Shown here: in pieces, positions 1-64,000 of the stretch
Layout of the letters: every line of letters starts with the position of its first letter
How positions within the stretch are numbered: position 1 is the first letter of the stretch
Assembly: GCA_944391445.1 (NCBI GenBank)
Contig: CALXTL010000008.1
Coordinates: 10,915-74,914 of the forward strand
Source: an uncultured Alphaproteobacteria bacterium
GTDB lineage: Bacteria > Pseudomonadota > Alphaproteobacteria > RF32 > CAG-239
Direction: 5' to 3'
DNA length: 64,000 bases
Program-made: the position numbers and the translations under genes
Notes under the pieces: model-generated
What the model saw: only the letters and a program-made list of their open reading frames with translations
Database searches by the model: none
What the model was told of the DNA's origin: nothing

Positions 1-222
1 GCTTTTTTCCTGAGCAAGATGATGGAGACTATGTTTGAGGGAATTTCCACCGACGGCATGTTTGGCGGCGGCGAAGCTGAAAAAATGTATCGTTCACTGC
101 TGATTGACGAATATGGCAAAGAAATGGCCAAACTCGGCGGCGTCGGCGTTAAAGAGCAAGTTATGCGCACTATCCTTGAAATGCAGGAAGCGTCTGAAAA
201 CGGGTATATCGAAAGAACTTAA
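1..222 (+). CDS. Flagellar rod-binding protein (FlgJ N-terminal-domain-like), 5' end cut by window edge
   Basis: The frame is open from base 1 (AFFLSKMMETMFEG...). FFLS.M.E.MF and MYRSLL..EYGKEMAKLGGVGV resemble the rod-binding domain of alphaproteobacterial FlgJ-like proteins. It lies directly upstream of flgK/flgL. Confidence 0.6.
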   Translation, partial: AFFLSKMMETMFEGISTDGMFGGGEAEKMYRSLLIDEYGKEMAKLGGVGVKEQVMRTILEMQEASENGYIERT

Positions 223-236
223 GAAAGGAAACAAAG

Positions 237-689
237 ATGGAAGAAGCGCCTATCAAAGAAAACATGACAAAAATTGAAGAACTGAAGCAAATCGCCGCCG
301 GTTTTGTTGAATTTTTGCAGCAAGAAAACGCCGCTTTGCGTGCTTTTGACACGGCGGTCGTCAGCGCCGGTTATGAGCAGAAAGTCCGACTGGTTTCCGC
401 TTATCGCTCCATCAGCGCTTATTTTATCAAAAATCATCAATTGTTGGAAAACCTTGACAACGAAAGTAAGCAAGCCTTGCGGGAACTGTCGGTTTCTCTG
501 GATGCAATGCTCAGAGAAAATGAGCTGTTGCTCAAGACCCGAATGGAAGCCAGCAAGACAGTCATGGACACAATCATCAATGTTGCCAAAATGAACAATA
601 ACCGCAACGCAACCTCTTATGGCGCACACGGCATGTATTCGCCGCAGGACAATAACAAAAATGCCCTGGCCATAAACAGAACTTTGTAA
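237..689 (+). CDS. FlgN-like flagellar export chaperone (putative)
   Basis: 150-aa protein that looks helical. The segment FLQQENAALRAFDTAVVSAGYEQKVRLV resembles the FlgN pattern (E..aL...d...l......K..l). It sits immediately before flgK, with a 13-nt gap. Confidence 0.45.
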   Translation: MEEAPIKENMTKIEELKQIAAGFVEFLQQENAALRAFDTAVVSAGYEQKVRLVSAYRSISAYFIKNHQLLENLDNESKQALRELSVSLDAMLRENELLLKTRMEASKTVMDTIINVAKMNNNRNATSYGAHGMYSPQDNNKNALAINRTL

Positions 690-702
690 GGAGGGATGAA
701 AA

Positions 703-2895
703 ATGGCTCTGATTCCCGGTTTATCTACATCATTGAGCGGCATGAAAACAGCACAGTCGCAGCTGGATATCATCAGCCGCAACATTTCCAATGTCGATAC
801 GGTTGGTTATACTCGCAAAACGGCAGCGCAAAACAATGTCGTTTCCAACGGGACGCCGCTCGGCGTGACTCTGAACAACTCAGAACGTATTGTTGACGAA
901 GGACTGCTGAAGAGCTATCTGGCAACCAGCTCTCTGAGCAGCAATTACTCGGTCAAATACAACTTCCTGAGCAAGGCGGAAACACTGCTCGGTACACCGC
1001 AGGGAGATAACTCTATTTCGGCCAATGTTTCGGCTTTGCAGAGCGCTTTCAATACGTTTGCCAATGACGTTACCTCTTCCTCAACCCGGTATAATTTGTT
1101 GAATCAGGCCACCGCCGTAACCGAACGTCTTAATAATATCGCGACAGAAATCCAGCGTTTGCGCGGTCAAGCCGATACACAGATCGCCGCGGACGTAAAT
1201 GAGATCAACTCTCTGTTAGACGAGATTGACAGTCTGAATGATGAGATTGTCCGCTATAGTATTCGCGGCTATGACGGCGGTGCCGATCTGGAAGACAAAC
1301 GCGACCAGGCTTTGCGCGAACTCAGCCAATATCTTGATATTTCTTATTTTAAGCGTGAAAGCGGCGCCATTGTTATCCAAACCACCAGCGGTGTTTCTCT
1401 GCTGGATAATGATCCGCACAAGTTATCACACAACGGCGTGACTCAGACCAATCCGACAACAACCTACGCCAATGGCGGTATCAGCGGTATTTATGTGGAC
1501 GGCAAAGATATTACGCAAAGTATTAAAGGCGGCGAGCTTAAAGGACTGATTGAAATTCGCGACGAGACGCTGACTTCTTTGCAAACTCAGCTTGACGAAC
1601 TTTCCGCGACTCTCCGCGATCAGATTAATCTGGCGCACAATCGCGGCACGGCCTACCCGAACACGCCCGATTGCCTGACCGGAAATAAAACCTTTATTCT
1701 GAACAAAGATAATCCGGCTCTGGACGCTTATCCTCAAGGGATTGCCATTGAAAACGGCGATGTCAGACTCAGCATTTTTGATGCTGAAGGGAATCAAATT
1801 GCCAGCACCACGTTGGTGAACGGTTTGGGCTTTGCCAACGGTACTGTTTCCGATTTGTGCGAAACCATCCAAAACTGGCTGAACTCGCCGACCGGCGCTG
1901 ATTTGCCCCAAGCAGAAGTTTATATTAACAGCGAAGGCAAACTGGTTATGGATACAGGCAACAGCGACTATGGCCTGAGTATTTTGGATGAGGCTTCTTC
2001 AACGGCCGGGTCTAACAAACAAGATGTGACCATCCGTTTTGACAACAACGGTGACGGCACTTATGATACAAAAACGGAAGGCTTTTCCAATTTCTTCGGT
2101 CTGAACGATTTCTTTGTTGATGAAGGTCTGGATTCCGTTTATGATTCAAAAGTTTTGGCGCTGAATGCCAATCTTGGAATTAACGATATTTCAATCCTGA
2201 GCTTTTCCGACAGCGCTAACGGATTTAACTTTGGCACAATTACCGTTACGCCGAATGATTCTCTTAGCGATATTGTCAATTCAATCAACAGCAATCCGGC
2301 GTTTAAGGGGACAATCCGCGCCTCTCTGGTGCCCAATGGCGACGGTTATATGCTGCGGATTGAAGATCTGAGCGGCGCACAGCTTGAAATTTCTGAAACG
2401 CAAGGAGATAATCTGCTTGGCAGGCTTGGTCTGTCTCCGTCGAGTACAGGTATTTCGATGGAGATCGGCGTGCGCGAAGATCTGAAAACGGATCCCGGTA
2501 TGATCAGCGGCGGCTCGCCGATCTTTAATTCCGTCAGCGGCAAGTATGAACTCAATTCCGCGGCCAATGACGTTGCCGTGGCTATGGGAAAAGCTTTTGA
2601 TGAATCTTACAACTTTAAGCAATCAGGCACTATTGCGCAAACACAAACCACTTTGGCAACTTATGCTTCGACTTTTGTCGGCAATATTGCCACGCAAACC
2701 AGCAATGCCGAATCTTTACACAGTTATCAGGCTGAGCTGACCTCATCCATTGCTACCAAAGAAGCTACTTTAAGCGGCGTGGATCTGGATGAAGAGCTTG
2801 GGCAGATGATTATCTTCCAACAGACATATGCTGCCTGTGCCCAAGCATTTACGGCGTCTAAAGAAATTTTGGACATGCTGTTGAGCATCGTATAG
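703..2895 (+). CDS. flgK: Flagellar hook-associated protein 1 FlgK
   Basis: N-terminus MALIPGLSTSLSGMKTAQSQLDIISRNISNVDTVGYTRK and C-terminus GVDLDEELGQMIIFQQTYAACAQAFTASKEILDMLLSI are canonical FlgK termini. 730 aa. Confidence 0.9.
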   Translation: MALIPGLSTSLSGMKTAQSQLDIISRNISNVDTVGYTRKTAAQNNVVSNGTPLGVTLNNSERIVDEGLLKSYLATSSLSSNYSVKYNFLSKAETLLGTPQGDNSISANVSALQSAFNTFANDVTSSSTRYNLLNQATAVTERLNNIATEIQRLRGQADTQIAADVNEINSLLDEIDSLNDEIVRYSIRGYDGGADLEDKRDQALRELSQYLDISYFKRESGAIVIQTTSGVSLLDNDPHKLSHNGVTQTNPTTTYANGGISGIYVDGKDITQSIKGGELKGLIEIRDETLTSLQTQLDELSATLRDQINLAHNRGTAYPNTPDCLTGNKTFILNKDNPALDAYPQGIAIENGDVRLSIFDAEGNQIASTTLVNGLGFANGTVSDLCETIQNWLNSPTGADLPQAEVYINSEGKLVMDTGNSDYGLSILDEASSTAGSNKQDVTIRFDNNGDGTYDTKTEGFSNFFGLNDFFVDEGLDSVYDSKVLALNANLGINDISILSFSDSANGFNFGTITVTPNDSLSDIVNSINSNPAFKGTIRASLVPNGDGYMLRIEDLSGAQLEISETQGDNLLGRLGLSPSSTGISMEIGVREDLKTDPGMISGGSPIFNSVSGKYELNSAANDVAVAMGKAFDESYNFKQSGTIAQTQTTLATYASTFVGNIATQTSNAESLHSYQAELTSSIATKEATLSGVDLDEELGQMIIFQQTYAACAQAFTASKEILDMLLSIV

Positions 2896-2907
2896 GAGGG
2901 TTAAGAA

Positions 2908-4854
2908 ATGGTTAGAGTTCCGACATATAACAGCTATATGAATCTGCTGAATCAGACACTGTCTACCAAAAAGCAGATCGACCTGTACAGCTTCCAGACC
3001 ACAACCGGGCTGAAATCGCCGACTTATTCCGGCTATGGCATTAACGCCTATAACATCGTTAATTTGGAAGCGGCTTTAGGCGTGACCCAAAATTATATGG
3101 AAAATAACAAAGTGCTGAATATTGAGCTGGAAGCTATGAACACGTCGATGCAGTCGATTAATGACTCGGTCAGTGATCTGAAAAGCATGCTTAATTCTTT
3201 CGGCGCGGCAGATACGGATAATATGAATCCGGATCAGACCGGTGGCGAAATTACATTTACCAGTAATGACGAGGCAACTTATCTGGGCAAGACAATCACC
3301 ATCAATGGCACAAAATATACTTTTGCCGATAATGCTGATGATCCTAACAACATTGATTTATCTGCCATCCAGGCTGATGCCGGCCAGGAAGGTTACGCGG
3401 AAAAAGTGATGGGTTTGCTGAAAGACAAGATTGATCCGACCGGCGCCAACAGCGATTATGTTTTTGAGGGTAATAAATTCAGTTTTCCACTGTATACCAT
3501 CAATGGCAGTTCAACCATTCTGGCCGCCGATGGCGTGGAAACCGGTGAGGCCTATGCGATGAATCAAGACAAAGCTTCGGCTTTGAATGACCTGCAAAAT
3601 ACCGCCTTCGCGACGCTTTTGGCTTTGACCGACTGTTTGAATACTTCAGCGGGCGGAAAATATGTTTTCGGCGGCGGCGACTACTCCAGCGCACCGGTTT
3701 ATTTCCCGTTCCGCACTTTAGAAGAATTCCAAAGTTATTATGACGGCGTAAACATCACTTTTCCGACTTCTGCAGCCGCTAACTTATGCAATATGAGTTT
3801 TACGGCGGAAGAAACCGGCGCCCTCACCATCACAAAAGTCGAAGGCAATAATTTTACGATCAGCCCCGAAAAAGCCGGCGGATTTTTGAACAAAGTAGCC
3901 GAAGGCGGCGCCAGCACAACCGGTGATGTTACTTTTGATTCCGACAAAAACACAATTACCGCTACCGAATATGGTGCATTCCAGTCCATCAAAGCCGGCG
4001 ACACTCTGGTGGTCGGCCGCGGCGGCGACGGCTCGGATGATTTGTCACTGATTGTCAAATCCGTTTCCGAAGACGGAAAAACCATTACGTTTGAAGATAC
4101 TGCCGGTCACACAATTCCCGCAACGGCCGACGGCACTGTTACCGACGGCGCCGGATTAACCTTCAGCACTTCTTATCCGGCAGGCACGGTAATTAATATG
4201 GAGGGAATGGGCAATAATGTTGCCGACAGGGTTCAGGTTGTCAGCGTCAATGCCGACGGCACGCTCAATGTTACGGCTGATCCAAACCATTTTAATGCCG
4301 ATACGGTTACCATTCCGGCTTCCAGTAAATGGGAAATGAAGGCTTTATCTTATTATCAGGGCGGGGATATTGACACCGAGCGTCCGATCTCCAGCAACCA
4401 ATCGATTATGATGGATATTAATGCCGGCGACGGCGCTTTTGAAAAACTGTTTCGCGCGATCGGCCAAATTGCTCAAGGCAATATGGTGGACAGCCGCGAC
4501 CTCAGTCAGGAATTTGACGGGCTGGTTGACCCGAGTGCGGCGAGCGATATTATCAACGAGGCGATGGATTTACTGCAAAACGCCATTGATAACAGCGGTG
4601 ATCCGAACCCGACGGTATCGAGCAGTCTTAACAGCGTCAGCGCCAAGCTCAGTTCAGATTATGTTACGCTGAATAATAATACGGAAAACCTGACGCTTGC
4701 TTTCAACAATCTGGAAACAAACATCAGCGACATGAAAGATGTGGACCAAACAGAGGCTGCTGTTAAGGCTCTAATGGCATCAACTAACCTACAGGCTTCT
4801 TATGCGGTTTTAAACAACCTGATGAGCCTGTCTTTGGTTAACTATCTGAAATAA
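2908..4854 (+). CDS. flgL: Flagellar hook-associated protein 3 FlgL (flagellin family) with large central insert
   Basis: Follows flgK. Flagellin-type N-terminal segment (VPTYNSYMNLLNQTLSTKKQIDLYSFQTTTGLK) and C-terminal segment (DVDQTEAAVKALMASTNLQASYAVLNNLMSLSLVNYL). 648 aa. Confidence 0.8.
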   Translation: MVRVPTYNSYMNLLNQTLSTKKQIDLYSFQTTTGLKSPTYSGYGINAYNIVNLEAALGVTQNYMENNKVLNIELEAMNTSMQSINDSVSDLKSMLNSFGAADTDNMNPDQTGGEITFTSNDEATYLGKTITINGTKYTFADNADDPNNIDLSAIQADAGQEGYAEKVMGLLKDKIDPTGANSDYVFEGNKFSFPLYTINGSSTILAADGVETGEAYAMNQDKASALNDLQNTAFATLLALTDCLNTSAGGKYVFGGGDYSSAPVYFPFRTLEEFQSYYDGVNITFPTSAAANLCNMSFTAEETGALTITKVEGNNFTISPEKAGGFLNKVAEGGASTTGDVTFDSDKNTITATEYGAFQSIKAGDTLVVGRGGDGSDDLSLIVKSVSEDGKTITFEDTAGHTIPATADGTVTDGAGLTFSTSYPAGTVINMEGMGNNVADRVQVVSVNADGTLNVTADPNHFNADTVTIPASSKWEMKALSYYQGGDIDTERPISSNQSIMMDINAGDGAFEKLFRAIGQIAQGNMVDSRDLSQEFDGLVDPSAASDIINEAMDLLQNAIDNSGDPNPTVSSSLNSVSAKLSSDYVTLNNNTENLTLAFNNLETNISDMKDVDQTEAAVKALMASTNLQASYAVLNNLMSLSLVNYLK

Positions 4855-4864
4855 ATATCTTGTT

Positions 4865-4898
4865 AAAAAAGCAGCCCCGGTTAACCCGGGGCTTTTTT
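4865..4898. terminator. Bidirectional rho-independent terminator shared by flgL and the giant gene
   Basis: An A-run, stem agccccgg / ccggggct (loop ttaac), then a T6 run. It lies between the convergent stops at 4854 and 4935. Confidence 0.7.
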
Positions 4899-4934
4899 AA
4901 TTGCTGAATTTCATTACATTGACAATTATTTAGA

Positions 4935-7900
4935 TTAGACATCTTCCCAACTTCTGCTGACCTGATATCTGGAAGACGTGACGTTATTCCATGAACAGGT
5001 CCGGCAGGAGGGACAGACAATATTCTTAGTCGTTACACTATCAAAGTAACAAACCCATACTCTATGATTGACTTTATCGTCTACACCATCGTCAATGCAG
5101 GATTTATTCGGTGAAATCCCCGTATATTTATATGTAAAAACATCTAAATTGCATTCACAATATTGTTGTACGACCGTACCATCATTTTTAACACAGCTTT
5201 CGCCATATAATTTTAACGCTTGTTGGCTGCCGTTATAAATATTGGCGCAAACCACATAGCTACCGGATTTGTTTTTTTCTCCGGAAATTTGGCATTTATT
5301 GCCCACCGTAGCGGCTCTTGCATTGCAGGTTTCCTGAGAATACCAGTCGCTTGGACAATCGCATGTATTATACATCGTCACGCTTCCGTTCCAGCCACTT
5401 TTCGTTTCCGGCTGCCCCTGAAGAGTTTTAGGTTTCTCACAATTTTCCTTGGTATACATATAAGTGTCAGGATCAATTAAACATTTGTAGTAGAGATTAC
5501 CGCAACCATCGCTTTTCACGAGACCGTTGTTTTGATGCTTGCAGTATTGGAGAAAAATCTGTTTAAGTGCAGCCTGATTGGATGCAGAGAGTTTGTTCGC
5601 GGCAATTGTCGCTCCGTCACGGTTAATCGCATTGGTATCCTGCAGGTTTGCGGCCGTATAGTCATCCCCCGGAGATACGGGAACGCATTGGCATGTCCCT
5701 TCAAGATATTTGGTTGTGACAACTCCGGAAGCAGAAACGTCCACGCAAACCTCACCGTCGGCTGGAGCAGCGGGAGCTTCCGTTCCCTCCGGGCAAGTTA
5801 TAAAGTTATCCGGGCACTGGCATTTTTTGTATGTTCTGACAGTGGTCAAAGAGCCTTCAGAGGAATCGGCAATTTCACAGTAATCCGCGCTCAGACCGAC
5901 ATAAAGATCATAGGTAAGCGTTTTTCCCTCATAAGTACCGCTACAAGTTTTATTGTATTCGGGTTTGCACTGGCAAGAACGAAAATACTCAACTCCCTGC
6001 AGAATATCGTTTTCATATCTTTGTTTCAAACAGCTTTCCGTTGTTCCTGAAGGTTTGGTAATTCCCTGATTGGCTCCTGTCGGCCGACAATCGTACTGAT
6101 AAATCGCATCACAATCACAGAAACTGTACAACAGATAATTCGGATTTGATATATCCGGACGGCAGAAATTCGTATCTGACTTCAATTGTCCCTGAGAATT
6201 GCATGAAAGAGTGTACTGAGCACCACATTCGCAGGCTGAATATTTGGTTGTGTCATCCTCAGTGTTTTGTGGTGTGCAGGCCTTGTTGGCATCCGAAGGC
6301 TTTGTTAAACCTGGATTTTCTTCAAGCGAGCAGGTCTGATTATATTCCGAACGACAGGTGCATTGCTGGTATAAAGGCGCGTTTCCGGGAGCTGTTTGGC
6401 AATAGTCGTTTTCATCGCCGACCTGACCATTCCCCGTGCATGTATATTTATATTTGGCATTGCAGCTGCAAGTTTCGTATTTGGTGACCTCATTGCCGTT
6501 TGCGTCTTTATAAGTACATTCTTTGCCGCTGCCTTTGACAATACCGACATTGCCGGCGTCTGTATCGGCTTCGCAGGTATATTTATAAATAGACGCATCG
6601 CAAGTGCAGGATTCATAAACCGTCGTACCGGTTGTGCCGTTGGCATTCAACGGCGTGCACGACTGGCCTTTGGTGTTATTTTTGCCGGTGCATTCAACAT
6701 AGCTGTCCGGACATTTACACTGTTTGTAAAGTTTGTTGCCGTTTTCATCAATACAGGCATCCCCCTGAATGCTGTCATCATACCCCTGGCAAGTGTATTG
6801 ATAACCGTTGGCGCGGCACTCAGAGGTTTCTTTACATTCGGCAAACAATGTTTTCCCTTCGGGGTTTATACAACTACCGCCGCTGCCGACTTGAAATTCG
6901 CTGCACTCTTTATACATGTTTAATTGAAATTCGCTACAGCCGTTGCTGATGGCACAGGCGCTGTATACCGTGCCGTTGACATCAGTACAGCTGTCTGCCC
7001 CCTCGGCCGGACCGGCCTCTTCGCACTTCAGATAATTGGTCGGGCATTTGCATTTATACATCACCTGATTATCGGCATTGACACAGGGATCATACGAAGT
7101 TTGGTTTTTGTCACAGGAAAGTTTATGTTCCGAGGTGCAGGTCATGGACGGATTGTCACAGGCTGCATAAAACTTCGTGCCGTTTAATTCGCAGTAATCA
7201 CCAATACCGACTTCATTGTCGCCATCGCATTTTTTGTTATAGCCGCTGGCGCAGACGCAATATTCAAAATAAGTGATGCCATTGCGTGTGCAGGGATTGA
7301 CGCCGATTTGCAACGGCTCGGTGCAAGTGAGGCTCTCCCCATGAGAACATTTGCTTTCAGAAACGCAGTTGCTCTCCTGATAATAATATTTTCCTTTCAG
7401 CAAGCAAGGTTCTCCCTCGCCCACCGTACCCACCGGGCAAATGACATAACCGTCCGGGCATTTGCAACTCTTATAGCCGCCAATGTTGCCCTCATTGTCT
7501 TGGCAAGGATCAACGCCAATCAACGGCGCCGGGCAGGTTTCGCTATGCTGCCAGGTGCACTCCGTGACCGAACATTGATAATATTTGCCACCGCAACCGT
7601 TGGGTTTGGTCACACCGGTCGGTTTTTTGCCGCCGGGACAGCCATAGTAGTTATCCGCCCAGTTCTCGGGCAAAGGGTCCGGTTTGCATTCACAAGCGCG
7701 ATATTTGCCGTTGCACGGTTCGCCGACACCAACATATCTTTCACCATCGCAGATTTGGTTGAAATCTGCCGTGCATTGACAATAAGGATAAAACGAAAGT
7801 TCCGTTTCCGGATTCATACCGGCCAAAGTTGCATCGCTGACGTTGCCGATTTTCTGTGTGCAGGCGCTGCCGCTTAACATGCCGGCACAATTGTATTTAT

Positions 7901-10900
7901 GATATTTATAAGCCGAATGGCAATCGCAGCTTTTATACCTTTTAACGCCGTTGTGGATGATGTAGTCCTCCCCGAGAACATGGCGTACCGGACAGTTATC
8001 TTCCGTCCAGACATAGGCTCCGACATCGTAATAGCAGTTATAAGCCCGGAGATTGACATTTTCCTCATATTCGCACAACTGTGCCTGCGCACCGGTGCCG
8101 TATAAAGATCGGCAGGCGGCCTCTGTCGTGGCGGTCTTGATGGTATAAGAGGTGTTTTTGCTGCCATCGGCATTCAGAATATATTTACCGCATTTGGCCA
8201 ACTCCGGCTCCACGATACAGGCCCCGGGCGCGTAGTGCTTCTTGCCGCCGTTCATTAATCCGCCGTTACTGCTGTAGACGCAATAATCGTTAGTATCCGG
8301 CGCTTTGTACGGATATTCGCAAGTTTCGGAATATTCCCGCGGGTTGCAAGAACATTCCACTTCCTTTTCGCCGCAGCGTTTGCCGCTTGCCCCCTGGCCG
8401 AATTTGCGCTGGCATAAAAGATCTGCCGAAACACCGGCATCAGTATCGGGAATGCGGGCAATGGTGGCACTTTCATCCGCGCATTCATTATTGACGCAAG
8501 TTTCATACCAGGTCGTACCATTGATGGTGCAGGCCAAAGCATTCGGCGCTGGAGCTTCATTATCGCTGTTTAAGCATTTTTCGGTATAGGAACTGCTGCA
8601 GTAGCACGGATACATCAATGTATTGTTGCGGCTGCAGGCGCCTCCGTCGCCGTCAATTCCCAGTGTTGCGCCATCACCCAGCAGATTGGTGCATTCTTGT
8701 TTAGAATTATTTTCTTCATCAAGGTAGGTGACGCCCTGCCCGTTGCTGGAAAGTTTGTCGCAGCGGGTGAAGCAGCCTTCGTACTTGATTATTTTGCTGC
8801 CGTCAAAATTACATGTCTGACCGGCAGGTTCTTCATTGTCCGTACATTTCGGCACACCGCCGGAATTTCCCTGCACATCAACCCAGCTTTCGGGACATTT
8901 GCAGACAACACGTTGCTGATTGGGATTGTCACGATCATAGCAGAAGTAATCCACCTCTCCGGGAATGGATGAAGTGGTGCAATCCTGCGCACTGTTCAAC
9001 ACCGGACGATCTGTCGGGCAGATGATGGAAAAAGAGCGATATTTGTTGACGCCGACCTCATCATAAGTACAAGGTGTGCCCACACCGGTAAACAAAGACA
9101 GGCATTCTTCCCGCGTGTAGGCTACGCCGCCGACCGTTACCCCATTTTGGCAATACTCGGCCAAGGTCTGATAATTCTGCCCTTTCGGACAACGACAGGC
9201 ATAATTGGCCTCGGCATCTCCCATTTTGTTAAAACACTGCTCTTCGGTATTGGACTGAAAACCATCTACCAGCGGACAGCTTTCGGGATTGGCTACCACC
9301 GGCGTGGTGCTGGTGTTCTGGCACTGCGGCAAACATTTTTCATATTTAAAAGCATTTGGATCATTTGTTTCCAAGGAACAAACGGCACCACCGCGAATTT
9401 GAGCCGTATCTTCACAAGTCCGGCCAAAACTTTCCGGACAGGTGCAGATATATTTTTGAGCTCCGTTGTTACCCTCTTCATAACATGCTTCTGACGAACC
9501 GCTGATGTCGCCGATTGCACAACTGTCGGCGCTGTCAAAAACGGGACGTTCACTGGCATCCGGACACTTCCGACCAAAAGATGCATATTTTATTTGTTTT
9601 TCGCTACCAACGACATCTAACTCGCAGGGCGTTCCGACGCCAACATAAGAAACCATACAATCCGCTTCTTTATTATTGCAAAATTCCTCTAAGGTCTGGT
9701 AGTCCGAAGGGCAGCTGCAGACTTTTTTCTGAGTGTCGGCATCTTCATAACAAGTTTTGTTGTCTGTATAAGGACAACTGCTGCTACTGGGAATAATGGT
9801 CAAATTATTGCCGGACTGCTCCTGCAGCCAACTACAGCTTTCTCCCCAGCCTAATGCGCCATGATACATATAAACTTCATCATTCGGGGTACCGGTAATT
9901 TTGCTTTCAAAAGTACATGGCTTGCCAATGCCGACGGTTCTATTCATGCAGTCGCGGCAATTACTGTCACAGGTTACGCCGAGAGGAGTATAACTGCCGC
10001 CGCAATGCTCTACCTTGGATTCATAAGAATCAGGGCACAGGCATTGGTATTGAAGCGTTGAAGCATCATCCGCCGTAAAGCATTCAACAGCGCGGGTTAT
10101 ATTCACATTAAATGCCGGATCTTCAAATTTACAGCCCTCCTGAGACGGTTTGAGCGTTGCGACATCTGACGACGGACATTCGAGTGAACAGGTTTCATAT
10201 TTAGTCTCAGGGTTGAGATAGCGATCCAAGTCACAGGTCGTTCCTGTTCCAATTTTGCCGTCAGCCGCACATTCTTCATTCGTCGAATAATCGTCCGGGC
10301 AATGGCACTGAACAGATACTTCGGATGCTTTGTCCGAGGTAAAACAAGCATAATAGACATCTTCAACATTTGCGTCTTCGCCTTTTTCGTACTCTTCCAA
10401 AGTTCCCATATTTTGTGCAAAACCACAGTTCGTGTCCGCACTGTTCCATGGTGAAGATTTGGCGCCGTCGGCATTAACGCAGGGTTTGAGACAGTACTGG
10501 TACAAAAGCGTACTGCCGTTGTTGCAGGTTTTGCCGCCCAGATAATAGCCCTGGGGACAACTGTCATGATAAAGATTGTTTCCCTCTTCATCCAGCGGAC
10601 AGCCGCAATATTTGTGTTCATAATAAACAGGTACAGACACGCCAAAGGCAGCAAAAGTTGTTTGGCCGGCTTCCAATGCACAACTTCCCGGGGTTTGATT
10701 GTTTGCACAGGAATCGCCGGTTCTTTCCGCAAAGCCGGCCTCAACATCGGTGCAGACGCGCAGACATTTATCGGTATTATAGCGGAAACGGCTTGGGTCA
10801 AGCTGATCGGCCGAACCGTTTGTGCCCCGGCCGGAAGTATCGCCGGATTTGATTGAAGTTTGAGCATCCCAAACGCAGATGTTGGTGTTTGTCAGACCAG

Positions 10901-12242
10901 CATCGGGCGATGCCAAAGCGACAGGAACTTCGCCCTCACCGCATTTTTCGGCACCCAGTGTCTGCAATTCGGTGTCGCTGAAAGTCGTGTCCGCGGGAAC
11001 AATGTCATATTCATCTCCGCAGCCACAGGCGTAAACATAGCCAATGCTCAGATTGCTGATGGCGTCGCAGGAAGCCTTGCCGGGCACGGCACAACGGTAT
11101 TTTTCTTTTGTTCCGCCGACAAAACTTGAGTTGAACGGGGTGGCATTATCGGCGCAGGCAGACATCAAAAGGACATCATCTCCCGTCGTCGGCGATGTAT
11201 TAATATTGCTGTTATTAAGTTGGTGCCAACCCACAGAATCACAATAAATTGTGTTCATCATCGTCATGTCGGTGGCTGAGCATAACGGATAACCGCATTG
11301 CCGACGATATTTATTACCGGGAACATAGCTACCGCCCTGCAATTTGTTTTCTGCCGTGCAGGGATTGTCTGTCAGCGGACGTTCACCCGGATTTGAGCAA
11401 CTTGGCGTGGCATCGAAATCCGCCATATAATCAGCCGTGCTGCATTGACACAAATTTGTGCCGCCGCCACAAGTCAGCCCTTGCGGCGTGCCGTTATATT
11501 CGGAACAGTCTCCGCTGCTTTGCCGATATTGCGGATATAACTCCTGCATGGTTGCGCAGCTTTCGTCGCATTGCCACATGTAATCGGCTTCCGAATTGCT
11601 CCAACACTGAATGACGCGGCCGTTGCAGGCTCCGACATCCGCCTGGTCAGGCACCGCGGTTGAATAACCGGCAGAAGCCTTACAATTAGAGAGGCATTGC
11701 GCCGAAGCCGGAATGTAGGTTTCGTTTTTGGAATTGGTGCAGGCATCGCCCGGCGCCGGAAACTGATTTTGCGAACTGTCGCAGGTTTTTGTATAATTGC
11801 TGTCACAAATACAATTATATTTTCCTTCCGTGCCGCAAGCTTGCGCGGTGGCTCCCTGCTGCGTACATTCCGCGGCTGTTGCTTTGGCTCCGCTGTCACA
11901 AGCCGGATTTTCGGCATTTGCAGCCACCGGAGCTTTGCAAGTATACTTTCCGCCATCGCAAGGCGTGGCTATTGCACCGAAACTAATTCCAAGTGCGGCA
12001 TTGCAACCTTCCGGCGTGTCTGCCGTGACCGTGCCGCAGATTACTCCAGAGGTCGTCGAAGTGTGCGAACCATCCGAAGCAGACATCACCGCCCCCGAAC
12101 GGTTGGAAAAAACGGTTTCGGAAATATTCGTTACCCCGGCCCAGGCCAATCTGGACAAAACCAGAGCACATACGCCAAGAAAAACCAATCGCTTCAATTG
12201 CGGCATATTACAGGCACCCGATAAAACTTGTTTTAAATGCAT
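4935..12242 (-). CDS. Giant secreted cysteine-rich tandem-repeat protein (2435 aa); no family assignable by eye
   Basis: Single uninterrupted 7308-nt ORF. Sec-type signal MPQLKRLVFLGVCALVLSRLAWA/GV (alternative start at 12206). About 12% Cys in a hand-counted sample. At least 12 C-x-C-P-x-x-[YFW] landmarks. No TM segment or recognisable C-terminal anchor. Confidence 0.85.
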   Translation of the reverse strand: MHLKQVLSGACNMPQLKRLVFLGVCALVLSRLAWAGVTNISETVFSNRSGAVMSASDGSHTSTTSGVICGTVTADTPEGCNAALGISFGAIATPCDGGKYTCKAPVAANAENPACDSGAKATAAECTQQGATAQACGTEGKYNCICDSNYTKTCDSSQNQFPAPGDACTNSKNETYIPASAQCLSNCKASAGYSTAVPDQADVGACNGRVIQCWSNSEADYMWQCDESCATMQELYPQYRQSSGDCSEYNGTPQGLTCGGGTNLCQCSTADYMADFDATPSCSNPGERPLTDNPCTAENKLQGGSYVPGNKYRRQCGYPLCSATDMTMMNTIYCDSVGWHQLNNSNINTSPTTGDDVLLMSACADNATPFNSSFVGGTKEKYRCAVPGKASCDAISNLSIGYVYACGCGDEYDIVPADTTFSDTELQTLGAEKCGEGEVPVALASPDAGLTNTNICVWDAQTSIKSGDTSGRGTNGSADQLDPSRFRYNTDKCLRVCTDVEAGFAERTGDSCANNQTPGSCALEAGQTTFAAFGVSVPVYYEHKYCGCPLDEEGNNLYHDSCPQGYYLGGKTCNNGSTLLYQYCLKPCVNADGAKSSPWNSADTNCGFAQNMGTLEEYEKGEDANVEDVYYACFTSDKASEVSVQCHCPDDYSTNEECAADGKIGTGTTCDLDRYLNPETKYETCSLECPSSDVATLKPSQEGCKFEDPAFNVNITRAVECFTADDASTLQYQCLCPDSYESKVEHCGGSYTPLGVTCDSNCRDCMNRTVGIGKPCTFESKITGTPNDEVYMYHGALGWGESCSWLQEQSGNNLTIIPSSSSCPYTDNKTCYEDADTQKKVCSCPSDYQTLEEFCNNKEADCMVSYVGVGTPCELDVVGSEKQIKYASFGRKCPDASERPVFDSADSCAIGDISGSSEACYEEGNNGAQKYICTCPESFGRTCEDTAQIRGGAVCSLETNDPNAFKYEKCLPQCQNTSTTPVVANPESCPLVDGFQSNTEEQCFNKMGDAEANYACRCPKGQNYQTLAEYCQNGVTVGGVAYTREECLSLFTGVGTPCTYDEVGVNKYRSFSIICPTDRPVLNSAQDCTTSSIPGEVDYFCYDRDNPNQQRVVCKCPESWVDVQGNSGGVPKCTDNEEPAGQTCNFDGSKIIKYEGCFTRCDKLSSNGQGVTYLDEENNSKQECTNLLGDGATLGIDGDGGACSRNNTLMYPCYCSSSYTEKCLNSDNEAPAPNALACTINGTTWYETCVNNECADESATIARIPDTDAGVSADLLCQRKFGQGASGKRCGEKEVECSCNPREYSETCEYPYKAPDTNDYCVYSSNGGLMNGGKKHYAPGACIVEPELAKCGKYILNADGSKNTSYTIKTATTEAACRSLYGTGAQAQLCEYEENVNLRAYNCYYDVGAYVWTEDNCPVRHVLGEDYIIHNGVKRYKSCDCHSAYKYHKYNCAGMLSGSACTQKIGNVSDATLAGMNPETELSFYPYCQCTADFNQICDGERYVGVGEPCNGKYRACECKPDPLPENWADNYYGCPGGKKPTGVTKPNGCGGKYYQCSVTECTWQHSETCPAPLIGVDPCQDNEGNIGGYKSCKCPDGYVICPVGTVGEGEPCLLKGKYYYQESNCVSESKCSHGESLTCTEPLQIGVNPCTRNGITYFEYCVCASGYNKKCDGDNEVGIGDYCELNGTKFYAACDNPSMTCTSEHKLSCDKNQTSYDPCVNADNQVMYKCKCPTNYLKCEEAGPAEGADSCTDVNGTVYSACAISNGCSEFQLNMYKECSEFQVGSGGSCINPEGKTLFAECKETSECRANGYQYTCQGYDDSIQGDACIDENGNKLYKQCKCPDSYVECTGKNNTKGQSCTPLNANGTTGTTVYESCTCDASIYKYTCEADTDAGNVGIVKGSGKECTYKDANGNEVTKYETCSCNAKYKYTCTGNGQVGDENDYCQTAPGNAPLYQQCTCRSEYNQTCSLEENPGLTKPSDANKACTPQNTEDDTTKYSACECGAQYTLSCNSQGQLKSDTNFCRPDISNPNYLLYSFCDCDAIYQYDCRPTGANQGITKPSGTTESCLKQRYENDILQGVEYFRSCQCKPEYNKTCSGTYEGKTLTYDLYVGLSADYCEIADSSEGSLTTVRTYKKCQCPDNFITCPEGTEAPAAPADGEVCVDVSASGVVTTKYLEGTCQCVPVSPGDDYTAANLQDTNAINRDGATIAANKLSASNQAALKQIFLQYCKHQNNGLVKSDGCGNLYYKCLIDPDTYMYTKENCEKPKTLQGQPETKSGWNGSVTMYNTCDCPSDWYSQETCNARAATVGNKCQISGEKNKSGSYVVCANIYNGSQQALKLYGESCVKNDGTVVQQYCECNLDVFTYKYTGISPNKSCIDDGVDDKVNHRVWVCYFDSVTTKNIVCPSCRTCSWNNVTSSRYQVSRSWEDV
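5823..7475 (-). repeat. Short-period (~40-55 aa) Cys/Tyr-skeleton tandem modules within the giant ORF (residues ~1590-2140)
   Basis: Consecutive units share the pattern Y-x2-C-x-C-x3-[YF]-x2-3-C-x9-20-C-x8-17-Y-x1-3-C-x-C. An example is YESCTCDASIYKYTCEADTDAGNVGIVKGSGKECTYKDANGNEVTKYETCSC followed by NAKYKYTCTGNGQVGDENDYCQTAPGNAPLYQQCTC. Confidence 0.7.
8883..10307 (-). repeat. Long-period (~95-105 aa) super-repeats within the giant ORF (residues ~646-1120)
   Basis: Units are bounded by CHCPDDY, CLCPDSY, CSCPSDY, CTCPESF, CRCPKGQNY and CKCPESW. Residues 842-938 and 1016-1120 align clearly: YQTLEEFC/YQTLAEYC, VGVGTPCELD/TGVGTPCTYD, KCPDASERPVFDSADSC/ICPTDRPVLNSAQDC. Confidence 0.7.
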
Positions 12243-12250
12243 TCGGTTTA

Positions 12251-12278
12251 ATAATAATCATTTCCGCTATTATTGCAA
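12251..12278 (-). promoter_or_regulatory. Candidate sigma70-type promoter of the giant gene
   Basis: Read on the minus strand: TTGCAA (-35), a 16-nt spacer, TATTAT (-10). The -10 ends 8 nt upstream of the first ATG (12242). Confidence 0.35.
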
Positions 12279-12340
12279 TTGCTAAAATAAGCGCGAGGGA
12301 GTTTTTCCACAGATTTGGACAAAAACATTTTGTGCGCATT

Positions 12341-12370
12341 AAAAAGGCGGAGAAAATCCCCGCCTTTTCG
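12341..12370 (-). terminator. Rho-independent terminator after RND pump 1
   Basis: Minus-strand transcript aaggcgg-ggattttct-ccgcctt followed by a T-run, 16 nt after the RND stop codon. Confidence 0.6.
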
Positions 12371-12385
12371 AAAAATGACTGCTTT

Positions 12386-15300
12386 TTAGTCTGTTTCAGC
12401 AGCTTGATTTTGACCGCTGACTTTTTCACGAATCGTTTCAAATAATACGTAAAGCAACGGAATCATAATCAAACCGGCAGCCGTACCCAGCAACATGCCC
12501 CAAAAAACAGGGATGCCAATGGCAATTCGGCTGGAAGCGCCCGCACCGGTGGCAATAATCATCGGGAAAACACCCAAAATGAACGTAAATGCCGTCATCA
12601 AAACCGCACGGAACCTCTCTTTGGTTCCGGTCATGGCCGCCCGGACAATGCTGGCACCTTTCTCACGCTCTTCTTTTGAAAACTCAACAATCAGAATCGC
12701 GTTTTTGGAAGCCAGACCAACCAACAGAATCAACCCCAACTGAGCATAAATACTCAACGGTAAGCCCGCGACAAACAGGCCGGCCATTGCGCCGAGCATG
12801 GCTACGGAAACCGACATCAAAACAGGAATCGGCATCGCCCAGCTTTCATATTGTGCCACCAAAAACAGATAGCCGAATGTGATCGCCAAAGCCAACAAAT
12901 AGCCAATTTGACCGCCGCTGGCTTTCTCCTGATAGCTGATGCCCGACCATTCATAGGTGAAACCGGACGGCAGCTTGGTTGACAATTCTTCCAGCGCGTT
13001 CATCGCTTCACCCGTACTATAAGCAGAGTTTTGAACCGCGGTCACCGTCGCGCTCGGATACTGATTGTATCGCGTCACGACACGCGGCGCCAAGACTTTG
13101 CGCATATTGATGACACTGCCCAGCGGCACCATCTCGCCGTTTTGATTCTGGACATAGAGTTTCTTAATGCTGTCAATATCTTTACGATACGGCCAGTCTG
13201 CCTGAATCATCACCTTATTAACCTGCGTACCGAAGTTGACATCGTTGACATAGCTTGAACCGAGATAATTCTGCAATACGGAAAAGATGCTGCCAACGCT
13301 GACCTTCAGAGCCTCGGCCTTGACGCGGTCAATATCAATATAAATATTCGGTGTTTTGGCCGTGTAGGTTGTATAGGCATATGAGACTTCCGGCGCTTGA
13401 TTGATCATGGCCAGCGCATTCTGCAATGCAGAATCAATATGCTGCGGGTCATCCGTCTGAGTCGACAACAAACGGTAATCCATACCACCGCTCATACCCA
13501 AACCCATAATGGCAGGCGGTTCAAACAGCTGAACTTCAGCCTCAGGCAAACCGGAAACCTTGGCACGGATACGGTTGAGAATATTGGTTGAATAAAGTTC
13601 GTCGCCTTTGCGCTGATTCCACGGTTTCAGCGTAATGAACCCCAGAGCAACGTTTTCACCGGAGCCACCGATCATACTGTGACCGGCAACCACCATAACG
13701 CTGTCGACGCCTTCTTCCTCTTTCATCAACGGGTATATTTTGTCAATAAACTTTTGCGTGCGTTCGCGACTGGCGCCCTCTGGCAATTGGATGTTGATCA
13801 TAATCACACCCTGATCCTCATTGGGAATAAAGGACGTCTGGCTCACTTTAAGAAAAGCAAACACGCCGAGCAAAACCAGCCCCAACAGCAATGCAATCAC
13901 CGTGACCTTGCGGGCTATAATTGCCACAATCGACACATAAGTATCCCTTGATTTGCCGATAATCCGGTTAAACCAAAAGAGCGGGCCGCTCAAGCGCGGC
14001 TTCAGCGGACGCAGCAACGTTGCGCACAATGCCGGCGACAATGTCAACGCATTGATACCGGAAAAGGCAACGGATGTGGAAATTGTAATTGCAAATTGCT
14101 GATAAATACGGCCGGTGATACCGCCCATAAATGCAACAGGAATGAAAATGGCCAACAGCACCAATGTTGTCGCGATAACAGCACTCGAGACCTGCTCCAT
14201 CGCCTTGATGGTGGCTTCTTTGGGCGAAAGTTTCTCCGTTTCCATCAGATACAATACACGTTCCACCACAACGATCGCATCATCCACCACCAAGCCGATG
14301 GCCAACACCAAACCAAACAAAGTCAGCATGTTGATGCTATAGCCCAGAGCCAGCATGACGGCAAAAGTCGCAAAAATAGATACCGGGATCGTCAGTGACG
14401 GAACCAATGTCGCCCGCCAATCCTGCAAAAAGATGTAGCAAACGAAAATAACCAGTGCAAAAGTCAGAACCAGCGTGAAGACAACTTCTTCAATTGACGC
14501 TCTGATGTAGTCGGTCGAATCGTAACCGACGATATATTCCATATCTTCGGGGAAACTTTTGGACAAGCGCTCAATCTCAGTCTTGACTGCCGCCATAGCA
14601 TCCAAGGCATTTGCCCCGGCCAGCTGATTGATGGCAATGGCGACATTGGGCGCGTTGTTGAATTTGGAAGAGGCATGGTAACTTTCCTCGCCGATCTCAA
14701 TGCGGGCCACGTCTTTCAAATACACCAAGCCGCCTTGTTCTGCCGTGCGGATAATGATGTTTTTAAAGTCGTCCACCTCATTGACACGGCCCTGAGTTTG
14801 CAAGGTGTATACCATCTGCTGGCTACCGTCGCCGGGCATAGCGCCGACGCTGCCCAAAGAAGGCTGATAGTTCTGGCTTTCAATAGCCGAGGTAATGCTG
14901 GAAAGAGGAATGTTCAGAGCCGTGATTTTATCGGCATCCAACCAAACGCGCATGCTCAGCTTGGATGAATAGACATTAACCTCGCCGACACCGTATACCC
15001 GCGCCAGATTGTTTTTGATGTTGTTCTGGACATAGTCGGCCAGCTCCAACGTGCTGTGTGTGCCTTTGGGCGAACCAATGGTAATAAACCCTAGTGTGTT
15101 GGAAGAGCGGCTGCGCACCGTCAGCCCCTGACGCGTCACTTCCGTCGGCAATTTGCTTTGCGCCTGCTGGATGCGGTTTTGTACCTTGACCTGCGCCATA
15201 TCGCGGTCGACACCGACCTTAAATGTTACCGTTAATTGATAGCTGGAGTTTTCTGAAGAAGAACTCATATAAAGCATATCTTCCACGCCGTTGATTTCTT

Positions 15301-15502
15301 CTTCCAGCGGGATGCCGACGGTTTTGGCCACGACTTCGGCGCTGGCTCCCGGGTAGTCGGCAGAAACGACAACTTCCGGCGGCGTAATTTCAGGGTATAA
15401 CGCAATCGGCAAAGAAAAGACGGAGATCAGACCGGCCAAAGTCAGCACGATGGAGATAACCATCGCAAAGCGCGGTCTTTCAATAAAAATTCTTGAAAAC
15501 AT
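12386..15502 (-). CDS. RND efflux transporter permease (HAE1/AcrB-like), copy 1
   Basis: 1038 aa. N-terminus [25 protein letters not shown]...[14 protein letters not shown]4 motif [15 protein letters not shown]. 12-TM RND architecture. Confidence 0.92.
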
Positions 15503-15506
15503 CTTC

Positions 15507-16667
15507 TTACTCGGCCTCCGTCTTGTTATCTACCAGCGAAGCTTTGACCGACTGTCCGTTCTGAACTTTTTGCAGGCCCTGGATAATAACTTTATCTTCC
15601 GGATTCAGACCTTTGAGGACAACCTGTTTGTCGCCAATCATATCGCCCAAAACAACCCGGCGCTGCTCTGCCACATTGTTGACCACAACCATGACATAGT
15701 TGCCGTGTTCATCTTGCGCCAAAGCTGCCTGCGGGACCAAAATGGCCACCCGCGGCTCACCGGTGCCGATGCGGACGTTGACATAGTTGCCGGGAATAAG
15801 ATACTGCTTGGCGTTGTCATACTCCAAATAAACCGCAATTGTCGCTGTTTCGGCATTGACTTCGTTGTCAGCAAATTGCGAACGAATTTTATTGTTCAGA
15901 ACAGTTCCGTTTGGCAAGATCAACTCTGTGGAAATCGGCTGACGATTGTTGCCGTATGTCTGCCGCATGCTCAGCATTTCTTTATCTGTAACCGAAAAAG
16001 CCACACGGATCGGATCGGTCTGTACAATACGGGCCAAAGTTTGTAAAGTGGAAGATACATAGTTGCCCTCGGTAACCAAAGCTTTACCGATACGTCCGGA
16101 GATAGGCGCTTTGATCTCGGTATAGCCCAGATCAATCTTGGCCAGATCCAAATTAGCTTCTGCCTGTTTGACGGCTGCTTTGGCCTGCAAATAAGTGCTT
16201 TCGGCGGTATCCATGGTTGCCTTGGAAGAAATATTTTCTCTGCTTAGGGATTTCTGACGTCTATAATCCCGCTCGGCGCGGACAAGATTGGCCTTGGCGC
16301 TGTCCAGCTCAGCCTGACGCTGTTCAACCGTTGCAATATAACGATCTTGTTCAATCACAAAAAGAATATCACCTTCGCGAACATAGCTTCCTTCTTGGAA
16401 CAGAACTTTCTCAATATATCCGGTCACTTGAGGAATGAGGTTAACGCTCTTGATCGGCTCTACGCTTGCAATATAAGTCTGTCTCGGCGTGATATCTGCC
16501 TGTTCGACCTGTTGCATAATGACATAAGGTGTCTGGGCACCCATGCCTCCCGTCATCGGAATCTGCGGCGTCAGGCGCCCTTTCAAATACCAACCGAAAG
16601 CAACGCAAAGACCAAAAACGACGACTCTTTTAATAATTGTGCGATTCTTTAATTTACCGACGAGCAT
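15507..16667 (-). CDS. RND efflux periplasmic adaptor (membrane fusion protein), copy 1
   Basis: 386 aa with an N-terminal anchor helix, coiled-coil hairpin region and [13 protein letters not shown] lipoyl-like motif. The stop lies 4 nt upstream of the RND start. Confidence 0.88.
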
Positions 16668-16767
16668 TTTTCCCTCTTCAATACAAAAACGAAACGAGCC
16701 GCGGCTGCATAAAAAAGCATGCAGACCGGCTGCGTTTTATGTACAACAAAATATTTCAACTTGCAAA

Positions 16768-17421
16768 TTATTTCTTTAAGAAATGAGCAGTTTTTTGTTT
16801 AATAAAATATGCTAACGCTTTGTTTATGTCCGGAAATTGCAGGTCGACGAATTTCTCTTTCTGTATGGCGGACGGAGAGATCAGAATCGTGCTCATGCCA
16901 AAAGACTTGGCCATTTTAAGGTTGCGCAGGCTGTCTTCAAACAAAATACTGTTGTGCGGATCCGTTCCCGTTGCCTTAAAAAAAGCTTCAAAGGCAGCCT
17001 TTTGAAATTTGAAACAAAAACCTGAACATTCGGCGTCGAAAATCTGTTCAAACCGACGTTCATTCACTTTTATCTGGCGCAAAGTGTCCCTGACGTGGCC
17101 GATGGTGCTGTCGGTGAATATGAACCGACGGCCGGGCAAGGCTGCCAGCAGACGATCCAGCTCAGGATTGGGGGAAAGATGCGATACGCCAGTGGCGCAG
17201 ATATAATCCATAAACTCCTTTTCAGATATTCCAAACATCGGCTCCATGGCCTGAGCTTCATAATAAAAGCGGCGCAGAATTTTCTCCCGCATTTCCCGCG
17301 ACTGAGCATCGGTGAAGTTTAGTCTTTCAGCAAAAAACTTTTGGATCAAACGCTCGCAGTCATTTTCTACTTCGCCGTTGTCCTGATATAATGTCGCATC
17401 TAAATCAAATACATAATCCAT
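16768..17421 (-). CDS. HAD-superfamily hydrolase (pyrimidine 5'-nucleotidase-like subfamily)
   Basis: N-terminal DxD motif MDYVFDLDATLY, plus FTDS and a distal FEDS acidic motif. The start lies 3 nt after the malQ stop. Confidence 0.7.
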   Translation of the reverse strand: MDYVFDLDATLYQDNGEVENDCERLIQKFFAERLNFTDAQSREMREKILRRFYYEAQAMEPMFGISEKEFMDYICATGVSHLSPNPELDRLLAALPGRRFIFTDSTIGHVRDTLRQIKVNERRFEQIFDAECSGFCFKFQKAAFEAFFKATGTDPHNSILFEDSLRNLKMAKSFGMSTILISPSAIQKEKFVDLQFPDINKALAYFIKQKTAHFLKK

Positions 17422-17424
17422 TGT

Positions 17425-19560
17425 CTAGCGCTCTTTTCTGACGGCACTGATGTTGCGCATGTATCGCTCATCTGTCGGCAAGTCCTCCAGGGCAACCGGA
17501 AGACGTCGGCGCCAGTTCGGATATACATCAATATCCGTCCCGGGAAGATTTTGCTGCTGGTCAACCTGCAATACATCTTCCAACTGCAGCAGAAAGATTT
17601 TGGACGCGCTTTTAGCCATGAAACGGTGCACCGCCTCTTCCAAACCTTCGGGATAATTTTCCCCATACAAATAGTCGCCGCGACGCAAACGATCTTCCGG
17701 CCAGACATGCGCCGCATCCAAAGAATCAAGCAAATGTTTTCGATCTGCTTCGCGCTTATGATAGCAACGGGTTTGTTCTTCATCACTCATCATCCCCAAA
17801 GAATGGGACAAAGCGATATCATATCCGAACCACCACATTTTCAAAGGAGCCATGTCGTGTGTGCCGACAGAAGTCACCGCATCGGACGGATAGTGTTCTG
17901 GCGCATAAAATCCGCCCCATCCGCCGGCAGAGCGTTCGGCCCAAAGCACACTTAGCGAATAGACATGCCGCGCGCGCAATGCGTCAATAAAACCTTCCGG
18001 CACATTACCTATACTCTCGCCAACAATCAGACAACGGTGCAAACAGCTTTCCAACGCAAGCAGATTCAGCATATCGGCAAACGGGTAGTATATGTAAGTG
18101 CCGCTTTGCCTATCGTCGGGAATGACAAACAACCGCATCAGACTCATAACATGATCCAGTCTGATTGCTCCGGCATTTTTCATATTGGCACGCAAAACTT
18201 TGATGAACGGCTCATACTGAAGTTCCTTAAGACGCTCGGGTGAAAAACAACCCAGCCCCCATTTCTGTCCGCCCGGGAAAAATGCATCCGGAGGCGCGCC
18301 GGCTCCCACATGCGGCAAAAAGACGTTTTGATTACTCCAAAATTCAGCGCTGTCCTTGCCGACGCCGACAGCCAAATCGCGATAAAAGCCTATCTGCAGG
18401 CCGCATTTCTCAATCTCTGAGCGGGCAAGCGCAAATTGACGCGCGGCTTCAAACTGCATAAATTTGAAAAAGCCGATCCGGCGACGGTGCTGCATGACAT
18501 ATTCGCCGACCGCGGCATTGTCCGGTGCGCGCAATTCCTCCGGCCAAGCAGGCCAGCCACCCCACACGGTTTTGGTTTTTTCTTCATAAATAGCCTGAAA
18601 AGCGGCCAAATTATCCAGCTCGCGTCCTTCACGGTTGCAAAAATCGCAAAATTCGGCATACCGACCGCTTTCTTTATGTGCCAGCATTCGTTCATAACAA
18701 AGTTCCAGAAAACGGGTTTTCAAGCGGTAGATTTTATCATAATTAATAAACTCCTCGCGCTTGACGGCGGCAATTTCTGCCGCGGCGCTTTCCTTATCCG
18801 CGGCGGTAAATTCCGGGACGTTCTCGAGATCAATATAAATCGGATTCAGAAACAGGCGGCTGATCGACTGGTACGGACTGGCGTTTTCAGGATAATCATG
18901 CGCCAGCGTATTGAGCGGATTGAGGCCAATAACCGATGCGCCGCTGTCCGCCGCTAATCTGACCAAAGCGCTTAAATCTGTAAAATCTCCCACGCCCCAG
19001 TTGCGTTTGGAATTGATTGCATAAAGCTGGACGGCGAATCCCCAGGTTTTCTGCTCAAGCACCGGCGGCTCATAACCATGCTCCGGTGCGACAGCCAGCA
19101 TTGAACGATAGTTCTTTTCTGCCAGACGAACCGATAAAACATAATAACCAATGGCCAGCGGCGTCGTTATACGGTAAGTCTGCTTGCGGTAATATATATC
19201 ATTCAGGCAGCGTGTCTGCATTTCACCAACGGGACAAAACTCAGCTTCCACTTTTTGATTGTCACCGTCAAACAGCAACAAACAAGATATTTCTTCGGTT
19301 GCCGGAAAAACAACATCAAAAATGACATCTTCCCGCACACAGACGTATATGCTCTCAAGCACTTTTTGCCAGCGGCGATTTTGCCAACGTTCAAGACCGG
19401 CCGATATTTCTTCCGCTGTCGCGCAAGCATAGCCCAGATCATTCAACACAAATCTGACGATATTTTCGTCAACATCGTAATCTCGTCGGCTTAGTCCGGC
19501 ATCGCTGAAATGAGCGGCAACGCCGACGGCTTCAGCCAATTGTTGCAATGGTTCAGACAT
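17425..19560 (-). CDS. malQ: 4-alpha-glucanotransferase (amylomaltase)
   Basis: 711 aa. GVGDFTDLSALVRLAADSGASVIGLNPLN and RLDHVMSL motifs are typical of GH77 MalQ. Confidence 0.9.
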   Translation of the reverse strand: MSEPLQQLAEAVGVAAHFSDAGLSRRDYDVDENIVRFVLNDLGYACATAEEISAGLERWQNRRWQKVLESIYVCVREDVIFDVVFPATEEISCLLLFDGDNQKVEAEFCPVGEMQTRCLNDIYYRKQTYRITTPLAIGYYVLSVRLAEKNYRSMLAVAPEHGYEPPVLEQKTWGFAVQLYAINSKRNWGVGDFTDLSALVRLAADSGASVIGLNPLNTLAHDYPENASPYQSISRLFLNPIYIDLENVPEFTAADKESAAAEIAAVKREEFINYDKIYRLKTRFLELCYERMLAHKESGRYAEFCDFCNREGRELDNLAAFQAIYEEKTKTVWGGWPAWPEELRAPDNAAVGEYVMQHRRRIGFFKFMQFEAARQFALARSEIEKCGLQIGFYRDLAVGVGKDSAEFWSNQNVFLPHVGAGAPPDAFFPGGQKWGLGCFSPERLKELQYEPFIKVLRANMKNAGAIRLDHVMSLMRLFVIPDDRQSGTYIYYPFADMLNLLALESCLHRCLIVGESIGNVPEGFIDALRARHVYSLSVLWAERSAGGWGGFYAPEHYPSDAVTSVGTHDMAPLKMWWFGYDIALSHSLGMMSDEEQTRCYHKREADRKHLLDSLDAAHVWPEDRLRRGDYLYGENYPEGLEEAVHRFMAKSASKIFLLQLEDVLQVDQQQNLPGTDIDVYPNWRRRLPVALEDLPTDERYMRNISAVRKER

Positions 19561-19571
19561 GAGCGGCTCCT

Positions 19572-21647
19572 CTATTTTTTGATTTCAAACGCCAGCACGC
19601 ACCAGGCGGGAATTTTTATTAGCGCATCTGCCGCAGGTTCAACGCCATGCGCTTTTTGCGAACTATCCAAAATCATGTTCCAGCTCCAATTTTGCGGCAG
19701 CGGGGGTAATTTCCATTCCATTTCGTTGAAATTAGCGTTAAATATGGCCATAATAAAACGATTGCCATTATATACGCAGTAAGACAGACATCTTCGATTG
19801 CCGTCGTGCCAGTCAGCTTCTTCAAATTCGCGCCCTTTTTCTGTATACCAGGCGATATCCTTAAAACCGCTTTTATCAATCGGCCGGCCGGTAAAAAATT
19901 TGCGACGTTCAAAAATTTTGAGTTTTTTGCGCAAACGAACAAGCTTGCGCACGAAATTGGCGAATTTTTTATTATCCTCGGTGATACCCTCCCAGGCGAC
20001 CCAAGTAAGCGCATTGTCCTGACAATAGGGATTGTTGTTGCCAAGCTGCGAACGCATTAATTCATCACCGGCGACCAGCATCGGCGTGCCAAAAGAAAGC
20101 AGCAGCGTGGACAACATGGCACGCGCCCGCTGAAAACGATTATCCAAAACCACGGAATTATCCGTATCGCCTTCTAAACCGGAGTTCCAACTCCAATTGG
20201 AGTTGGTCCCATCTTTATTGTCTTCCCCATTGCTGAAGTTATGTTTTTGATTGTAGCTGACAAGGTCATTCAGGTTAAAACCGTCATGAGCCGTGATAAA
20301 ATTGACGCTGGCCCAGATGTCCCGGTTATTGTATCCGAATATGTCGCTGGATCCACTTAAGCGGCTGGCCATTTCCGCGGTTTGAAAAGTATCTCCTTTC
20401 CAAAAGCGGCGAACGTTGTCGCGGTATTTATCATTCCACTCGGCCCAGCCCGGCAAAAAAGCGCCGACCTGATACCCGCCGGATCCGATATCCCACGGCT
20501 CGGCAATCAGCTTGACTTTTTTTAATACCGGGTCCTGACCGACGGCATATAAAAAACCACTTTCTCTGGAAAAGATTTTGTCCTGACGGGCCAGGGTAGT
20601 CGCCAGATCAAAACGAAAGCCGTCGACATGCATTTCCTCGACCCAGTAGCGCAGAGAATCCATTACCAGCCGGAGAACTTGCGGATTTTGAATATTAAAC
20701 GACGCGCCACAGCCGGTGGTGTCAAAATAATAACGTCGATTATCGGGGTTTAGGATATAGTATGATGAATTGTCAATACCGCGGTAACACAATGTCGGGC
20801 CTAGCTGATTTCCCTCTCCGGTATGATTATAGACCACATCAAGAATCACCTCCAGGCCATGCGCGTGCATGGTCTTGATCATGTCTTTGATTTCGGCAAT
20901 ATTATCCGTGGCCAAATACGACTGCTCCGGCGCAAAAAAGCTGAAACTCTCATATCCCCAGTAATTGTCGGTGATGTATCCTTTTTTATGACGGTTGCCA
21001 AAAAAGGCATGTACCGGCAAAAACTCCACAGCCGTCACCCCGAGCCATTTTACATAATTGATGACCGACCCGTGCGCAAAGCCGGCAAAAGTACCGCGTT
21101 TGGAATCCGGCACCGACGGCTGCAGCATGGTGTATCCGCGCAGCTGAGTTTCATAAATAATTGTTTCCTCAAAACGGTATCCGGGAGCACAGTCGCCTTC
21201 CCAGTCATAGCTGTCATCAACCACAACCGATTTTGGCACATAAGGCGCCGAATCAAGCTCTGAAAAAGACAAATCTTTTTCCGGGCTGTCAACATCATAT
21301 CCAAAAATTGCCTTATTCCAAATCAGCTTGCCGACCAACTGCCGCCCGTAGGGATCAATCAGCAGTTTGTTGGGATTAAAACGCAAGCCCTCCTGAGGTT
21401 TGTATTTGCCGTAAACACGATAGCCGTATACCTGGCCGGGAGTGACTCCTTCAAGATATATATGCCAGATATTATTTTCGTTTTCATCAATCTGATAACG
21501 TTCGATCTCTTCCGAGCCGGATGCATCAAACAGGCAGAGCTCCACTTTTTCGGCATGCGCGGAAAAAAGCGCAAAGTTCACGCCTTTTCCGTCATACTGC
21601 GATCCGAGCGGAACGGCCTTTCCAGAAGAGGCTTTGAACTGCGTCAT
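19572..21647 (-). CDS. glgX: Glycogen debranching enzyme GlgX
   Basis: 691 aa. N-terminus PLGSQYDGKGVNFALFSAHAEKVELCLFD. GH13 motifs VILDVVYNHT, GFRFDLA, EPWD and FITAHDGF. Confidence 0.9.
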   Translation of the reverse strand: MTQFKASSGKAVPLGSQYDGKGVNFALFSAHAEKVELCLFDASGSEEIERYQIDENENNIWHIYLEGVTPGQVYGYRVYGKYKPQEGLRFNPNKLLIDPYGRQLVGKLIWNKAIFGYDVDSPEKDLSFSELDSAPYVPKSVVVDDSYDWEGDCAPGYRFEETIIYETQLRGYTMLQPSVPDSKRGTFAGFAHGSVINYVKWLGVTAVEFLPVHAFFGNRHKKGYITDNYWGYESFSFFAPEQSYLATDNIAEIKDMIKTMHAHGLEVILDVVYNHTGEGNQLGPTLCYRGIDNSSYYILNPDNRRYYFDTTGCGASFNIQNPQVLRLVMDSLRYWVEEMHVDGFRFDLATTLARQDKIFSRESGFLYAVGQDPVLKKVKLIAEPWDIGSGGYQVGAFLPGWAEWNDKYRDNVRRFWKGDTFQTAEMASRLSGSSDIFGYNNRDIWASVNFITAHDGFNLNDLVSYNQKHNFSNGEDNKDGTNSNWSWNSGLEGDTDNSVVLDNRFQRARAMLSTLLLSFGTPMLVAGDELMRSQLGNNNPYCQDNALTWVAWEGITEDNKKFANFVRKLVRLRKKLKIFERRKFFTGRPIDKSGFKDIAWYTEKGREFEEADWHDGNRRCLSYCVYNGNRFIMAIFNANFNEMEWKLPPLPQNWSWNMILDSSQKAHGVEPAADALIKIPAWCVLAFEIKK

Positions 21648-21657
21648 ATTTTTTCCT

Positions 21658-23850
21658 TTATCTGATCGGTTTCAGAACAATCGTCGCCAGCGGCGGCACC
21701 CGCAGTTTGATTGACATTGGTTTGCAATTCCATTCAATGTTTTCTGCCTGCATGACGCCTTCATTTTTAACTCCGCTGCCCCAGTAGTTTACATCATCAC
21801 TGTTAAAAATTTCTTGATAGGCGCAATTTTCATAAACACCACAACGGTATTCTTCACGCACAACCGGCGTAAAGTTGGAAATCACGATCAGATAGTCTTT
21901 CGGATCAAAACCTTTACGTATGTATGAAATGATACTTTCATCCGAATTGGAATGGTCAATCCACTCAAAACCGCGATAGTCAAAATCCTGCTGATACAAC
22001 GGCGGGTTGCCTTTATACATCAGGTTGAGGTCGCGGACACAATTTTGCATGCCGCGGTACATCGGATAATCCAGCAAAAACCAGCGCAGACTTTCCTCAG
22101 AATTCCATTCCCAATCCTGCCCGAAATCACATCCCATAAACAAAAGTTTTTTGCCCGGGTGCGTATACATGAAACCATAATAAGCACGCAAATTGGCAAA
22201 CTTCTGCCATTCGTCGCCGGGCATTTTGGACAGCATCGACCCCTTACCATGAACGACCTCGTCATGTGAAATCGGCAAAATGAAATTTTCGTTAAATGCA
22301 TATAGCAATCCAAACGTCAACATACCATGGTGATATTTCCGATGAACGGGTTCGTGCGAAATGTATTTGAGTGTGTCATTCATCCAGCCCATATTCCACT
22401 TATATCCAAAACCAAGCCCGCCCATGCTGGTCGGACGCGACACCATCGGCCAGGCCGTCGACTCTTCGGCCACGGTGAAGGCGCCTTTGACTTCAGAATA
22501 TGCCAGTTCATTCATCCGGCGTAAGAACGCTATTGCCTCAATGTTTTCATTCCCGCCGTAGATGTTAGGAATCCACTCACCGTTTTTGCGCGAATAATCC
22601 AGATACAGCATTGACGCAACCGCATCAACACGCAAACCGTCAATATGAAATTCCTTCAGCCAAAAAATAGCGCTGGCGCACAAAAAATTCATGACCTCGG
22701 TGCGGCCGTAATTGTAGATTTTTGTGCCCCAGTCCGTATGCTCTCCTTTGCGCGGATCGGCATGTTCATAAAGATGCGTACCGTCAAACTCGTTCAAGCC
22801 ATGACCATCTTTGGGGAAATGAGCCGGGACCCAGTCCATGATGACAGAGATTCCGGCCTGATGAAATTTGTCGATCAGATAACGAAGATCATCTGGCGTA
22901 CCGAAGCGGCTGGTCGGCGCAAACATTCCCACCACTTGATAGCCCCAGGACGCATCCAACGGGTGCTCCGCCAACGGCAAAAATTCAACATGAGTGAACC
23001 CCATATTAACCACATAAGGCACCAGTGTGTCAGCCAGTTCGCGATAGCTCAGATACTCATTATTTTCCTTACGGCGCCAAGACCCCAAATGCACTTCGTA
23101 AATTGACATCGGCTTATCAAAAGAGTTGTGCTCTTCACGATAATTCATCCAGCCGGCGTCATTCCAGTTATAATGATTGATATCATAAACCACAGAGGCG
23201 GTATGCGGTCTTTTTTCGGAATAAAAAGCCAGCGGATCCGCTTTAACGATGATGGCGTTATCCTGCGTTTTGATTTCATATTTATATATTTCGTTTTCAT
23301 AAATTCCGGGAATAAAAATATCCCAAACACCGCAGGAAGGGTGTTTGCGCATAACGTTGACGCGACCATCCCAGTTGTTGAAATTTCCAACAACGCTGAC
23401 GCGTTTGGCGTTCGGCGCCCAAACGGCAAAACTGACACCGCGGACACCGTTCAACTCGACCGGATGTGCCCCGAGTTTTTTGTACATTTCAAGATGCTTG
23501 CCTTCAGCCAAAAGATAAATATCCATATCGCCCAGCATCGACGGAAAACGATACGGATCTTCAGCTTCATATTTGACGCCGAGGTCGTTTTCAATGCGAA
23601 ATTTATAGGGAAAATTTTCTCTTATACCGAGGTCAATCTGATAGAATCCCCGATCGTCCAATTTAGTAAAAAAACCTAAAGAATTGTTATCGTAATCCAG
23701 CAGCTCAATGCTCTTTGAATGCGGCTGATATGCCCGAATAAAAACTTCTTTGCTGCCTTTGTTTTTGTGTATTCCGAGAACTGCAAAAACATTGCCGTGA
23801 TCACCGTTGATAACGGCCTCCATTTCTTCTTTTGATAACAGGTTTGGCAT
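21658..23850 (-). CDS. glgB: 1,4-alpha-glucan branching enzyme GlgB
   Basis: GH13 motifs VIMDWVPAHF, GLRVDAV, AEEST and LPISHDEVVHGK. I place the start at ATG 23850, which has AAGGA 8 nt upstream. The longest ORF begins at a TTG at 23904. Confidence 0.9.
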   Translation of the reverse strand: MPNLLSKEEMEAVINGDHGNVFAVLGIHKNKGSKEVFIRAYQPHSKSIELLDYDNNSLGFFTKLDDRGFYQIDLGIRENFPYKFRIENDLGVKYEAEDPYRFPSMLGDMDIYLLAEGKHLEMYKKLGAHPVELNGVRGVSFAVWAPNAKRVSVVGNFNNWDGRVNVMRKHPSCGVWDIFIPGIYENEIYKYEIKTQDNAIIVKADPLAFYSEKRPHTASVVYDINHYNWNDAGWMNYREEHNSFDKPMSIYEVHLGSWRRKENNEYLSYRELADTLVPYVVNMGFTHVEFLPLAEHPLDASWGYQVVGMFAPTSRFGTPDDLRYLIDKFHQAGISVIMDWVPAHFPKDGHGLNEFDGTHLYEHADPRKGEHTDWGTKIYNYGRTEVMNFLCASAIFWLKEFHIDGLRVDAVASMLYLDYSRKNGEWIPNIYGGNENIEAIAFLRRMNELAYSEVKGAFTVAEESTAWPMVSRPTSMGGLGFGYKWNMGWMNDTLKYISHEPVHRKYHHGMLTFGLLYAFNENFILPISHDEVVHGKGSMLSKMPGDEWQKFANLRAYYGFMYTHPGKKLLFMGCDFGQDWEWNSEESLRWFLLDYPMYRGMQNCVRDLNLMYKGNPPLYQQDFDYRGFEWIDHSNSDESIISYIRKGFDPKDYLIVISNFTPVVREEYRCGVYENCAYQEIFNSDDVNYWGSGVKNEGVMQAENIEWNCKPMSIKLRVPPLATIVLKPIR

Positions 23851-23994
23851 GTACGATTTCCTTAAATTTGACAACATAATTCGGCGGTGATGACCCCGTA
23901 TCAATTATCTATAATTTCATATGGTTTTAAATGCAAGCTTTTTAGCTTTAATTTCAATTTTTTTTGCAAAAATAGATTTTTAGTGCTTTTGCTA

Positions 23995-24022
23995 TTGACG
24001 TATTATTTTTTGATTGTATATT
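23995..24022 (+). promoter_or_regulatory. Candidate sigma70 promoter for the DUF2934-like gene
   Basis: TTGACG, a 16-nt spacer, then TATATT, about 38 nt upstream of the ATG at 24060. Confidence 0.35.
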
Positions 24023-24059
24023 AGTTTGTGTTTACCGAACTTTATTTGGAGTTAGTATT

Positions 24060-24299
24060 ATGAACAAAATGAATGAAAAATGCATTCAGGAAGCTGCTTA
24101 TTTCCTTTGGCAAAATGCCGGCTGCCCGAACGGTCAGAATGAATATTTCTGGTCTTTGGCAGTTGAACAGCTCTCCAACAAATGCAACAAATCTTCCTGC
24201 AGCAGCAAAAAGTCTTCTTCCAGCAGCAAATCCTGCGCTGCAAAGAAGTCCAGCAGCTCTAAGAAATCTTCTTCCAGCGCCAAAAAATCTTCCAAGTAA
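24060..24299 (+). CDS. DUF2934-like small protein with Ser/Lys-rich low-complexity tail
   Basis: IQEAAYFLWQNAGCPNGQNEYFWSLAVEQL resembles the DUF2934 pattern (RAYelWe.eG.P.G.d.ehW..Ae). The C-terminal 40 aa are almost entirely S/K/A/C. Confidence 0.6.
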   Translation: MNKMNEKCIQEAAYFLWQNAGCPNGQNEYFWSLAVEQLSNKCNKSSCSSKKSSSSSKSCAAKKSSSSKKSSSSAKKSSK

Positions 24300-24328
24300 T
24301 TTTTGGGGCAAAGAAATTTCTGATTTGG

Positions 24329-24358
24329 AAACTCCGCCGAATTCGGCGGAGTTTTTTG
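24329..24358. terminator. Hairpin terminator between convergent genes
   Basis: actccgccg-aatt-cggcggagt followed by T6 on the plus strand. Confidence 0.65.
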
Positions 24359-24361
24359 TCT

Positions 24362-25615
24362 CTATTTCCGAGCGGAAACAATCCATCCGCGAACCTTATT
24401 TTTCCCCTCTCTGCGCAAGATTGTTTTCCTCAGAATGATATCGCGGAATCCGCCGTAAAGAAGCGCCTTTTCCACATATGTTTGCGTATGGGCAAAACGT
24501 CCCGAAGGATGCAAAAAACAGTTGTTTTCATTTTGTTGATTCTGCGTGATCGAAAAAATAAAAAAGCCGCCTTTTTTCAACACAGAATAAACCCCGGCAA
24601 AGACCTTTTCCAAAGCGCCAAAATAAGTCAGGACATCGGCGGCAACAACCAAGTCAAAGATTGTTTTTGATGTCTGCAGATATTCTTCTATTTCCATCTT
24701 TTCAAGCTGTGTATAAAGTTTTTTGCCACGGGCTTTTTCCAGCATTGACGCCGATAAATCAACCCCGGTCAAGATGCCTTTGCCCAGTGTACCGGCCAAG
24801 GCTTCGGCGCAGAGACCAGTACCGCACCCGAGATCAAGAATCCGCATGGATGCGCCAGCGCCCGGCGGGAGAAGCTCCGCGGCCGCCGCGGCAATTTTTT
24901 GCGGTGCGACATAGTCCAAAGCAGACAAAGTTTCATCAAAAGCAACGGCAAAATTATCAAAAAGTTTTTCGATATATTCCGCTGAGGCTTTCTCTGGAAT
25001 CTTATCGGCAAAATAGCTTTGACAACTGTGCATGACTATCGGATTTTTTTTGTATTGATTATGCCATTTTTGCACTGTCGGCAGAACAAAATCTGCCCCT
25101 TTTTCTTCCGAAATTTCATAAAGCGCATAAGCTAAATTGAGCTGTTGCGAATCTTCTCCGCCGCTTAGCTCCACTGCATGAAAAGCAGCCTCCAGCGCGG
25201 CGGCGGGAATTCCCTTTCCCTGCAAAGCCTGAGAAAAATAATTCCAGTTCCAAAAGTCGTCCGGATCAAGCTGCAGCGCGGTTTGCAAATCGGCGGCTGC
25301 CGACGAAAAATCCTCCCGCTCCAACAAGATACGTCCCCGTAGCGAATAGCCCAACGGCGAGTTCTGAAAAAAGCGAATCATTTGCGTCGCATCAGACAAA
25401 GCCTCGTCATATTTTTTTTGAAAAAAAAGAATATTGCCACGATTGCATAATGCGGGAAGATTCTGCGGCTGCCGACGTAAAATTTTTTGATAAAAAAGCA
25501 ACGCCCGGGCATATTCCCCTTTCTGATAAAAAATATTGCCGCGCCGCAGCCATTTTTCGCAACGGGCAGGTATATTGTACAATCCTTTCAGAAAAGAAAA
25601 AATTTGCAGCGTCAT
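24362..25615 (-). CDS. TPR-repeat protein fused to class I SAM-dependent methyltransferase
   Basis: N-terminal TPR-like repeats (GNIFYQKGEYARALLFYQKIL..., NRGNILFFQKKYDEAL). C-terminal SAM motif ILDLGCGTGLCAEAL. Confidence 0.75.
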   Translation of the reverse strand: MTLQIFSFLKGLYNIPARCEKWLRRGNIFYQKGEYARALLFYQKILRRQPQNLPALCNRGNILFFQKKYDEALSDATQMIRFFQNSPLGYSLRGRILLEREDFSSAAADLQTALQLDPDDFWNWNYFSQALQGKGIPAAALEAAFHAVELSGGEDSQQLNLAYALYEISEEKGADFVLPTVQKWHNQYKKNPIVMHSCQSYFADKIPEKASAEYIEKLFDNFAVAFDETLSALDYVAPQKIAAAAAELLPPGAGASMRILDLGCGTGLCAEALAGTLGKGILTGVDLSASMLEKARGKKLYTQLEKMEIEEYLQTSKTIFDLVVAADVLTYFGALEKVFAGVYSVLKKGGFFIFSITQNQQNENNCFLHPSGRFAHTQTYVEKALLYGGFRDIILRKTILRREGKNKVRGWIVSARK

Positions 25616-25641
25616 TTTTTATTTTCCCGGATATTGATACA

Positions 25642-25668
25642 GAAAAAGGATCCGGTGTCGGATCCTTC
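25642..25668 (-). terminator. Rho-independent terminator after tRNA-Leu
   Basis: Minus-strand aaggatccg-acac-cggatcctt followed by T5. Confidence 0.65.
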
Positions 25669-25674
25669 TCAAAG

Positions 25675-25760
25675 TGGTAGGGGTAGTCAGACTTGAACTG
25701 ACACGGCCTGAGGCCACAAGATTTTGAGTCTAGCGCGTCTACCAGTTCCGCCATACCCCC
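25675..25760 (-). tRNA. tRNA-Leu (anticodon CAA), type II with long variable arm, CCA encoded
   Basis: Cloverleaf read by hand: acceptor GGGGGTA/TACCCCT, anticodon loop CTCAAAA, variable arm GGCC-TCA-GGCC, T-arm GTCAG-TTCAAGT-CTGAC, then ACCA. Confidence 0.93.
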
Positions 25761-25919
25761 ATCATCTCGGTGCCTTGATAGATAATATATTTAATTCTTT
25801 TCGTCAACTCTTTTTTTGACGTTTTTTTAACTTTGGCTCCGGACACAAAGCAAAACTGCCGCCGATTTTGTCGTAAAACGGCCGTTTCAACGTATGCGGC
25901 GATTTTGCTCAAAAGCTAT

Positions 25920-26282
25920 TTAGACATTTCCGCCTAAGCCTTTGGCAATATTCATGTTGATGTTAATCAGGATATCAAGCTTGTGCGGCTCAGGGTTTGC
26001 TGCTATGTCCATGGTTCTTTGGAACACAAACACCGCCAGGCTTAAAATATTCTTTTTCACTTCCTGCGGTTGCGGACAATCCTCCTCCCTCATGGCGGCG
26101 GCGATAATTGTCCATAATTTGCGGTTTTTTTCTAATGCTTCATCCAGCTCACCTTTGCGCTCTTCCCAATGCTCCTTGATTTGGTTTAATGATGACGCCG
26201 TACGGATAAGTGCTCTGCTTTCCAGTTCTGACTGCCCCATGCCGGCGATGTCATTTTGCGCATAATTTTGTGAGATGTTCAT
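25920..26282 (-). CDS. flaF: Flagellar biosynthesis regulator FlaF
   Basis: 120 aa. ELESRALIRTASSL, EALEKNRKLWTII, CPQPQEVKKNILSLAVFVFQ and DILININMNIAKGL follow the FlaF family pattern seen in alphaproteobacteria. Confidence 0.8.
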   Translation of the reverse strand: MNISQNYAQNDIAGMGQSELESRALIRTASSLNQIKEHWEERKGELDEALEKNRKLWTIIAAAMREEDCPQPQEVKKNILSLAVFVFQRTMDIAANPEPHKLDILININMNIAKGLGGNV

Positions 26283-26388
26283 GTTAAACTTTAGCCTTTA
26301 AATAAAAACTTTTTTAAGATTATAACGTTATAATGTTAGCAAAATTAGGTTACTTAATCGTAAATTTTTACTTTGCGGACGGTGAAAA

Positions 26389-27312
26389 ATGAAAAAAATC
26401 GGAATGTGGTTCTTATGCTGGTGTCTTGTTTTTAGCACAGTCGGCGCAGCAACGGCTTTTGTCCGTTATGAAGATAAACATCCGCAGAGGCGCCGCGATG
26501 TTCATATTACTGGATTTATTGACTATGCGCCTTTCGGTTTTGTCGCGCATCCGGAAGCCAAAATATACGGCAAGTTTACATCGCTGTTTCAACCTATGTG
26601 GGAAACACTTGCAAAAGAAAATAATCTGCGTGTTTTTTATGATTTGCAGAAAAAAGATTATCCCACCCTGGTTCAGGGCGTGCGCACCGGGGACTTTGAC
26701 GTTTTACTCGGGGCTTATCATCAGACCGAGTTATTCCGCGGACTTGAATTTATTTATCCGGCTGCCATCAATAATCCGATTACGGTTTTTATGCTGCCTA
26801 ACCGTATCCACGAGGTCAGCTCGGTTGATGATCTTAAAAAACTCAAAGGCGTCCGTTTGAGTGATGAGGTCTACAGCGATTACATTAACCAGCAGCTTGA
26901 GCAATTTCAAATAGAATCCGTCGACACGCCGTATCAATTGTTTGAAAAATTGTTTACCCGGCAGGCAGACTATATTCTCATCGGCTATTATAAAGGGTTG
27001 ATTGAAGCGATTAAGCTCGGTTTGCGCGAACAAGTCGCCGTGGCTCGCCAGAGTTTGTGGAATATTCCGCTGTTTTTTGCCGTTTCCAAGTTATCGCGCG
27101 AACGCAAAATGCTCACCCAAAAACTGACCCGTTATGTGGAAAAACCAGAAAACAGGAAAGCTTTCCAGGACGGCATAGCTGCAATGATTGCCGATTTTGA
27201 ACGGCAGGCGCAGGGTGTTGTTCCGCCAACTTTTGGTCTTGAAAAAAATATTTCAGATGTAAAAGAAAACTCTCAACCTGCCGGTCGCGCCCCTCAGCCT
27301 CCGGCTCTTTGA
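26389..27312 (+). CDS. Periplasmic solute-binding protein family 3-like (orphan)
   Basis: Signal peptide MKKIGMWFLCWCLVFSTVGAATA. The fold-level pattern ITGFIDYAPFGF...DVLLGAY...GVRL resembles SBP_bac_3. No ABC permease or ATPase is adjacent. Confidence 0.5.
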   Translation: MKKIGMWFLCWCLVFSTVGAATAFVRYEDKHPQRRRDVHITGFIDYAPFGFVAHPEAKIYGKFTSLFQPMWETLAKENNLRVFYDLQKKDYPTLVQGVRTGDFDVLLGAYHQTELFRGLEFIYPAAINNPITVFMLPNRIHEVSSVDDLKKLKGVRLSDEVYSDYINQQLEQFQIESVDTPYQLFEKLFTRQADYILIGYYKGLIEAIKLGLREQVAVARQSLWNIPLFFAVSKLSRERKMLTQKLTRYVEKPENRKAFQDGIAAMIADFERQAQGVVPPTFGLEKNISDVKENSQPAGRAPQPPAL

Positions 27313-27410
27313 ACCGGCGCAAACGGCTGATAAGTCATAATGCTTTGTTGACCGATTAAGAATCTGCGGTTAATATATTTTCTGGGAATGAGTTTGGGAA
27401 ATTAGGGGCA

Positions 27411-28076
27411 ATGGTTTTACTTATTCAACATCCGGTTTCGGCCGCTTCACGCAAAATCCGTCTGCTTATGGGCGAGAAGAAAATGCTGTTCATCCTGCGG
27501 GAAGAAGAACCATGGAAACTTTCGGAAGAAGTTTTTAAGCTTAATCCGGCCGGAGAGCTGCCCATTTTTCTCAATGACGGGCAAGTTTTGGCCGGCGACT
27601 ATGCCATTGCCGAATATCTGGAAGAGACATCTCCCGACATTCCGATGATTTTCGGCGAACCTAAACAACGGGCGGAGATCCGCCGGCTGACGGATTGGTT
27701 CGACCATAAATTTCAGAAAGAGGTTTATCGCAATATTGTTCAGGAAAAAGTTCACAAGCGCTTTGCCTGCGGCAAGGCTCCTGATTCCCGTGTTTTGAAA
27801 GTGGGGCTGAATAATCTGGTATTTCATCTCGAATATATTGAATGGCTGCTTGAACGCCGGCAGTATCTGGCCGCCGATATCATCTCGCTGGCAGATTTGT
27901 CTGCCGCGGCCGGTCTCTCGGTGATTGATTATTTGGGCGGCGTGCCGTGGGAAGATTTCAAAAACGCCAAACTCTGGTATTCCAAAATAAAATCAAGGCC
28001 CTCTTTCAAAGACCTACTGAAAGACAATATCCGCGGTATTTTGCCGTCACCTCATTATGCCAATCTTGATTTTTAG
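27411..28076 (+). CDS. Glutathione S-transferase family protein
   Basis: Thioredoxin-like N-domain (SRKIRLLMGEKKM...KLNPAGELPIF..DG.VLAGDYAIAEYLEE) and a helical C-domain. Confidence 0.75.
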   Translation: MVLLIQHPVSAASRKIRLLMGEKKMLFILREEEPWKLSEEVFKLNPAGELPIFLNDGQVLAGDYAIAEYLEETSPDIPMIFGEPKQRAEIRRLTDWFDHKFQKEVYRNIVQEKVHKRFACGKAPDSRVLKVGLNNLVFHLEYIEWLLERRQYLAADIISLADLSAAAGLSVIDYLGGVPWEDFKNAKLWYSKIKSRPSFKDLLKDNIRGILPSPHYANLDF

Positions 28077-28085
28077 GAAATTGCC

Positions 28086-28553
28086 ATGCAAAAGAACATC
28101 TGCTTTTTTCTTCTGGCCGCCGTTTTGAGCTCCTGCACTTATTTGTCCAAGGGCAGCGGCCAGGTCGTGTATCACTGGGAAAAAGTCAATGTCGGCGTCC
28201 AAAAATTTGCTTCCGACCATGCCGAATGTCTGCTTTCAGCCAAAGAATTTAAATTGATGCCTGATTTCCGCACCTGGTTTTATTCCGAAGAAACAAAACT
28301 CAACACCCGCGCCGACTGGAAATCCTCCAAAGGCATTTGGGCTACTTATGTCCCTTATGAAGGCGCTCAGCCGCTGATTGTTAATTCCCGCTACGATGAT
28401 GATGATATCAGTCCGGCCAACTACAGCAAATGTATGAAATCAAAAGGTTATTGGCCGCGTGAGCATGATATCCCCGAAATTACCAATATCAACCTTTACA
28501 AAGCGCGCCGGCCGCATCTGATGCAGCCGTTTGGTTATCCGGAATATCATTGA
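28086..28553 (+). CDS. Hypothetical lipoprotein
   Basis: Lipobox AAVLSS/C after a hydrophobic signal. No recognisable domain. The 3' end overlaps the convergent OMF gene by 65 nt. Confidence 0.5.
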   Translation: MQKNICFFLLAAVLSSCTYLSKGSGQVVYHWEKVNVGVQKFASDHAECLLSAKEFKLMPDFRTWFYSEETKLNTRADWKSSKGIWATYVPYEGAQPLIVNSRYDDDDISPANYSKCMKSKGYWPREHDIPEITNINLYKARRPHLMQPFGYPEYH

Positions 28554-29952
28554 CGATATAGCCACCGCCGACAGCTTTGTAAAAACTGATTAAATAAGTG
28601 TAAATATTTGCATTGCTGGCAAGATGCGCGTTTTGTGCCTGAAGCAGATTTTGTTGCGCGCTCAGTACTTCATCAAAAGCGGCTAAACCATTTTGATATT
28701 TACGCCCGGTCAGGTCAGCTACCTCCTGCTGTGCCTGCAGCGCTTGTTGCGCCTCACGATTGCGCTTATATTCATTTTCGACATTGACAGCGGCATTTCT
28801 GATTTCCGCGGCGGCATCGAGTATCCCCTGCTTGTATTGCAGCATACTTTGCCGGGTCAGTGATTTTTGCAACCGAACATTATTGACCAACGCGCCCCAA
28901 TGAAAAATCGGCAGATTAAGCCCCGGCGCATAGTTATAGGTATTGCTGCCGCTGCCGATTAATGATGATAAATTTTTTGACTGATAACCCCAAAAAGCAC
29001 TAAGGCTGACATTTGGAAACAGTTTGGCAATTGCCTGCCCGACGGCTGCGTTTTGCGCCATCAGATTATATTCCAAAGCGCGGATATCCGGGCGGTTGCG
29101 AATCACCCCGACAGGTAATTTGTATAAACGCGAGAGATCATAATTCAGCGGCTGCGTTACCAATCCGGTTTCACGATAATCCAGTATAGAATCTATTTCT
29201 CCGGGCAAATGTGCGGTCAGCGTGGCCAAAGAATTGCGCAAAGCGGCTGCGGCAGCCTCCAACTGCGGAATCGTTTCCCGCGTGGTGGTAAGCAAATATT
29301 GCGCTTGTTGCAAAGAAATATCATCACTTAGTCCGGCATCATATTTTTGTTTGGTCAGACTATAGAGAGCGCTTTGCAGCGACTCGTTTTTACGGGCGAT
29401 CTGTATTTGCTCCTGCGTTTGGCGCAGATTGACATAAACCGAAGCAATTTCGGCGGTTAAGCTCAGCTTGACATTTTGCAGATCCGCACTGGCTGCGGCA
29501 AACAAAGCTTTACTTTGTTCCGTCAGCCGCCGGCCGCCTCCCCAGATATCAATCTCCCAGGCGGCATCCAGCCCAAGCTCATAGTAATCGGTTGACAAAG
29601 GGGTACCGCTGTAGGCTCTGGAATCTTTAAGATAATAATATTTTCCGGCGGCATCTGCCGTTGGCAGATATTTGACTTTGTTGATACGCAGATTTTGACG
29701 TGCCTGCCGCAATTTTTCAACAGCGATGTCAACGTCGGCGCTTTGCTTTAAGCCGTCTTCAATCAATTTGTTCAAAACGGAATCATTAAAATCGCGGTAC
29801 CAAAACAATGATATTTTCTTTCCGGTTGATTGTTGATGCAAACTTTTACGAATCCGCTCATTGCTGTAAAAATGCGGCGGCTGATAATCGGGACCGACAC
29901 TGCAGGAAAATATTAATAAGAGACTCATAACTTCTAAAATTTTTTTTATCAT
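28489..29952 (-). CDS. RND efflux outer-membrane factor lipoprotein (NodT/TolC family)
   Basis: Lipobox LLIFS/C followed by SVGPDYQPP, typical of the NodT family. Two TolC-type repeats. YKAVGGG lies near the C-terminus. Confidence 0.88.
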   Translation of the reverse strand: MIKKILEVMSLLLIFSCSVGPDYQPPHFYSNERIRKSLHQQSTGKKISLFWYRDFNDSVLNKLIEDGLKQSADVDIAVEKLRQARQNLRINKVKYLPTADAAGKYYYLKDSRAYSGTPLSTDYYELGLDAAWEIDIWGGGRRLTEQSKALFAAASADLQNVKLSLTAEIASVYVNLRQTQEQIQIARKNESLQSALYSLTKQKYDAGLSDDISLQQAQYLLTTTRETIPQLEAAAAALRNSLATLTAHLPGEIDSILDYRETGLVTQPLNYDLSRLYKLPVGVIRNRPDIRALEYNLMAQNAAVGQAIAKLFPNVSLSAFWGYQSKNLSSLIGSGSNTYNYAPGLNLPIFHWGALVNNVRLQKSLTRQSMLQYKQGILDAAAEIRNAAVNVENEYKRNREAQQALQAQQEVADLTGRKYQNGLAAFDEVLSAQQNLLQAQNAHLASNANIYTYLISFYKAVGGGYIVNDIPDNQTAASDAAGALCKG

Positions 29953-29963
29953 TTCATTCCTCT

Positions 29964-32900
29964 TTATCCGTTTGTCTGACCGCCACTGTCTGCCTGCTCT
30001 GTTTTACCTGGCATTCTGACAGCCGCGCCGCGGGCGTTTTTTTCTTTGATTGTTTCAAACAACGCAAATAATGCGGGAATAAAAATAATGCCGACAAAAG
30101 TGGCGGCAATCATGCCGAAAAAGACGGAAGTGCCGATGGCAATCTGGCTTGAGGCCCCGGCTCCGGTAGCCACGATCATCGGGAAAACGCCCAAGATAAA
30201 CGTCAGCGCAGTCATCAACACGGCGCGAAACCTCTCACCTGCTCCTTTGAGCGAAGCTTCCAAAATTGATGCCCCCGCCTCGCGATAGGCTTTGGTAAAC
30301 TCAACAATTAAAATGGCATTTTTGGCAGCCAGACCAATCAGCATAATCAAGCCGAGCTGTGCATAGATGCTTAGCGGCTGGTTCATCAGGTGTAAACCTC
30401 CCAGAGCGCCCAAAATGGCAAAGACGGTTGAAAACATTACCGCAAAAGCCAACATCCAACTTTCATACAAAGCCACTAAAAACAAATAGCAAAACAGCAG
30501 CGCAAGCGAGATCAAAAATACGGCCAAACCGGATGCCTCGACCTCCTGCAAGCTTAGCCCCGTCCAAGATATCTGATAGTCTTTGGGAAGTATTTGCCTG
30601 CTCAGCCGCCGAACCGAATCAATCGCCGTTCCCGTGCTGACGCCTTCTTTGCTCTGTGCCGTGACAGCCGCTGCAGTATATTGATTGTAGCGGTAGATAA
30701 TTTTCGGTGATAAACTGATTCGGATATCAGCAAAACTTTTGAGCCGTATCATGGCACCGGTTTGTGATCGGATATACATATTTTCGACGTCTTTGATGCT
30801 TTTGCGATAAGGAAAATCTGACTGAATAATCACGTCATTAACCTGATTATTCAACGTAATATTATTTACATAGCGCGAGCCCAAATTGCTCTGCAGTGCG
30901 GCAAACAAATTACTGACCGGAATCTGATAAGATTCGAGTTTGGTACGGTCAATATCCAAATATATATGCGGTGTGTCTGAAGTGAATGTGGAAAACGCAT
31001 AAGCAAAGTTCTGATCCGTATTGAGGCGGGCCAAAAATTTTTCCAAAACGGAATGCAACGCGTCCGGCGCAACAGCGCCGTCGGTGGTTAACAACTCCAT
31101 CGACAAGCCGTTACTTTGTCCTACCCCAGGGATAGAGGGCGGCGCAAAGAAATTGATTTCGGCCGCGTCGATATCGGAAAATGTTTTTATCAGGCTGCCG
31201 GTCAGAGCTTCAATGGACATATCTTTGGCGGTACGCTCTGCCCAAGGCGCCAAACCGACAATACCGAGAGCTACATTTTCACCGCTGCCCCCTAGCAAAC
31301 TGTACCCGGCTACCGAAATAAAGTATTTTATACCATCAATTTTCCGCACACCGTCACTTATCCGACTCAGAACATCATTGGTTTGATTGATTGTGGCGGT
31401 ATCGGGCAATTGAATATTGGCAAAAATAATTCCCTGATCTTCTTCAGGCAGAAAAGAATCGGCCGTTAATTTGAAACCCCAAAAAATGACAAGCATAACC
31501 AGCAAAATTATGGCGGCGGTAATTTTGAGACGCTTAGCAAAAAATCCAACCGCGGCCAAATATTTATCCTTGCAAAATTCAACAGCTCCATTAAACCAGC
31601 GAAAGAAGCCCCGCGCTTCTTCCTGTTTATCATCACGAAGAAAAATGGCACACAAAGCCGGAGAAAGACTTAATGCATTAAATGCCGAAAAAACGATAGC
31701 GGTTGAAATTGTCACCGCAAACTGCTGATATATTTTACCGGTTATGCCGGCCATCAAACCAACGGGAATAAAAATTGACAGCAGGACAAAAGTCGTGGCA
31801 ATAATTGCGCCGGAAATTTGCTGCATTCCCTTGATGCCTGCCGCTTTGGAATCGAGTTTTTCATACTGCATCAGATATTGCACGCGCTCCACCACGATGA
31901 TGGCATCATCCACAACCAGACCAATGGCCAAAATCATGGCAAAAAGCGTCAAAATATTTATGTCGAATCCAAGCAAATAAATTATGGCAAAAGTCGCCAC
32001 TAAAGAGACCGGAATCGTGATCAACGGAATCAACGTTGTTTTGGCACGCTGCAAAAAGACATAAGTGACCAAAACCACCAAAGCAAACGTGATAATCAAT
32101 GTTTCAATAATGCTGGCAATGGACGCTTTAACATAATCTGTCGAATCGTAGCCGATACTCAGCTCAATGTCGGCAGGAAAAGTTTGTTGCAAATCTGCCA
32201 ATTCCTTTTTGACATTTTTCATGATTTCGAGCGAATTAGAATCAGGCAGTTGACTGAGGCCGATGACTACGGCCGGCGCTCCATCAAAATGCGCCTGCAT
32301 GGCATAATTATTTGCACCAAGTTCAACTCTGGCCACATCTTTCAGACGGATGACACCGCCTTCCCTGGTGGTGGTGAGAATAATTTGCTCAAAATCTTCT
32401 ACAGTATTGAGCAGACCTTTGGCGGTTAAAGATAGAACCATCGGCGTGTCTTTGCTGCTCGGCGCCGCACCGATACTGCCGATGGACGCCTGAGTATTTT
32501 GGCTTTCGACGGCAGTCACGACATCGGCACTGCTCAAACCCAATGAAGATAATTTTTGCGGATTGAGCCAAATACGCATACTGTATTGCGGACCATAAAT
32601 CGATACATCGCCAACGCCGGGGATCCTGGCCAAAACATCTTTGACATTGCTGTATGCATAATTGCTCAAATATAAATCATCATAAGTTTGCCCCGGTGAA
32701 CGTAAAACCATCATAGCCAACAAATTTGACGATTGCGTCGTCACATCAACACCTTCCTGCGTAACAGCGGCAGGCAATTGCGACATCACCTGCTGCAGCC
32801 TGTTTTGTACTTTGACCTGAGCAATGTCTTTGTCCGTGCCGACATCGAAGGTGATGGTGAGAGAATATGAACCGTTGTCATCGGAAGAAGAAGACATATA

Positions 32901-33134
32901 GAGCATATCTTCAACACCGTTAATTTTGTTTTCAATCGGCACGGCCACCGTCTCAACCAACACCTGTGCGCTGGCGCCGGGATAAGTGGTGCTGACAACA
33001 ATTTGCGGCGGCGTGATTTCCGGATATTGCGACACCGGTAATACGGCTATGGCCAACAGACCGAGAAGAATCATTATTACGGCGATGACTCCGGCAAAAC
33101 GCGGCTTGTCAATAAAATATTCCGAAAACATCAT
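29964..33134 (-). CDS. RND efflux transporter permease (HAE1/AcrB-like), copy 2
   Basis: 1056 aa and clearly paralogous to copy 1 ([37 protein letters not shown]). Confidence 0.92.
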
Positions 33135-34276
33135 TTCTGCTCCTGCGGTGCGGAATTGACAAGCCGGATACGGACTTTTGTCTGCGGCGAAATTGCCGGT
33201 ACTTTATCCACAACCAAATATTCATTTTGCCCGAATTGATTGCCGACAACATAGTCATTCCCGACCATGGTCAGGATATCCAGCTTGATTTTGACCAGTT
33301 TGTTATCTTTGATAATATGAGCAAAAACGCCTTCCGGCGTCAGCGACACATAGTTTTGCGCAATGACAAACGCATCTTTATATTCTTTTTCAAGCAAAAC
33401 ATCGACATAAGCATTGGCGACTAATTTTTTGTCGGGATTTTTGAAATCCGCATATACGGCAATGGCATTGGTTGCATTATCCAGACGATTATCCGTAAAA
33501 CGGAAAATGCCGGTTTCCGGATATAATTCGCCACTGGCCAGTCGTACTCGGATTTTTTGTCCGGAAAGCAACGGCTCGGCCGAAGAAAGCAATTGCAGAT
33601 ATTCTTTGTCGCTGATGGAAAAAACAACGCGAATCGGATCATACTGCACAATTGACAACAATGCGCCGGCACCGGGCGCTACATAATTTCCCGGTGTCAA
33701 GGCAACATTGCCGATTGTCCCGTCAATAGAAGCCTGCAACAGCGTATAATCCAGCATCACCTTGGCCTTGGCTGTATCCGCCTTGGCTGCGGCATAAGCT
33801 GCCTCTGCGTTAAGATACTGCGCTTTGGCGTTGTCAAACTCTGTTTTGGAAACAGCTTTCGGACCGGCTTTTTTAATCCGCTCAAAATAAACAGACGCAT
33901 TGGCATAATCCGCCTGCGCCTGGTTTTGCGCTGCGACCGCCGCATCATAGGCCGCTTTGTATTCGCGTTGGTCGATCATCAGCAAATTATCTCCGATTTT
34001 GACATCCTGCCCGCCCTCGACCCAGATTTTGGAGATATAACCGCTGACATTGGGCTCCAAAGATACCTGATGAATCGGGACAACATAGCCGATATAACCG
34101 GTGGAAGATGTTATATTTTTTTTCGAGAGCCGGACAGCTTTTAATTCAAGAGCAGCACCGGCCGGCGGCACAGCCGAACTGGCCGGCTCCATTTTTGCGC
34201 CATAAAATGCCAAAATAGCCGCGACGCTCAACCCTGCCCACAGGCCGCGTTTTTTTGCCTTAAATTTTTCAGCCAT
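33131..34276 (-). CDS. RND efflux periplasmic adaptor (MFP), copy 2
   Basis: MFP pattern. The stop overlaps the RND start (ATGATG/TGA). I place the start at ATG 34276, which has GGGAGAAAG upstream. The longest ORF reaches 34330. Confidence 0.85.
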
Positions 34277-34463
34277 CTTTCTTTCTCCCTCAAGGTGCGC
34301 TTTGCCATTTAAATAATCGGCCGACGACATAATTCAACTCAGCTAATGCAAGGGAAATTTTGTTTATTGCGTAAGAAATTTTCTTGGCGAACAGCAAAAA
34401 ATGTTGTATCTTGCAGCTAATATGGCGGTTTGTGCAAAAAAATATAAGATTTAAGGAACAGAT

Positions 34464-35621
34464 ATGCTCAACAGTAAGAAAAAACAGCCCGTTGTTTTGC
34501 AAGTTCTGCCTGAATTGGCTCACGGCGGTGTTGAAGCCGGCACGGTTGAGATTGCCCTTGAACTGCAAGCCAGGGGCATTAAAAACTTTGTTGCTTCAAA
34601 AGGCGGAAGACTGGTTTATGAACTTGAAAAAGCGAACGTACCGCATTTTATGCTTGATCTTAAAACAAAAAATCCGATCAAACTTTATTTGAACTCCAAA
34701 AAACTTGAAAAGATTATTAAAGACAACGGCGTAAATATTGTTCATGCAAGGTCCAGGGCACCGGCCTGGAGCGCTTATTGGGCGGCCAAACGGGCCGGCG
34801 TTCATTTTATGACGACATTTCATGGAACCTATGGTCTCGGCCCGTTGGGTATCAAAAAACTTTATAACCGGGTCATGACTTTTGGCGAGATTGTTATTGC
34901 CATTTCCGAGCATATCAAAAAGCATATGCTGCAACATTATAAAGTCGATGAAGGCAAAATCCGCCTGATTCACCGCTGTGTTAACGTTGAACGCTTTGCG
35001 CCGAAGGCCGTCAGTCAGGAAAGAATTATTGCCGCAATCAAAGACAATAATCTTCCCGAAGACAAACCGATTGTTTCTTTGATCGGGCGCGTTACTCACT
35101 GGAAGGGGCAGCATAAACTGATTGAGGCTTTGACCAAAACCAAACACACCAATTTTCACTGTCTGATTGTCGGTTCCGATCAAGGACGCACCTCTTATAC
35201 CGATTCTTTGCGCGCACTGGCCAAAAAGCTCGGCGTCATTGACCGGGTTCAATTCATTGGCCATAGTTTTGACATCCCGGCTCTGCTGATGGTTTCAGAC
35301 ATTGTTTTATCAACAGCTATTGAACCGGAAGCTTTCGGACGCGCTGCCATTGAAGGTCAGGCTATGGGCAAAATCGTGATTGCCTCAAATATCGGCGGCT
35401 CGCTTGAAAACACGATTGACGGCGTTACCGGCAAACTTTATGAGGCTCAGGACAGCCAAGCCTTGGCCGATGCAATCGACTGGGCGCTTGACCTGCCGGA
35501 AAATGAAAAGGCAAAAATAGGCAAAGCGGCCATAAAAAATGTAAAAGACAACTTCACAAAACAGAAGATGTGTGATAAAACTGTCGCTGTTTATGAGGAA
35601 ATCCTCGGCAACACTAAATAA
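34464..35621 (+). CDS. Glycosyltransferase family 4 (GT-B, RfaG/WcaL-like)
   Basis: VLPELAHGGVE N-terminal motif and the C-terminal EPEAFGRAAIEGQAMGKIVIASNIGG (E-x7-E region). Confidence 0.8.
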   Translation: MLNSKKKQPVVLQVLPELAHGGVEAGTVEIALELQARGIKNFVASKGGRLVYELEKANVPHFMLDLKTKNPIKLYLNSKKLEKIIKDNGVNIVHARSRAPAWSAYWAAKRAGVHFMTTFHGTYGLGPLGIKKLYNRVMTFGEIVIAISEHIKKHMLQHYKVDEGKIRLIHRCVNVERFAPKAVSQERIIAAIKDNNLPEDKPIVSLIGRVTHWKGQHKLIEALTKTKHTNFHCLIVGSDQGRTSYTDSLRALAKKLGVIDRVQFIGHSFDIPALLMVSDIVLSTAIEPEAFGRAAIEGQAMGKIVIASNIGGSLENTIDGVTGKLYEAQDSQALADAIDWALDLPENEKAKIGKAAIKNVKDNFTKQKMCDKTVAVYEEILGNTK

Positions 35622-35752
35622 ACAAGTTTTCGACGGCGTTTGGTTTGGTTATTTTCAGTCACGCCGCCGCGGGTTTTTGTCTTTAAAATCCGAACTTCTG
35701 ACTTTAGGAAAATAGCAAGACTTTAATGTGATTTGAAACAAGGAATTTTAAT

Positions 35753-37684
35753 ATGGTTGCGATTAAATTGCCAGATGGAAGCATTCTGGATATGGAAAGC
35801 GGCGTCAACGGGTTTGACATTGCCGCCAAGATCAGTTTATCTCTTGCTAAGGCCGCTGTGGCCATCACCGTCAACGGCACAACCCAGGATCTGAGCACAC
35901 CTATTACCGCCGACGCAACCGTGACTATTATCACCGGCAAAGATAAAGAAGGCCTGCACATCATCCGCCACAGTTGTTCGCATGTTATGGCTGAAGCCGT
36001 TAAAGAGCTGTGGAACGATGTGCAAGTTACAATCGGCCCGGCGATTGAAAATGGTTTTTATTATGATTTTGCGCGTCAAGAACCGTTTACAACCGACGAC
36101 TTTGCCAAAATTGAGGCCAAAATGCACGAAATCGTCAAGCGTGACGAAAAAGTCGAACGGCTTGTCATGCCGCGCAATGAAGCCATCAAATATTTTAAGG
36201 ATATGGGTGAAAATTATAAAGCCGAAATCATAGAAGATTTGCCTGAATCCGAAGTTATTTCGCTGTATCGGCAGGGTAATTTTACCGATTTGTGCCGCGG
36301 GCCGCACGTCCCCTCTACCGGAAAAATCGGCGATGCTTTCAAATTGATGAAAGTTGCCGGCGCATATTGGCGGGGCGATTCAAGCCGGGAAATGCTGCAA
36401 CGTATTTATGCAACTGCCTGGGCTTCCAAAAAAGACCTTGACGATTATCTGAAGATGCTGGAAGAAGCCGAAAAACGCGATCACCGCAAAATCGGCAAAG
36501 AAATGGATTTGTTTCATTTTGAGCCAGAATATGCTCCGGGCGCCGTCTTTTGGCATGATAAAGGTTATAAAATATACCGCAAGTTGATTGAGTATATGCG
36601 CAAACGTCAGGAAAACAACGGTTATTTTGAAATTGCCACGCCGCGTATTATGGATCGTTGCTTGTGGGAGATTTCCGGCCACTGGGATAAATATGGCGCG
36701 CATAACTACTCGGGCAAGACAGAAGATGAGAAGATGTTTTGCGTCAAACCGATGAACTGTCCCGGCGGCTTGCTGGTCTATAAGCAAGGGGTTAAGTCGT
36801 ATCGCGATTTGCCTCTCAGGATGGCCGAATTCGGCATGGTTAATCGCTATGAAGCTTCCGGCTCGCTGATGGGATTGATGCGCGTGCGCGAATTTACCCA
36901 AGACGATGCGCATATTTTCTGCACCCCCGAGCAGATGGAAGAAGAGTGCATTACCACGTTGAAATTGATTTTGGACATTTATAAAGACTTTGGTTTTAAT
37001 GATGTTAAAATTTATTTATCAACACGTCCGGACAGCATTTATCGTATCGGCTCCGATGAGATTTGGGATATTTGTGAGAATGCACTGGCCAATGCTCTTG
37101 AGAGCCATGGCTACAAATATGAGATCAATGCCGGTGAAGGCGCTTTCTATGGGCCGAAATTGGAATTTATTCTCAAAGACGCCATTGGTCGCGAGTGGCA
37201 GTGCGGCACTATTCAGGTTGATATGAATCTGCCGCAGCGTTTTGACATTTCCTATATCGGCGAGGACGGCGAAAAGCATCAGCCGGTTATGCTGCACCGT
37301 GCGTTGTTTGGCTCAATTGAGCGTTTTCTCGGCATTTTGATTGAAAACCATGCCGGAAAATTGCCGTTGTGGCTGTCTCCCGAACCGGTTGTTGTTTGTC
37401 CGATTATCAGTGAGATTAACGGCTATGCCGAAGAAATCACCCAAAAATTGCGCGCTGCCGGATTATATGCCCGAGCGGATTTACGCAATGAAAAAATTAC
37501 CTACAAAATCCGAGAATTGTCGGTTCAAAAAGTTCCGGTAATTGCGGTTGTCGGCGCCAAGGAAAAAGAAAACGGCACGGTGACAATTCGTCGTCTTGGT
37601 TCTGAAAAACAAGAAACCATGAAGGTTGATGACTTTGTTGCCGCCATGGTCAAAGAAACGACTATGCCGAGTATGGACAGATAG
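35753..37684 (+). CDS. thrS: Threonine--tRNA ligase
   Basis: 643 aa. TGS domain (IKLPDGS), editing-domain HSCSHVMA, class II motifs FRGPHV.., RVREFTQDDAHIF and GAFYGPKLEF, and an anticodon-binding C-terminus. Confidence 0.95.
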   Translation: MVAIKLPDGSILDMESGVNGFDIAAKISLSLAKAAVAITVNGTTQDLSTPITADATVTIITGKDKEGLHIIRHSCSHVMAEAVKELWNDVQVTIGPAIENGFYYDFARQEPFTTDDFAKIEAKMHEIVKRDEKVERLVMPRNEAIKYFKDMGENYKAEIIEDLPESEVISLYRQGNFTDLCRGPHVPSTGKIGDAFKLMKVAGAYWRGDSSREMLQRIYATAWASKKDLDDYLKMLEEAEKRDHRKIGKEMDLFHFEPEYAPGAVFWHDKGYKIYRKLIEYMRKRQENNGYFEIATPRIMDRCLWEISGHWDKYGAHNYSGKTEDEKMFCVKPMNCPGGLLVYKQGVKSYRDLPLRMAEFGMVNRYEASGSLMGLMRVREFTQDDAHIFCTPEQMEEECITTLKLILDIYKDFGFNDVKIYLSTRPDSIYRIGSDEIWDICENALANALESHGYKYEINAGEGAFYGPKLEFILKDAIGREWQCGTIQVDMNLPQRFDISYIGEDGEKHQPVMLHRALFGSIERFLGILIENHAGKLPLWLSPEPVVVCPIISEINGYAEEITQKLRAAGLYARADLRNEKITYKIRELSVQKVPVIAVVGAKEKENGTVTIRRLGSEKQETMKVDDFVAAMVKETTMPSMDR

Positions 37685-37705
37685 ACGCCTGTTCTACGCT
37701 TAATA

Positions 37706-37738
37706 AACCCGCAAAGTTGTATACTCTGCGGGTTTTTC
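37706..37738 (+). terminator. thrS rho-independent terminator
   Basis: acccgca...tgcgggt stem followed by T5, 22 nt after the thrS stop. Confidence 0.65.
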
Positions 37739-37766
37739 TTGCAATTTATATTTTTTATCCTAAACT
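37739..37766 (+). promoter_or_regulatory. Candidate sigma70 promoter driving the structured RNA/leader
   Basis: TTGCAA (37739-44), a 16-nt spacer, then TAAACT (37761-66). Confidence 0.4.
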
Positions 37767-37772
37767 GCCATT

Positions 37773-37978
37773 GTACCCTGTGGTACGGAGACTACAAAAT
37801 CTCCCTGTCTAGTACGGTGTTGATATAGCACCGATAATAACTATATCCCCGACACTCTTCGGTCGGGGAGCTTTCAGCGTATGTCCAAGGCTTTGCCCAA
37901 AGGCTGAAAGGATCATTTTACTAGACATGATTTTTGTACTCCCCGGCCACCTTAAGTCCTAAGGCGGCCTTGTTTTTT
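37773..37978 (+). ncRNA. Candidate ~200-nt structured RNA: riboswitch-like leader of the downstream lipoprotein gene, or an independent sRNA
   Basis: It has its own promoter. A nested long-range helix forms from 37787-37801/37929-37942 plus 37806-37814/37919-37927. Three internal hairpins: cggtg/caccg, ccccgac/gtcgggg, ctttcagc/gctgaaag. A terminal hairpin ggccacc/ggcggcc plus T6 ends 21 nt before the next ATG. Confidence 0.45.
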
Positions 37979-37998
37979 GAACTTATGGAGAAAAAATC

Positions 37999-38403
37999 AT
38001 GCAAAAATTCTGTTTATTTCTGGTTGCCATCTGTTTGGCATCGTGCACCACGCTTACCAGGCAGGAGCAAAACACCCTACGTAATCTCAAAGCACAAGGT
38101 GTCACCGTAGACAAGCCTGTCGGCAGTTTTGAAACGCCGGCAAACCCCGGTGCGGCCGGAGCACTCAATCTCCTACCCGGCATTGGCAATTTTTATCTGG
38201 CCAGCGGCAACGGCGGAGACAGTTCTCACTGGCTTTACGGAACCTTAAATCTTTTGACTTGACCAATATCTATTTTGTGGGGAATCCCTGAGGCTGCTAT
38301 TGACGCCAACCGCATTAATGAGCGAGAACTCATTTACTATTATCAATACGACCGTCAAGGACAAAAAGAACTTGCAGAAGCAGGAAAAACTCTGGAAAAT
38401 TAG
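37999..38403 (+). pseudogene. Small lipoprotein/membrane protein gene interrupted by one in-frame TGA (38260-38262)
   Basis: Lipobox ICLAS/C. The 87-aa ORF stops at TGA, but the same frame stays open for 46 more codons (PISILWGIPEAAIDANRINERELIYYYQY...) to TAG 38401-38403. The terminator follows directly. TGG (Trp) would read LLTWPISILWG. Confidence 0.55.
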
Positions 38404-38404
38404 C

Positions 38405-38445
38405 ATAAAAAAACAACCCCGATTTTACTCGGGGTTGTTTTTTTA
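38405..38445. terminator. Bidirectional terminator (lipoprotein gene / mlaC)
   Basis: An A7 run, stem caaccccg / cggggttg, then a T7 run. Confidence 0.7.
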
Positions 38446-39039
38446 TATTTTGCTTTTCAGATTAGCTATCAGGGCATCGATGCCGCCGGGATTATTTTTG
38501 ATAAACGCCGTATATTCATTGCGGGCGGTAATGGCCAGGCTGACATTCTCGATAACAATGTCAACAATCTTATACTGACCGTTTTTCTCACGGACGCGCC
38601 ACAACACCTTTGCGGGTTCTCCCTGATCCATCGGCACAACAGAATTGACAAATACCTGGCCTTTGGAAGTTGACGGAGATGAGCCCTTAAAAATAAAATC
38701 TTTGCCTTTGAATTCATCAAAACGTTTTGACCAAGTACTGATGTTGAGCTGGCGATATACTGTGATGAAGTCTTTGCGTTGCTGCGGTGTGGCAACCCGC
38801 CAGTTGCGCCCCAGCACAAACTGGCCGATAAAGTCAAGATCCAGCGCCCGATTAAACAATTCGGCAAAACGCTGATCTTTTTCCGCTTGCGAAACATCGG
38901 CATTGATGATTTTCTCAATCCCTTCGGTGGTGACATCTTTGACAAAGGTTTCGGCTTTGGCGGCATCGATTTCAGCACGGGCATTGCCTGCACACAGAAC
39001 CATCACGGCAAATAACAATTTTATAAACTTTTTGTTCAT
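38443..39039 (-). CDS. mlaC: Phospholipid-binding periplasmic protein MlaC (Ttg2D/toluene-tolerance family)
   Basis: Signal peptide ending in ARA/E. LDFIGQFVLGRNWR and WRV....G.YKIVDI..E.VSL are typical MlaC motifs. Confidence 0.8.
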   Translation of the reverse strand: MNKKFIKLLFAVMVLCAGNARAEIDAAKAETFVKDVTTEGIEKIINADVSQAEKDQRFAELFNRALDLDFIGQFVLGRNWRVATPQQRKDFITVYRQLNISTWSKRFDEFKGKDFIFKGSSPSTSKGQVFVNSVVPMDQGEPAKVLWRVREKNGQYKIVDIVIENVSLAITARNEYTAFIKNNPGGIDALIANLKSKI

Positions 39040-39050
39040 TTTTCTTTCTC

Positions 39051-39839
39051 CTATTCTTCAACCTCGTCAAAGGCATCTTCATCATCAATGCCAAAATCAA
39101 AGTCATAAGTTTCTGCTGTCGGTTCCGGGGCAAAACGGCATCTGTAGCGGCTCTGATTCTGCCGATAAGCCGAACGCATTGTCGAGTAGAAATCCACCGA
39201 GTTACGTTTTAAGTCTTCGTATATATCCGCATATGCTTCGGCAAACGATGTGTATTTGACTGCGGCATAGGGATAGGAAATCTTGGCACTGATGTTGGCA
39301 TCGTTATAAGTGACCCAATAAACCGGATCAGCCACCGCGTCAACCAAAGTTCCGCTCAAACCGCGCGGCGAGCTTGCCCCCAAAAACGGCACAACCAGAT
39401 ACGGCCCTTCGGCCACACACCAACTGGCCAAAGTTTCGTTGAAAGAAGTTTTGTCCGGCGGCAGCTTCCACCCCTGCGCCACATCAAACATACCGCCCAA
39501 ACCGAGCGTGGTGTTTAGGGCAAAACGGCCAAGACTTTGTGCCGAATCGGCAAAACGAAGCTGCAACAAATGGTTTATTGTTGAAATCGGCTCCTGCAAG
39601 TTAGCCACCACGCTGCTGACACGCTCGCGGATAAACGGCGTGGTCACTTTGCGATAACCTCTGGCAATCGGGAACATGACATTTTCATAAAAACCATCAT
39701 TAAAAGCAAATATTTTGCGATTAAAATTCTCATAGGGGTCAGCCTTATCCTCTTGGCGCTGAAGCCCGCCGTCGAAAGCACAGGCACTGACCAGCAGCAC
39801 CGCCGCGCAACCGACAATTTGTTTCAGATGTTTATTCAC
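39051..39839 (-). CDS. mlaA: Outer-membrane lipoprotein MlaA (VacJ family)
   Basis: Lipobox LLVSA/C. DPYENFNRKIFAFND...NLQEP...NTTLGLGG..D are canonical VacJ motifs. Confidence 0.85.
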   Translation of the reverse strand: MNKHLKQIVGCAAVLLVSACAFDGGLQRQEDKADPYENFNRKIFAFNDGFYENVMFPIARGYRKVTTPFIRERVSSVVANLQEPISTINHLLQLRFADSAQSLGRFALNTTLGLGGMFDVAQGWKLPPDKTSFNETLASWCVAEGPYLVVPFLGASSPRGLSGTLVDAVADPVYWVTYNDANISAKISYPYAAVKYTSFAEAYADIYEDLKRNSVDFYSTMRSAYRQNQSRYRCRFAPEPTAETYDFDFGIDDEDAFDEVEE

Positions 39840-40016
39840 ATCAACCTCTCTGTATCTCTATCTGCGGATTAATATATCATTATATTTTGTTAAATCAACA
39901 TATTTCAAAATACCTGCCGATAATGTTACAAAGCGGAAATTTTTTGTGTTTTGCATTGCGACGGAAACTAACGTATTATCAGCGGCAGTTGAAACTGATG
40001 AAAAGGATTTACACTC

Positions 40017-41174
40017 ATGAACAAACCTGCAAAACCTCTTATGCTTTTTGACTGCAAAACCGCACAGAGCATTATCGGTCAGGATAAATTTCTGAACGCT
40101 TTTGAAACCATTTTGAACCACGGTGCTTATTGCCAGGGTCCCGAAACCAAAGAGCTTGACCAAAAACTGGCCGCTTATTCCGGGGTTAAATACTGCTCCA
40201 CCTGCGGTTCCGGTACCGACGCGCTGACATTGGCTCTGATGGCCTGGGGTGTTAAGCCCGGCGATGCCGTTTTTGTTTCATCCTTTACCTTTGTTGCTTC
40301 AGCCGAAGCTCCGGTTCTGCTTGGCGCAACGCCGATCTTTGTCGACTCTGATCCCAATACTTTTAATATGGATCCCAAAGATCTGCAACGCGCTATCGAC
40401 GAAGTTAAAAAAGAAGGCAAACTGAACCTGAAAGCCGTTGTGGCCGTTGATATTTTCGGCTCACCCTGCGATTATGACGAGATCATCAAAATTGCTCATG
40501 CCAACGGAATGAAAGTTCTTTCCGACTCCTGCCAGTCTTATGGCTCCGTTTATAAAGGCAAAAAATCCGGCTCTATTGCCGATATGAGCGCGACCTCTTT
40601 CTACCCGACCAAACCGCTCGGCGCTTATGGTGACGGCGGCGCCGTTTTCTGCAACAGCAATGAAGAAAATGAGCTGGTCAAATCCTGCCGTGTACACGGT
40701 ATGAGCCCTGAGGATCATTATGACAATGTCCGTCTCGGCATGACCGGCCGCATGAATTCTTTCCAGGCTGCCGTTTTGCTGCAGAAACTGACTGTGTTTG
40801 ATCAGGAGCTTAAAGACCGCGCCCGGGTTGCCAAACGCTATGATACCGAACTTGACAGCTATTTCGGCAAGCAAAAGATTTTGGATAACTGCAAATCGGC
40901 TTATGCCCTCTACACTATTCACTGCGAAGACCGCGACGAACTGATGAGCTACCTTAAAGAAAACGGCATCCCCTGCGGTGCTTATTATCCGCGTCCGGTT
41001 AACACCCAGACCGCTTATCTTAAATGGAACACCCGCAGCCTGCCGGTTTGTGAAAAATTGTCCAAAACCGTTCTGTCTATCCCGATGACGCCTTATCTGG
41101 ACAATGAAGATTTGGACTACATCATCAAAACCATGAACGAATTTGCTGCTAAAAAGGCTAAAAAAGCCGCCTAA
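40017..41174 (+). CDS. DegT/DnrJ/EryC1/StrS family sugar aminotransferase
   Basis: CSTCGSGTDALTLAL, the SFYPTKPLGAYGDGGA (PLP-lysine region) and the overall 385-aa length match the family. Confidence 0.85.
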   Translation: MNKPAKPLMLFDCKTAQSIIGQDKFLNAFETILNHGAYCQGPETKELDQKLAAYSGVKYCSTCGSGTDALTLALMAWGVKPGDAVFVSSFTFVASAEAPVLLGATPIFVDSDPNTFNMDPKDLQRAIDEVKKEGKLNLKAVVAVDIFGSPCDYDEIIKIAHANGMKVLSDSCQSYGSVYKGKKSGSIADMSATSFYPTKPLGAYGDGGAVFCNSNEENELVKSCRVHGMSPEDHYDNVRLGMTGRMNSFQAAVLLQKLTVFDQELKDRARVAKRYDTELDSYFGKQKILDNCKSAYALYTIHCEDRDELMSYLKENGIPCGAYYPRPVNTQTAYLKWNTRSLPVCEKLSKTVLSIPMTPYLDNEDLDYIIKTMNEFAAKKAKKAA

Positions 41175-41195
41175 ACAGGTCCGCTTATAAACCTC

Positions 41196-41241
41196 AAAAA
41201 CAGCCCCGGCGCCGGCCTTCGGCACTCGGGCTGTTTTTTTT
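41196..41241. terminator. Hairpin terminator between convergent DegT and glycosylase genes
   Basis: An A5 run, a GC-rich hairpin (cagccc...gggctg), then a T8 run that overlaps the minus-strand stop codon. Confidence 0.55.
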
Positions 41242-41854
41242 AGAGCACAAGATTATTATTGGCGATATGCCACAGGTAAAAAGAGGCAACCGTCGCATAA
41301 GGATGATAAACTGCGGTATATTTTTGAAAGGCTGCTTTATCAAGTTTTTCAAGCCCGTATAAAAGCTGTATCCCTTTGCGAATGCCAAAATCATGATAAC
41401 TGATGACATCCATGCGACAAAGTGAGAAAATCAACAACATTTCCGCCGTCCAGCGTCCGACCCCGGGCAGAGCCGTTAACCGGGCGATGACTTCTTCATC
41501 GGGCAGTTTTTGCAAAGCGGAAAAATCTATTATACCCTCAAGCGCCGCTTGTGCCGCAGCGTGCAGATATCCGGTCTTTTGCCTGCTCAGCCCGCAGGAG
41601 CGCAATGCTTCATCCGGTATGGCGGCAAGTTTTTGCGGGCTCAATTTTCCGCCGACAAGCGACAACACCCTCAGGCGCACCGTCTCGGCCGCTTTGCCCG
41701 AAATCTGCTGTGAGATAATTGATGAAATCAGCGCCGTAAACACATCCGGACGAACTTGCCGTTCAATCTTACCGACAGTATGAATGACTTTTGCCAAATG
41801 CGAATCATTTTGGCAAAGATACGCCATTTCTGTTTGTCCGTATGGAAAAAGCAT
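41240..41854 (-). CDS. DNA-3-methyladenine glycosylase II-like (HhH-GPD superfamily, AlkA-like)
   Basis: The helix-hairpin-helix LTALPGVGRWTAEMLLIFSL is followed by a D in ...DFGIRKG, consistent with HhH-GPD glycosylases. Confidence 0.75.
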   Translation of the reverse strand: MLFPYGQTEMAYLCQNDSHLAKVIHTVGKIERQVRPDVFTALISSIISQQISGKAAETVRLRVLSLVGGKLSPQKLAAIPDEALRSCGLSRQKTGYLHAAAQAALEGIIDFSALQKLPDEEVIARLTALPGVGRWTAEMLLIFSLCRMDVISYHDFGIRKGIQLLYGLEKLDKAAFQKYTAVYHPYATVASFYLWHIANNNLVL

Positions 41855-41972
41855 TTGTTGCCCTGGCCCCCTGTTTGTTTAACCTTCTGCGGGTGATATT
41901 AATGAAAAATTCAGCAGAAATCAAAAAATATCTTTACTCTTGATAAAAATGCAAAGAAAATGAAATTTAGAC

Positions 41973-42001
41973 TAGACATCTGACAAAATATGCTTTATAA
42001 A
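41973..42001 (+). promoter_or_regulatory. Candidate sigma70 promoter for tRNA-Phe
   Basis: TAGACA, a 17-nt spacer, then TATAAA, ending 18 nt upstream of the mature tRNA 5' end. Confidence 0.35.
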
Positions 42002-42018
42002 GCTTTTCGTTGGTCAAC

Positions 42019-42094
<76 letters not shown>

Positions 42095-42098
42095 TTTC

Positions 42099-42131
42099 AA
42101 GGCTTTCGTTTTTCGAGAGCCTTTATTTTTT
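42099..42131 (+). terminator. Terminator after tRNA-Phe
   Basis: aaggctttcg-ttttt-cgagagcctt followed by a T-rich tail. Confidence 0.7.
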
Positions 42132-42146
42132 ACTCTGGTCTATTTC

Positions 42147-42178
42147 CTAAAAAAGCCCCCGATGATCGTCGGGAGCTT
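42147..42178 (-). terminator. Terminator after the OMP gene
   Basis: Minus-strand hairpin agctcccga...tcgggggct (one G-U pair) followed by T5. Confidence 0.6.
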
Positions 42179-42199
42179 TCATAGAGACTTTTTTTAACT

Positions 42200-42763
42200 T
42201 TAGAATGTATATCTGACACCGGCGGAAAATTCAGTCAAATCATCTAATCCATCAATATCGGTATTGACATAGCGAAGTAATCCGCGGACAGCAAAATGTT
42301 CATTAAAATTATACATTACGCCGGCACCAATGCGAACACCTAAACCGTCATCACTTTCTTTGAGACCCGGGGCTTTTATTTCGGCATCATACATACCTAG
42401 ACCCAAGGCACCAAATACTTCCGTATTTTGAGCTACAGGGACGTATCCTGTTATATCTGCACCATAAGCATCAAAACTTGCCTTTGTCTTTCCTTGAGTG
42501 CCTGTGATCATATTTTGTACAAGATCACCCTTTTCATCTCCGGACTGCTGATAAAAAGCCTCAATTCCGAAATTTTTATTTAATTTTGTTCCGGCGTTTA
42601 CATTCAATGAATGTAATTTATTTTCCCAGAAATCATCACCGTCAAAATCATAATTTGCATCAGAATAAACATAATCCAAACCAACATAAGGTTTAAGATC
42701 AGCAGCGTTTGCACTTGTTGCAACCAAAGCCGCCACACCGGCCAGTAATAAAGTTTTTTTCAT
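42200..42763 (-). CDS. Small outer-membrane beta-barrel protein (OmpA-like/OMP_b-brl family)
   Basis: Signal peptide ending in ANA/AD, alternating beta-strand pattern, C-terminal ...SAGVRYTF. Confidence 0.7.
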   Translation of the reverse strand: MKKTLLLAGVAALVATSANAADLKPYVGLDYVYSDANYDFDGDDFWENKLHSLNVNAGTKLNKNFGIEAFYQQSGDEKGDLVQNMITGTQGKTKASFDAYGADITGYVPVAQNTEVFGALGLGMYDAEIKAPGLKESDDGLGVRIGAGVMYNFNEHFAVRGLLRYVNTDIDGLDDLTEFSAGVRYTF

Positions 42764-42871
42764 GAATAATCCCCTTTATTTTAATTGTATTATCCCTTTA
42801 TAAGGATACCCTTATATTAGTCATTGCCGCAAATAAGTTAACCATTAATTTATGAGTAGGTTTAGACAAAA

Positions 42872-43357
42872 TCAGGCAATGATGTCTGCCAGAGTGAACG
42901 GGATTACTTTTCTTAGTTCATCTACGGACATTTCCACCTGAGTGCCGATTTTGCCTGCGCTGAAAATAATTGTTGCGAAATTTGCGGCCGAGGCATGCAC
43001 AACCGTTTGGAAAAACTTTTTCATGCCAATGGGCGAACAACCACCGTGAATATATCCCGTCAGCGGCAAGAGCTCTTTCTGCGGCAGCATATCCACCGCT
43101 TTTTCGCCGACAGCAACCGCGGCTTTTTTCAGATCAAGCTCATCATTAACCGGCAACATAAAAACATAATGCCGGCGCGAACGGCCCAATGTGACCAGTG
43201 TCTTAAATACATGGTTAGGGTCCTGGTGAAGCTGGGCGGCTACTTCTGCCCCGCTTAATGCCGTTGCGGCATCATAATAATGCGGCACATAGTTTCCTTT
43301 GTGCTGCTCAATGATGCGCATGACATTTGTTTTTTCATTATTCATAGCATTCTCCAT
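42872..43357 (-). CDS. ybaK: Cys-tRNA(Pro)/Cys-tRNA(Cys) deacylase YbaK
   Basis: VFKTLV, LDLKKAA, TGY..GG.SP.G.KK and ...SAGK.G..V match E. coli YbaK blocks. The start may be ATG 43345, which has GGAGA 7 nt upstream. Confidence 0.75.
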   Translation of the reverse strand: MENAMNNEKTNVMRIIEQHKGNYVPHYYDAATALSGAEVAAQLHQDPNHVFKTLVTLGRSRRHYVFMLPVNDELDLKKAAVAVGEKAVDMLPQKELLPLTGYIHGGCSPIGMKKFFQTVVHASAANFATIIFSAGKIGTQVEMSVDELRKVIPFTLADIIA

Positions 43358-43405
43358 TTTGTATCACTATAGCGCGGCATTTTTTATTTTAAATAAAAAA
43401 ACATC

Positions 43406-43434
43406 TTGACTTTTGAAGAAAGGACGCTTATATG
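43406..43434 (+). promoter_or_regulatory. Candidate sigma70 promoter for the YerC-like gene
   Basis: TTGACT, a 16-17-nt spacer, then TTATAT/TATATG. The TTG that opens the long ORF in the track is the -35 element. Confidence 0.35.
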
Positions 43435-43477
43435 TTCCACTAAAGTAAAACAAAATGTTTTATTTTGGCAGAACAAT

Positions 43478-43753
43478 ATGGATAACGAAAAAAAGCTTTA
43501 CCGTGCTTTTTTGACACTCAAAAGCACAAAAGAAGTTGAAAATTTCTTAAAAGATCTGTGCACGGCTGCCGAGCTCAGAGACTTTGCCGACAGATTGGAA
43601 ATTGCCCGGCTGCTGGCGTGTGAAGAACTGCCTTACCGTGAGATTGCCGAAAAAACCGGCGCCTCACTGACAACAGTCACCCGCGTGGCCAAATTTTTGA
43701 AAAGCCGGAGCAACAACGGTTATAAAATCGTTTTGAAAAGGTTGAATAAATAA
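43478..43753 (+). CDS. TrpR-like YerC/YecD family DNA-binding protein
   Basis: EVENFLKDLCTAAELRDFADRLEIARLL...YREIAEKTGASLTTVTRV parallels B. subtilis YerC (FFCDLCT..E...L.QRL.VA.......Y..I....GAS.ATISRV). The start is set at ATG 43478. Confidence 0.8.
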   Translation: MDNEKKLYRAFLTLKSTKEVENFLKDLCTAAELRDFADRLEIARLLACEELPYREIAEKTGASLTTVTRVAKFLKSRSNNGYKIVLKRLNK

Positions 43754-43847
43754 GATGATATTTTTGAACATTGCATATCCGCGACACCGACATTGAAATT
43801 TTTGATTTCAACGTTTTTGGTTTTATTTACTTATAAGGAATAATTTT

Positions 43848-44666
43848 ATGCAATCTCAAAATATCATTGACGGAATCGTCATCCGCCGCGCCACGCGAAA
43901 CGACGAAAAAGAACTTGCCGAACTCGCTTATGTTGCTTATTTTGACCGCTTTTTCAATGACGAGGTCACCAATAAATACGGCGCCTCGCTTAAGGTATAT
44001 CCCGAGTTGATTCCCGATGAGAAAAAAGATACGGGGCAGTCCCGCTCGACTTTTGCAGATTATTGGCGCAAAGCCATGAAGAATCTGGATAATCCGCAGC
44101 GGCCTTTTTTGTGTTTTGTGGCTGAAGCCCAAACATCGCAAGGCCCCAAGATTGTCGGCTTCCGCAAAGGATATGCCGCGCCGCTTGAACCAGATGAATA
44201 TGCGCTTTATGAAAAAGAAAATACCCGCCGAGCTATTTTGCGTCGCAAATATGCCTGGCAAGGTCGTGTTTCCGAAGAAGATTTGCGGCCGATTAATCTG
44301 CCGGCTTATGAAAAAATTGCCGGCTCAAGCTCGCTGTATATCGCACCACAATATAAAAGAATGCGAATCGGCGAACGCCTTATCCGCCGCTATGCCAAAG
44401 AAGTTCTTCGTTTGGGATTTGAAGGAATGGTCACCAGCTGCTATGTTAAAAACGACTCCCGCTACTTTTTGCAGGCCATGGGCGGTGACTATTTTATCCC
44501 CTGCCCCATTCCCTGCACTTATCGCAAAGCCGACCGATCCCTTGATGTCTGCTCTATTGACGGGTTAATGTGTCTGTGGGACAAACCTGCGTTGCAAAAA
44601 CTTGCCGGCGCCCGGGCATTTGACTATGCCCGTAACGCCGGAAGATTGTCTGGTTTCGGCCGCTAG
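43848..44666 (+). CDS. GNAT-family N-acetyltransferase (putative, with long insert)
   Basis: N-terminal IRRATRNDEKELAEL and the acetyl-CoA motif A-like LYIAPQYKRMRIGERLIRRY. 272 aa. Confidence 0.5.
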   Translation: MQSQNIIDGIVIRRATRNDEKELAELAYVAYFDRFFNDEVTNKYGASLKVYPELIPDEKKDTGQSRSTFADYWRKAMKNLDNPQRPFLCFVAEAQTSQGPKIVGFRKGYAAPLEPDEYALYEKENTRRAILRRKYAWQGRVSEEDLRPINLPAYEKIAGSSSLYIAPQYKRMRIGERLIRRYAKEVLRLGFEGMVTSCYVKNDSRYFLQAMGGDYFIPCPIPCTYRKADRSLDVCSIDGLMCLWDKPALQKLAGARAFDYARNAGRLSGFGR

Positions 44667-45865
44667 CACAAATCTGATGCTATTAAACCGGCTAACTCTT
44701 CAAACCCGGCAAGCTGCTCTGTCTTAAGCGCCGATTTCAGCGTCAGTTGCGGTTGGAGAATCTGAATTTCTTTCATTTCTTCAAACAATTTTTGCATCTG
44801 CGTTCCGGCGGTTGCCGCCCAACTGCCGTTTTGCAGTAAGGCGACCTTGCGCTTCTGCATGTTGTGCGCTTTCAGATCAAGCAAAACCGTTTCCACCGGC
44901 GGGAAAATGCCGGCATTGTACGTTGACGAAGCAAAAACTAAGTGCGAACAGCGAAAAGCCTCGGCCACAATGACGGAGGAATGTGTGGAAGACGCATCAT
45001 AAACGGCAATATTTTTTACGCCTTTTTCTGCCAGCATGCCGGCCAAGACATTAGCGGCATTTTCGGTATTACCATAGATACTGCCGTATATGATTGCAAC
45101 GGCTTTATCTTCCGGCGTATAGCTGCTCCAGCAGCGGTACTTCTCAATGAACCAACCGCAGTCTTTGCGCCAGATCGGCCCGTGCAGCGGCATAATTGCG
45201 GCAATATCCAACCCTTCGGCCTTTTTGAGCAGAGCCTGAACAGAGGGGCCATATTTACCAACGATATTTGTATAGTAACGACGGGCATCATCCAGCCAGT
45301 CACGCGCAAAATTGACTTCATCGGCATATATATTGCCGTTCAATGCGCCAAAAGTTCCGAAAGCATCAGCCGCGTAGAGATATTTATCTGCACTGTCGTA
45401 AGTCACCATTACTTCCGGCCAGTGAACCATCGGCGCCATCACAAAATGAAACGTATGACGACCAGTGCACAGCGTATCGCCTTCTTTGACAATAACAGCG
45501 CGGCTGTCGACATCAAAGTTAAAAAACTGTTTGATCATGGCAAAGGTTTTGCTATTGCCGATGATTTTGACATTCGGATAGCGTAAAACAATCTCAGGCA
45601 TCAAGGCGCAGTGATCCGGCTCCATGTGGTTGACCACCAAATAATCCAACGGGCGTCCCTGCAAAATATGCTCGATATTTTCCATAAACTGCGTGCCGAC
45701 AGCTTTGTCGCAAGTGTCGAGCAAAATTGTTTGCTTATCCATCACCAGATATGAATTATATGACACGCCGCGCGGAATCGGATAAATATTTTCAAACAAG
45801 TGCAGCCGGCGGTCACTGGCGCCGACATAAAAAACATCTTCATTAATCTTCTGAGTGCAATACAT
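44663..45865 (-). CDS. Flavodiiron protein (FprA family; metallo-beta-lactamase-like + flavodoxin domains)
   Basis: Di-iron motif VVNHMEPDH, then the flavodoxin-like IIYGSIYGNTE. The start is set at ATG 45865, which has AGGA upstream. Confidence 0.8.
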   Translation of the reverse strand: MYCTQKINEDVFYVGASDRRLHLFENIYPIPRGVSYNSYLVMDKQTILLDTCDKAVGTQFMENIEHILQGRPLDYLVVNHMEPDHCALMPEIVLRYPNVKIIGNSKTFAMIKQFFNFDVDSRAVIVKEGDTLCTGRHTFHFVMAPMVHWPEVMVTYDSADKYLYAADAFGTFGALNGNIYADEVNFARDWLDDARRYYTNIVGKYGPSVQALLKKAEGLDIAAIMPLHGPIWRKDCGWFIEKYRCWSSYTPEDKAVAIIYGSIYGNTENAANVLAGMLAEKGVKNIAVYDASSTHSSVIVAEAFRCSHLVFASSTYNAGIFPPVETVLLDLKAHNMQKRKVALLQNGSWAATAGTQMQKLFEEMKEIQILQPQLTLKSALKTEQLAGFEELAGLIASDLC

Positions 45866-45946
45866 TGTTTTTTTCCTTTCATTTCTTTTTAATATACACA
45901 ATTTTTAGAAAAAACAAACCGTGATGGTGCGCTAATCACGTTTTTT

Positions 45947-47983
45947 TTAATTTTGATTCCACAAGCGGCGGCCGACAGCTTCCCGCACGGTTTTTATCCG
46001 CAGGGCTTTTCCCATATATACGGCCAAACCGCCGGTGTCGCCAATATTGATAACTTTTCCGGCCAACAGAAGTTTGTTGCGCCCTTTGATTATTTGAAAT
46101 TTATGTTTGTATATGCACTTTTGCCGGGTGCAACGCAGCTCAAGCCATTCCGGATCTGTTTGCCGGCCTTTGTATATTTGCCGCAGAAGGTCTGCCTGCC
46201 GTTTATCCAGAGGCCGGGATGCCGTCTTTTCCAACCACTGGCGCTTGACAAAATTTTTGCCGCGAACCGGCAAAATAACCATATTGTCCTGATTATCGCG
46301 CAGAGCTATGACTTTCGCATCGGCATTGATCAAGATATCCGGCTTGGTGACAGCGGCGACACTTAAAAACCCCACAGCGACAGCCAACCATCCGAAATGG
46401 CGGATTTTGCTCTGCCAGATACACAGCCATAAGCCGCCAAAAACTATCAACAACAATCCCCATAAGGGCTCGGACAAGATCAAATATGCCGCACCGTCCA
46501 TTGAACTGATCCAGGTGGTGATATCATTGACACAGCCAATGCCGAATCCTGCCACCCGCAGCGGCAGATCGGCCAAACCTAAAGGCATCAGCAGTAAAGC
46601 AAGCAATACAAAAGGCATAATTACAAAACCAATTACCGGCGCCGACAATAAATTTGCCAAAGAGGTATACAGCACAACCCGATTGAAATGATATACCGCG
46701 AAGGGTAAAGTTGCCATGCTGGCTATAAAATCGGTTACCAGTACTCCAACAAAATACAGCAGCAATATTTTTAAAATGCGTACGGGCAAACTGCCGGCAG
46801 ATTTGTCTATAAAATGGTTGAGCCAACCGGCACAACGCTCGTAAAAAGCAATCAGGCAGACAACGGCGGCAAAAGACATCTGAAAACTGGCGCTGATCAA
46901 CGCCTGCGGACAAACAGCCAAAATGATTGTCGCGGCAACGGCAATTGTATACATTGATATTGCCCGCCGGTTGAACAACACGCCAAGCAAAACAATTAAT
47001 GTCATGATAAATGCCCGAACCGCCGGAATTTCCATTCCCGACAAGCCCAGATAAACCGCGCTGACAATAATGGCCAAAACTGCAGAGATTTTTTTGCTGT
47101 CAAAACGCAGCGAAAGCGCCGGTATGCAGGCCAGCAGCAAACGCGCAAGAAAGAACATCAACCCGGCAATCATACTCATATGCAGCCCGGAAATAGACAA
47201 GAAATGCGCCAATCCCGAATCGCGGTAAGCATTGGTCAGCCGTTCGGAAATTAAGCCGCGTTCTCCGGTGATTAACGCCGCTGCCACGGCTGCTTCATCC
47301 TCCGGTAAAAGCCTCGTTATCTTTTGATTTATCTGCTGGCGCCATGTGTCAAAAAAGTTTTCCCGTGCAGGTCGTTTTCCAGCGCAGTCCGTCTGATAAA
47401 CAAAGCTCAGAGCATAGCCGCTGCCGGAATATCCGTCGTAGAAAAGCTTGCGGTCAAACTGATAGCCGCCGGGAATTACCGGCAAAGATGGCGGCTGAAT
47501 CCGCGCCACCATTTCAACACAATCTCCGATTTTGAGCTCTTCGTAGCGTCCACGCAGCGTTATACGAAAACGACCGTTTAGTTCATACCCGTCAAAATCT
47601 TCAAGTTTTTCAAAAACCAGCCGGCGATTGCCTTTGATATTATAATCCGCGTCGGCAATCTGCCCTCTGACATAGATCGCTTGCTGCGGCAAATCTGCCC
47701 GCTGCCGGCTTTCCCTATAAATGCTTTGGATTTGGATATCTGCAAACCCGGCAAGCACACAGGCCAAAGCCAACAGCATTTTGAGCGCAGCCGGATAATG
47801 GCGCAACAAAACCGCCAACAGAATCAGGGCTTCTATCATCCCCAGTGTCAGCCATTTAGAGGGTTCGGTTTCGGGCAGAAAATATAAACCTATGCCCAAC
47901 GCGAACAAAACCGGAAACCACAACTTGAAACGGTCACGGTTGGCTGCCCACTCGGCGGTTATGATTGTTGCAAATTTTGACAT
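45947..47983 (-). CDS. comEC: ComEC/Rec2 DNA internalisation channel protein
   Basis: 678 aa and polytopic. The competence-domain motif ITGERGLIS...YRDSGLAHFLSISGLHMSMIAG is present. Confidence 0.85.
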   Translation of the reverse strand: MSKFATIITAEWAANRDRFKLWFPVLFALGIGLYFLPETEPSKWLTLGMIEALILLAVLLRHYPAALKMLLALACVLAGFADIQIQSIYRESRQRADLPQQAIYVRGQIADADYNIKGNRRLVFEKLEDFDGYELNGRFRITLRGRYEELKIGDCVEMVARIQPPSLPVIPGGYQFDRKLFYDGYSGSGYALSFVYQTDCAGKRPARENFFDTWRQQINQKITRLLPEDEAAVAAALITGERGLISERLTNAYRDSGLAHFLSISGLHMSMIAGLMFFLARLLLACIPALSLRFDSKKISAVLAIIVSAVYLGLSGMEIPAVRAFIMTLIVLLGVLFNRRAISMYTIAVAATIILAVCPQALISASFQMSFAAVVCLIAFYERCAGWLNHFIDKSAGSLPVRILKILLLYFVGVLVTDFIASMATLPFAVYHFNRVVLYTSLANLLSAPVIGFVIMPFVLLALLLMPLGLADLPLRVAGFGIGCVNDITTWISSMDGAAYLILSEPLWGLLLIVFGGLWLCIWQSKIRHFGWLAVAVGFLSVAAVTKPDILINADAKVIALRDNQDNMVILPVRGKNFVKRQWLEKTASRPLDKRQADLLRQIYKGRQTDPEWLELRCTRQKCIYKHKFQIIKGRNKLLLAGKVINIGDTGGLAVYMGKALRIKTVREAVGRRLWNQN

Positions 47984-48078
47984 GATTTTTCCGTTTTTTT
48001 CAGAATTATATCAAGAAGGCGTTTTTTGCAATATCTTAACTTTTAAGATTTACATTTTAAGTAAAAAAGGATGGACAG

Positions 48079-48354
48079 ATGAAATTTATTTCTTTGATTT
48101 GGTTTGGCAGCGTATGTATTTGTTTTGCCTTTGCAACGGAAGCTCGAGTGATCGGTCTGCAAGATTGGGACGGCTCGTTTACCTCGCGTTCCGCCCAGGA
48201 AGAATCGGAAGTCCTGCGTTGTGAGGAGGCCTGCCCCGGCTACAGCATTACCGTCACCTATTGCGATACCGAAAACGGAAAAATTCTCGAATCCTGCAAA
48301 GTCAAAGGATGTCGTTATTATCACCGTTGCGTTGACAAAACTGTTTCTGACTAA
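48079..48354 (+). CDS. Small secreted cysteine-rich protein (91 aa)
   Basis: AAGGA RBS and signal peptide MKFISLIWFGSVCICFAFA. The mature part, CEEACPGYSITVTYCDTENGKILESCKVKGCRYYHRC, has 7 Cys in ~40 aa. Confidence 0.5.
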   Translation: MKFISLIWFGSVCICFAFATEARVIGLQDWDGSFTSRSAQEESEVLRCEEACPGYSITVTYCDTENGKILESCKVKGCRYYHRCVDKTVSD

Positions 48355-49523
48355 ATGCATCCACACATCTGCAGGATGACATCGGCGGCATTCCGGCTGG
48401 GTGTTTGCGCGCCGCCAGAAAGGCTTGCTTTGACCTCTGCAAACCCCTGCATTTGTTTTTGATACATCTCACCATGATGCAACAGCTCTTTGACAACAGC
48501 GCTTATCTCCGCTGCTGTGCATTGCTCTTGCAGCAGTTCGGGGACAATCAGCCGATTCAGCATGATATTTGAGAGATTGACATAACGAATATGCATGATT
48601 TTTGCCACAATAAAGGCTGTCAGTCGCGATACTTTATACGCAATCAAATGCGGAATCCGACAAATGGCCAGTTCCAGCGCCACAGTGCCCGAGGCCGCAA
48701 TGGCGGCCGCTGATGCCCGGAAAGCACCATAGCGCGCTTCCTGGGTTTCAACAACCAACAAGGGTATATCTGTTTCTTTTGTCATCTCGCGTACCATTGC
48801 GGAGACCGTGCGTACCGTCGGCAACACAAAGAAAAAGTCTGGATTTTCTGCCAACAAACGGCGCGCGCTGTCTAAGAAGACCGGAAGCAGTTTGCTGACC
48901 TCGGTCTTGCGTGACCCCGGCAGCAGGGTTATGAGTGTTTTATGAGCCGGAATATTATACTTTTGACGAAACTTCTCTCCGTCGGCTGTCAAAACCTCAC
49001 TCTCAATCACCGGATGGCCGACAAAAACCGCGCGTAGATGGTGCGGCGTAAAATATTGCGGCTCCTGCGGCAACAAGGTCATCAATGTATCAATATATTT
49101 ATACATGGTGCGGGCGCGGCCTTTTTTCCAGGCCCAGACCTGCGGCGCGACATAGTGCAACTGCGGAATCCCGAGTTTGCGTTTGCGCAAAAGCTTGTGC
49201 ACCCGGGCACAAAAGCTCCAACTGTCAATCGTGACCACAATATCGGGATGCACACGTTCAATATCTGCCACGGTATTTTTTATGTGACGCAGCACTTTGG
49301 GAATGCTCGGAATGACCTCAACCAACCCCATAATTGCCAAGTCGGAAATATCAAACAGCGAATTCAGGCCTTCAGCCTCCATTGTATCTCCGCCGATGCC
49401 GAAAAATTCGACCATACCGCCGGTTTTGTCCCGTAAGGCGCGCATTAGTCTGGATCCAAGCAGATCTCCGGACGGTTCGCCGGCAATCAGGTATACTTTT
49501 AATTTCTTATTTAAGATATTCAC
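48351..49523 (-). CDS. lpxB: Lipid-A-disaccharide synthase
   Basis: YLIAGEPSGDLLGSRLMRAL, YVAPQVWAWKKGR and LLPGSR are canonical LpxB motifs. GTG start. Confidence 0.9.
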   Translation of the reverse strand: MNILNKKLKVYLIAGEPSGDLLGSRLMRALRDKTGGMVEFFGIGGDTMEAEGLNSLFDISDLAIMGLVEVIPSIPKVLRHIKNTVADIERVHPDIVVTIDSWSFCARVHKLLRKRKLGIPQLHYVAPQVWAWKKGRARTMYKYIDTLMTLLPQEPQYFTPHHLRAVFVGHPVIESEVLTADGEKFRQKYNIPAHKTLITLLPGSRKTEVSKLLPVFLDSARRLLAENPDFFFVLPTVRTVSAMVREMTKETDIPLLVVETQEARYGAFRASAAAIAASGTVALELAICRIPHLIAYKVSRLTAFIVAKIMHIRYVNLSNIMLNRLIVPELLQEQCTAAEISAVVKELLHHGEMYQKQMQGFAEVKASLSGGAQTPSRNAADVILQMCGCI

Positions 49524-50355
49524 CGGGGTTTACTCCCATGATAAACAAGCCGTATTTATCCGCCAGACGGATTACATCTTTTTCATCAACAATCAAACCA
49601 TTGCCGGCATGCACCACTACACCACGCAGTCCGGTTTCATGCGCACGTTCAATCGTCCGAGTGCCGATGGTGGGCAAGTCTACCCGCATATCCTGTTGCG
49701 GTTTGCGCAATTTAACCAGCACACCGCCCGTCCCCGACCGCTTATACGCGCCACAACGACGGATCAGCTCATCGGTGCCCTCAATACCTTCAACGCCAAG
49801 AACCAACCCTTGTTGAACAACCACCGCCTGGCCGACATCCAAACGGCCAAGTTCTGTGGCCACCTGCACCCCGCGCCGGATATCTTCCTGCGCTTGTTTG
49901 TCCGGACGATGTTTGCCCAAAATGCCTTCCCTGACCAATAAATCCGACATCACTTCGTGGATGCCGCGAACCACCATGCCTTCATCTTCAATTTCATGCA
50001 CCAGCGCCCGCAATATGCCGTCATCGCCGATTGACTTGAGACCGAGCCTGGCAAAAAACGCCGTTGTCCGTAAATCCGGCACCAGATCAAAAAAACTTGG
50101 CCGATGAATGGTTCCAATCAAAATGACGTCCTGGACATGTTCTTCCGCAAAACGTTTGAAGCCTGTGCCGGCCTGGCCGATACGAATCCACTGATGCGGA
50201 ATATCCGCCCCGGAGCAAAGATCCGGCTCGGCATTTCCCTCAATAGCCAGCACAAAAAATTCACGTCCACATTCCCGGCAATAATTGATCAACATTCTCG
50301 GGATTGAACCGCCGCCGGCAACAATTCCTAATTTTCGGTTTGAAGTGGTTATCAT
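49507..50355 (-). CDS. lpxI: UDP-2,3-diacylglucosamine diphosphatase LpxI (DUF1009)
   Basis: KLGIVAGGGSIP, GRLDVGQAVVVQQGLVLGVEGIEGTDELIRR and RVDLPTIGTRTI align with Caulobacter LpxI. It lies between lpxA and lpxB. Confidence 0.88.
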   Translation of the reverse strand: MITTSNRKLGIVAGGGSIPRMLINYCRECGREFFVLAIEGNAEPDLCSGADIPHQWIRIGQAGTGFKRFAEEHVQDVILIGTIHRPSFFDLVPDLRTTAFFARLGLKSIGDDGILRALVHEIEDEGMVVRGIHEVMSDLLVREGILGKHRPDKQAQEDIRRGVQVATELGRLDVGQAVVVQQGLVLGVEGIEGTDELIRRCGAYKRSGTGGVLVKLRKPQQDMRVDLPTIGTRTIERAHETGLRGVVVHAGNGLIVDEKDVIRLADKYGLFIMGVNPGEYLK

Positions 50356-50451
50356 GTTCGTTCTTTTACTGTTTTTTATATTTATAATAAAGTTTCAGGG
50401 AGTTGGCAATCTTTCTCTCAACTCCCCGGCAACTTATCCGAAATAATGCGC

Positions 50452-51279
50452 TTATTCTGCCTGCATGACATTACGACGACCGGTCAGAGCCTCGTCAATA
50501 AACTTCAACTGTTCCATCACCAGAGGATTGTCTTTATATTTTTCTTTGGCTTCGGCCAGACGGCTCTCGAAATTGCCCTCTTTGCCTTTGAACAAAAACA
50601 TAAAAGCACGGGTAACAGATTTGACAGTATGCTCATCCAGGCCGCTCCTTTTCAGGCCGATGACGTTCAGACCGCGCAGTTTGCCGCGATCACCCGCAAC
50701 CATGCCAAAAGGTATGACGTCGCGGTCGACACCCGACATCCCGCCAACCATCGCCTTGCGCCCGATGCGGCAAAATTGGTGCACGGCGGAATTACCGCCC
50801 AAAATGACACCGTCTCCCAGACGGACATGGCCGGCAATCACGGCATTATTGGTCATGATCACGTTATTGCCAACCACGCAATCATGTGCCACATGCGAGT
50901 TAATCATAAACATACCGTCATCGCCGACTCTGGTGACCAGTTTCTCCGGCTCTTCTCCCGGAATCGGGTTTTGCCCTTTGGGTGTGCCACAGTGCATGGT
51001 TACATTCTCACGGATGACATTGCGTTTACCGATTACCAGTCTGGCATCGGGCTGAAACTCATTGCCGTGATCCTGCGGACCACCGCCCAAAACCGCTCCG
51101 GGAAAAACCACCGTTTCTTCGCCGATCGTTGTATCTCCCATGACGGTGACGCGGCCAAGCAAACGAACTTTTGCGCCGATTTTAGCCTTGGAAGAAATCC
51201 AGCAAAAAGGGCCGATTTCCGCTGTTGCATCGATCTGCGCACCGTCTTCGATAATTGCTGAGGGATGAATTTTTGCCAT
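50452..51279 (-). CDS. lpxA: Acyl-ACP--UDP-N-acetylglucosamine O-acyltransferase
   Basis: MAKIHPSAIIEDGAQI..., hexapeptide repeats, GGGPQD and the C-terminal helical domain. Confidence 0.92.
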   Translation of the reverse strand: MAKIHPSAIIEDGAQIDATAEIGPFCWISSKAKIGAKVRLLGRVTVMGDTTIGEETVVFPGAVLGGGPQDHGNEFQPDARLVIGKRNVIRENVTMHCGTPKGQNPIPGEEPEKLVTRVGDDGMFMINSHVAHDCVVGNNVIMTNNAVIAGHVRLGDGVILGGNSAVHQFCRIGRKAMVGGMSGVDRDVIPFGMVAGDRGKLRGLNVIGLKRSGLDEHTVKSVTRAFMFLFKGKEGNFESRLAEAKEKYKDNPLVMEQLKFIDEALTGRRNVMQAE

Positions 51280-51395
51280 TATTTTATTCCTTTTTCAGAG
51301 TATACCAATGGTTATAAATTAAGGAAATTTTCGGTTGTTGTAAAAACACATAATGTTACATCTCTGTAACCGAGATTTATCTTTGCTGCCCCTTC

Positions 51396-52079
51396 TTAGA
51401 ACCGAAACTCACCCTGCAGGCAGCGGCCGGCAAATTTATATAATAAATACAGGATATAAGCGATTTTTGAACTTTGACAGATTTTCGCCTGATGCAAAAG
51501 AAGACGCCTGTTCTCTTCTGTGACCGGCCATTGTGCGGCAACACTCAGATCAATTTGTGTCAACGGCGTCACACTCAAGCCGCACTTACTCATAAAATTA
51601 CAAAAGCAGTCATATTTTTTCTTAAAATTCCGGTTGAAAACCGTGTAATCTGCCTTTTGATAACATTCATAAATATCCGGCAGGTGTGCGGGCAGTTTTC
51701 CGGTTGGGATTTCAAAATACTCAGCCAGCTCGCGTACTCTGGAATCCGTTGCCAAAATGTACGCCGGGGTCTGTTCCTGCAGTGCGACAATATTGCCGTG
51801 AATCCTGCTGCCAATTGAAAAATTTGTGCGATATTCGCGGAACCCGGCAATCCAGGAAGCATAATCGGCATAAAACTTCAGACGGGCATTTTGATAGAGG
51901 TCCGTCCACAATTTATTCTGCGCCAAAAATTTCAGCTCCTTACGTCCAAGATCTTCCGGATAATAAAGCAGGCGACAAAATTTATCCTGGTCAACAAAAT
52001 AAGCCTGAGGATATCTGGAAAACCATTTTTCAATACCTGGCGACCGCCAGACAGGTGTACCATTAACCGCGGGAATAAG
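51396..52079 (-). pseudogene. Polysaccharide pyruvyl-transferase-like gene, C-terminal part downstream of an in-frame TAG
   Basis: Same frame as 52080-52670. It contains GSRIHGNIVALQEQTPAYILATDSR, resembling the WcaK/CsaB block TRLHS.I.....TP.I.I. The only possible restart is a TTG at 51926. Confidence 0.5.
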
Positions 52080-52670
52080 CTACTCCGGGCGCAGATCAGC
52101 CTTTTTGATTTGTAAATTGCCGCCGCGAAGAAAGATTGACGGACAGCCGATTACCTCGCAAGAACAATCGGCAAAACCGAGTTTGGTTATGACTTCCTGC
52201 GTAAAATAACCGCGGGTTCCTACCCGGCCGCCACCATCAAATACCGCCGCCAAAAAGTCTTTGGCCGCATCTTGGCATCCCTCCAGAAAAGACAGGGAAT
52301 TCTCATAGTCTGATTGTGCGCCAAGCCCGATAACATAGACCGGTATCCGCAACCGTCTGATAATGTCGGCCCAATATTGCAAATGACCATTGGCGGCTTT
52401 TTGTGACAAAAGATTTGCCGGAGCAATCACCAGCGCTTTGTATTCATCATTGATCCGCTCATAGCAGGCATCTGCACCTTCTCCCGTGACGGCCGGAAGT
52501 CTGGTTATCACATCAAGATTATTGCCGCAAAGAATCTGCTGCAGAGAATATTGAAAAACATTATTTCCAGAGTTGCCGCCCAATGCGCGCATGGTTTGGC
52601 GGTAATCTTCAAACATGGTCACAGGACGGGACTGATCCCAGGTCAACCGCAGCAAATATTTTTTGTCCAT
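52080..52670 (-). pseudogene. Polysaccharide pyruvyl-transferase-like gene, N-terminal part ending at a premature TAG (52080-52082)
   Basis: The start, ATG 52670, has GAAGGGGCGGG upstream. The reading frame continues past the TAG for 228 further codons with no other stop. Confidence 0.5.
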
Positions 52671-52770
52671 ACCCGCCCCTTCATTATATGATATGTTTAA
52701 CATATGATATTATGTATAATGGTAATTGTCCTGATTTTAAAGGGGTGTAAAAATTTACACACAATATATT

Positions 52771-52818
52771 AAAAAAGCCGTTTTTCACAAAGAAAAACGG
52801 CTTTTTTATTTTTTTTAA
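52771..52818. terminator. Strong bidirectional hairpin terminator after fabZ
   Basis: An A6 run, stem gccgttttt c / g aaaaacggc, then T6-A-T8. Confidence 0.7.
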
Positions 52819-52825
52819 GCTCAAC

Positions 52826-53275
52826 TTATTCCAGAATCATTGCGGTAAATTCAGCCTCGGAAACAGTTTGGCCGTCAACCTTGCTTTCTCCTTTGAAAAC
52901 AAAGACATTGCGACGGGCGCGAATCTTTTCGACATGCATGCGCAACTGATCTCCGGGTTTGACCGGTTTGCGGAATTTGACGCCATCAATTGACATAAAC
53001 AAAACGCTTTTTTTGCCGGCCTTATAATTTTCATCGCTGGAAATAACCAAAGCGCCAGCAGTCTGCGCCATAGCTTCAATCTGCAAAACGCCCGGCATGA
53101 CCGGATTTCCAGGGAAATGCCCTTGGAAAAATTCCTCATTCATAGTCACGTTTTTGAGACCGACACCCTTCTCTCCGGGCACTTCAACTTCTAAACGATC
53201 TACCAGCAAAAAAGGATAGCGATGCGGCAGCATATCCATGATTTCTTCAACAGTATAAATTTTATTTTCAGACAT
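52826..53275 (-). CDS. fabZ: 3-hydroxyacyl-ACP dehydratase FabZ
   Basis: LPHRYPFLLVDR, FFQGHFPGNPVMPGVL and IEAMAQ are all present. Confidence 0.93.
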   Translation of the reverse strand: MSENKIYTVEEIMDMLPHRYPFLLVDRLEVEVPGEKGVGLKNVTMNEEFFQGHFPGNPVMPGVLQIEAMAQTAGALVISSDENYKAGKKSVLFMSIDGVKFRKPVKPGDQLRMHVEKIRARRNVFVFKGESKVDGQTVSEAEFTAMILE

Positions 53276-53294
53276 TTTTCTCTTCCTTATTACG

Positions 53295-54308
53295 TTATTT
53301 TTTTATCAGCTTTTGCACCGTGGCAACCTGACGCATGAAATCTTTGATCGGCACGGCGGGCGTCCCCATCATGACGGCTCCCGGCTCAATGTCGCGCATA
53401 ATGCCGGATTGCGCACCAATTTGCGCACCGCTGCCAATATTTAAATGGTCGGCAAAACCGGTCTGACCTCCACAGACAACATAGTCACCAAACGTGCAGC
53501 TTCCGGCAACGCCGGTTTGCGAAACCAGAATGCAACCGCGGCCAAGATTGTTGTTATGGGCAACCATCACCAAATCGTCAATCCGACAACCGTCGCCGAT
53601 GACCGTGTCATCCAAAGCGCCTCTGTCGATGCAGGAATTAGCGCCGATCTCGACATCATTACCGATGATGACGCGGCCAAGCTGAGGGATCCTTTTGTGC
53701 TGCCCCTGCAGCATCATAAAACCGAAACCATCCCAGCCAATCCGTGCGCCGCCATATATATAGCAATTATCACCCATTGTGCAATGCATGATATTGGCAT
53801 GACTGCCAATACGGCAATTGTTGCCAAGCTCGCAGTTGCGAGCGATAACCGCGTGCGGCTCAATGATGCAGTTGTCTCCGATTTTGACCCCGTCTTCAAT
53901 CACGGCAAAATCGCCAACATAGCAATCCTTGCCGAGACGGGCTGTCGACGCAATCGAAGCTTTGGAGCTGATACCCGGAGTGGGAAGCTCCTCCGCATAC
54001 ATCGCCAAATTCAGCTTGAGAAAGCTCAGATGCGGGTTGGCAGAAGTCAGGCAAATAACCCCGGCGGGAATATATTGCATCAGTTCCGGCGTGGTAACGC
54101 AGGCTGTTGCCCTGATGGACGCGGCAGCGTCTTTTTTCTTTTTGTCATAGAAAAAACAAATTTCGCCTTCACCGGCTTTTGAGATCACCGCCATATCCTT
54201 GATCAGGACATCGGCTTTGCTTTTATCGGAAAGCTCTGCTTCACATATTTCAGCAATTTTTTCCAACGACAACGGGCCGTTATTTTTATAGAATCTTGTA
54301 TCTACCAT
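53295..54308 (-). CDS. lpxD: UDP-3-O-acylglucosamine N-acyltransferase
   Basis: 337 aa with an N-terminal uridine-binding domain, then long hexapeptide repeats, ...[20 protein letters not shown]. Confidence 0.92.
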
Positions 54309-54326
54309 TGGCTTGCTCCTTTGCTG

Positions 54327-56591
54327 TTATAAACGAGTGCCGAAATTCAGACGGAAGACCTGAGTCTCATCATAGTCTTCTTTGACAATCGGGAAACCAA
54401 AGTCTATATCAATTTGTCCCATCGGCGACAGCCACTGGAAGCCAAAACCGGCCGCCACACGCGGTGTTGACGAATATTCAACGTCGGCCGCATTGTAATT
54501 GTCCGGTTTGCCCAGCGCGCCGACATCAACAAATGTCCGTCCTTTGATGCCGAGTTCATCCAAACCAATCGGGAAAGTCACCTCCCCGCCGGAGTAAACC
54601 ATCCAGTTGCCGCCGAGCGCGTCGTCGGTATATTTATCACGCGCGCCAATACCGGCAACATCAAAACCGCGCATAGTCGATCCGCCGAGATAATAGCGGT
54701 TGGGCAGGCGGACATCCTTGCCGCCATAGCCGGTGATGTAGCCGGCATTGACGAAGAACTTGAAGGTGTAATAATCCGAAAGCGTGAAATACTTGTATGC
54801 TTTAACATCAAATTTGGCGTATTTCTCATCGCCGCCGGCGCCGGAGACATCATTGCCGAAAGAAAGAAAATAGCCGTCTTTGGTGTTGATGGCGCTGTCG
54901 CGTTTGTCATAGACCAATGTCTGTCCGACAGAAGAATCGACATAATCCCCCTCTTCCTCTTTGATGTAGCGCGAGGCTCCCCGGCCGACATTGCTGATTT
55001 CATCCTGACGAAGCGTGTAACGTACCTGCTGCGACAAATCATCAGTATAGTTCCAACCCATGCGCAGACGTCCGCCGGTGGTTGAACTGTCATACGAACT
55101 TTCATCCTGATAATCTTCTTCACTGCGGAATAAGTCAAACCCCGCGCGCAGACGACGGTTGAGGAAATACGGTTCGGTAAAGCTCAGGTTATATTCCTGA
55201 GCCCGCTCGGAAACACCGGCATCAACACCTAAACGCTGGCCAAGACCACGGAAATTGTTTTCCGTCACCCCGGCTCGGACGGTTGCACCGTTGACAGTTG
55301 AGTAGCCGATGCCGACATTGAAGTAACCGGTCGATTTTTCTTCATCCTTTACATTCACATCAGTTTTGTTTTCATCCTTGGGTACGGTGGCGATATCTAC
55401 TTTGCTGAAGTAATCCAGATTTTCAATATTACGGCGTGAATCACGCAGTTTTGAAACATTAAAAGCATCGCCTTCCTGCAGACGGAACTCACGACGAATC
55501 ACCTCATCATGCGTCCGGGTGTTGCCGGTGATGTTGATACGATCAACAAAGACACGCTCGCCTTCGCGAATGTGAAACAAAACCGTCATCTCGCCGGTAT
55601 CGGTATTTTTGATGAGTTCCGGCTCAACATCCACAAATGCAAAACCTTTTTTGCCCAGTTCATCCGTCAGCGCCGAGACCGATTTTTCCACTTTGTCGGC
55701 ATCATACCATTCGCCCTTTTCCGGAATGACCGCATCTTCAATTTCGGCAACATTGACATCTGCCAAAGCCGAATCAATTTGAATATCCGTTATTTTATAG
55801 CGGCGCCCTTCATCCAAAACATAAGTCAACACAAACGACTTGCTGTCGGGCGTCAATTCCGCTATTGCCGAAACAACGCGGAAATCCGCATAACCGCGCT
55901 TGGCATAAAAACGGCGCAGCAACTCTTTGTCATAATTGGTCTTTTCGGCATCATAATGTTCGGAAGCCGAGAAAATACGGTACCATCTGCTTTCTTTGCT
56001 CATAATTACTTCCTGAAGATCATCATGCGAATAGTGACGGTTGCCCATAAAATTTACTTTGTCAATTACAGCCAAGGGACCTTCGTTGATATTAAAAATC
56101 AGATCAACACGGTTTTGGTCGCGACGGATGATTTGCGGCTCAACCACCGCGGCATAACGCCCGCTGCGTTTGTAAACTTCCAGAATCCGCGATACATCCT
56201 CCTGAACTTTGGCCCGCGTATATGTTGCGCGCGGGGTCAGGCGAATTTCGCTTTGCAGCATTTCATCATCCACTTTATCATTGCCGTCAAACAGGACTTT
56301 ATTAATCACAGGGTTTTCAACCACCTTAATCAGCAAGACACCATTTTGGTCCACATTGAGCGATACATCCTCAAACAGACCTGTTGCATAAAGCTGCTTC
56401 AAAGACGCATCCAGCTTTTCATCATCGGCAAACGCATTTTTCTTGATATCAACGTAAGAAATCACGGTTTCAGGCTCAACACGCTCCAAGCCTTCTATTT
56501 TGATATCGCCGACATACATTGATGCCGCCCGGGCGCTTACACCCGCCAACAACGTCAGAGCAAAAGTCCCCAGTTTTAGTTTATCAGTCAT
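54327..56591 (-). CDS. bamA: Outer-membrane protein assembly factor BamA
   Basis: Signal peptide, five POTRA-like repeats (I.IEGLERVE...), and a C-terminal beta-barrel ending in FRLNFGTRL. The start is set at ATG 56591. Confidence 0.92.
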   Translation of the reverse strand: MTDKLKLGTFALTLLAGVSARAASMYVGDIKIEGLERVEPETVISYVDIKKNAFADDEKLDASLKQLYATGLFEDVSLNVDQNGVLLIKVVENPVINKVLFDGNDKVDDEMLQSEIRLTPRATYTRAKVQEDVSRILEVYKRSGRYAAVVEPQIIRRDQNRVDLIFNINEGPLAVIDKVNFMGNRHYSHDDLQEVIMSKESRWYRIFSASEHYDAEKTNYDKELLRRFYAKRGYADFRVVSAIAELTPDSKSFVLTYVLDEGRRYKITDIQIDSALADVNVAEIEDAVIPEKGEWYDADKVEKSVSALTDELGKKGFAFVDVEPELIKNTDTGEMTVLFHIREGERVFVDRINITGNTRTHDEVIRREFRLQEGDAFNVSKLRDSRRNIENLDYFSKVDIATVPKDENKTDVNVKDEEKSTGYFNVGIGYSTVNGATVRAGVTENNFRGLGQRLGVDAGVSERAQEYNLSFTEPYFLNRRLRAGFDLFRSEEDYQDESSYDSSTTGGRLRMGWNYTDDLSQQVRYTLRQDEISNVGRGASRYIKEEEGDYVDSSVGQTLVYDKRDSAINTKDGYFLSFGNDVSGAGGDEKYAKFDVKAYKYFTLSDYYTFKFFVNAGYITGYGGKDVRLPNRYYLGGSTMRGFDVAGIGARDKYTDDALGGNWMVYSGGEVTFPIGLDELGIKGRTFVDVGALGKPDNYNAADVEYSSTPRVAAGFGFQWLSPMGQIDIDFGFPIVKEDYDETQVFRLNFGTRL

Positions 56592-56608
56592 AGTCTTACT
56601 TTCCCATT

Positions 56609-57739
56609 TTAAGAAAACCAACGGTGAAACAAACGCGCGAAGTCGTTGTATGTCGCAAACAACATCAAAGCGACCAGCACAAACAGTCCAAAACGGAATA
56701 TATATTCCTTGGCCGTTTCGTTGATTTCCCGACGCGTTATACTCTCAATCGAGTAAATCACAACATGGCCGCCGTCCAACAGGGGAATCGGAAACAAGTT
56801 GATCAACCCCAGATTAATGGATAATAATGCCATAAAAATGATAAAATCAATCAGGCCCTGATCTTTGCTGATGTCGCCCGACATTTCGGCAATTCGCAAA
56901 ACGCCGCCGACTTCATCGGCATTGCGCCGGCCGGTTATCATCTGCCCAAGACCGCGGAGCGTCACCTCGGTAATCCGCCATGTTTCTTTGAGCGAATCGA
57001 TGACTGCTTCACCCAGACTGACCTTGACCGGATCAATTTCCACCACGGTCAGAGAACGAATCCCCAGCATCGGGCGCTGTTCGGCCGTCTGATTGGCCTC
57101 AACCGTCAACGGCACGGTTCGCAGCGGAAAAGCCAAATGAATTATTTGGCCGCCACGATCAATTTCCAGACGGATTTTATCATCGACATGCATGTCAACT
57201 TCCTGGCGCAGTTCAGTAAAAGTATGCACTTCTTTGTCATTGACTTTTAAAACCCTGTCGCCTTTTAAAACGCCGGCGCTTTCCGCCGCACCGCCGGGAA
57301 TGACCTCGCCGACAACCGGCGGAAAATCCATTTTGCCCAGAAAAAAGAAAATTCCTGCAAAGATCAAAACGGCAAACAAATAATTGGCCGCCGGTCCGGC
57401 AACGACAATCGCCAGTTTTTTCAGAGGATGCTGAGCGGCAAAGGCAAATTTTTTCTCATCTTCCGAGATGTTTTTGTCGCTTTGCGATGCACTTGCCGCA
57501 TCTTCATCCCCCAAAAATTTGCAATATCCGCCCAAAGGGATTAACGACAATTTCCACTCCGTGCCCTTGCGGTCGGTCCAGCCCCATAGTTTCTTGCCAA
57601 AACCGATGGAAAAATCCGTTACTTTGACGCCGCAAAGCCTGGCCACAAAAAAATGACCAAGCTCGTGCACAAAAACCAAAATTCCCAGCAGAATCAGAAA
57701 CGGAACAACATAGTAGACCGTATTCAGCAACCATTCCAT
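56609..57739 (-). CDS. rseP: RIP zinc metalloprotease RseP (site-2 protease)
   Basis: HELGHFFVARLCGVKV (HExxH), a PDZ region and the LNLFPIPLLDGGH motif. Confidence 0.9.
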   Translation of the reverse strand: MEWLLNTVYYVVPFLILLGILVFVHELGHFFVARLCGVKVTDFSIGFGKKLWGWTDRKGTEWKLSLIPLGGYCKFLGDEDAASASQSDKNISEDEKKFAFAAQHPLKKLAIVVAGPAANYLFAVLIFAGIFFFLGKMDFPPVVGEVIPGGAAESAGVLKGDRVLKVNDKEVHTFTELRQEVDMHVDDKIRLEIDRGGQIIHLAFPLRTVPLTVEANQTAEQRPMLGIRSLTVVEIDPVKVSLGEAVIDSLKETWRITEVTLRGLGQMITGRRNADEVGGVLRIAEMSGDISKDQGLIDFIIFMALLSINLGLINLFPIPLLDGGHVVIYSIESITRREINETAKEYIFRFGLFVLVALMLFATYNDFARLFHRWFS

Positions 57740-57756
57740 AATAACACTCTATCCTT

Positions 57757-58578
57757 TTATATCAGAAACAATACATACCTGAAGAAAATATAAACAACGG
57801 GCGCGGCAAAAATCAGGCCGTCAATCCGGTCAAATATTCCGCCGTGTCCGGGGATGAGATCTCCGGAATCTTTTAAATTCAACGTACGCTTTATCGCAGA
57901 TTCCGACAAATCCCCCAATTGCGCAACCACCGTAATCATTGCTGCCAAGATGCCGTAATAAATCGCATGCGGTCCGGCACCGACGTAGTAACAGAACAAC
58001 GTGCTGACGCCAACCGCCAACAACATGCCGCCAAACAGCCCCGCCCATGTTTTGTTCGGGCTGATGCGGGGCGCCAGTTTCGGTCCTTTGAGCAGACAGC
58101 CGAACACATAACCGCCGACATCCACAGCCCAAACAACCAAAACAAACCACAATGTGACGGCAAAGCCAACCAGTTCATAAAGCCAGGCGACAGACCCAAG
58201 GCCAATCGAAATATACGGTACGCCTAAAATCAAAAGCCGGCGACGCGTTTCTCCTTTGGATTTGACAAAAGCCAAAACCAACCCGCCCAATAAACTTAAG
58301 AAAAATGCACACCAAGATCCGAGCAATACGGCAACGCCGACAACAAAAGCATATAATGCCGTGTAAAAAGCGCCGCGTGAATTAGGCACCATATGCGCCC
58401 ATTCCCAAGCCAGAATCGTGCCGGCCAGAAAAACCAGCAGATGAAACAATGGATAACCGACATACAGGCAACCGATGACAACAGGCGCCAGAACCAAAGC
58501 AGCCAGCGACCGCTTAATAAATGAGCCGAATTTTTTTCTGATTGCCCCTGTCCATGAGCCGCTTTCAGTTTTTTCCAT
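57757..58578 (-). CDS. cdsA: Phosphatidate cytidylyltransferase
   Basis: Polytopic membrane protein with the C-terminal signature SAIKRTLNLKDSGDLIPGHGGIFDRIDG. The start is set at ATG 58578, which has GGGAGAG upstream. Confidence 0.85.
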   Translation of the reverse strand: MEKTESGSWTGAIRKKFGSFIKRSLAALVLAPVVIGCLYVGYPLFHLLVFLAGTILAWEWAHMVPNSRGAFYTALYAFVVGVAVLLGSWCAFFLSLLGGLVLAFVKSKGETRRRLLILGVPYISIGLGSVAWLYELVGFAVTLWFVLVVWAVDVGGYVFGCLLKGPKLAPRISPNKTWAGLFGGMLLAVGVSTLFCYYVGAGPHAIYYGILAAMITVVAQLGDLSESAIKRTLNLKDSGDLIPGHGGIFDRIDGLIFAAPVVYIFFRYVLFLI

Positions 58579-59272
58579 AACGTCTCTCCCTGCTGTTAAA
58601 TTCCGCAATAATCCGCATTAATTCTTCCTTGTCAAAATCCGGCCACGGCGTGGCGCTAAAATAAAGTTCCGTATAGGCGATCTGCCACAGCAGATAGTTG
58701 CTGATCCGCCGCTCGCCGCCGGTCCTGATCAACAAATCGGGATCGGGGATATTTTTGGTATAAAGCATATCAGAAAACATCCCGGCGTCAATCTCATCAG
58801 GACGGATATCCCCTTTTTGCGCCATAGACGCAAGTTTTTGTGCGGCCGCAACCATCTCTTGTCGGGACCCGTAGCTCAAAGCAATGCACAAGGTCATCTT
58901 GTCATTGGCGGCGGTTTCCTTTTCAATTTTGTTTATCTGGGCAATGATGTCCGACGCCAGCATTGCGCGCTCACCGATAAACATTATGCGAACGCCATTT
59001 TCCTGAATCTCTTTTAGTTCCGATTTCAGATATTGGCGCAACAGGTCCATCAGCGCATCGACCTCGGTCTTTTCCCTCTGCCAATTTTCCGTTGAAAAAG
59101 CATACAGTGTCAGATAGCTTATCCCGGCATCCGCCGCAGCGCGGACAATTTTCTGCACCGTTTCGGCGCCTTTTTTGTGCCCGGCGGCAGCCGGCAGGCC
59201 TCTGGCTTTAGCCCAGCGGCGGTTTCCATCCATAATAACGGCTAGATGCCTGAGTTTGGTCGTATCAGTCAA
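58565..59272 (-). CDS. uppS: Undecaprenyl-diphosphate synthase (isoprenyl transferase)
   Basis: HLAVIMDGNRRWA, LTLYAFSTENW and RTGGE.RISN.LLWQ.AY.E are present. Confidence 0.92.
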   Translation of the reverse strand: MTDTTKLRHLAVIMDGNRRWAKARGLPAAAGHKKGAETVQKIVRAAADAGISYLTLYAFSTENWQREKTEVDALMDLLRQYLKSELKEIQENGVRIMFIGERAMLASDIIAQINKIEKETAANDKMTLCIALSYGSRQEMVAAAQKLASMAQKGDIRPDEIDAGMFSDMLYTKNIPDPDLLIRTGGERRISNYLLWQIAYTELYFSATPWPDFDKEELMRIIAEFNSRERRYGKN

Positions 59273-59282
59273 TTATTTGCCC

Positions 59283-59846
59283 TTATACCTGCATGATGTC
59301 TTTTTCTTTTTGGGCGAGCATGTCGTCAATTTTTTTGACCGATTCATCAGTCATTTTTTGAATTTCGTTTTCGTATCTTTTTTCTTCATCCTCGGAAACG
59401 ACATTGTCTTTCTTGAGTTTTTTGACGCCGTCTAATGCATCGCGGCGGATATTGCGAATTGCAACCTTATTGGCTTCTGAGTATTTGCCGGCGACTTTGA
59501 TCAGCTCGCGGCGGCGTTCCTCAGACAGCGGCGGAATCGGAATGCGAATCAGCTGGCCGTCAGAAGCAGGATTCAGCCCGAGGTCGGATTCAACAATTGC
59601 CTTTTCAACCGCTTTGGCCAAGCTTTTATCCCATACACTGACAGATAAAGTCCGCGCATCCGGCACGGAGATTGTGCCGACCTGAGACAGCGGCGTCATT
59701 GACCCATAGGCCTCAACCATAATGCCGTCAAGCAGACTGATATGTGCGCGGCCGGCCCGCAGACTGCCAAAATCCGCCCGCAGGGATTCAATCGTTTTCT
59801 CCATGCGGGTTGCCGCTTCGGTTTTAATTGTGTTGAAATCTGACAT
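59283..59846 (-). CDS. frr: Ribosome recycling factor
   Basis: MEKTIESLRADFGSLRAGRAHISLLD...IPIPPLSEERRREL...IRNIRRD. The true start is ATG 59846. The longer ORF in the track would run into pyrH. Confidence 0.93.
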   Translation of the reverse strand: MSDFNTIKTEAATRMEKTIESLRADFGSLRAGRAHISLLDGIMVEAYGSMTPLSQVGTISVPDARTLSVSVWDKSLAKAVEKAIVESDLGLNPASDGQLIRIPIPPLSEERRRELIKVAGKYSEANKVAIRNIRRDALDGVKKLKKDNVVSEDEEKRYENEIQKMTDESVKKIDDMLAQKEKDIMQV

Positions 59847-59847
59847 T

Positions 59848-60567
59848 TTATACCTCTTTTTTAATGATTGTAAATTCACCTTTACCGGAAACGACCTTAA
59901 GCAAAGCATCCGGCTCATGCTGAGAAAAAACAACAATCGGAATATTATTTTCCTGCGCCAGAGCGACCGCGGTCATATCCATGACACCGAGCTGACGGCG
60001 GATAACTTCATCGTATGTCACGGCCGCATATTTTTTGGCTTTTTTACTGCGGCGGGGATCAGCATCATAGACACCGTCCACCTGCGTGGCTTTGAGCAAA
60101 ACATCGCACTGCATTTCCGAGGCGCGCAACGCCGCTCCGGTATCGGTGGTAAAATACGGATTGCCGGTACCGGCCGCAAAAATAATGACGCGCCTTTTAT
60201 CCAGATGGCGCAGTGCGCGGCGATACATATAAGTTTCACAAACCTGAGGAATGCTCAAGCCGGACAAAACACGCGCCGGCGTGCCTGCAGCTTCCAGCGC
60301 ATTTTGAATGCAAAGCGCATTCATTACCGTGGCCAACATGCCTACCTGATCGGCAACCGTGCGGTTCATGCCGGCAGAAGCCTCTTTGGCGCCGCGGAAT
60401 ATATTGCCGCCGCCGACAACAATGCAGACCTCTACCCCGGCCGCATGCACTTTACCGATTTGCACAGCAAGATCTTTAACCACTTCGGGAGACATGCCAA
60501 AACTTCTCTCCCCCATCAAACCCTCGCCGGAAAGCTTGAGCAAAATTCTTTTATAAATAGGTTTCAT
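59848..60567 (-). CDS. pyrH: UMP kinase
   Basis: YKRILLKLSGE, VVGGGNIFRG, IFAAGTGNPYFTTDT and VDGVYDADP are present. Confidence 0.93.
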   Translation of the reverse strand: MKPIYKRILLKLSGEGLMGERSFGMSPEVVKDLAVQIGKVHAAGVEVCIVVGGGNIFRGAKEASAGMNRTVADQVGMLATVMNALCIQNALEAAGTPARVLSGLSIPQVCETYMYRRALRHLDKRRVIIFAAGTGNPYFTTDTGAALRASEMQCDVLLKATQVDGVYDADPRRSKKAKKYAAVTYDEVIRRQLGVMDMTAVALAQENNIPIVVFSQHEPDALLKVVSGKGEFTIIKKEV

Positions 60568-60751
60568 CCGACACTCTTTATGCAGATTTGTTTTTTTTCA
60601 ATATTAACGATTTTAATTGTTTTGTCATCAAGTTTTTAGTGCTTATAAGAAAAAACTTTCCGTCTCTTTGTCCGTTGCAACAGAATCAGGGTTGTCAAAA
60701 ACACGTTTCAAGTTTATTAAGATATTAGTTTGAAATTTTTAGGAGGCTGGT

Positions 60752-61396
60752 ATGTCTTTGGATGCTTTGTTTGCCGCATTCGGAATCGGCGGCTATTTTC
60801 TTGGCTCGATCCCTTTTGGTCTGGTGTTGTGTTATCTGGCCGGTTATGGCGATATCCGCAAAATCGGCTCCGGGAATATCGGCGCCACAAATGTTTTACG
60901 CACCGGAAATAAAACTCTGGCTCTGCTCACGGTTATTCTTGACGCATCCAAAGCCGGTTTGGCCGCCTGGTTGGCCTGCCGTTTTGTGCCTGCGGAGGTT
61001 TATTATGTATGCGGCATTCAGAGCAGCGCCAATATCATTGCTGCCCTGATTGCCGGAACCATGGCCATCATCGGACACAACTTTCCGGTTTGGCTCAAGT
61101 TCAAAGGCGGCAAGGGCGTGGCTTCCGCCTTTGGCTTTGTGTTGGTTCTCACCCCGAAAATTGCCCTGCTTGCTTTGTTAATCTGGCTTGTAATGGCTTT
61201 TATTTTTCGTTATTCTTCTTTATCGGCAATTACCGCCTGCTTTGCCGTGCCGTTCATGACTTATTTTATGAGCGATGAGATTTATACGTTTTTTTATACC
61301 GCGATCGTTATTTTGATTCTGATCCGGCATCATGCCAATTTTGCAAGACTATTCCGCGGTGAGGAGAGCAAAATCTCTTTCAAAAAGAAAGCGTAA
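60752..61396 (+). CDS. plsY: Glycerol-3-phosphate acyltransferase PlsY
   Basis: GSIPFG, GSGNIGATNVLR, HNFPVWLKFKGGKGVA. AGGAGG RBS. Confidence 0.9.
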   Translation: MSLDALFAAFGIGGYFLGSIPFGLVLCYLAGYGDIRKIGSGNIGATNVLRTGNKTLALLTVILDASKAGLAAWLACRFVPAEVYYVCGIQSSANIIAALIAGTMAIIGHNFPVWLKFKGGKGVASAFGFVLVLTPKIALLALLIWLVMAFIFRYSSLSAITACFAVPFMTYFMSDEIYTFFYTAIVILILIRHHANFARLFRGEESKISFKKKA

Positions 61397-61399
61397 GCC

Positions 61400-62515
61400 G
61401 TGCTAAAGCGAGAAGACGAACTCCTTGACATTTTGCAACTGATTCATTCAGAAAACGTCGGGCCGGTTACTTTTTATAAGCTGATTGAAACATTCGGGTC
61501 GCCGAGTGCCGCGTTGTCTGAAGCCCAAAATATCAGAAAAATACGCTTGTGCCCGAGGTCTTGGGCTGAAAACGAATTGCAAAAAGCGCAAAAAACAGGT
61601 GTCAAGCTGCTGGCTTACGATGACCCTTGTTACCCGGCAAATTTGAAACTGATTGAGGATCATCCGCCACTTTTATATGTATTGGGCGAAAGTTCACTTT
61701 TGCAAAATGAAAACCGGCTGGCTATTGTCGGCTCGCGTCATGCATCAATCAATGGGCGCAAAACCGCTTCAAGAATCGCATATGAATTGTCCGAACGAGG
61801 TATTTGCATTGTTTCCGGCATGGCCCGCGGTATTGACGCCGCCGCACATAAAGGCGCCATGTATGCCTGCGACCGACTGGGTGAAACCATCGCCGTGCTG
61901 GGTTGCGGCGTCGATATTATTTATCCGACGGAAAATACGGATTTGTACCATCAGATTGCCGCGCAAGGCTGTCTGATTTCCGAATTGCCGCTTTGCACCA
62001 TGCCACAGTCAACTTTTTTTCCGCGACGGAATCGGATTGTGGCGGCGCTCGGGCTCGGCACTTTGGTGGTGGAAGCCACGCGGCGATCCGGCTCTTTGAT
62101 TACGGCCCGGCTTGCCGAATCCTTCGGCCGGAGGATTTTTGCTGTGCCGGGGTCGCCGGCTGATGCTCGTGCCGAAGGACCGAACAGCCTACTTAAAAAC
62201 GGCGCCATTCTGGTGGAGAGCGCCGCCGATATTTTGCGGGTCCTGCCCAAAACCGTTCTTAATGCGCCGCTCTCAAAGACGCACCCCCGGCAAAAAGCTC
62301 TTGTTTTTGCAACAAATGATGCTAACTTAACAGCCCAAACGACCTCTTCGGACATAAAAATTATTGACTATTTAAATCACGACGGGGTATATGTTGACGA
62401 GATTATCCGTCTGAGCGGTCTTACTCCCGCGGAAGTGGCGCTGCAACTGCTGGAACTGGAAATGGACGGCAGAATCGAACGCCAAAGCGGCCATAAGGTT
62501 GCATTGATTAAATAA
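61400..62515 (+). CDS. dprA: DNA-processing protein DprA (Smf)
   Basis: IVGSRHAS.NG, IVSGMARGIDAAAHKGA, FP.RNRIVA.L and VVEA..RSG.LITA are present. GTG start 4 nt after plsY. Confidence 0.85.
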   Translation: MLKREDELLDILQLIHSENVGPVTFYKLIETFGSPSAALSEAQNIRKIRLCPRSWAENELQKAQKTGVKLLAYDDPCYPANLKLIEDHPPLLYVLGESSLLQNENRLAIVGSRHASINGRKTASRIAYELSERGICIVSGMARGIDAAAHKGAMYACDRLGETIAVLGCGVDIIYPTENTDLYHQIAAQGCLISELPLCTMPQSTFFPRRNRIVAALGLGTLVVEATRRSGSLITARLAESFGRRIFAVPGSPADARAEGPNSLLKNGAILVESAADILRVLPKTVLNAPLSKTHPRQKALVFATNDANLTAQTTSSDIKIIDYLNHDGVYVDEIIRLSGLTPAEVALQLLELEMDGRIERQSGHKVALIK

Positions 62516-62533
62516 CCGACAATAGGGAAAAAA

Positions 62534-64000
62534 ATGAAGCTTGTTATTGTAGAATCCCCGGCCAAAGCCAAAACAATCAACAAATATTTAGGCAAAGACT
62601 ATCAGGTTTTGGCAAGTTTCGGGCATATTCGGGATCTGCCGAGTAAAGACGGATCGGTGCTGCCGGATCAGGATTTTGCGATGACATGGGAGCTCAGTCC
62701 CGGCGGCAAAAAACGTCTGGCGGATATTGTCAAAGCGGTTAAAAACTGCGACACGATTATCCTTGCCTCCGACCCGGATAGAGAGGGAGAAGCTATTGCC
62801 TGGCACATTCTGGAAGAACTGAAAGCTAAAAAAGTTCTTAAAGACAAAAAAATTGAGCGCGTCGTCTTCCATGAAATTACCAAATCTGCTGTTACCGAAG
62901 CTATTAAGAATCCTCGCCAGATTGATGATAATCTGGTTTCGGCTTATATGGCCCGACGCGCCTTGGACTATTTGGTCGGGTTTACACTTTCTCCGGTTTT
63001 GTGGCGCAAACTGCCCGGCTCAAAATCTGCCGGTCGGGTGCAGTCGGTGGCTCTGCGCCTTATCTGCGACCGTGAAAACGAAATTGAAAAATTCAAACCC
63101 GAAGAATATTGGACCATTGATGCTGAACTGTTTACTCATACAAAAGCGTTGATTAAATCGCGCTTAATTCAGCTTGACGGCAAAAAACTTGAAAAATTTG
63201 ATCTCAACAGCGAAGCCAAAGCGCTGGAAGCCAAAGCAAAAATTGAAGCGCAGGCGTTTGCAATCTCCAATGTCGAGCGCAAAAAAGCCAACCGTTATCC
63301 CGCACCGCCATTTACAACTTCAACTCTGCAACAAGAAGCCGCCCGCAAACTGCGTTTTTCTGCCAAAAAGACCATGCAGGTGGCGCAAAAACTTTATGAA
63401 GACGGCTATATTACTTATATGCGTACTGATGCGGTCAATCTGTCTCAAGAAGCTATTGCCGCTTGTCGTGAAGCTATTTTGAAATATTTCGGCGAGGCTT
63501 ATCTGCCCAAAGCCGCCAAAGAATACAAGACAAAGTCCAAAAACGCGCAAGAAGCCCATGAAGCAATCCGTCCTTCCGATGTAATGAACACGCCCAAGAA
63601 AATGGAAGCAAAACTCGATGGCGACGCGCACAGACTCTATGAACTGATTTGGAAACGTACGATTGCTTGTCAGATGAACCCGGCAGTTTTGGACAAGGTG
63701 GTTATTGATGCAACTTCGGCTGACGGATTGATTGTTCTGCGCGCCAATGGTCAGGTTATTGACTTTGACGGCTTTCTTCGCCTGTATCAGGAATCTAAAG
63801 ATGACGCCGATGATGACGAGGAAAATCGTATTTTGCCCAATGTGAACGAAGGCGAAAATGTCAGCAAGGGCGAGATTATCCCCGAACAGCATTTTACCAC
63901 CCCGCCGCCGCGCTTTACCGAAGCAAGTTTGGTCAAAAAACTTGAAGAACTCGGTATCGGCAGACCGTCTACCTATGCGACAATTATTGCCGTTTTGCAG
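62534..64000 (+). CDS. topA: DNA topoisomerase I, 3' end cut by window edge
   Basis: MKLVIVESPAKAKTINKYLGKDYQVLASFGHIRDLP (Toprim), ILASDPDREGEAIAWH, and ...GIGRPSTYATIIAVLQ at the window end. The frame is open to base 64000, so the ORF track does not list it. Confidence 0.92.
   Translation, partial: MKLVIVESPAKAKTINKYLGKDYQVLASFGHIRDLPSKDGSVLPDQDFAMTWELSPGGKKRLADIVKAVKNCDTIILASDPDREGEAIAWHILEELKAKKVLKDKKIERVVFHEITKSAVTEAIKNPRQIDDNLVSAYMARRALDYLVGFTLSPVLWRKLPGSKSAGRVQSVALRLICDRENEIEKFKPEEYWTIDAELFTHTKALIKSRLIQLDGKKLEKFDLNSEAKALEAKAKIEAQAFAISNVERKKANRYPAPPFTTSTLQQEAARKLRFSAKKTMQVAQKLYEDGYITYMRTDAVNLSQEAIAACREAILKYFGEAYLPKAAKEYKTKSKNAQEAHEAIRPSDVMNTPKKMEAKLDGDAHRLYELIWKRTIACQMNPAVLDKVVIDATSADGLIVLRANGQVIDFDGFLRLYQESKDDADDDEENRILPNVNEGENVSKGEIIPEQHFTTPPPRFTEASLVKKLEELGIGRPSTYATIIAVLQ

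Follow-up and report, generated by a model that had tools for sequence, protein, structure and literature searches.

Fibrillar adhesins, as set out in two surveys (PMC8286594, PMC9210967), consist of a stalk, an adhesive domain and an anchor, and the word 'cysteine-rich' occurs in the full text of neither survey. Cysteine-rich extracellular chains are found among protist coats, such as the VSPs of Giardia and the surface antigens of ciliates, and in rods made of EGF, laminin-EGF, TNFR or follistatin modules. Lcl, a surface adhesin of Legionella, is transported by the Sec pathway and then exported across the outer membrane. Here we describe a giant protein of gut Alphaproteobacteria that resembles each of these systems in part, and which we read, with a probability of roughly 0.55, as a disulfide-stapled extracellular fibre or adhesin.

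The window, by which we mean the whole 64-kb stretch of DNA analysed (64,000 nucleotides), contains on its minus strand a single intact ORF of 2,435 codons plus stop, as an earlier sequence-only reading had claimed, with a GC content of 48.7% against 47.3% for the window (Table 1). Translation probably begins at M13 of this frame (window 12206). Indeed, the homologues start at the equivalent position, a database variant (P0121) is called at 2,423 residues, and the promoter-like site at 12278-12251 would leave the upstream ATG without a leader, which favours the internal start. The mature protein has a mass of about 259 kDa and a pI of 4.5. The terminator that the gene was said to share with a convergent flgL-like gene was recovered by computation as a bidirectional one. 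This convergence is not a functional link, since flagellar genes shift position and orientation relative to the giant gene across species, and a flagellar function was rejected. The window also encodes LpxB, LpxD, LpxI, BamA and MlaA/C, showing that the host is diderm; type II secretion genes were not found within its 64 kb.

Table 1. Features of the giant gene and its product, in window coordinates.
Feature	Residues	Window	Strand	Basis
Full ORF		4935..12242	(-)	2435 codons plus stop
Probable CDS from M13		4935..12206	(-)	Homologues, 2423-aa variant P0121, promoter-like site
Promoter-like site TTGCAA-16-TATTAT, upstream of M13 start		12251..12278	(-)	Consensus match only
Sec-type signal peptide MPQLKRLVFLGVCALVLSRLAWA, AxA cleavage site	13-35	12138..12206	(-)	Only hydrophobic window; equivalents in all homologues
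Conserved mature N-terminal peptide GVTNISETVFSN	36-47	12102..12137	(-)	33 distinct sequences, small paralogues included
N-terminal Cys-rich arm, fast-evolving	48-645	10308..12101	(-)	7-33% non-Cys identity per 50-residue block (21 homologues compared), many gaps
Seven 8-Cys modules of two alternating types	646-1296	8355..10307	(-)	Fragment BLAST, CxC spacing
Family-defining core domain, mixed alpha/beta fold (predicted)	1297-1487	7782..8354	(-)	HMM, AF2
Most conserved stretch: beta-hairpin modules with 4, 8 or 12 Cys	1488-1841	6720..7781	(-)	Conservation, AF2
Eight tandem 4-Cys units of 36-51 residues each	1842-2183	5694..6719	(-)	Unit HMM, 36-61 bits each
Variable C-terminal region, without barrel, LPXTG or membrane anchor	2184-2435	4938..5693	(-)	Conservation, Pfam, hydrophobicity
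Bidirectional intrinsic terminator, common to the giant gene and the convergent flgL-like gene		4873..4893	(.)	Computed

Judged from the assemblies, the gene encodes a real protein of 2,423-2,435 residues. The full-length protein was found in at least six contigs, five more near-identical full-length variants are of constant length, and inside the four species clusters examined length differs by no more than 12 residues (range 0-12), the upper value reflecting an alternative start call. Mis-assembly, which the sequence-only reading had raised as a concern, is excluded as far as the assemblies show. The CAG:495 orthologue, which is broken into two ORFs, and short extra fragments at a few loci could be taken to indicate faulty assembly or a pseudogene in decay. 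We regard the probability of this as negligible, because the ORF is intact and constant in length in many independent assemblies, at least 25 species have full-length orthologues with conserved cysteines, and the repeats are only 24-40% identical, whereas repeat collapse needs near-identical repeats. Roughly 22 substitutions were counted within species, none of them on Cys. In strain variants, 11 substitutions are clustered at residues 1964-1983, which hints at a recombination patch or at diversifying selection in one loop.

Orthologues were found in 29 species genomes, all of them from uncultured gut Alphaproteobacteria, and the gene is single-copy at every locus examined. An exhaustive search over 1.84 billion proteins returned 47 relatives only, and those that can be placed by name or gene neighbourhood look bacterial. 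A word-index profile search with a 21-sequence alignment yielded three proteins, fewer than the single-sequence query, and a scan of viral contigs for a phage origin found no relatives. Across these searches the family is confined to this one lineage of gut Alphaproteobacteria. Its smaller members form 62 clusters of secreted proteins made of the 4-Cys unit described below. One of these (P0092) carries an Lcl_C domain (44.6 bits against a curated cut-off of 34.9), which is seen under the cut-off in P0027, P0047, P0089 and P0114; other small relatives have different C-terminal domains that are not Cys-rich, and three homologues (P0013, P0020 and P0021) have an added CxxC-rich C-terminal extension. 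Among distant small relatives, two RANK_CRD_2 matches narrowly passed the family cut-off, none of their individual matched stretches being significant; distant relatives also gave two EGF_MSP1_1 matches below the cut-off.

By the searches made here the giant protein is a new protein family, in line with the sequence-only reading, which had recognised no bacterial adhesin family in it. Pfam gave no match at E <= 10 for the whole protein or for seven segments of it, NCBIfam gave none, and a PDB sequence profile search returned nothing relevant. Foldseek was run with two AF2 models, covering residues 1480-1930 (pLDDT 76) and 1290-1600 (pLDDT 86.6), against the PDB and, for the second, also against BFVD; the best E value was 0.28, with TM <= 0.16, the first model (451 residues, elongated) being a poor query. 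The top matches, follistatin and osteoprotegerin, were weak and non-significant. The resemblance to EGF-like domains that had been put forward fails on the Pfam result and on regular expressions for the EGF_1, EGF_2, laminin-EGF and TNFR signatures (PROSITE-style, written by hand), none of which matched. Neither Pfam nor a regular expression detected a TNFR-type cysteine-rich domain, and neither Pfam nor NCBIfam detected DUF4215 / TIGR02232, the Myxococcus-type cysteine-rich repeat. CysRRep repeats (bioRxiv 10.64898/2026.06.07.730663) were rejected as unrelated, their spacing being different and ending in CC. Furthermore, neither an outer-membrane anchor nor a secretion domain could be recognised in it: no C-terminal beta-barrel or N-terminal TPS domain of type V secretion was found with Pfam and NCBIfam, the LPXTG motif is absent and Pfam matched no RTX or Ig repeats, in agreement with what the sequence-only reading had listed as missing. 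A type I-secreted RTX or LapA-like adhesin was rejected on the presence of a Sec signal, the lack of RTX and Ig repeats and the nature of the adjacent transporter, which is of the AcrB RND family (1038 bits) rather than an ABC transporter.

From its N-terminus the protein is organised as a signal peptide, an N-terminal peptide, a variable Cys-rich arm, alternating 8-Cys modules, a core, eight 4-Cys units and a variable tail. The hierarchical repeats claimed earlier were confirmed by fragment-versus-fragment BLAST, with pairs down to E = 4e-19 (residues 847-939 versus 1023-1120; a second pair is 901-1010 versus 1081-1191), whereas the whole protein BLASTed against itself gave the identity match only. 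Alternation of the 8-Cys modules produces a super-repeat of about 176 residues. The motif CxCPxx[YFW] was counted 10 times, where shuffles predict 0.08, and all 12 C-x-C-P landmarks listed from the sequence were located; the stretches separating CxC landmarks hold 4, 8 or 12 Cys. The recurrent GxG...C motif also held up, GxGxxC being present 11 times against 1.5 expected from shuffles and the stricter [VI]GxGx[PA]C four times. The 4-Cys unit follows the pattern C-x-C-x3-[YF]-x2/3-C-x(8-20)-C-x(8-14)-[YF]-x2. In the AF2 model of residues 1480-1930 almost everything is beta-hairpin, with the motif cysteines on strands, and in the core domain pLDDT is above 90 for about residues 1350-1460. This domain is common to mid-size paralogues, with local HMM matches in P0026-28, P0031, P0034, P0036 and P0037, and together with the 4-Cys hairpin unit it is a candidate new domain family.

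Conservation is highest at about residues 1290-1900. Non-Cys identity reaches 80% at residues 1501-1550, and the near-invariant GCPGGKKPTGVTKPNGCGGKYYQC sits within the most conserved stretch. Both ends change quickly between species, including the Cys-rich C-terminus, whose last residues are ...SRSWEDV. Fast ends around a conserved core are the pattern expected of an exposed protein, and a conservation peak in the middle of the chain, instead of at an end, is not typical of a passive stalk and suggests a specific interaction.

The ORF encodes 210 Cys, of which 208 are in the mature protein. The earlier estimate of about 12% Cys holds locally, since its hand count of 31 at residues 1593-1851 is exact (12.0%), and does not hold protein-wide, where the value is 8.6%. 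Across 21 homologues sharing 33-71% identity with the giant protein, Cys identity is 84% versus 28% for other residues, and full-length homologues without exception have an even number of mature Cys. Even counts are recognised as a mark of disulfide formation, and exported proteins of anaerobic Gram-negative bacteria are likewise biased towards them (PMC2823432). The clustered CC, CxC and CxxC signature of metallothionein-like or thiol redox proteins is not what we found, as CC is absent and CxxC occurs three times, against about 18 expected for each. Taken together, Cys conservation, even counts and the near-absence of CC and CxxC argue for structural disulfides rather than metal or redox chemistry; they indicate about 104 predicted disulfides, in keeping with the disulfide structure that had been proposed from the sequence. 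The same reading had offered a thiol-based metal or redox buffer as its alternative, which would suit the high Cys content. We consider it highly improbable, since it accords neither with these Cys statistics nor with a His content of only 0.7%, with the conserved Gly, Pro and Tyr that flank the cysteines in a structure predicted to be beta-hairpins, or with the loss of C1595 and C1613 as a pair, jointly and in the same three sequences only. In co-loss mapping this was the one clean pair, the remaining variable Cys columns being alignment shifts, and it is from this single event that we infer the full disulfide map. No dsb genes lie within the 64-kb window. Oxidising so many cysteines in an anaerobe-associated host, about which the sequence-only reading had asked, is not a paradox, given the even-Cys bias of anaerobic Gram-negatives and the ability of DsbB to hand electrons to menaquinone under anaerobic conditions, which may be the route here.

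The Sec signal noted earlier stands: the signal peptide is the sole hydrophobic stretch of the protein and the mature chain, as had also been said, contains no hydrophobic segment. The mature N-terminal peptide that follows it is common to giant and small family members, with the consensus A-V-[TV]-[PS]-I-x-[DE]-T-x-[FY]-S-S, and is absent from all other ORFs of the window and of the homologue loci. Its family-wide conservation suggests that all members pass through a common step of sorting or attachment, and the peptide is a candidate sorting or anchoring signal.

In the fibre or adhesin reading that we prefer, the giant protein would leave the cytoplasm through the Sec pathway, its signal peptide being cut after AWA, and periplasmic oxidation of all 208 cysteines would produce about 104 structural disulfides. 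The chain would fold into many small beta-hairpin modules in a long row, each with G-x-G-x-x-C on one strand and [YF]-x-x-C-x-C on the other, and the stapling would come from the second Cys of C-x-C bonding the Cys on the next G-x-G-x-x-C strand. The outcome would be an elongated, protease-resistant fibre around the conserved central alpha/beta core domain. This fibre may be displayed at the cell surface or released from it, and may serve these gut Alphaproteobacteria as a fibrillar adhesin or a protective coat component, with the mature N-terminal peptide acting as the sorting or anchoring signal. Passage across the outer membrane, the adhesive or coat function and the role of the peptide are steps that we infer. 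The disulfide part of the coat or adhesin first hypothesised has gained sequence evidence, and the coat or adhesin part is kept as the best reading, with indirect support from the small relatives that join the 4-Cys unit to the Lcl_C adhesin domain.

The protein might instead stay within the envelope, where, exported by Sec and oxidised, it would be retained as a periplasmic scaffold or stress-related component, maybe tied to the RND pump. The lack of any detectable outer-membrane translocation or anchoring module and the very strong conservation of the central region are consistent with this, and so is the gene neighbourhood, in which the block [TetR-like]-MFP-AcrB-giant is kept in about 25 of the 29 species, even when both flanks are different. 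On the other hand, pump linkage is absent at three loci (L030, L034 and L024), and acrB and the giant gene are separated by a hairpin with a T-run, followed by a promoter-like site, which suggests that the two are transcribed separately. By our estimate, a series of about 50 hairpin units would probably far exceed the width of the periplasm. The fast-evolving ends also suit an exposed protein better, and the small relatives place the 4-Cys unit beside an adhesin-type domain, all of which makes retention in the envelope unlikely in our view. A soluble effector, secreted to bind ligands of the host or of microbes or to divert proteases, phages or antibodies as a decoy, and not a cell-attached fibre, would have the same export and stability features as the fibre and would fit the lack of an anchor motif; the substitution cluster at residues 1964-1983, if a recombination patch or a site of diversifying selection, would point the same way. 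We nevertheless judge it a doubtful explanation, as cell-surface fibres typically have such a size and such a modular, rod-like build, and the mature N-terminal peptide suggests sorting or attachment throughout the family.

To our knowledge, exported bacterial proteins seldom have more than a handful of disulfides. If the disulfide-stapled fibre is real, a conserved 259-kDa protein with about 104 disulfides in anaerobe-associated gut bacteria would stretch current ideas on bacterial oxidative folding, and is a natural candidate for how this uncultured lineage attaches or protects itself in the gut. Conserved across 29 species and single-copy at the loci examined, it is a possible marker or antigen for the lineage; the 4-Cys hairpin unit could serve as a compact protease-resistant scaffold, and the mature N-terminal peptide may belong to a sorting or anchoring route that has so far escaped recognition. 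A more far-reaching proposal, which we offer tentatively as a possibility, is an undescribed bacterial extracellular structure: a ladder fibre in which each chain has about 100 disulfides, built from a new hairpin module and a new core fold and equipped with its own N-terminal sorting signal. It would be the main surface or colonisation factor of the lineage and an independently evolved counterpart of the Cys-rich coats of protists.

Comparison with those coats gives a weak analogy. Like Giardia VSPs and ciliate surface antigens, which belong to gut or free-living microbes, the giant protein is large, rich in Cys and Thr/Asn and probably extracellular, and the CxxC-rich extensions of P0013, P0020 and P0021 are a further point of likeness; unlike Giardia VSPs, it is depleted in CxxC (3 versus 18 expected) and has neither a C-terminal membrane anchor nor a Pfam match. 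EGF, laminin-EGF, TNFR and follistatin modules share with its repeats a length of about 40 residues, two to three disulfides, a C-x-C element and rod formation, but the unit described here has 4 Cys in another spacing and no significant structural match to them. The Lcl_C domain (PF07603) of Legionella Lcl adjoins 4-Cys units in small relatives, although the giant itself is without it and the stalk of Lcl is collagen-like rather than Cys-rich. With fibrillar adhesins the giant has in common its great length, its secretion and a stalk module repeated as many small units; its ends vary quickly between species, and its small relatives couple the module to an adhesin-type domain. It differs from them in that no adhesive domain or known anchor was detected in the giant itself, in that its repeats are divergent and its length nearly constant (0-12 residues in the four species clusters), and in that its module is a 4-Cys disulfide hairpin.

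The giant cysteine-rich gene is a single, uninterrupted minus-strand frame, as the sequence-only reading had described it, and it does share a bidirectional terminator with the convergent flgL-like gene. Translation probably begins at M13 and not at the first ATG, from which residues are numbered here, since homologues start at the equivalent position (MPQLKRL...), one database variant is annotated as 2423 aa, and the promoter-like site upstream would leave the first ATG with zero leader. The signal peptide is the only hydrophobic stretch of the protein and the mature chain has a mass of 258.8 kDa and a pI of 4.5; our data support its export.

The gene is real and conserved. The identical full-length protein is found on at least six contigs, together with five variants that are nearly identical and equally long. 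In three related species clusters, examined likewise, the lengths of full-length members are constant to within 0-5 residues. About 22 positions vary between strains, and no cysteine is among them. The internal repeats share only 24-40% identity with each other, so that repeat collapse during assembly is of no concern, and the GC content of the gene is in line with that of the surrounding DNA. Four of the five within-species variants have 11 substitutions in common, all in a loop belonging to one 4-Cys unit (residues 1964-1983), and in that loop they resemble P0002, the protein of a 69%-identical species, which suggests a short patch of recombination or gene conversion. In Proteobacteria bacterium CAG:495 (locus L035, HF995314.1, 8953-15125) two ORFs, of 451 and 1553 aa, take the place of one full-length orthologue, the cause being either a frameshift in a pseudogene or a mistake in an assembly of older date. 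Short extra fragments adjoin the main giant ORF at loci L016 and L018.

The family is restricted to one lineage. A word-index search with the giant protein returned only four clusters, one including an NCBI 'MAG: Alphaproteobacteria bacterium' protein, and an exhaustive HMMER search of 1.84 billion representative proteins with a profile of residues 1000-2190 (E <= 0.001) matched 47, about 20 of them full-length giants of 2000-3014 aa. When one genome per species was scanned, relatives turned up in 29 species. Every one of these is an uncultured gut Alphaproteobacteria or 'Proteobacteria' MAG, with sources that include human gut (record names Hadza, Nepal, BRZ), mouse, roe deer caecum and CAG:495. 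Where more distant clusters have named members, these too are Alphaproteobacteria MAGs, and no relative was found in the viral contigs scanned.

Features of the giant gene, its protein and the window
Feature	Residues	Window position	Remark
Giant ORF		4935..12242(-)	2435 codons
Signal peptide	13-35		
Mature N-terminal peptide		12102-12137	consensus A-V-[TV]-[PS]-I-x-[DE]-T-x-[FY]-S-S
Cys-rich arm	up to ~645		fast-evolving
8-Cys modules	646-1296		seven, two types alternating; super-repeat ~176 residues
Core domain	~1297-1487		also present in mid-size paralogues
Most conserved stretch	1488-1841		
4-Cys units	1842-2183		eight in tandem; unit HMM 36-61 bits each
Substitution cluster	1964-1983	~6294-6353	
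Variable tail	C-terminal to 2183		
Promoter-like site		12278-12251	
Bidirectional terminator		4873-4893	
AcrB, MFP		12386-16667	
Second RND operon		28489-34330(-)	MFP, AcrB-type pump, outer-membrane factor
150-aa ORF		237-689	upstream of flgK
648-aa ORF		2908-4854(+)	after flgK
Flavodiiron-type protein		44663-45901(-)	ODP/metallo-beta-lactamase + flavodoxin domains
ComEC		45947-47983(-)	
DprA		61400-62515(+)	
ORFs of 155-307 aa		26389-27312, 28086-28553, 43848-44666, 50446-51261, 51396-51926, 52080-52703	no significant Pfam match

The cysteine content of about 12% first reported holds locally, at 11-12% in residues 1500-2100 only; over the whole ORF it is 8.6% (210 Cys). Residues 1593-1851 contain exactly the 31 Cys that had been counted by hand, and all 12 C-x-C-P landmarks listed earlier were recovered, far over chance frequency. 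Indeed, against shuffled sequences we observed 10 CxCPxx[YFW] (0.08 expected), 21 CxCxxx[YFW] (1.6 expected) and 11 GxGxxC (1.5 expected). Cutting the chain at each C-x-C yields segments of 4, 8 or 12 Cys across residues 546-2183 and of 6-12 beyond that range, and the unit HMM detects weaker unit-like elements at most remaining CxC landmarks. Three homologues (P0013, P0020 and P0021) carry an additional C-terminal extension; in P0020 and P0021 it is rich in CxxC, of which the last 450 residues hold 17-19, against seven in P0013 and two in the giant protein of the window. The extension resembles a repeat of another type, furin- or VSP-like; Pfam gave 0 matches for P0021.

That the protein belongs to no known family was borne out: Pfam (E <= 10) and NCBIfam were empty for the whole chain, as were Pfam on seven separate segments, the same family searches on five homologues, and, for relevant matches, a PDB sequence profile search. 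The suspected EGF resemblance thus fell away, with PROSITE-style regular expressions for the EGF_1, EGF_2, laminin-EGF and TNFR signatures also giving 0 matches. AlphaFold2 supports a modular hairpin structure, predicting beta-hairpins almost throughout residues 1480-1930 (21-sequence alignment, mean pLDDT 76, pTM 0.58), each with G-x-G-x-x-C on one strand and [YF]-x-x-C-x-C on its partner, and a mixed alpha/beta fold for residues 1290-1600 (27 sequences, mean pLDDT 86.6, above 90 at ~1350-1460). By Foldseek, neither model has a neighbour in the PDB (best E = 1.0 and 1.1), nor does that of residues 1290-1600 in BFVD (best E = 0.28).

Several observations support the cysteines being structural disulfides. 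Conservation across 21 homologues is 84% for Cys columns and 28% for the others. Furthermore, the mature Cys count is even in every full-length homologue, seemingly odd counts coming from truncated sequences or from one sequence with a Cys within its signal peptide; an even-number bias is an established disulfide indicator in exported proteins, including those of anaerobic Gram-negative bacteria (PMC2823432). C1595, the second Cys of a C-x-C, and C1613, in the next G-x-G-x-P-C strand, are jointly replaced in the same three sequences and no others, a covariation that indicates a putative staple between successive hairpins.

The reading we favour, with a probability of roughly 0.55, is that of an elongated protein which is exported by Sec, heavily stapled by disulfides, and either displayed at the cell surface or released from it to serve as an adhesin or coat component. 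That it crosses the outer membrane, that it adheres and what its N-terminal peptide does are parts of this reading that we infer. Cysteines aside, homologues just 33-71% identical overall are up to 80% identical at residues 1501-1550; a passive stalk does not account for this strong conservation, central and not terminal, which suggests a specific partner. The mature N-terminal peptide is common to giant and small members of the family (P0005-P0049 and the L-loci), even to small paralogues of otherwise different architecture, and was not found in other ORFs of the window or loci inspected; it may serve in sorting or anchoring.

Of the alternatives, a periplasmic scaffold seems unlikely, and a soluble effector or decoy somewhat more so. 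A metal or redox buffer, offered earlier as the alternative function, is very improbable: CC is absent and CxxC six-fold depleted, which argues against metal clusters and thioredoxin-like redox chemistry. An artefact is scarcely credible in view of the full-length copies and divergent repeats described.

The host is diderm, the window encoding LpxB, LpxD, LpxI, BamA, MlaA/C and an outer-membrane barrel protein; no dsb or secretion-system genes lie within the 64 kb. Flagellar genes beside the giant gene vary between species in position and orientation. A [TetR-like regulator]-MFP-AcrB set lies directly upstream on the same strand (also at loci L007-L035), without an outer-membrane factor gene, and this block with the giant gene is intact in ~25 of 29 species, even with both outer flanks different; the TetR-like gene is missing from the window's own clade. 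Because a hairpin and T-run (not flagged by the terminator scan) follow acrB, and then a promoter-like site precedes the giant gene, we do not treat the linkage as an operon. Another RND efflux operon, this one complete, is encoded 16 kb away from the MFP-AcrB pair. The 648-aa ORF has only a weak match to Flagellin_C (E = 0.0012, under the cut-off) and is probably a divergent FlgL of unusual length. The 150-aa ORF, which matches no family, has flgK as its neighbour at each locus in which it was found. Alongside natural-competence genes (for ComEC and DprA), the window has the flavodiiron-type gene, of an anaerobe-style kind that detoxifies oxygen or NO.

Giant repetitive secreted bacterial surface proteins are already known as a general kind; the building block, core fold, extreme disulfide load and N-terminal motif are undescribed in the libraries and literature searched. 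A search with the small relative P0043 gave 62 clusters, whose proteins, 261-770 aa long, are made of the 4-Cys unit, here in the form C-x-C-P-x-x-Y...G-V-G-x-x-C-x-G-K-Y. Four small relatives (P0078, P0087, P0084 and P0101) give borderline Pfam matches to RANK_CRD_2 (27-30 bits, cut-off 26.8, no single stretch significant) or EGF_MSP1_1 (25.7, cut-off 27), the only sequence-level hint of a possible likeness to eukaryotic Cys-rich modules. P0092 carries an Lcl_C domain (44.6 bits, over the curated cut-off of 34.9), several others have Lcl_C under the cut-off, and some end in domains that are not Cys-rich. These varied partners suggest that the 4-Cys unit is a reusable extracellular spacer, and its combination with different domains follows the same logic as fibrillar adhesins (PMC8286594).
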